Assembly (NCBI GenBank): GCA_964016885.1
Contig: OZ024740.1
Location: forward strand, 170,562,001 to 170,626,000
Direction: 5' to 3'
Origin: Eledone cirrhosa
Lineage: Eukaryota
DNA length: 64,000 bases
Below are positions 1-64,000 of the stretch, one piece after another (position 1 is the stretch's first letter; each line of letters begins with the position of its first letter). The translations under genes were made by a program, and so were the position numbers. Under the pieces are notes generated by a model. It was not told the DNA's origin. It saw only the letters and a program-made list of their open reading frames with translations, and made no database searches.

Positions 1-923
1 TGTACCTATATCTACTTAACGCCATATCAACTATTCTTGTCGATTAATTATTGTTGGCGTGTAAAATAAAGAGAGGATGAATGATTGTAATATATATATA
101 TATATATATAATAAGAATATTTATATTTATATATGTCTGGTATAACTATAAATATGTAAGTACTAGCCGGTTACCGGTATGACAAAAGGCGCAATGCAAC
201 TTCCGGTGTAAACTTTAAAAATTAAGTAACCTAACGGTTTACCAACAGCTTAATAACGGTTAATACAAACCATAGAAAAGATAATTTGTAGATAAAAAAT
301 GCATAAAATAATATACATAAAATAACAACATGGCCAGTAATTCGGCTGAATTTACATTTAACAAACAAACACCTATTGTCTATAAACGACTCAAAATGAT
401 CCCATGGTTAATAGCTGTGAGTAACAAACAACACATACACATACATACGAACTACAACACAAAAACACTTAAATGAAAATTACATACCCAACTCTACCCT
501 GTGCTTTGCATTACACCTTACATAACAAATACCTACATTATCACCACATGCCTCTCTAACAAATTACACACTGTCTTAAACATTTATAACAATTATAACA
601 TGCTTTAACACCCCACACAAAATATGTTTATTTCAACTGCATTATAACTCTTACCTCATACATGCCTTATTGACTGTATTGACTCCTGTATTGTACACCA
701 ATTTTCCTTGCTTATAACTTTTTTTTCCGTGTTTTTTTTGCTTGTGATTTTTAATTATACCTATTACACTTCCAACCAGTGCTGCCTGTAATTGTGTTCT
801 TTCAAGCAGAACATCTTTTTAACTCCTGACTCTCCACATGATGCCTTTGACTCTAATAACAATTATGTATCCTAAATGTTCTAAATGACTAGGATTTTAG
901 TTACATGTTTCAACATACCTGAT

Positions 924-968
924 GCTCCGATGAAACCAGACTTCCCTCTGGAAGAAACAATTGTCAGA
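924..968 (+). ncRNA. Degenerate minimal type I hammerhead ribozyme motif (Penelope-like terminal repeat remnant)
   Basis: CCGATGA (U4->C variant of CUGAUGA), stem II CCAGA/TCTGG, GAAA, palindromic stem III ACAATTGT, GTC cleavage triplet. Stem I is only 2 bp. Confidence 0.45.
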
Positions 969-1005
969 AAATAAATGTTCTAAACTAAAATTTGATCGTT
1001 TTAAC

Positions 1006-1008
<3 letters not shown>

Positions 1009-1051
<43 letters not shown>

Positions 1052-1117
1052 TACATCTGTACATATAAAGAGTTGGTAACCGTGACTGCACAAATATGTA
1101 TCTACACACATACATAC

Positions 1118-1213
<96 letters not shown>

Positions 1214-1226
1214 ATATGTGTATATA

Positions 1227-1304
<78 letters not shown>

Positions 1305-1374
1305 TATATATATATATATATATATATTCATATATATATATATATATATATTCATATATATATATATATATATA

Positions 1375-1414
<40 letters not shown>

Positions 1415-1445
1415 TATACATATATATATATATATACATATATGT
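1009..1445. repeat. Compound (TA)n microsatellite tract
   Basis: Long TA runs with short interruptions; source of the YIYI pseudo-ORFs. Confidence 0.95.
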
Positions 1446-1530
1446 AAAAGGTAAACAGAAATAACAACACAATCGGTACAGTATATGGAAGATATATAAT
1501 AGGTTAACGCTTGATATAGCAGGAAGAGGG

Positions 1531-1566
1531 TCTTAGCGTTTCGGACGTTAGTCCTTCATCAGAAGA
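1531..1566 (-). ncRNA. Degenerate minimal hammerhead ribozyme motif, family shared with 62521-62556
   Basis: Minus strand reads CTGATGA-A-GGAC-TAAC-GTCC-GAAAC-GCTA-AGA. The upstream flank (tatttctcattctttc) matches the copy near 62507. Confidence 0.55.
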
Positions 1567-1721
1567 AAGAATGAGAAATAAAATAGATTGAGGGGACGGG
1601 CGGGATGGAATTTATATATTAATGTAGAGACATGTAATCATGCCACAAATACGAATTTCCTTGTAAAATGAAAACAATTTTAAACATAATAAAAACAATT
1701 ATAAACATATAAAAACAAAAA

Positions 1722-2128
1722 TTTATTTACACCAGCCTCCCCTATTTGGCAGTTTCACAGAGTCGCAGGGTGCGTCTAAAATATCACTCCAATCGCCCAC
1801 TAACTCTAAACAGGGGGACGTTCCAAGAAAGTTCTCCAGGTGCCTGAAGAAATCAGGTCGTTCTGCACCTGTAGAAGCACAAACGGCCACTAGCCTGAAA
1901 GCATGCTCTCCGCTGTTGGTCACTTCCAGAGCCACTTACTTTCCTCTGAGCCCAGCTTTTCCAAAGCAACATAGTAACTCCATCACTAGATCCCGGAAGG
2001 CTTGAAGATGCGTACAGTTTTATATGTGTGCGAAGGCTTATGTCTCGAACATTCTAATCTCACTGATGTCCACCACATTTATGCTCAGTGACGTGAGATC
2101 GTTGAACAGTTGCCTCTGCTTCCAGGCT
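1722..2128 (-). mobile_element. Degraded Tx1-family ORF2 endonuclease fragment
   Basis: Translation AFRLVAVCASTGAERPDFFRHLENFLGTS..LVGDW aligns with the ORF2 N-terminus of elements A/B. Confidence 0.85.
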
Positions 2129-2129
2129 T

Positions 2130-2303
2130 TAGGGAGAGGAGAAAGTCCATTAGATCGACCCCAGTGCCTTACTGGTACTTTAGTTTATCGACCCCGTAAG
2201 CATGAGAGACAAAGCTAGCCTCGGTGGTTTTTCAACATAGAACGTAAATGGCCATGAATTCTATGCTGCAAAGCATGTTGTTTGACGCTCTACCGATACT
2301 GCC
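2130..2303 (-). mobile_element. tRNA-derived SINE copy (family 1)
   Basis: Reverse complement of the tggcagtatcggtagagcgtc head and the ggggtcgataaa..gtaccagt core seen at 29923. Confidence 0.8.
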
Positions 2304-2309
2304 AAAGGA

Positions 2310-3470
2310 AGATAATGACAACAAAACGCAACAATAATACTAACAAGAACACTGCCTCTTCTATTACTAACATCAACACCACCAACACGGCAACAACAAA
2401 TATAACAGAAGCAAACAATAAAAATAACAGTAACTCAGACAACAAAATGGCAAGAAAATGTACAATAATAACTACAACCATAGTATTACTTACTATCAAC
2501 GAGAAAGAAATAAGCTAGGCTAAGTTGATGTTAAAGAGGAGCGTCAGAGATTCAGCCTCAAACCTCCACCCGACGTGTTGGAAAGCATGCATCGTTGTAC
2601 GGTAACATACCGTACAATCGGGTGAAGTGACGCCGGATGGAGTGACCCTCTGATTCCCAGATCCAAAAGGCTTTGGGTTGCGTATGGTAACGAGAAAACA
2701 TATCGCCAGAGGCTGCGAATTTTTGACGGTGGACGCATGTTTTGAAACGCCAGATGAAGCTAGACGACACCCCCTCAAACCCCTCAGAAGCGAAGAGTTC
2801 ACTCTGCTGCCAACGTATTAGGGCCAAAAATTGGTTAAAATACAAATGACCCAGGTATCGCCCGCAATGGATATTCCCTGGCTAGTGGACGCTGTCCTTA
2901 TGGATGCTGAGGACACTACACAAATCCTAGAAATCAAAAAGGCTTTCTGCCCGCCACAAACCACCAAACAAATGAGACCACCCCACCACACTCCTGCCTG
3001 CGCAACAACCCCACATGGACACTAAACCAATCATTGGTTACAACACCAAAAATAGAAGACATATCACTCCTCGACTTGACACAATCGGACTTGGAGGGGG
3101 AGAGTTACAAACTAAAAAAAAAGTGAAAAATAGAGGAAAATAAGGGTGGAGAGGGAAGTGCTGCTTTCTAAACACTTTCTTGAAATATGGGTGACAGAGG
3201 TGAACATGGCCCGAGTGGATGTGCCTGCTATAAGTATGCATAGTATGGAGGGGGCACTTTCCCTGGCGGTCAGGATGGCCGTGGATATTTGATGGCTTTC
3301 TCAATGCGTGACCCTCGGAAGTCCATTTCTTCTATTGGAGAAATTTATATTATTTGAATTTGTTTTACATTTCTTCCTTGTTTTTGTTATATGACATTTT
3401 ACACGCCAAAACCCACACTTTAACGTCCTGTGCCGTTATGTACCATCCTTCATTTTTTCTTCATTATTAT
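2310..3470 (+). mobile_element. Highly degraded, internally deleted Tx1 element (ORF1 pieces joined to ORF2 C-terminus and 3'UTR)
   Basis: VKIQMTQVSPAMDIPWLVDAVL resembles ORF1 VRVKVTQVPPDVPIPWLAASVL. aggaaaataagggtggagagggaagtgctg matches the ORF2 3' end. Confidence 0.75.
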
Positions 3471-3471
3471 A

Positions 3472-3640
3472 TCTGTAGAGTCGGACGCTATGCTTTTCAG
3501 CATAGTTACATCCCTTTACGATCTGAGTTCAAATCCCGCCGAGGTTAACATTGCCTTTCATCCTTACGGGGTCGATAAAATAAAGTACCAGTAATGTACT
3601 GGGGTAATTGCTGGCATTGTGCCAAATGTAGAAACAATTA
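3472..3640 (+). mobile_element. SINE family 1 copy
   Basis: gagttcaaatcccgccgaggttaac...cctttcatccttacggggtcgataaaataaagtaccagt core. Confidence 0.85.
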
Positions 3641-3644
3641 TACC

Positions 3645-4137
3645 TGTCTGGTGGCAATGGCGTGCGAGGTCATGTGATGGACTCGTTTGAAAGGGTTGAC
3701 GACAGCCATTTTCCTCTTCGGCGAATCCCTGATGAACATTTTCAGATTTCACTTGAAGAGGAAAATCAGGGTGGAAAGGGAAGTGCTGCCTTTCAACCAG
3801 TTTTTTGAAAGGTGGGTGAAAGTGGCGAGCATGGTCAGTGTGAATGAGCCTGCCTTCAGCATACGCCTGTTGATTGGAGTAGAAAAACTGGGAGAGGGCA
3901 CTTTGCTTTAGCGGACAGGGTGGTTTTTGTGGGATTTCTACACTAGTGACCCTTAGCGTCTCCTCAACTTTGGAGAATTTGTTATGTTTATTTTAAATAT
4001 TTATTTTCTTAGTCTCTTTTATAAATTTTATTTTAGTCAAAGAAAAACCCACACTGTCCTGTCTCATCATTAATGTCTCCTTAATATGAGCCCTGTGTAG
4101 CTAATAGAGAAATCATTGTTACTATTATTGTTGTTGT
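3645..4137 (+). mobile_element. 5'-truncated Tx1 3' end with TTA/TTG tail
   Basis: FRFHLKRKIRVEREVLP..FFERWV matches the ORF2 C-terminus of A/B, followed by 3'UTR and tail. Confidence 0.85.
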
Positions 4138-4287
4138 TTTCAAATCCCGCCGATGCTAAATTTTCCTTTCATCGTTACGGGGTCAATAAAATAAAGTACC
4201 AGTCATGCACTGAGGTCAATTTAATCGACTTCCTCCTTTCCCCCCAAATTGTTGGATTTCTGCCTATATAAGAAAACATTATTATAG
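4138..4287 (+). mobile_element. SINE family 1 copy (5'-truncated)
   Basis: Same core and 3' end (gcctatataagaaaacattatt) as 29923-30138. Confidence 0.8.
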
Positions 4288-4415
4288 TTTTTTTTTTCCT
4301 TTTCCTTCAGTATTGTTTCTGATATAGCCAAGTGTCTTCCTGAAATCTAGGACAAATAAACTGACTGTATACATTGGTAGGCCAGTCAACACACCACATT
4401 CATTGTAATTTACAG

Positions 4416-4464
<49 letters not shown>

Positions 4465-4520
4465 CTTTTGCACTGGGAGCTGGACCAATGGTCGAACAGG
4501 ACGTCATATATATATATATA

Positions 4521-7160
4521 TGACGTCCTGTTCGACGGTTGGTCCACCTCCCAATGCCAAACTTTGGTATTACTCCCTCCAGGATTTTCCACATGTAGTT
4601 CACTGCGTATCTCTCCCATCTTCATTCCAAGGAGTAGAGGTTCAGTTCCTTTAGCCTCTCCCAGTAGCTTATCTCCTTCATCGTGGCAATCTTCTTGGTG
4701 TAGCTTCGCTGGATTGCCTCAAGCTCCGTGGTTAGTGTGACACTATGGGGTGACCACAACTGGGAGCAGTAGTCCAGGCGGCTTAGGACAAATGTCCTCC
4801 ATAGTGTCAACATGGTATCTCGGTCTCTTGTCCGGAAAGTCCTCAAGATCCATCCAGCGAGTCGTCTGCACATTGTTGCCACTTTCATGATGTGTGAGGA
4901 AAAAGATGCATCATCGCTCATGTCTATGCCCAGGTCTCGTATCGATTTTGACACGGGGATATCGGTCCCTCCCGTTCCTGTATAGTTGTGTTGTAATATA
5001 TTTGTGTTTGCAGGTTTGTTTGGAGGTTTGTATTGTAGGGCTTGGAATTTGCCAGCATTAAACTGCATGTTGTTTTCTTCCGCCCATTATAATATGGCAT
5101 CCAGATCTTGTTGTAAAAAGGCAGCGTCAGCCGGGTTTTTGATTGGCTGTGCTACCTTAGTGTCATCAGCATAGCTAGTGAAGGATGTTGTTGCATGTAC
5201 TACAGAGGGCATGTCTGAGGGAGCCACCAAAAACAGTAGTGGTCCCAGGACTGTCCCCTGGGGCACCCCACTTGTTATTGGTGTTTCCTTCGAGAGGGCC
5301 CCATTTGCTGCGACTGTCTGGCTTCTGTCCTTTAGGAAGCCATGCAGCCACTCACCTACTTTTCCAGTTATGCCGAGTCCGTGTAGTTTGTGATATATCA
5401 TTCCGTGGTCGTCCTCGTCAAAGGCCTTTGCAAAGTCAAGATATATCACGTCCACATGTGAGCTGTCTAGTAGATGTTTCAGTACCCAGTCGTAGTGATG
5501 TAGTAGCTGTGTAAGGCAGCTTCTTCCTTGGTGGAAGCCATGTTGCGTGCTAGTCAGGCGGTCATTTTCCTTGAGGAAAGTGATCAGTTTCTTTCTGACG
5601 ACTCGCTCCATGACCTTACTGATATGCGACGTCAGGGAGACTGGCCTATAGTTTTTGGCCTCCGCTCTACTACCTCCTTTATGGATAGGGCATATTGTGC
5701 CGTCTTTCAGCTCCCTGAGTAGTACACCGCTAGCCAAGGAGCTTCTGAAGAGCATCTTCAGTGGAGTTGCTAAGGCCAGCTTACATGTTTTTAAGAGAAC
5801 TGCTGGGAATCCATCAGGTCCAGCAGCTGAGTCTGTTCTAATTTCATCTATGGCGTACACCACATCCTCCTCCGTTATGTCTATATGGTTGATGGTCGCC
5901 ATTTCTTCATGTAGTGTTGTGGCATCAAAGAACTCCCCTGGCTTCGTTATTTGCATGTGCCTCAATGGACATGTGAACACACTTTTGTACTCTTCGTTCA
6001 GTATTTCACATATCTCTTGGGGGTTTTCGGTTAATGAACCGTCCGTATGGAAGAGTGGCCCAATCTTAGAGTGTACCGAGGCAGTTTCTTTTGCAAATTT
6101 AAAGAAGGCCTTAGGGTTTGTTTTAATGTTTTCTATAGCCCTGTTCACTTTCTTTGCCCTCTCATTTTCAGGGGAAAGTTTGAGTGCAATCTCGGTGCCA
6201 TGTAGCGCACATTTCAAATAGGATTCCTTCTTGTTTTTGTTTTCTTGTTGACTATTCAACTGGTTTGAAAGCTTGGTTCTACGTCTCATAAGGATTTTCC
6301 TATCTCTGGGAATAAGATTTTTGTGTCTGTTTGCCTTTTTCTCCGGGACAAACTTTTTGCATATAGTGTGTATCGTTGTCATGAAGTGTTGAAATTGTGT
6401 GTTAGTGTCTTGTGTGGCGGTGTTTTCACTCCATGTTTGCTTCCGGATTTCTCTCTTAATCTTTTTCCAGTTAGCCTTGTAGAAGTTAATGCTGGATAAC
6501 GTCCCGGAGCTTCTTGGTGGTTTTGTCTCTGGTGGTTCTCTCGGACCACATCATTAGCTCTACTAAGTTATGATGCGAGAGAATTGTTGGTGTCACCTTT
6601 ACATTGTGGATGAGCACTTCGTTGTTTGTAAAACAGAGGTCCAGGACATTTTCGCCTCTTGTTGGGTGGAGTATTGCTTGCTCCATGAACAGCCTGTGTG
6701 TGAGGGCCAGCAGCGATTCCGTCTGTCTCTGTTCTATTGACGTCATTCCAGGGAGGAGGTGGCCCTCAGGCCATTTGACCTTTGGTAGGTTGAAGTCTCC
6801 CAGCAGTAGAATGTTGAGACCCTGGTCCAGTTTGTCAAGGACCTCTTCTATCCTACTTAGGCTATCCACAAATTTACCCTCATGACTGGGGGCATCGGGC
6901 GGCCGATATGTGACACATATTACTGTCTGTAGTTGCTTCATATGTACTATCAGTGTGTCACAGACTGAGTTTGAATGTGTCAACAGTACAATTGGTGTGA
7001 CATCTTCATGGATATACAGAGCAACCCCACCATGAGTTCTCTCCTTCCTGTCCGAACGAAATACAATATATTTCGTTATATGTATTTCTGCATCTGCTAT
7101 ACTGATTGTCAGGTGCGTTTCGGTTAGTGCCATGCATAATGCTTGATTGCTTTCCCAGGT
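4521..7160 (-). mobile_element. CR1-group LINE ORF2 relic (APE endonuclease + reverse transcriptase), disrupted
   Basis: ORFs 6486-7133 (LTETHL, GGVALYI, GDFNLP), 5087-6382 (GPDG, NYRPVSLTS, YLDFAKAFD, SGVPQGTVLGPLLF, YADDTK) and 4622-5068 (RDLGI, LDYCSQLWSP), split by frameshifts or stops. Confidence 0.9.
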
Positions 7161-7213
7161 AGGGAATTTAACTCATGTATATATATATATATTTTACTCA
7201 TATATATATATGT

Positions 7214-7255
<42 letters not shown>

Positions 7256-7473
7256 GTAAGTATGTATGTATACGTACATACATATATGTATACAGACGTA
7301 CAGTAGCATGTATCTATATACATACAGGCACACATATATATATGCACGTATCAGTTTACCGAACATTTATTATAATGCTCGGTTTGTTCGTTTGTAAACA
7401 AACAAACAGCCTGAATTACGCCGTACAGTGTTTAGGCAACCACGTCACCTTTTTGTTCAACACTGACACAGAA

Positions 7474-7516
7474 ACGATGTACTAGTTTCAAGCTTATTAG
7501 CTATCGTCAGCACCGT
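7474..7516 (-). ncRNA. Minimal type I hammerhead ribozyme (inverted copy)
   Basis: Exact reverse complement of 7704-7746. Confidence 0.7.
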
Positions 7517-7703
7517 ATACCTTTCTGCCAGATGGTTGAACGTCTGAAAGTATATACTTTCTGAAAATTATACGTCTGAAAGTATATACTTTATGAAAAT
7601 TAACGACTGAACTCACTCGATATGCAAATTAGGCTGCTCAGCCGTTAATTTTCATAAGGAAAGTATATACTTTCGGACGTTCAACCATCTGGCAGAAAGG
7701 TAT

Positions 7704-7746
7704 ACGGTGCTGACGATAGCTAATAAGCTTGAAACTAGTACATCGT
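7704..7746 (+). ncRNA. Minimal type I hammerhead ribozyme
   Basis: Stem I ACGGTG/CATCGT, core CTGACGA, stem II AGCT-aata-AGCT, GAAA, palindromic stem III ACTAGT. Predicted cleavage after GTA (7740). Confidence 0.7.
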
Positions 7747-8146
7747 TCCTGTGTCAGTGTTGAACAAAAAGGTGACGTGGTTGCCTAAACACTGTACGGC
7801 GTAATTCAGGCTGTTTTGTTTGTTTACAAACGAACAAACCGAGCATTATAATAAATGTTCGGTAAACTGATACGTGCATATATATATGTGTGCCTGTATG
7901 TATATATATACATGCTACTGTACGTCTGTATACATATATGTATGTACGTATACATACATACTTACATTTAAGTAAGTGCCGTCCTAAGAGTGAGAAATGA
8001 AATTTCGTTTCATTCTATTCCATTTATCGTTTTCGGTGCGCCTGGCCGACTGAACTCACTCGATATGCAAATTAGGCTGCTCAGCCGTTAATTTTCATAA
8101 GGAAAGTATATACTTTCGGACGTTCAACTATCTGGCAGAAAGGTAT

Positions 8147-8189
8147 ACGGTGCTGACGATAGCTAATAAGCTTGAAACTAGTACATCGT
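8147..8189 (+). ncRNA. Minimal type I hammerhead ribozyme (tandem copy)
   Basis: Identical to 7704-7746. Predicted cleavage after 8183. Confidence 0.7.
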
Positions 8190-8470
8190 TCCTGTGTCAG
8201 TGTTGAACAAAAAGGTGACGTGGTTGCCTAAACACTGTACGGCGTAATTCAGGCTGTTTGTTTGTTTACAAACGAACAAGCCGAGCATTATAATAAATGT
8301 TCGGTAAACTGATACGTGCATATATATACATGTGTGCCTGTATGTATATATATACATGCTACTGTACGTCTGTATACATATATGTATGTACGTATACATA
8401 CATACTTACATTTAAGTAAGTGCCGTACTAAGAGTGAGAAAAATGAAATTTCGTTTCATTCTATTCCATT

Positions 8471-8515
<45 letters not shown>

Positions 8516-8523
<8 letters not shown>

Positions 8524-8925
8524 AGATCAAAAGATGGTTAAAGGAGTTCCATGTATTTTATTATGCGCATTTCAAAAACAAACATCATCATGCAATAATA
8601 TTTGTGTTTTCATCAGATAAAACAGGAGAACATGATATGAAGGCTAAAAAACACTTGTGGATAGTGCAGTTTTAAATCAACATAACTGCACTATCCACAA
8701 GTGTTTTTTAGCCTTCATATCATGTTCTCCTGTTTTATCTGATGAAAACACAAATATTATTGCATGATGATGTTTGTTTTTGAAATGCGCATAATAAAAT
8801 ACATGGAACTCCTTTAACCATCTTTTGATCTTATATTATGTATACTCCAGTCCTACAAACTGTAGAGTGCCTCTTATCCGATATCTGCATTGCTTTATTG
8901 TACTACAATAAAACTCACCTCCTAC

Positions 8926-8930
<5 letters not shown>
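8516..8930. mobile_element. Penelope pLTR-like remnant with about 155-bp perfect inverted arms
   Basis: Arms 8516-8671 and 8684-8839 with a 12-nt spacer. A related degraded copy with similar inverted layout lies at 37270-37512. Confidence 0.7.
8733..8799 (+). ncRNA. Type I hammerhead ribozyme with long stem II (mirror copy 8556-8622 on minus strand)
   Basis: Stem I TTTTAT/ATAAAA, CTGATGA, long AU/GU stem II, GAAA, palindromic stem III ATGCGCAT. Predicted cleavage after ATA (8793). Confidence 0.7.
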
Positions 8931-9004
<74 letters not shown>

Positions 9005-9045
9005 GTATGTATGTATGTATGTATGTATGTATGTATGTATGTATG

Positions 9046-9107
<62 letters not shown>

Positions 9108-9142
9108 TATATATATACATTTATATATATCTATTTAAGCGT

Positions 9143-9229
9143 GATGTGTTGGTGTAAATGGTAGCACAGTGGTCCAGATAACCAGAGATGTGGGTTCGAC
9201 TCCCATGTACGTCAATACTCATCTTTTTT
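9143..9229 (+). pseudogene. tRNA-like sequence (pseudo-tRNA or SINE head) with Pol III A/B boxes and T-run
   Basis: A box TGGTGTAAATGG, B box GGTTCGACTCC, plausible acceptor, D and T stems. Non-canonical anticodon loop (CCAGATA). T6 run at 9224-9229. Confidence 0.45.
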
Positions 9230-9309
9230 ACATTTCTCCGAGGGGACTTAACCCCACTATCAGGCTAAATAATTTCTTTAGTCAAAATACGGCGATACCT
9301 TATATTTAT

Positions 9310-9346
<37 letters not shown>

Positions 9347-9626
9347 CGCACATACACACATCTGTATATATATATAGACACATTCATACACACACAGACA
9401 CACACACAAACATACATACATACATACATACACACACACACATATATATATATATATACATACAAACACACAGATTCAAATACATACTCATACACATATA
9501 TCCACATACATACACATACATATGTACATATATACATATAAAAGATATCCATTCTCACAGCGATAGTGCTCCTCTCAATACGTGTGCAGTACCAGTCAAA
9601 TCAATTTTTTGCACCTCTTGCAGAGA

Positions 9627-10463
9627 GGGTAAACCCGACGTGCCCATACCTTGGCTGGCCGCGTCTGTACTTGCTGGAATCGAGGAGAAGACCACCGTAC
9701 TGCAAATACAGAGAATGGGAAGAGAGAACTGGTCAGGAATAAGCATGCAAATGCTAATACAAACTGACCAGGAGTGCATCGAGGCCATCCCAGATATCAT
9801 AGTCTTGTACGTACTGGCCCTAGAGCCGTTACTACACAAATTTGAAACGATGAGAGGGGTCCCACGCGAACAAACACGCCCAAATGCTCGGCACCGCTCT
9901 CAAGGAATACGAAACGGTAACAGGAGAAAAGATAAACCAGGAAAAGTCGGTAGGCCTGCAACTCGGCACCTGGAGAGGCAAGTCCATGCTGTCCGACAGC
10001 GTCGTGAGGCGCTGGACGGAAGGACCGGTTAAATTGCTCGGGGTCTGGTCCGTACGGACCTCCAGATGGAGAAAAACTGGAGCGAGGTGACGAGTAGGGT
10101 GGCATCTCTCACCCAGAAATAAACTGAGAGGAGGCTGTCTCTGAAAGGTCGGGCGGAGGTGGCGAATGCGTATATAGTCTCCGTCATCTGCTACCGCCTG
10201 ACCGTCGTACCTTGCCCCCGCCCAACTCTGACCAAAATGGAGCGCCTTCTCTTCCGCTTTTTGTAGAAGGGACGTGCTCTCATGGTCAGACGATCCATTT
10301 GCTGCCAACACCCGTTGCGTGGAGGACTGGGCATGCCGTGGCTGATGATGCGCAAACATGCGCTGAGGCTGCGACATCTCTGGTGTTTCCTTGACGGTGA
10401 ACAGGTGTGGTCGCCATTTGCCAGACGCGCTTTTCCACAGCTCGTCTCCTTGACGGAGCTGCA
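9627..10463 (+). mobile_element. Internally deleted Tx1 element (ORF1 segment fused to RT segments)
   Basis: PDVPIPWLAASVLAGIEEK..QECIEAIPDII (ORF1) runs directly into LYVLALEPLLHK (RT), then into INQEKSVGLQLGTWRG. Confidence 0.85.
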
Positions 10464-10465
10464 AA

Positions 10466-11939
10466 AAGCACGCTTTTTGGAATGCTTCAAAAGGCATGCT
10501 TGCTGGGAACAGCAAGAACCCTCCGATACGTCCTGAATATCTGAGGCTGCAGGTAGTGGCTTGATATTCATTTCAACAAACTTTCCAGTTAACTAACATC
10601 AATGACTGGAAACTTTTTGAGATAGTACCTAGTGCGCCTATGACAATCGGGATCATTTTGACTTCATGGCAGTTCCAAATCCTTTTTACCTCCCACTTTA
10701 AGTCCTGGTATCTGTTAATTTTCTCCCTCTCCTTCTCTTGCACTCTCGTGTCAAATGGTCAGGCCACATCCACAATCAGGCACGATCTTTTTTCCTTGTC
10801 CAAAACCACCAGGTCAGGTCTATTGTGTTCCAGTTTCTTGTCCGTCTGTATCCTAAAATCCCACAGCACCTTCACCTGATCGTTTTCTATCACCGAATCT
10901 GGCTTATGCTCATACCACTTCTCAGAATGTGATAAATTATTTACTTTGCATAGGTGCCAGTGGATCACCCTGCCCATCACATCATGTCTCCAGCCCTTAT
11001 AGTGAGTCTGGGCTAGGTGTTTAGACTCGGATACAATGTGAGCCACAGTCTCCTCTCTCTCTCCACAGATCCTGCACAGAGGGATAGCCTCCGCCTTGTA
11101 AATATGGTGTTTCAACCACTTCGTTTTGAGGGCCTGCTCTTGCGCAGGCATTAACATTCCTTCTGTAGCCTTTTTAACGTCTCCTCTTTTCAACCAGTTC
11201 CATGTCAGTGGATCTCTGAATTCAATTTTCTCAAAGAAGGTACTATGAAGGGATTTTTCATGAAGGCTGCTCTTTCTCCTTGTTGTTATTTCCTCCTTGG
11301 ACATCCCCTGGTCTATTGTCCTCTCCTTCAGTACAATTCTTAGCATTGGCTCCTTACTATCAGTCACGTATTTGTGTAGGTTGTTTTTCTCCATCTGAAC
11401 ACAGTCCTCTATGCTGATAAGACCTCTTCCACCATCAGATCTCCTTAAGTAGAGTCTATCGACATCACTCCTCTTTTGGAACATGTTGTAGATAGTCAAT
11501 AGCTTCGTAGTCTTCCTATCCATTTCTTTTTGTTCAGCAACATTCCATCTCAGAATTCCCGTGTGTCTCCTCTTGCAATTCCTCATTACCATCTTATCAA
11601 CTGGTCCTTTGTACCACGTGACTTCTTTCGGCATCCTTTCTGTTCGTCCGGTAACAAGTTGTTTGTGTGGAGGTGATGGTAGATTCCCTCAGACATAATG
11701 CTTGTTAACAGTTTCCACATAACGGACATACATGTGATAGGTCTATAGCTGGTAACATCATTACCCTTGATTCGGTCTTTCATTACCAAAACTGTGGTAT
11801 CTTTTGTCAACCACTCTGGTACCTAACCTGACATCAAGCAATCATTGAACATGGTTGTCAGTTTCGGCCGGAGGGATGTTATATTTTTAATCCAATACCC
11901 CTGCACACCATCTGGGCCTGGTGATTTCCAGTTGGTTAG
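10466..11939 (-). mobile_element. R4/Dong-clade non-LTR retrotransposon relic (RT with internal deletion + zinc knuckle + restriction-like endonuclease)
   Basis: NWKSPGPDG, YRPITC..WKLLT, EQKGCRK, RLYL.R..GGRGL, AQEQAL.T, CRICG..ETVAHI, RHD and NRPDLVV..DVA motifs. The 5'-truncated end abuts (TAA)n. Confidence 0.85.
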
Positions 11940-11965
11940 TTATTATTATTATTATTATTATTATT
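11940..11965 (+). repeat. (TTA)n tract shared by the Dong relic and Tx1 element A
   Basis: Direct reading. Confidence 0.95.
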
Positions 11966-12179
11966 GAATGCCATGGTTGACGGAGGCTCGGCTCTGTAAG
12001 GTATAGTAATTTTTAACCGTTAAAACAATTGTAAATTGTTTAAAACTTGAACCAAATTGTTGATAAAGACACCCTCCTCCTCGTGAGAGGGGTCTTTCTG
12101 TCCGTTATTTGGCCCTTCGGGGTTAAATAACCAGTTATTGGGGTTTTGTACCCAATATTCATTTTAAACAAAAAACAAC

Positions 12180-14282
12180 ATGGCTACGAAAAAGAAATTT
12201 CATACGTCACTCCCACTCATTCCGTCTTCTTCTTCCTCAATCATCACTACAGCAGAGAGAAGATTGTCTCTCTCCCTCCCTTCTTTAAATGTGTCTCTCT
12301 CCCTCCCTTCTCTTTCGCAAGTGACGAAAGAAAAGAAAAGTCTCGTGCAAAGCGTGCAAGGGTTCTCCACGACGACGACGACAGCGACGAAACAGGTGTG
12401 CGGGAAATACGAAAACCCAGTTCATTCGTCTGACGTCAGGAATAATAGCAGTAGCAGCCGTAATAACAACAGCAACAGTGACAATGAAAACAACAGTAGC
12501 AGCCGCAACAGCATCACCAGCAGCATAAACAACAACAGTATTAGCAGCAGCAACACCAACAAAAACCACAGCAACAGCGGCGGCGGCAGTAGTCGTAGTA
12601 CCTGCAGCAACAACAAAAGTACCAGCAGCTCTGACGACAACAACAACAATAGCAGCAAAGAAAAACCAATCTCATTTGCAAGCATTGCGAAAAACTTGGA
12701 AACAATCCTCATAACAAATGAGGAATTAGAGGAAGCGAAGAAGATGGTGACAAAGAATGGACACCGAGCAATCTGCAAGGCAGCGGAAAAATTTTTCGAA
12801 ACCCAACAGCACTGTACGGTCACGTACCGTACAGTAAGTACAAAATCCCGTAGGGTGGAAAGAGCCACAGAGGCTCAGATACAAAAAGCCTTGGGGTATG
12901 TGTGGCAGCGGAAAACGCACATCACCCGAGGCAAAAAATATGCCACCGTAGACGTACTTTTTGTCACACCCCAGGAGGCAAAGGCCCAATCAGTAGTGAC
13001 CCTAAGGAGCGAGGAAATGGTGTTGGTGCCCTCCTACTGCGGGCAAAAAATTGTGAGGGTCAAACTGACCCACGTCCCCCCCGGAATGGCCCCTTCTTGG
13101 CTGGCCGCGTCTGTCCTCGTCGGAATCGAGGACAAAACAACTGTACTGCAAGTACAGAAAAAAGTAAGAGAAGATTGGGTCGGCACCTCCATTGAGATGC
13201 TAATCCAAACCAACCAGGAGTGCATCGAAGCTATCCCGGATGTGATAGACTTCGATAACGGCACTCAACTGCCCATAAGTGTTGAGGGCAAACGCCCGAA
13301 ATGCTTTCGCTGTGGATCGAAGACTCACCTCAGGGCCTTCTGCAACGAGAAGACCCTGAGAAAGGAGAAAACCCACCTCCTTCCGAATCCGGCTCCACGG
13401 CTACCAGCAACAGGACAAGCGGCAACCAGGAACGATAGGTCCGTGGCACCCATACCCACTCCACGGAAATCAAAAACAGCAGCAGCAGTGGAAATATTAA
13501 CAACAACAACAGCAATACCAAATGCAGCTGCAACAGAGACTCCAGTGCAAACATCACCAACAACAACAAGTGAAAGAGTGGAGCTGGTACCTCTCCCCGA
13601 CCTCACAGAATCAGACATGGAGTGTGAGGTGGGAGAGGGATGGCAAAAGGTCGTAAGAAGGCACAAACGCAGAAGCAGCGCATCGTCGCCTTTGAAAAGG
13701 GAGGAAAGAAATGAGAAAAGGGTAAAGTCTACTGCAAAGAGACCCACAGCAGCAACACCACCAACACCATCACCACCCACACTAGCACCACCATCACCAC
13801 CGGCGACAACCCCACCGCCAACAACACCTTCAACACCACCACCACAAGCACCAGCATCGCAAACACAACAACAAAACACACACACCCAGCAACAACGACA
13901 AGAAAATAGCAGAACCACACCCCACCCCCAGAAAAACAAATGCACGGCAATGAATACACACAACAAGAAACTAATGACTTACATAATTGAACACACAGAC
14001 ATTTCACAACAGGACTACATAATACCAGCACCAATCAAAACGCCAACTAACATAAGACTGCTAAAAATAGCACAGAAACAATACACAAACATTAAAACGA
14101 AATTCCCCAACGCAGTTGGTGATTTCAGGGACCTAGGAGGAACCATCAATCGAAGAGAATATTCAGACATTCTCTTAGAAGAGCCGACGACCAGCCGAAG
14201 GGACGATTCAACGGTCCCTTCACCAGACGATCAAGTGAAAAGGGATGTAAAAACCATCCCTCCTCTACCAAAAGTACGGTAA
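12180..14282 (+). CDS. Tx1 ORF1 (gag-like nucleic-acid-binding protein), 700 aa
   Basis: N/S-rich N-terminus, probable RRM-like region, CCHC knuckle CFRCGSKTHLRAFC, Pro/Thr-rich linker, conserved C-terminal domain. Confidence 0.88.
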   Translation: MATKKKFHTSLPLIPSSSSSIITTAERRLSLSLPSLNVSLSLPSLSQVTKEKKSLVQSVQGFSTTTTTATKQVCGKYENPVHSSDVRNNSSSSRNNNSNSDNENNSSSRNSITSSINNNSISSSNTNKNHSNSGGGSSRSTCSNNKSTSSSDDNNNNSSKEKPISFASIAKNLETILITNEELEEAKKMVTKNGHRAICKAAEKFFETQQHCTVTYRTVSTKSRRVERATEAQIQKALGYVWQRKTHITRGKKYATVDVLFVTPQEAKAQSVVTLRSEEMVLVPSYCGQKIVRVKLTHVPPGMAPSWLAASVLVGIEDKTTVLQVQKKVREDWVGTSIEMLIQTNQECIEAIPDVIDFDNGTQLPISVEGKRPKCFRCGSKTHLRAFCNEKTLRKEKTHLLPNPAPRLPATGQAATRNDRSVAPIPTPRKSKTAAAVEILTTTTAIPNAAATETPVQTSPTTTSERVELVPLPDLTESDMECEVGEGWQKVVRRHKRRSSASSPLKREERNEKRVKSTAKRPTAATPPTPSPPTLAPPSPPATTPPPTTPSTPPPQAPASQTQQQNTHTQQQRQENSRTTPHPQKNKCTAMNTHNKKLMTYIIEHTDISQQDYIIPAPIKTPTNIRLLKIAQKQYTNIKTKFPNAVGDFRDLGGTINRREYSDILLEEPTTSRRDDSTVPSPDDQVKRDVKTIPPLPKVR

Positions 14283-14318
14283 GTGGTCTTTCCCATCTTT
14301 TTCCACTCTATTTTAAAC

Positions 14319-17300
14319 ATGACCTCACTCAGAATAGGCAGCATAAATGCGCGTGGCTTGGGGTCGTCATGGAAGCAGGGTCACCTGCTCAACGACCTCA
14401 GGTCACTAAACATAGATGTAGTGGCCATCAGCGCGACCAGAATCTCCGAAGCACGGGCCTTCGCACCGATCTTCGGCGGCTACGATGTGTACGCATCTCC
14501 CAGCCGTCCTGGATCGGGTGGAGGAGTTGCTGTGCTTTTTCGGAGAGGTTTGGATCTCGCCATACGGGCCATCTTCCTGGACCCAGAGGGTAAGCTGGTG
14601 GTGCTGGACGTGACCAGCGGAGACGGGCAAGCTTTCAGGCTAGTGGCCGTCTATGCCCCGACAGGAGCAGGGCGGCCTGATTTCTTCCGGCGTCTGGAGA
14701 GCTTTCTTGGAACGTCCCGCTCTTTAGTGTTAGTGGGCGACTGGAACGGGATCTTAGATGCACGCTGGGACTGTGTGGGATTAGCGGATAGGGGTGGAGG
14801 GTGCAAGAGCCTCACCAACCTGCTCAGGCGTTTTGAACTGTCTGACAGGTGCCGATTGGATTTCCCGAATGCGCCAATGTGGACTTGGACAAATCGCATA
14901 AGGTCTTCCAGATCATATCTAGATAGAGTATTTTGTAGGGAAATAGATAGGTCTAGCATAGGCTGTCCACAATTCAAGATAGTCAGCTACACGGACCACA
15001 AATTAATCGTAATCTGTGTGCTTGACTTAGATAGGCTTCATAGACGAGGACCCGGCTACTGGAAGCTAAACGCGTCCTTACCAGCGCGCAAGGCCTACAG
15101 AGACCGGATTAGCGAACTAGTTAAGCGGGCGTTGACGGGGGCGATCGTCAACAACAAGTGGTGGTTTGCTCTGAAAAGAGCGATTAGAATAGAATCGATT
15201 AGGTTTAGTAAGGCTTTAGCAATAGAGAAAAATAGAGCAGAGGGAGAACTAGTTAGAAAATTAGACGAGGCGCTTAGCAAAGGCATTGCGACCGACGTGC
15301 TTGCGGCGAAATTGGCCCTTGACCAATTCTTCAATGCAAAGCACGAAGGCTGCGTTGTCAGAGCTAGGGTGCGTGCTCTCAGACACGAGGGGACGAAAGC
15401 CGTTCAATTAGCCCGAGTGGCGGAGGCGCGTCGTGGCAACAAAGCCACGATCCGGTCTTTGGTGGACCACGACGGGCGCATGCTACTCGATCCCGGGCAA
15501 ATGTGTGAAGCTTTTCAGCGACACTTCGCTCAGCTGTTCGGGGGCAGCGGTGGGCCGGGTAGAGGCATGGATTTTAGTGTCTACCTCGACGGACTGCCGC
15601 GGCTCTCGGCCACTGAGGCGAAGTGTTGCGAAAAGCCGATAACAGCCGCTGAAGTAAGGGAGGCAATGACTTGCTGCACAAGGGGTAAATCGCCTGGTTT
15701 GGATGGTCTGCCCTATGAACTTTACGTACAGATGCCAGACTTGTTCGGAGGCCTCTTGGCGGACGTCTACTGCAACTGGCAACAGAACGGGAGAATTCCC
15801 AGTTCTGTGAGCCGAGGAGCGGTGGCACTGCTGAGAAAGGATCCGAACAAGGGGGATAACATAGATAATTTCCGGCCCATAACTCTGCTAAACACAGAGT
15901 TCAAGATTTTGGCCAAGGTGCTAGCAAAGAGGTTGGCGCTTGTCGTTGGTGGTCTGGTGTGAGAGGCGCAGACATGCGCCATTCCCGACAGATCCATCCA
16001 CGACAACCTCCACCTCATGCGATACATCATAGAGAGGGTAGCTAAGGAACCTGGCACGGGTGGGTCCTTGATCAATTTAGATCAGTCGAAAGCTTTCGAT
16101 AGGGTCGACCATCGTTACCTAGCGGCAGTCCTGAGGGCAGCTGGCTTTGGGCCCGTCTTCAGAGGCTGGATCGCTACCATGCACAGCGACATCTGCTCTG
16201 TGGTGAGAGTGAACGGTCACCTGTCGGAACCGTTCAACATCATGCGCTCGGTCCGCCAAGGATGTCCCCTCTCTTCCCTCTTGTACGTATTGACTCTCGA
16301 GCCATTACTGCACAAACTGGAGACGTTGAGGGGAGTCCCGCGCGAACTATGATGCGGAAGATCAGTGTCAGCATATGTGGACGATGTCACCGTAGTGGTG
16401 TCGAGCGCCAAACACATCGAGGCGATCGGCACTACACTAAGAGAATACGAAGCGGTGACAGGAGCAATGATCAACCAGGAAAAGTCAATGGGCCTGCAGC
16501 TCGGCACCTGGAGAGGCAGGTCCATGCCGTCCAACAGCGTCGTCGGACGCTGGACGGAGGGACCGGTTAAATTGCTAGGGGTCTGGTTCGGTCCGGACCT
16601 CCAGACGGACAAAAACTGGGACGAGGTGACCAGCAGGGTGGCTTCTCTCACCCAGAAATGGGCCGAGAGGAAGCTATCCCTGAAAGGTCGAGCCGAGGTG
16701 GCGAATGCGTACATCGTATCCGTCATCTACTACCGCCTGACCGTCGTACCTTGTCCTAAGCCCCGCCTGACTGCGCTGGAGCGTTTGCTCTTTCGCTTCT
16801 TGTGGAAGGGACGCGCTCCGATGGTCAGGCGGTCCATCTGCTGTCAACACCCGCTACGTGAAGGGCTGGGCATGCCGTGGCTGATGATGCGCAGACACGC
16901 GCTCAGGCTACGACATCTCCACCTCTTCCTCGACGGTGATCAGGTGTGGTCACCGTTTGCAAGACACGTTTTTCCCCAGCTCGTCTCCTTGACGGAGCTG
17001 CAGTCCTGGGTCAAGCGAAGACCGAGAGGGAGCGCTTGGAGACTGGAATGTCTTCAGGCGCTCACAGCCCTCGACCAATCGGGCAATGTGATCGGTGGAA
17101 ACTCCACCTTGGCGTTCTATAGGGGATTAGTGGAGGGGAAGAGCGACGATGTACTTGGAGAAACTCTAGGCGTCGACGAAAATCAACTAGCCAATCTCTT
17201 CGGAAGGACTTTCGGGCCGGGGCCTATGGACAACTTCCAGAAATCCCTGGCCTGGCAGTGCTACCGAGGAGCTTTGCCAGTTCGGGATAAACTCTACAGG

Positions 17301-17741
17301 CATGGAGGTGCCGTCAGCCGGGCATGTCCGAGATGCGCGCAGGGCGACGAAACCGTCCTGCACGCACTCGTCCAGTGTCCGAGCATTGCTGACTTGTGGG
17401 TTTATGTCGAACACCTGCTGTCACGTGTAGGACGGATCCAGCTATCAGCTGAGTCCATCGTGAGGATTGCCCCGCCCCCTTCCTTTAGCCTGGAAGGGCA
17501 GGCAGTTTTTATCTGTCTGGTGGCCATGGCGAAAGAGATAGTATGGTGGACACGTTTGAAAGGGCTGAAGACAAGCACTTACCTCTTCGGTGATGCCCTG
17601 ATTAACTTTTTCAAATTTCATTTGAAAAGGAAAATCAGGGTAGAGAGGGAAGTGCTCTCTTCCCAGCATTTTGTTGAAAGATGGGTGAGAGAAGCAAGTA
17701 TGGCCCGAATGAATGGGCTTTCTCTGAGTATGTGTCTGTAA
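14319..17741 (+). pseudogene. Tx1 ORF2 (APE EN-RT-zinc finger) with two in-frame TGA stops
   Basis: Single frame with TGA at 15960-15962 and 16350-16352. Motifs GDWN, TDH, KSPGLDGLP, DQSKAFDRV, RQGCPLS, YVDD, CPRC..H...C. Confidence 0.9.
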
Positions 17742-18223
17742 ATTAAAGGTGGAAAACTGGGAGAGGGCACTTGCCCTGGTGGTCAGGGCCACTGTGGTCT
17801 TTTAATGGGCTTTCTCCACAAATGTCCCTCCGAAGTCTCCCCCCTATTGGGGAATTTTTCATTGTTATTTTATTTCAACCTCTGTTTTTTTTTACACGCA
17901 GAAATGCCCATTTTTACCGTCCTGTATTGTCCTGTACTGTCCTTAATGTCTACTTTATGTGAACCCTTGTGGTTAATAAAGAAAACATTATTATTATTAT
18001 TATTATTATTGACGAAAGTGGATGTACGTTTTTTGAAGCTCCGTGAGTAAGCAATTTTTTGAGGATTAATTGTAGAGAATTGTTTATTTTTTGTACCGCT
18101 GAAGCATTATAAGACATTAATTTGTATCCTGTGAAGGAATAACTCATAATATTTGGGCCTTTTGGCCCAAATATTTGAACTTTATTTTGAAAAAAAAAAT
18201 AATAATTTTTTTCTCAAAAAAAC

Positions 18224-20134
18224 ATGGCGGAGCCACGCCCCCTAGAGGCGGGTCTGCTGTCGTGCAACGGCGACTTGAGCGTTGAGAGGAGAGGTGAGGC
18301 GAGGAGCGCCACCAGCACGAATGTGAGCAGCGACAGTGCCAGCACCAACGGGCCGAGCGGCGCGGAAGGTGGTAACAGCGACAACACCAACACCAACAAG
18401 CCGAACAGCGCAGAAGGTGGTAATAGCGAGAGCACCAACAAAACGAACAGCACAGAGAGTAATAGTAGCGACAGCAACAGCACCAACAAGGCCAACAGCA
18501 CAGAGGGTAACCACGACACAGGGGAGAACAACAACAGCAATAGCAGCAGCAACACCAACAAGAACAACAACAGTGACAACACCAACAAGAACACCTTCGC
18601 TGCTGTGGCAGCGGCTAAAAGGAGACCATGCTACAGCATCGACTTAACCAACAGAGAGGAAAAGTTGGCCCAGGCCTGGAAAATCATAAATCAAGAGCAG
18701 ACCTGGGCAAACTTAACTGTCCCGGCAGAAGCCATTGAGGCAGTGGAAAAAAGAACGGTGCATTTCAGATGCATCTCAGTAGAGACAAAGAGGGCAGCGA
18801 TAATCGCCCAAGCTGATATAGAAGCCGCACTGAAATACATCAGAGAGGACACAGACTTCATAGAGAGGGGCAGGCAATACGGCACCGTTTCGGTGCTGTT
18901 CAAGTCTGAAGCCCTCGCTGTGAAGCATTCAATGACCCCTTGCAAAACCAGCAAGGTTATAATGTACCCCTCCCACATGGGAAAACGAATAGCACGTGTG
19001 CGCATTCCCAGGATTCCACCAGGACTTGATATGTGGTGGCTCCTGGGTTGCGTAATCGTGGAAGGAACAGATACAGTCCCGGTAGAGGCAACGAGAACTG
19101 CCAGGGACGACTGGTCCGGGGTTGATCTGGAGATACTGCTCCAAATCAGACCCGAAAACGTAAAAGCAATCCCGGACCACATCCGCCTCCAAAACGGGAG
19201 GGTGTTGCATATAATGACCGAGGGCAAAAGGCCGCATTGTTTCCTTTGTGGGGAAACGACACACTTGCGAGCCTTCTGCCCTCAACTGCCGAAAAGCGCA
19301 AGGGGTCGAAAGATTCCACTGCTGGCGACGCCGGGACAAGGACCACCAGCAACACCGTCAACAATGGAACCACCAAAATTGCACACCCAGGGGGGAAACG
19401 AGGAAAGCTCTCCCATTCCCCCTCCCCCCCAAAATACACACACGAACAAGAACATAAACACTCACTCAGACACAAACACGCTCACAGCCACAGACCCCTC
19501 ATCCTCCAGCAGTGAAGATGAGGGAAAACCAAAGTCCCCCAAAATACAAAAAACAAAACACAAAAAAAAAAGAAATCCACAAAGCACAAACACCCCCACA
19601 AAAAAAAATACACACACCACCCACACAAACATTTTCCCCACAGCATCACCAACACAACCACCAAAATCCCCCAAACGCAAACAAGCTAAACAGACACAAG
19701 AACAAATAGACACACAAACATCAGAAACTACAGACACCCCACCCACAACAAACGCAGACACAATAGAAACAACACTAACAAAGCTATCACCACCACAATC
19801 ACACGAACAAATAAAACCCGAGCAACAAAACATTAAAAACTTCGTGCTTGCCAGAAGGGCCAACAAGGAATTGATGGCCCATGTAGCACGAAGCACAAAC
19901 ATCGAAAAAGACGGGGAAACATTTGAAGCGAGCACATTTCGCGTACCAGATAATTTGCTTCTGATGCGAATGTCGCTCGCTTCATACAAAGAAATTCGAA
20001 AGAGCTTTCCTCGGGATGTGGGAACCCCGAACGTAAAACCCACGTCAAGACTATTAAAGGGGTTCCCAAAAGAAACCCCACAAACCATGGAGGTCGAACC
20101 ACCCGACCTTCACAAGACCCCGGAAGGTAAGTAA
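18224..20134 (+). CDS. Tx1 ORF1, 636 aa
   Basis: N/S/T-rich repeats, CCHC knuckle CFLCGETTHLRAFC, Lys/Pro/Thr-rich linker, C-terminal domain homologous to A and C. Confidence 0.88.
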   Translation: MAEPRPLEAGLLSCNGDLSVERRGEARSATSTNVSSDSASTNGPSGAEGGNSDNTNTNKPNSAEGGNSESTNKTNSTESNSSDSNSTNKANSTEGNHDTGENNNSNSSSNTNKNNNSDNTNKNTFAAVAAAKRRPCYSIDLTNREEKLAQAWKIINQEQTWANLTVPAEAIEAVEKRTVHFRCISVETKRAAIIAQADIEAALKYIREDTDFIERGRQYGTVSVLFKSEALAVKHSMTPCKTSKVIMYPSHMGKRIARVRIPRIPPGLDMWWLLGCVIVEGTDTVPVEATRTARDDWSGVDLEILLQIRPENVKAIPDHIRLQNGRVLHIMTEGKRPHCFLCGETTHLRAFCPQLPKSARGRKIPLLATPGQGPPATPSTMEPPKLHTQGGNEESSPIPPPPQNTHTNKNINTHSDTNTLTATDPSSSSSEDEGKPKSPKIQKTKHKKKRNPQSTNTPTKKNTHTTHTNIFPTASPTQPPKSPKRKQAKQTQEQIDTQTSETTDTPPTTNADTIETTLTKLSPPQSHEQIKPEQQNIKNFVLARRANKELMAHVARSTNIEKDGETFEASTFRVPDNLLLMRMSLASYKEIRKSFPRDVGTPNVKPTSRLLKGFPKETPQTMEVEPPDLHKTPEGK

Positions 20135-20163
20135 ACCTTTCCTCTCCCATTCATCCTGCCAGC

Positions 20164-23100
20164 ATGGCCATAAGAGTAGGAAGTTTAAATGTTCGTGGCC
20201 TGGGGTCGCCCTGGAAGCAAGGTCACTTGCTCAACGACCTCAGGTCACTAGGAATGGATGTAATTGCCATCAGCGAGACCAGAATTTCCGACACACGCGC
20301 ACTGGCGCCGATTTTCGACGATTATCAGATCTTTGCATCTGTTAGTCGGCCGGGAATGGGAGGTGGAGTGGCTGTGCTGTTTAGGAAATGTCTGGATCTC
20401 GAGGTAAGGTCAATCTTCCGGGATCCTGACGGAAAGTTGGTGGTCCTGGACGTGAGCAATAGCGAAGGTGGTGCCTTTAGACTGGTGGCCGTCTACGCCC
20501 CTACTGGGGCCGGTCGGCCGGACTTCTTTAGGCGCCTGGAAAACTTTCTGCTTACGTCTCGCCCTTTACTGTTAATAGGGGATTGGAATGGCATCTTAGA
20601 AGCACGCTGGGATTGTGTGGGAGTATCTGATAGGAGCGGGGGGTGCAAAAGCCTCAAGTACCTGATCAGCCAGTTTCAACTGTCTGACAGGTACCGACTA
20701 GATTTCCCTAATGCGCCAGTATGGACCTGGACCAATCGCATAGGGTCATCTAGATCGTACATAGATAGGATTTTCATTAGGAAAAGAGATAGAAATAGTG
20801 TAGGATGTCCACATTTTAAAACGGTTGCCTATTCAGATCACAAGCTTGTGATCTGTATGGTCGACCTAGATAAGACACGTAGGTTAGGACCTAGCTACTG
20901 GAAGCTAAACATGTCGTTTCCGGCACGTAAAGCTTACAGGGACCGGGTCAACAACTTAGTTAAGCAAAAGTTGACAGGGGGGGTTGTCAACAACAGGTGG
21001 TGGGGGGCACTCAAAAGAGAGATTAGAGCAACCTCGATAGGATTTAGCAAAGAAGTAGCAATAGAGAAAAATAGAAAGGAGGAGGGGCTGATAGCTAAGT
21101 TAGACGAGGCTATTTGTAGTGGCATTGCAACAGACGTGCTAGCGGCGAGAATGGCACTAGACCATTTCTTCAATGCGAAACACGAAGGTTGCATTGTCAG
21201 AGCTAAGGCGCGTGCTCTGGGGAACGAGGGAACCAAAGCTGCCCGATGGGCTCGCTTTGCAGAGACGCAGCGTGGAAATAAAACCACAATTCGGTCTTTG
21301 ACGGATCGAGATGGACACGAACTGAGCGATTCCAAGCAGATGTGTGAGGCCTTTCGCCAGCACTTTGCTCGATTGTTCGGGAGGATGGGTGAGTCGGAGA
21401 CGGCGGCGGACTTCAGTCCCTACCTCGACGGCTTGCCACGCCTCTCGACGGCCGACGCTGAGCGCTGCGAAGAGCCGATAACATCAGTCGAAATTCAGGA
21501 CGCCCTTGTCGGCTGCTCGAGTCGCAAGTCACCCGGTTTGGATGGTCTGCCCTACGAGCTTTACGTAAATATGCCAGACTTGTTCTCCGATCTCCTCGAA
21601 GCGCTCTACTGCAACTGGCAGCAGAACGGGAGCATTCCCAGTTCTGTGAGCCGTGGCGTAGTGACGCTGATAAGGAAAGACGAGAACAAGAGGGACACAC
21701 TAGATAATTTCAGGCCCATAACCCTGCTCAACACAGAGTTTAAGATTTTGGCCAAGGTGTTAGCGAAAAGGTTGGCGCTTGTCGTCAAAGATTTGGTTGG
21801 GGAGGCGCAAACTTGCTCAATCCCGACCAGGTCCATACACGACAACCTCCACCTCATGCGATACATCATAGAGAGGGTTGGGTGCAAACCTGGCTTCGGT
21901 GGGGCTCTGATCAATTTAGATCAATCGAAAGCATTCGATAGGGTCGACCATCGGTACTTGGAGGCTGTCCTCGAGGCGGCTGGCTTCGGCCCCGTCTTCA
22001 GAAGCTGGATCGCTGCAATGTACAGCGGCATCTGCTCGGTGGTCAAAGTTAATGGCCACCTCTCGGAACCGTTTCAGATCTCTCGATCGGTCTGTCAAGG
22101 GTGCCCTCTATCCTCACTTCTGTACGTATTGACTCTTGAGCCTCTACTGCGGAAGCTGGAGTTGTTGCAGGGCATCCCGCTCGAACCGGGACGTAGAAAG
22201 GCTGCGTCCGCTTATGCGGACGACATCACCGTGATGGTGTCGGACACCTCGGAAATCGAGGTGATCCGCACCCATTTGGAGGAATATGAAAGGTTGACGG
22301 GAGCAAAACTTAACCCGGAAAAGTCGGTGGGCTTGCAGCTCGGCACCTGGAGAGGCAAGTCCATGCCGTCCAACAGCGTCGTTGGGCGCTGGACAGACGG
22401 ACCGGTAAAGTTGCTCGGGGTTTGGTTCGGACCAGACCTCCAGGTGGATAAGAATTGGGACGAGGTGACGAGCAGGATAGCCAACCTCACCCAGAAATGG
22501 GCTGAGAGAAAGCTATCACTGAAAGGGCGGGCGAAGGTGGCGAACGCGTACATCGCGTCCGTCATCTACTACCGCCTGACCGTCGTGCCTTGCCCCCGTC
22601 CACGCCTCGCCAATTTGGAACGGCTCCTTTTCAAATTTTTGTGGAGGGGACGGGTCCCGTTGGTGAGGCGGTCCATCTGCTGCCAGCACCCTCTTCGTGG
22701 AGGGCTGGGCATGCCGTGGCTAATGATGCGCAGACATGCGCTGAGGCTGCGACATCTCCAGATATTTTGCCTAAACGGTGAACAGGTGTGGTCGCCGTTT
22801 GTTAGACGGGCCTTTCCGCAGCTCATCTCTTTGACTGAGCTGCAGTCCTGGGTCAAGAAGAGACCGAGACTGGGCGACTGGCATCTGGAATGTTGCCAGG
22901 CGCTCACTGCACTCTGCAAGGTGGGCAATGCGGTCAGTGGAACTTCCACTCAAGATTTCTATAGAGGATTAGTGGAGGGCAAGTGCGATGACGTACTAGG
23001 AGAGGCTCTGGGCGTCAACGAAGTAGAACTGACCAGTATGTTCCGGAGGACTTTCGAGCCGGGGACGATGGATAACTTCCAGAAATCCCTCGCTTGGCAG

Positions 23101-23583
23101 TGCTACCGGGGGGCGCTGCCGGTTCGGGATAAACTCTACAGGCACGGAAGTGCTGTCAGACGAACCTGCCCGAGATGCGCGCAGAGCGACGAAACCGTTC
23201 TGCACGCACTCGTCCAGTGTCCGTGCATTGCTGACTTGTGGGGTTATGTCGAACAGCTATTGTCGCGTGTAGAACGGATCCGGCTATCGTCCGAGTCCAT
23301 AGTGAAGATTGACCCGCCGCCTTCTTTTGGTCAGGAAGGGCAGGCAATTTTCCTCTGCCTGGTGGCAGTAGCGAAAGAGGTTGGATGGTGGACCAGGTTG
23401 AAAGGACTGAAGACAGACACTTTTCTCTTCGGCCAATCCCTCATCAACTTCTTCAAGTTTCACTTGGAAAGGAAGGTGAGGGTGGAGAGAGAAGTGCTGC
23501 CCCCCAGTACATTTACTGAAAGGTGGGTGAATGTGGCGAGAATGGCCCGCGTGAGTGGGCCTACTCTGATCATGCGCCTGTAG
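20164..23583 (+). CDS. Tx1 ORF2: APE endonuclease, reverse transcriptase, C-terminal zinc finger, 1139 aa
   Basis: SLNVRG, ISETR, IGDWN, YIDRIF, SDH; NFRPITLLN, DQSKAFDRV, QGCPLS, YADD; CPRCAQSDETVLHALVQC. Confidence 0.95.
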   Translation: MAIRVGSLNVRGLGSPWKQGHLLNDLRSLGMDVIAISETRISDTRALAPIFDDYQIFASVSRPGMGGGVAVLFRKCLDLEVRSIFRDPDGKLVVLDVSNSEGGAFRLVAVYAPTGAGRPDFFRRLENFLLTSRPLLLIGDWNGILEARWDCVGVSDRSGGCKSLKYLISQFQLSDRYRLDFPNAPVWTWTNRIGSSRSYIDRIFIRKRDRNSVGCPHFKTVAYSDHKLVICMVDLDKTRRLGPSYWKLNMSFPARKAYRDRVNNLVKQKLTGGVVNNRWWGALKREIRATSIGFSKEVAIEKNRKEEGLIAKLDEAICSGIATDVLAARMALDHFFNAKHEGCIVRAKARALGNEGTKAARWARFAETQRGNKTTIRSLTDRDGHELSDSKQMCEAFRQHFARLFGRMGESETAADFSPYLDGLPRLSTADAERCEEPITSVEIQDALVGCSSRKSPGLDGLPYELYVNMPDLFSDLLEALYCNWQQNGSIPSSVSRGVVTLIRKDENKRDTLDNFRPITLLNTEFKILAKVLAKRLALVVKDLVGEAQTCSIPTRSIHDNLHLMRYIIERVGCKPGFGGALINLDQSKAFDRVDHRYLEAVLEAAGFGPVFRSWIAAMYSGICSVVKVNGHLSEPFQISRSVCQGCPLSSLLYVLTLEPLLRKLELLQGIPLEPGRRKAASAYADDITVMVSDTSEIEVIRTHLEEYERLTGAKLNPEKSVGLQLGTWRGKSMPSNSVVGRWTDGPVKLLGVWFGPDLQVDKNWDEVTSRIANLTQKWAERKLSLKGRAKVANAYIASVIYYRLTVVPCPRPRLANLERLLFKFLWRGRVPLVRRSICCQHPLRGGLGMPWLMMRRHALRLRHLQIFCLNGEQVWSPFVRRAFPQLISLTELQSWVKKRPRLGDWHLECCQALTALCKVGNAVSGTSTQDFYRGLVEGKCDDVLGEALGVNEVELTSMFRRTFEPGTMDNFQKSLAWQCYRGALPVRDKLYRHGSAVRRTCPRCAQSDETVLHALVQCPCIADLWGYVEQLLSRVERIRLSSESIVKIDPPPSFGQEGQAIFLCLVAVAKEVGWWTRLKGLKTDTFLFGQSLINFFKFHLERKVRVEREVLPPSTFTERWVNVARMARVSGPTLIMRL

Positions 23584-24081
23584 GCTGGTGAATTCGAGAA
23601 GGAGAGGGGTGCCCTTCCCGGGTGCCCTAGGAGCGTCGGGTGGCTCAGGACTGGTGGGGTGCTTGAGTCAACCCTGGGTGGTGATCCCTCTTATTGGGGA
23701 ACTTTCATTGTTGTATTTTTATTGTTATTTTGTTTTTTTTGTTATTTATACTTACTCGATCTCTATGTAAACCCCCACTGTCCCTGTCTATTGTGTTGTC
23801 CCCTATATGTCGGCCCTTGTGGCCAATAAATGAAATCATTATTATTATTATTATTATTGTTGTTGTTGTTGGTGAAGCCACGCTTCTTATCGCCTCCAAT
23901 TTTTTTCAAAGTTTTACCTCTTTTTCAACCGTTCTAAATCTTTTATTCAAGTTTTAAATTTGATAAAGGTTTAGAAGAAGTGACCCACCTAATGCAGAGG
24001 TTCACTAGTAAATAATACGGCACCCCTTTATAGGGTGTCGTATTCGTATTTGTGTAAAAATATTTTTTGAAAAATTTCAAC

Positions 24082-26240
24082 ATGGATAACACAAGAAAGA
24101 GAAAGAGCGCTGTCCGACAACATAGAGAGAGGGAGACTTTATCAGCATGTCAACAAGACAGCGTTCCAGCGGAGGTAAATATAAACGAAAATATTACAAA
24201 GGAAAAAAAGATTGTTACAGATTTAAAATTAACAAATATTTCTAACACAAACAACACCAACAATAACACCAACAACAACACCAACAACAACACCAACAAC
24301 AACAGCAACAACAAAAATAACAGCGGTATGGTCGAGAACGTCAATAACAAAAATAACAGCGGTAAGGTCGAGAACGACAATAACAAAAATAACAGCGGTA
24401 AGGTCGAGAACGACAATAACAAAAATAACAGCGGTAAGGTCGAGAACGACAATAACAAAAATAATCAGGCGGTAAGGTCGCGAACGACAATAACAATGAC
24501 AATAACAACAGCCACAACAACAATAATAGTAGGAACAGTATCAACAAAAACAACAATAATAACAACAGCCACAATAACAGTAACAACAGCAACAGTATCA
24601 ACGAAAACAACAACAACAACACCAACAACTGTACCAGCCAAAACAACAACAATGACACCGATACCTGTAATAGCGACCTCAGCACCACCAGTAAGACCAG
24701 TAGCGGCAGCAGTATTGGTGCTGCTGAAAAAGGGACCCTTTCTTTTGCAGGTGTCGCCCGAAATATCGAGACAGTCTTAGTCACAGAGGAGGAGATGGCA
24801 GTCGCAAGGGCCATGGTGACAGGAAGCTCAAATAGAGTTTCCCTGAAACCTCCACCCGATTTTTTCAAGAACTAGCAGCTATGGACGGTGACTTACCGCA
24901 CCGTAAGCAAAATCTCACATCGAGTGGAGAGAGCCACGGAGGCTAAAATCCAAAAGGCCTTGGGGTGCGTCTGGGTACGCAAAACCCACATCACTCGAGG
25001 CAGAAAGTACGCCACAGTAGACGTACTTTTCGCCACCCTCCAGGAAGCAAAGTCTCACTCTTTGGAAACCCTAAAGAGTGAGGAGATAGTCTTGGTGTCC
25101 TCCTACTGCGGGCAAAACATTGTGAGGGTCAAAGTGACCCAGGTCCCACCCGACGTGCCCATACCTTGGCTGGCCGCGTCTGTCCTTGCTGGAATTGAGA
25201 ACAGGGCGACCATGCTGCAAGTAGAAAAAATAGGGAGAGAGTACTGGTCGGGTATAGGCATACAAATGCTTATACAAACTGACCAGGAATGTATCGAGGC
25301 TATCCCCGATATCATAGACATCGAGGAAGGACTCCAACTCCCTATAAGTGTAGAAGGAAGACGGCCAAAATGTTATCTCTGTGGGTCGAAGGGTCACCTC
25401 AGGGCCTTTTGCCCACAGAAGAGAGCGAAGAGGGCCCTTCTCCTTCCAATACCTGGTCCGCTGCTACCAAGAGCAGGACAGGCAATAAACGAAGAAGCCC
25501 TTCCACGGTGAGTAGGAGGGCAACGTCCGTAGCACCCGTACCAAGGCCACGGACAACTAAAGCAGCATCATCAGTAGCGGCAACACCAATAGCTACATTT
25601 GAAGTAGCTACACCAGCAACAAAATTGCCAAGAGGGATCCACTACCACCACCAACAGGCGTGGAGCACATACCCCTCCCAGACGCCACAGAATCCTACAT
25701 GGAGTTTGAGGCGGGAGTGAAGTGGAAAACGGTCTGCCACAAAAAACAAAAAAACAAAAAAAACCTTAGATTCACCCTCCAAAAGCGAAGGCATACAAAG
25801 AGGGGTAAAGGCAGCAAGGAAACTTGCAGCAACACCACCACCATCACCACCACAAACACCAACAACGCAAACAAAACAAGACACACACACCAAACAGCAG
25901 CAAGAAAAAAAACAACAACAAAATCACCCCTCCCCCAAAAAAGTACACAGCCATAAACATGGCAAAAAAAGAACTCATAAAATATATAAAGCAGCACACA
26001 GACATCACAGGAAAAAACTACTACACCCCACCAACACCAAGAACTCTCCCGACAAACATAAGCATCATCGAAATCTCAATAGAACAGTACAAACCTTTAA
26101 AACAAAAATTCCCCAACGCAGTTGGAGACTTCAGAGGGACGGTTACCAAGAGGATATACACTGAGATCCTCTTGGAAACACCCATGACCTGCGAAAGGGA
26201 CAGTTCTACTGTCCCTTCACCACACGAACAAGGTAAGTGA
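24082..26240 (+). pseudogene. Tx1 ORF1 of element C, frameshifted
   Basis: Fragments 24888-25511 (CYLCGSKGHLRAFC knuckle) and 25824-26240 align with ORF1 of A. Confidence 0.85.
24340..24482 (+). repeat. 36-bp tandem repeat (about 4 copies) in ORF1 of C
   Basis: aataacaaaaataacagcggtaaggtcgagaacgac unit, encoding NNKNNSGKVEND. Confidence 0.9.
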
Positions 26241-26272
26241 CCCTTTCTCATTTGCCCCGTTTCTCATCCAAC

Positions 26273-29200
26273 ATGTCCGTACTCTGAAGAGTCAGTATAA
26301 ATGCACGTGGCCTGGGGTCATCTTGGAAGCAGGGTCACCTGCTCAACGACGTCAGGTCACTAAACATAGATGTGGTGGCCATCAGTGAAACCAGAACCTC
26401 CGAAGCACAAGCCTTCGCACCGATCTTCGGCGGCTACGATGTATACGCATCTCCGAGCCGTCCAGGATCGGGAGGAGGGGTTGCCGTCCTTTTTCGGAGA
26501 AGCTTGGATCTCGCGATACGGGCCATCTTCCTAGACCCAGAAGGTAAGTCGGTGGTGCTGGACGTGACCGGCAGCGAAGGCAATGCTTTCAGGTGAGTAG
26601 CCGTCTACTCCCCAACAGGGGCAGAACGGCCAGATTTCTTCAGACGGCTAGAGACCTTTCTTGGAACGTCCCGCCCTTTAGTATTAGTGGGCGACTGGAA
26701 CGGTATCTTGGATGCACGCTGGGATTGTGTGGGGTTAGTGGATAGGGGAGGAGGGTGCAAGAGCCTCACCAACCTGCTCAGACGTTTTGAACTGTCTGAC
26801 AGGTATCGACTGGATCACCCGAATATGCCAATGTGGACATAGACAAACCGCACCGGGTCATCCAGATCGTGTCTCGATAGGGTATTCTGCAGAGAACTAG
26901 ATAAGGCTAGTATAAGTTGTCCACAATTTAAAATAGTCGACTACACAGACCACAAATTTGTCATCTGTGAGATCGACATAGACAGACTTCATAGACAAGG
27001 GCCCGGTTACTGGAAGCTGAACGCGTCTTTCCCGGCGCGCAAAGCCTACAGAGAGCGGATTAGCGTATTAGTTAAGCGGGCGTTGACGGAAGCGGTCGTC
27101 AACAACAGGTGGTGGTTCGCCCTGAAAAGGGCAATTAAAGTAGAGTCGATTAGGTTTAGCAAAGGAGTAGTGATAGAGGAAATAGAGTAGAAGGAGAGCT
27201 AGTCAGAAAGCTAGAAGAGGCGTTTAAGACAGGCACCGCAACTGACGTGCTTGCGGCGAGATTGGCACTCGACCAATTCTTCAACGCAAAGCACGAAGGC
27301 TGCGTTGTCAGAGCTAGAGCGCGTGCTCTGAAACACGAGGGCACAAAAGCCGTCCAATGGGCCCGGGTGGCAGAGGCGCGACTGGCAACAAGTCCACAAT
27401 TCAGTCTTTGTCTGACCAAAACGGGTGCGTGTTGCTCGAACCCAAGCAGATGTGAAGCTTTTCAGCAGCACTTTGTTCGGGAGCAGCGGCGGCCCGGATC
27501 AGGCATGGAATTCAGTGCATGCCTCAACGGTCTGCCTCGGTTCTCGACGACCGCAGCACAGTGTTGCGAAAAGCCAATAACAGCCGGTGAAATACGGGAA
27601 GCGATGGCTAACTGCACGAGGGGTAAATCGCCAGGTTCGGAATGTCTGCCCTACGAGCTTTATGCATTTATGCCAGACTTGTTCGGTGACCTCTTGGCAG
27701 ACGTCTACTGCAACTGGCAGCAGAACGGGAGCATTCCCAGTTTTGTGAGCCGGGGAGCGGTGGCGCTGCTGAGAAAAGAGCCGAACAAGGGGGGCGTTAT
27801 CGATAATTTCAGGTCCATAACCCTGCTAAACGCAGAATTCAAGATTTTGGCCAAGGTGTTAGCAACTGGGTTGGCGCTTGTTGTCAAGGGTCTGGTGGGA
27901 GAGGCGCAGACATGCGCCATTCCGGACAGTTCCATACACGACAACCTCCACCTAATGCGATACATCATAGAGAGGGTGGTTAAGGAACCTGGCACGGGTG
28001 GGGCCCTGATCAACTTGGCGGCGGTCCTCGAGGCAACCGGTTTCGGGCCCCTTGTCAGGGGTTGGATCGCTGCCATGCACAGCGACATCTGCTCTGTGGT
28101 GAGAGTGAACGGTCACCTTTCTGAACCGTTCAACATCATGCGCTCGGTCCGCCAAGAATGGCCCCTCTCGCCCCTCTTGTACGTATGGCTCTCGAGCAAT
28201 TACTGCACAAACTGGAGACGTTGAGGGAGTCCCGCGCGAACTAGGATGCGGAAGTCCGTATCAGCATATGCGGACGATGTCACCGTAGTGGTGTCGAACG
28301 CCAAACACATCGAGGCGATCAGCACTACACTAAGAGAATACGAAGCGGTGACAGGAGCAATGATCAACCAGGAAAAGTCAGTGGGCCTGCAGCTCGGCAC
28401 CTCCAGAGGCAGGTCCATCCCGTCCAACAGCGTCGTCAGGCGCTGGACGGACGGACCGGTTAAATTGCTAGGGGTCTGGTTCGGTTCGAACCTCCAGACG
28501 GACAAAAACTGGGACGAGGTGACGAGCAGGGTGGCTTCTCTCACCCAGAAATGGGCGGAGAGGAAGCTGTCCCTGGAAGCTCGAGCGGAGGTGGCTAACG
28601 CGTACATCGCGTCCGTCATCTACTACCGCCTGACCGTCGTACCTTGTCCTAATCCCCGCCTGACTGCGCTGGGGCGTTTGCTCTTTCACTTTTTTGTGGA
28701 AGGGACGCGCTCCGATGGTCAGGCGGTCCATCTGCTGTCAACACCCGCTACGTGGAGGGCTGGGCATGCCGTGGCTGATGATGCGCAGACACGCGCTCAG
28801 GCTACGACATCTCCACCTCTTCCTCGACGGTGATCAGGTGTGGTCGCCGTTTTCTAGACGCGTCTTTCCCCAGCTCGTCTCCTTGACGGAGTTGCAGTCC
28901 TGAATCAAGCGAAGATCAAGAGGGTACGCTTGGAGACTGGGATGTCTTCAGGCGCTCACAGCCCTCGACCAATCGGGCAATGTGATCGGTGGAAACTCCA
29001 CCTTGGCGTTCTATAGAGGATTAGTGGAGGGGAAGAGCGACGACGTACTTGGAGAAGCTCTAGGCGTCGACGAAAATCAACTAGCCAATCTCTTCGGAAG
29101 AACATTCGGGCCGAGCCTATGGATAACTTCCAGAAATCCCTGGCCTGGCAGTGCTACCGAGGAGCTTTGCCAGTTCGGGATAACCTCTACAGGCATGGAG

Positions 29201-29634
29201 GTGCCGTCAGCCGGGCATGTCCGAGATGCGCGCAGGGCGACGAAACCGTCCTGCACGCACTCGTCCAGTGTCCGAGCATTGCTGACATGTGGGTTTATGT
29301 CGAACACCTGTTGTCACGTGTAGGACGGATCCAGCTATCAGCTGAGTCCATCGTGAGGATTGCCCCGCCCTCTTCCTTTAGCCGGAAATGGCAGGCAGTT
29401 TTATCTGTCTGGTGGCCATGGCGAAAGAGATAGTATGGTGGACACGTTTGAAAGGGCTGAAGACGAGCACTTACCTCTTCGGTGATGCCCTGATTAACTT
29501 TTTTCAAATTTCATTTGAAAAGGAAAATCAGGGTAGAGAGGGAAGTGCTCTCTTCCCAGCATTTTGATGAAAGATGGGTGAGAGAAGCAACTATGTCCCG
29601 AGTGAATGGGTCTACTCTGAGTATGTGTCTGTAA
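26273..29634 (+). pseudogene. Tx1 ORF2 of element C, multiple stops and frameshifts
   Basis: Fragments align with ORF2 of A (ISETR, YADD, CPRC). Confidence 0.9.
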
Positions 29635-29922
29635 ATTAAAGGTGGAAAACTGGGAGAGGGCACTTGCCCTGGTGGTCAGGGTCACTGTGGCCTTTTAATG
29701 GGCTTTCTCCACAAATGTCCCTCGGTAGTCACCCCCTATTGGGGAATTTTTCATTGTTATTTTTTTGTTACATCCTCTGTTTTTTGTTTTTTCTTACACG
29801 CAGAAATGCCCATTTGTACCGTCCTGTATTGTCCTGTACTGTCCTTAATGTATACTTTATGTAGACCCTTGTGGTTAATAAAGAAAGCATTATTATTATT
29901 ATTATTATTATTACTATTATTA

Positions 29923-30164
29923 GGGCGGTTGGTTGGCAGTATCGGTAGAGGGTCGGACGCCATGCTTTGCAGCATAGAGTTACGGCCCTTTATGATCTGA
30001 GTTCACATTCCGCCGAGGTTAACTTTGCCTTTCATCCTTACTGGGTCGATAAAATAATGTACCAGTTTCGCACTGAGTCGATTTAATCGACTTTCCCCTC
30101 CCCCAAAATTGCTGGCCTTGTGCCTATATAAGAAACCATTATTATTATTATTATTAATATTATT
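29923..30164 (+). mobile_element. Full-length tRNA-derived SINE (family 1) with (ATT)n tail
   Basis: A-box-like TGGCAGTATCGG and B-box-like GAGTTCACATTCC. The central ctttcatcctt..gggtcgataaaat..gtaccag resembles the MetaSINE-type core (recalled, not verified). Confidence 0.85.
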
Positions 30165-30400
30165 GGGGGTGATGGAGTGGCAGTATCGGTAGAGCGTCGG
30201 AAAATATGCTTTGTGGGATAGAGTTATGTCCCTTTACGTTGTGATTTTAAATCCCGCCGAGGTTAGCTTTGCCTTTCATCCTTTCGTGGTCGATAAAATT
30301 AAGTACCAGTAATGCATAGGAGTCGATTTGATTGACTTTCCCCTCCCTTTCAAATTGCTGGCCTTGTACCTAAATTAGAAACAATTTTTTTATGATTATT
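30165..30400 (+). mobile_element. Second tandem SINE family 1 copy
   Basis: Same head, core and tail; begins right after the previous ATT tail. Confidence 0.85.
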
Positions 30401-30404
30401 CGTT

Positions 30405-30920
30405 GTTGAACTGTTTTTTGTGAGCTCCGTCAGTTGGTTAATTTTCAAGTTTTTTGCAGTCAATTAATTTTGTATTTTTTTTTTTAACAAAGGGGTCATA
30501 AGAAACCAGTCTTTGCCCTGTGTAAAGGTGACCCCATATTATTTGGACTATGGACCCAAAAAGTAGAACTTTATTTTATTTGAAAATTTCTTTTCTTCAA
30601 AAAACATGGACATGGTCGCCCCCAGCATTGAGCCTACTGTCACGTGACAGCAGGCACAAACGTTGAGATGAGGGGTACCCCCCCCACCCTAATCACCGTT
30701 ATGAACAATGTAAAAATGACAACCACAACATGCAACGTTACCGACAACAACACCATCAACGAAATTAGCAACACCACCACCAACAATAACAATGTGAATA
30801 ATATCAGCATTAACGGCAACAACAAGAACATCACAAATAAAAATAAACAACTATTGATATACGTAAGAGGCAGAGTGTTCATAGTAGTACTAAGGAGCAG
30901 GAACGAAGTAACAATATAAC
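30405..30920 (+). mobile_element. 5' fragment of a fourth Tx1 element (D), related to B
   Basis: 5'UTR blocks gagctccgt and cccaaa..gaactttatttt..tcaaaaaacATGG match 18011-18227, followed by an AAC-rich ORF1 start. Confidence 0.7.
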
Positions 30921-31157
30921 ACACACACATATATATATATGCATATATTTATATACAACTAAACTAAGAAAAAGTTATCGCTCTACATGGCTGAATCATC
31001 GCAGTTTACTGTTCACGTGCCAACTGTCAGAGCTAGTGAAAATATATGATATTTTCTAAAATATATAGTGACTGAATAGTCAGATTTGCATATCAGCAGA
31101 TAGGCCAGTCAGTTTCATGTATACGAGCAATTAATGGCAGTGGGCTGGTGAAGAGTA

Positions 31158-31206
31158 AACTGCACTGATGAAGGGTAATCACCCCAAAACATTAGTGTCT
31201 GCAGTT
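31158..31206 (+). ncRNA. Type I hammerhead ribozyme motif with GAAA->AAAA lesion
   Basis: Perfect 7-bp stem I AACTGCA/TGCAGTT, CTGATGA, stem II GGGT/ACCC, stem III ACA-ttag-TGT, GTC triplet. Confidence 0.65.
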
Positions 31207-31331
31207 CTGTTTACATGCCAACAGAAGAGCAAGAATGAGGGGCTCATTCTACTGACATGGCTTAAAAAGAGGGTGTTTGCATAATTGCAAACGAATCGAA
31301 TATTATTATTAATATTCGAAAATCTCAGATT

Positions 31332-31383
<52 letters not shown>

Positions 31384-31420
31384 GAACATATATATATATA
31401 TGAACATATATATATATATG

Positions 31421-31507
<87 letters not shown>

Positions 31508-31935
31508 CCACTTCCAGGCAAACGTCTTTGACCATTACACTAAAAGATTGATATTATTATAGCTATCAAGTATTCGTTAACAGCATTGTGGCAACTATAT
31601 TTCCAAATTTCAAATTTCCCAATGCTTCATAACCTCAACGAAAGTTTGAGTAATTAAACTGTGGTCACATGACATAGACCCGAGATACATGTGTGTTACC
31701 TGTAAGCGACTCAGGCAAGTAGTCCGTTTAAGTGTTAAGAGATGATTTTACCTGTAGATGGAGCTCTATACCATGTGCTATTTTGCAATGCAATCAGACA
31801 TACTATCAGCTCAGCTGATTGTTATTTAGCGGCATGTTTTATTAAAAAAGTAAAATCAAACAATGCGAGAATGCCAAATAGATCAACAAAAACACAAACA
31901 AAACAATACATTCAATATATACATGTATATATATG

Positions 31936-32119
<184 letters not shown>

Positions 32120-32133
32120 ATATATATATACAG

Positions 32134-32177
<44 letters not shown>

Positions 32178-32263
32178 TACGTATCGCGGGTTCAATCGAG
32201 TGCAACCACAGTAAGTAAGGTACTCAATACATAGCAGAGTATAAAATTTATATATATATGCAT

Positions 32264-32373
<110 letters not shown>

Positions 32374-32377
32374 TGTG

Positions 32378-32411
<34 letters not shown>

Positions 32412-32984
32412 GTAACGTGCAGTTACAGTACGTCCACCAGAGTGACACACTGGATGCGTAGTTTCCACTAAGTATAAAGGTGCAGAACTAAGTAGACAGC
32501 CGATGTGCTGGAGTTGGCCCAGTATATATTTTTTAACAACTTATTTTATCGATGTTTAGTAGTTTGTTTGGAGTACTGTGTAAAGTGTAGATAACAGTGT
32601 TTTGTTTGAAGGCTACCGTAATTGGACGGTAAATGGTAGAAATATGATGATATCAATGATATAGATCCGTATATTTCACGATAAATTGTCTTCGTCATAT
32701 AATTAGTAGAACAAACTATTTTAGAGCGGTATAGTTTTGGCGGTCTTAAGCTGCCAGTTGATAGTGTGTCTGATTGTCTTGTAAATTGCTTTAGGATACC
32801 GAGCTCAGTCTACAAGTAAATCCATCGTTTAACCCTTAAAGAACATAATTGTCCTGTCTGAATACGTGTAATATGTAGAGTTTTTGGATACGTGGCATAT
32901 TACCTTAGTATAATTATTCAAACATTACATGACAATAGTTGTGGATGGTGTCGACATAAATCACTTCATTCTAAGGCTTAAGTG

Positions 32985-64000: not shown

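What the first reader, a model, noticed from the sequence alone, without database searches (positions are those of the whole stretch)
14271..26295. Perfect 5' splice-site motif GGTAAGT overlaps the ORF1 stop in all three elements: candidate micro-intron fusing ORF1 to ORF2
Seen: A cg|GTAAGT (GT at 14279), B ag|GTAAGT (20127) and C ag|GTAAGT (26233), although the ORF1 C-terminal residues differ. Each is followed by a pyrimidine-rich spacer. In A, splicing to CAG at 14330-14332 (54-nt intron) gives in-frame ...KVR-IGSINARG. In B, TAG at 20177-20179 (53 nt) gives in-frame ...PEG-SLNVRG. In C the equivalent AG ends at 26291 (59 nt, in frame, site decayed). Known: GTAAGT is the optimal U1 snRNA pairing site, and LINE ORF2 is usually made by translational reinitiation, not splicing. 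Inference: a splicing-controlled ORF1-ORF2 fusion, an ORF2-skipping subgenomic RNA as in copia gag, or U1-mediated protection from premature polyadenylation. Caveat: B has nearer out-of-frame AGs (20162, 20174).
Basis: partly seen in the sequence, partly recalled or inferred. Interest (0 to 1): 0.8.

Follow-up and report, generated by a model that had tools for sequence, protein, structure and literature searches.

The report
LINE whose ORF2 resembles one intron
These three LINE retrotransposon copies, and 16 related lineages in the same genome, keep a strong splice-donor signal at the end of their first gene; it likely serves to cut out the whole second gene and make an RNA for the first protein alone, a trick known from copia elements, but no spliced RNA has been seen here yet.

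Summary
A, B and C are Tx1/L1-like LINEs. A U1-matching donor (AG|GTARGT) lies at the ORF1 end in 85 of 87 unbiased sites, against 3.7% of control windows. Six of its bases are invariant across 16 lineages and three ORF1 reading frames, so the constraint is on nucleotides, not codons. The proposed acceptors score poorly and lie inside ORF2, behind its own ATG. One lineage has no in-frame acceptor, and no intron-less copy was found among more than 4,600 copies. A better partner is the ORF2 stop itself (pyrimidine tract, TAG|G). Joining donor to it would restore an ORF1 stop within 0-3 codons in 12 of 15 lineages, against 7 of 30 wrong-frame cells. Lineage A lost that AG and carries a strong one in its 3' UTR. 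Best reading (about 0.45): ORF2 is one retained-or-spliced intron that yields an ORF1-only mRNA, as copia does for gag. Against it: the one probable RNA run shows only unspliced contigs, and no spliced retrocopies exist. Main rival: U1 binding without splicing.

The parts
12180..14282 (+). Element A ORF1 (700 aa, CX2CX4HX4C knuckle), stop TAA inside the donor motif (phase 2)
14276..14284 (+). A: U1-type donor ACG|GTAAGT (7 of 9 match), followed by a pyrimidine tract
14319..17741 (+). A ORF2 (own ATG at 14319; broken by internal stops in this copy); ends in TAA, so no AG at the stop
17880..17901 (+). A: candidate replacement acceptor in the 3' UTR (T tract, then ACACGCAG|), top-scoring AG of the element; stop in the donor's frame at 17960-17962
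17975..18010 (+). A: AATAAA and (ATT)n tail, which abuts the 5' end of B
18224..20134 (+). Element B ORF1 (636 aa), intact; ends GK* across the donor (phase 1)
20124..20132 (+). B: U1-type donor AAG|GTAAGT (8 of 9 match), the only site scoring 8 or more among 290 GT in the element
20164..23583 (+). B ORF2 (1,139 aa; APE endonuclease, RT, zf-RVT), intact, own ATG; with the spacer it forms the candidate intron 20127-23583 (3,457 nt)
23560..23591 (+). B: candidate acceptor at the ORF2 stop (CCTGTAG|GC; rank 7 of 265 AG) with a TGA at 23589-23591 in the donor's frame
23825..23870 (+). B: AATAAA and (ATT)n tail, which abuts the 5' end of C
24082..26240 (+). Element C ORF1 (decayed); ends GK* across the donor (phase 1)
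26230..26238 (+). C: U1-type donor AAG|GTAAGT
26273..29634 (+). C ORF2 (decayed); chimeric, C-type to about 27,900 and A-type after, so its 3' end does not belong to its donor

Best explanation
These Tx1/L1-like LINEs carry a U1-matching 5' splice-site motif at the end of ORF1 that is invariant across 16 lineages, and it is likely spliced to an acceptor at the ORF2 stop codon, so that the whole of ORF2 would act as one 3.4-3.5 kb intron. Spliced RNA would be a short ORF1 + 3' UTR mRNA whose stop codon is rebuilt just after the junction. It would give ORF1p in excess, escape nonsense-mediated decay and carry no reverse transcriptase. Unspliced RNA would be the genome and would make ORF2p from its own ATG by termination-reinitiation. 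Shown: the donor, its conservation in three frames, the ORF2 ATG, the acceptor-like context and the frame-matched stops. Inferred: that splicing happens, which AG is used, and the purpose.
For: Donor positions -2A, -1G, +1G, +2T, +3A and +5G are invariant in 16 of 16 lineages, +6T in 15 of 16, and +4 is A or G; only 15% of 156 four-fold ORF2 sites are invariant. It is kept in phase 2, 1 and 0 in copies with 600-codon open ORF1. It is the only or joint-top site matching 8 of 9 U1 bases among about 290 GT in 8 of 11 representative elements. The ORF2-stop AG ranks 1-43 of about 260 AGs over all copies scored, and 1-7 in cl1, cl2, E, cl3c, cl5, cl4 and B (generic recalled matrix). A stop in the donor's own frame lies within 3 codons of that AG in 12 of 15 lineages, against 7 of 30 other-frame cells (Fisher p 0.0004, label shuffle p 0.003) and 15.7% at arbitrary AGs. 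The matching frame follows the tree: mostly phase 1 in one clade, mostly phase 2 in the other, with different stop codons and positions. Lineage A lost the AG (TAA) and has a top-ranked acceptor in the UTR: 21 copies TAA+GCAG, 11 TAG+GCAC, 1 TAA+GCAC (a single lineage contrast). Precedent: Drosophila copia splices out all of POL for a GAG-only RNA (PMC5580714, passages).
Against: No RNA junction was seen. In run X4 (library not on record; uneven depth suggests RNA) single contigs cross both B sites unspliced (20083-20658; 23520-23825) and the only joint listed lies elsewhere. An abundant junction should have broken those contigs (my inference about the assembler). No spliced retrocopy was found: 0 of 340 B; none among about 4,040 A (30 of 46 variant hits read in full, none of the 46 begins with the expected A); 0 of 302 cl1; none among 11, 1, 22, 3 and 18 variant hits for cl3, cl4, C, B2 and cl5 (no denominators). 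TAG conservation alone is not significant, since 47% of two-fold sites do as well. The pyrimidine tract partly follows from a conserved hydrophobic C-terminal strand. Lineages D, cl3b and cl3c have no early in-frame stop (27, 41 and 34 codons), and D is not clearly a recombinant. The C-type acceptor is weak (rank 21-43). Lineages are related, so the p values overstate; independent support is about two deep clades plus turnover. No branch point was tested.
Confidence: 0.45

Rival explanations
1. The motif recruits U1 snRNP without productive splicing. It would suppress cryptic polyadenylation in the A-rich ORF1 or early ORF2, or shield the intron-less RNA from termination and silencing, so that full-length RNA is made.
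For: It explains a strongly conserved donor with a weaker acceptor, the unspliced contigs in X4 and the lack of spliced retrocopies. AATAAA or ATTAAA hexamers lie 240-560 nt upstream of the donor in 12 of 16 lineages. U1 has this role in Arabidopsis EVD (PMC5580714, passages). It can coexist with the best explanation.
Against: It does not explain the frame-matched stops after the ORF2 stop or the AG gain in lineage A. The hexamers are expected by chance in A-rich ORF1, are not at one conserved place, and cl3a has none. In the HUSH study, splice sites around stuffer DNA did not protect (PMC8770142, passages).
Confidence: 0.28
2. The motif and the pyrimidine spacer serve ORF2 translation (termination-reinitiation) or bind some other RNA-binding factor, and only happen to match U1.
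For: It sits 25-52 nt before the ORF2 ATG in the lineages that have one. In 10 of 16 lineages the ORF1 stop lies within it. Reinitiation is known for SART1 and proposed for L1 (PMC5972666, passages).
Against: In phase 0 and phase 1 lineages the stop moves but the motif stays. The conserved span, -2 to +6, is exactly the U1 pairing span. Six unrelated metagenome L1-like elements with an ORF1-ORF2 junction lack it (judged by eye from 10 loci printed).
Confidence: 0.12
3. The donor is real but splices to other acceptors, such as AGs inside ORF2, the next tandem copy or host exons, giving attenuated or chimeric RNAs as in mammalian L1.
For: Some internal AGs score as high as the stop AG in several lineages. 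Tandem arrays are common. Human L1 uses many splice sites (PMC5860796, PMC2896524, passages).
Against: Selection over 16 lineages for a self-damaging site is hard to explain, and the frame-matched stops point to the ORF2 stop.
Confidence: 0.12
4. One reading: a 39-63 nt micro-intron fuses ORF1 in frame to ORF2.
For: An in-frame AG does exist 12-16 nt into ORF2 in the phase 1 and phase 2 lineages, supplied by the conserved Leu/Ile-Arg-Val/Ile-Gly codons. Introns of that size are not impossible in animals (PMC13644364, abstract start only).
Against: These AGs score negative and rank 38-234 of about 265. The intron would remove a conserved CCAACATGG-type start. Distant ORF2 homologues also start Met just before the first strand. 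cl4 has no in-frame AG. Because RT prefers its own mRNA (PMC5860796, passages), a fusion RNA should found intron-less copies, and none was found in A, B, cl1 or cl3.
Confidence: 0.03

Closest known systems
Drosophila copia subgenomic gag RNA (Ty1/copia LTR retrotransposon)
   Same: The structural protein comes from a spliced RNA whose intron covers the entire enzyme-coding region (PMC5580714, passages citing Yoshioka 1990).
   Different: Here the element is a non-LTR LINE with two separate ORFs. Donor and acceptor coincide with the ORF1 and ORF2 stop codons. Splicing is predicted, not shown.
Arabidopsis EVD and barley BARE1 short-GAG strategy
   Same: A conserved U1-type donor at the end of the structural gene, a stop formed just after the junction, and U1 also suppressing premature termination (PMC5580714, passages).
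   Different: Those use a short intron plus premature polyadenylation in a single-ORF LTR element. Here the candidate intron is 3.4-3.5 kb and the normal 3' end is kept.
Mammalian L1 splicing (SpIREs, SpORF2)
   Same: An L1-group LINE with functional splice sites in a bicistronic RNA.
   Different: L1 donors lie mainly in the 5' UTR, the products keep ORF2 and are described as harmful to retrotransposition (PMC5860796, PMC2896524, passages). Here the donor closes ORF1 and looks selected.
Tx1-clade microsatellite-targeting LINEs (Kibi, Koshi, crocodilian Tx1)
   Same: Two ORFs, APE-RT-zinc finger ORF2, and copies found in simple repeats (PMC4494074, passages).
   Different: The tails and flanks here are (ATT)n or (TATC)n. 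Clade membership was not tested by phylogeny. I saw no splicing described for them in the passages read.

Membership tests
L1/Tx1-group non-LTR retrotransposon | ORF2 with N-terminal APE endonuclease, RT and C-terminal zinc finger | tested here: met
   PF03372, PF00078 and PF13966 above cut-off; weak sequence match to L1 endonuclease structures
L1/Tx1-group non-LTR retrotransposon | Separate ORF1 with CCHC zinc knuckle | tested here: inconclusive
   CX2CX4HX4C is visible in A and B, but the Pfam knuckle match is only E 0.2
L1/Tx1-group non-LTR retrotransposon | No LTRs; 3' polyadenylation signal and simple-repeat tail | tested here: met
   AATAAA then (ATT)n or (TATC)n; self-BLAST shows no terminal repeats
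Tx1 clade | RT phylogeny with named Tx1 elements | not tested
   No named Tx1 sequence was available; the close homologues carried no names
Tx1 clade | Target preference (microsatellite or multicopy gene) | tested here: inconclusive
   Window copies sit in (ATT)n and in head-to-tail arrays; flanks were not counted and tail cannot be told from target
copia-type subgenomic splicing (works like) | Conserved donor at the end of the structural gene | tested here: met
copia-type subgenomic splicing (works like) | Acceptor beyond the enzyme-coding region | tested here: inconclusive
   High rank in 7 lineages and weaker in others; TAG conservation not significant alone
copia-type subgenomic splicing (works like) | Stop codon created just after the junction | tested here: met
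   Predicted in 12 of 15 lineages against 7 of 30 other-frame cells
copia-type subgenomic splicing (works like) | Spliced RNA detected | tested here: inconclusive
   Only assembled contigs of unlabelled runs were available; no junction contig in X4
Ty1/copia (membership) | LTRs and integrase | tested here: not met
   Non-LTR anatomy; no integrase domain in ORF2
Micro-intron ORF1-ORF2 fusion | Good in-frame acceptor in all lineages, no own ORF2 start, intron-less progeny | tested here: not met

The most novel reading that the evidence does not exclude
A LINE family has turned its whole ORF2 into a regulated spliceosomal intron bounded by its two stop codons. Intron retention decides between an ORF1-only mRNA and the mobile full-length RNA, with the ORF1 stop rebuilt in the 3' UTR and co-evolving with the donor's reading frame. 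Host splicing would then act as the on/off switch for thousands of elements.
Probability: 0.4. Interest if true: 0.8.

Novelty: new variant of a known kind. Interest (0 to 1): 0.62.

Why it matters
How LINEs make far more ORF1p than ORF2p, and how a bicistronic RNA with a 3.5 kb tail behind ORF1 avoids decay, is usually put down to inefficient reinitiation. A dedicated spliced ORF1 mRNA would be a convergent, copia-like solution in a non-LTR element and would put a family with over 11,000 ORF2 starts under host splicing control. Even if only the U1-binding rival holds, a retrotransposon that selects a U1 site is unusual. The prediction is exact to the base and one RT-PCR or RNA-seq remap tests it.

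Tried and rejected
RNA: no RNA holder listed. X4 contig depths are uneven (ORF1 5' half 20, 3' half 191-197, ORF2 6-24, 3' end 348), which first looked like ORF2 skipping. I do not use this. Contig depth cannot rank parts, the ORF1 5' half is low too, and the high part is centred on an internal A run near 19,560 that oligo-dT could capture. A supposed acceptor at 18,955 was rejected: 20 variant copies are ordinary substitutions or single-base deletions. A conserved 3' UTR acceptor for all lineages was rejected: it exists only in A. An AG just before the ORF2 ATG occurs only in B, B2 and a few others. Readthrough of the ORF1 stop: the in-frame spacing in window A is copy-specific. D as a recombinant: not supported. 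A distant-homologue query returned only B copies. A broader pattern found no further family in 5 loci checked. Viral contigs gave nothing. Metagenome hits were 23-44% identical and serve only as an outgroup. The 40%-identity relatives have no DNA context here. The first retrocopy patterns would miss junctions starting GT, so they were repeated. The earlier-findings index returned nothing. The host species was not established; octopus was a guess used only to choose paper searches.
Full report
What is there. Window 12,000-29,900 holds three head-to-tail non-LTR retrotransposons of about 5.85 kb. Each has an ORF1 with a CX2CX4HX4C knuckle, an ORF2 with APE endonuclease, RT and zf-RVT, an AATAAA and an (ATT)n tail. 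B is intact and belongs to a very young family: the 150 best genomic hits are all 100% identical over the first 100 ORF2 residues and 340 copies share its ORF1 end. A degenerate ORF2-start pattern has 11,369 matches in the 3.0 Gb genome. C is a chimera, C-type to about 27,900 and A-type after. The host species was not established.

The observation. All coordinates check. Of 87 sites chosen by the ORF2 pattern, 85 have a GT site matching at least 7 of 9 bases of the host U1 complement just upstream, against 121 of 3,306 control windows (host U1). I found 113 elements in the full-length loci; 83 had a located ORF2 stop and a donor score of 6 or more, and I grouped about 65 of these into 16 lineages, leaving out chimeras, copies with large deletions and copies with a misplaced stop. 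Across the 16, positions -2A, -1G, +1G, +2T, +3A and +5G never vary, +6T is kept in 15, +4 is A or G, and the flanks vary freely. Only 15% of 156 four-fold ORF2 sites are invariant. The motif is read R-stop in ten lineages, G-K-stop (phase 1) in four or five and E-V-S (phase 0) in two, confirmed in copies with over 600 open codons. The constraint is therefore on nucleotides. Unrelated L1-like elements from metagenomes lack it (six junctions judged by eye).

The micro-intron fails. ORF2 has its own start, mostly CCAACATGG, inside the proposed intron in 15 of 16 lineages, and distant homologues also begin Met just before the first strand. The proposed AGs are by-products of conserved ORF2 codons and rank 38-234 of about 265 AG sites (generic matrix from recall). 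Lineage cl4 has a phase 0 donor and no in-frame AG. RT prefers the RNA that encodes it (PMC5860796, passages), so a fusion RNA should seed intron-less copies. None was found in B (0 of 340), A (none of 46 variant hits, beside 3,993 intact, begins with the expected base; 30 read in full), cl1 (0 beside 302) or cl3.

A better partner. The ORF2 stop reads pyrimidine tract, CTRTAG, then usually G in 15 of 16 lineages. That AG ranks 1-7 of about 260 in cl1, cl2, E, cl3c, cl5, cl4 and B, mostly 4-24 in cl3b, cl3a, B2, B3, D and C2, and 21-43 in C. The donor lies at or just before the ORF1 stop, so splicing would remove that stop. The bases after the ORF2 stop supply a new one in the donor's own frame within three codons in 12 of 15 lineages, against 7 of 30 other-frame cells and 15.7% at arbitrary AGs (Fisher p 0.0004, label shuffle p 0.003, both inflated by kinship). 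The frame follows the tree: the mostly phase 1 clade has phase 1 stops of differing codon and place, and the mostly phase 2 clade mostly has a phase 2 stop at once. Lineage A, which lost the AG, has the element's best acceptor 160 nt further on, where its sister C has CAC (21, 11 and 1 copies; one contrast). This is the layout of Drosophila copia, whose GAG-only RNA loses all of POL as an intron, and it echoes the stop formed after the junction in EVD and BARE1 (PMC5580714, passages). A stop in the last exon would also avoid junction-triggered decay (established knowledge, recalled).

Against it. No listed run is on record as RNA. In X4, probably RNA, contigs cross both B sites unspliced and no junction contig appears. 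Contigs drop rare forms and the tissue is unknown, but abundant splicing in that sample is unlikely. No ORF2-less retrocopy was found in eight lineages searched, which needs strict cis preference or rare splicing. TAG conservation alone is unremarkable, since 47% of two-fold sites match it. The C-terminal hydrophobic strand explains part of the pyrimidine tract. D, cl3b and cl3c lack an early stop.

Mechanism and odds. Spliced ORF1-only mRNA plus unspliced genomic RNA: 0.45. U1 binding without splicing: 0.28. A translation or other binding motif: 0.12. Other acceptors: 0.12. Micro-intron fusion: 0.03. ORF2p most likely comes from reinitiation, as for SART1 and L1 (PMC5972666, passages). Lineage cl4, whose ORF2 begins ATA overlapping the ORF1 TAG, fits that; AUG-independent L1 ORF2 translation is recalled, as the paper was not held.

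Novelty. Five full-text searches (listings and abstract starts only) showed no LINE with ORF2 as one intron. An octopus repeat paper lists active L1-Tx1 families and never mentions splicing (PMC13282606, passages). Subscription journals, Repbase entries and supplements were not seen. Human L1 splicing keeps ORF2 or is described as harmful (PMC2896524, PMC5860796, passages). Verdict: a real, selected U1-type donor; probably a copia-like expression strategy new to LINEs, unproven at the RNA level. New variant of a known kind, interest 0.62.

Noticed in passing
L136, L150, L159, L160 (lineage cl4): All 12 sampled copies lack an ORF2 ATG; ORF2 begins ATA overlapping the ORF1 TAG, yet two copies keep an open 1,140-codon ORF2. 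A candidate natural non-AUG reinitiation.
   Followed up: partly
window 24,050-29,900: Element C is a chimera of C-type 5' and A-type 3' halves, switching near 27,900-28,000; L154 looks like a similar chimera.
   Followed up: yes
G000:C1:423,365,000-423,418,000 and the window: Head-to-tail arrays with a period of about 5,840 bases, ten B copies in one run; different lineages also stack behind one another.
   Followed up: no
window 18,200-23,830: B-specific contigs in DNA runs X1 and X2 have similar depth (about 1,800-2,200) from ORF1 to the 3' end, suggesting mostly full-length copies, unusual for a LINE.
   Followed up: no
L157-L190 3' ends: One clade ends in (ATT)n and the other mostly in (TATC)n, suggesting a switch of microsatellite target.
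   Followed up: partly
G000:C1 0.5-31 Mb and 431-434 Mb; C2 3-21 Mb and 395-414 Mb: cl1 copies cluster near the ends of the two largest contigs (first 100 of 302 places listed).
   Followed up: no
window 20,140-20,162; L032, L036, L047: B and B2 have a strong acceptor-like AG just before the ORF2 ATG (rank 1-2); it could serve an ORF2-only RNA but is absent from most lineages.
   Followed up: partly
window about 30,400-30,900: A fourth element start (5' UTR resembling B, ATG near 30,607, Asn-rich) that breaks off.
   Followed up: no
window 5,087-7,172 (minus strand): A different LINE with RT and endonuclease domains; its ORF1-ORF2 junction was not examined.
   Followed up: no
G000:C2:180,973,000-180,995,000 and C1128: U1 snRNA genes in tandem arrays with a period of about 2,674 bases.
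   Followed up: no
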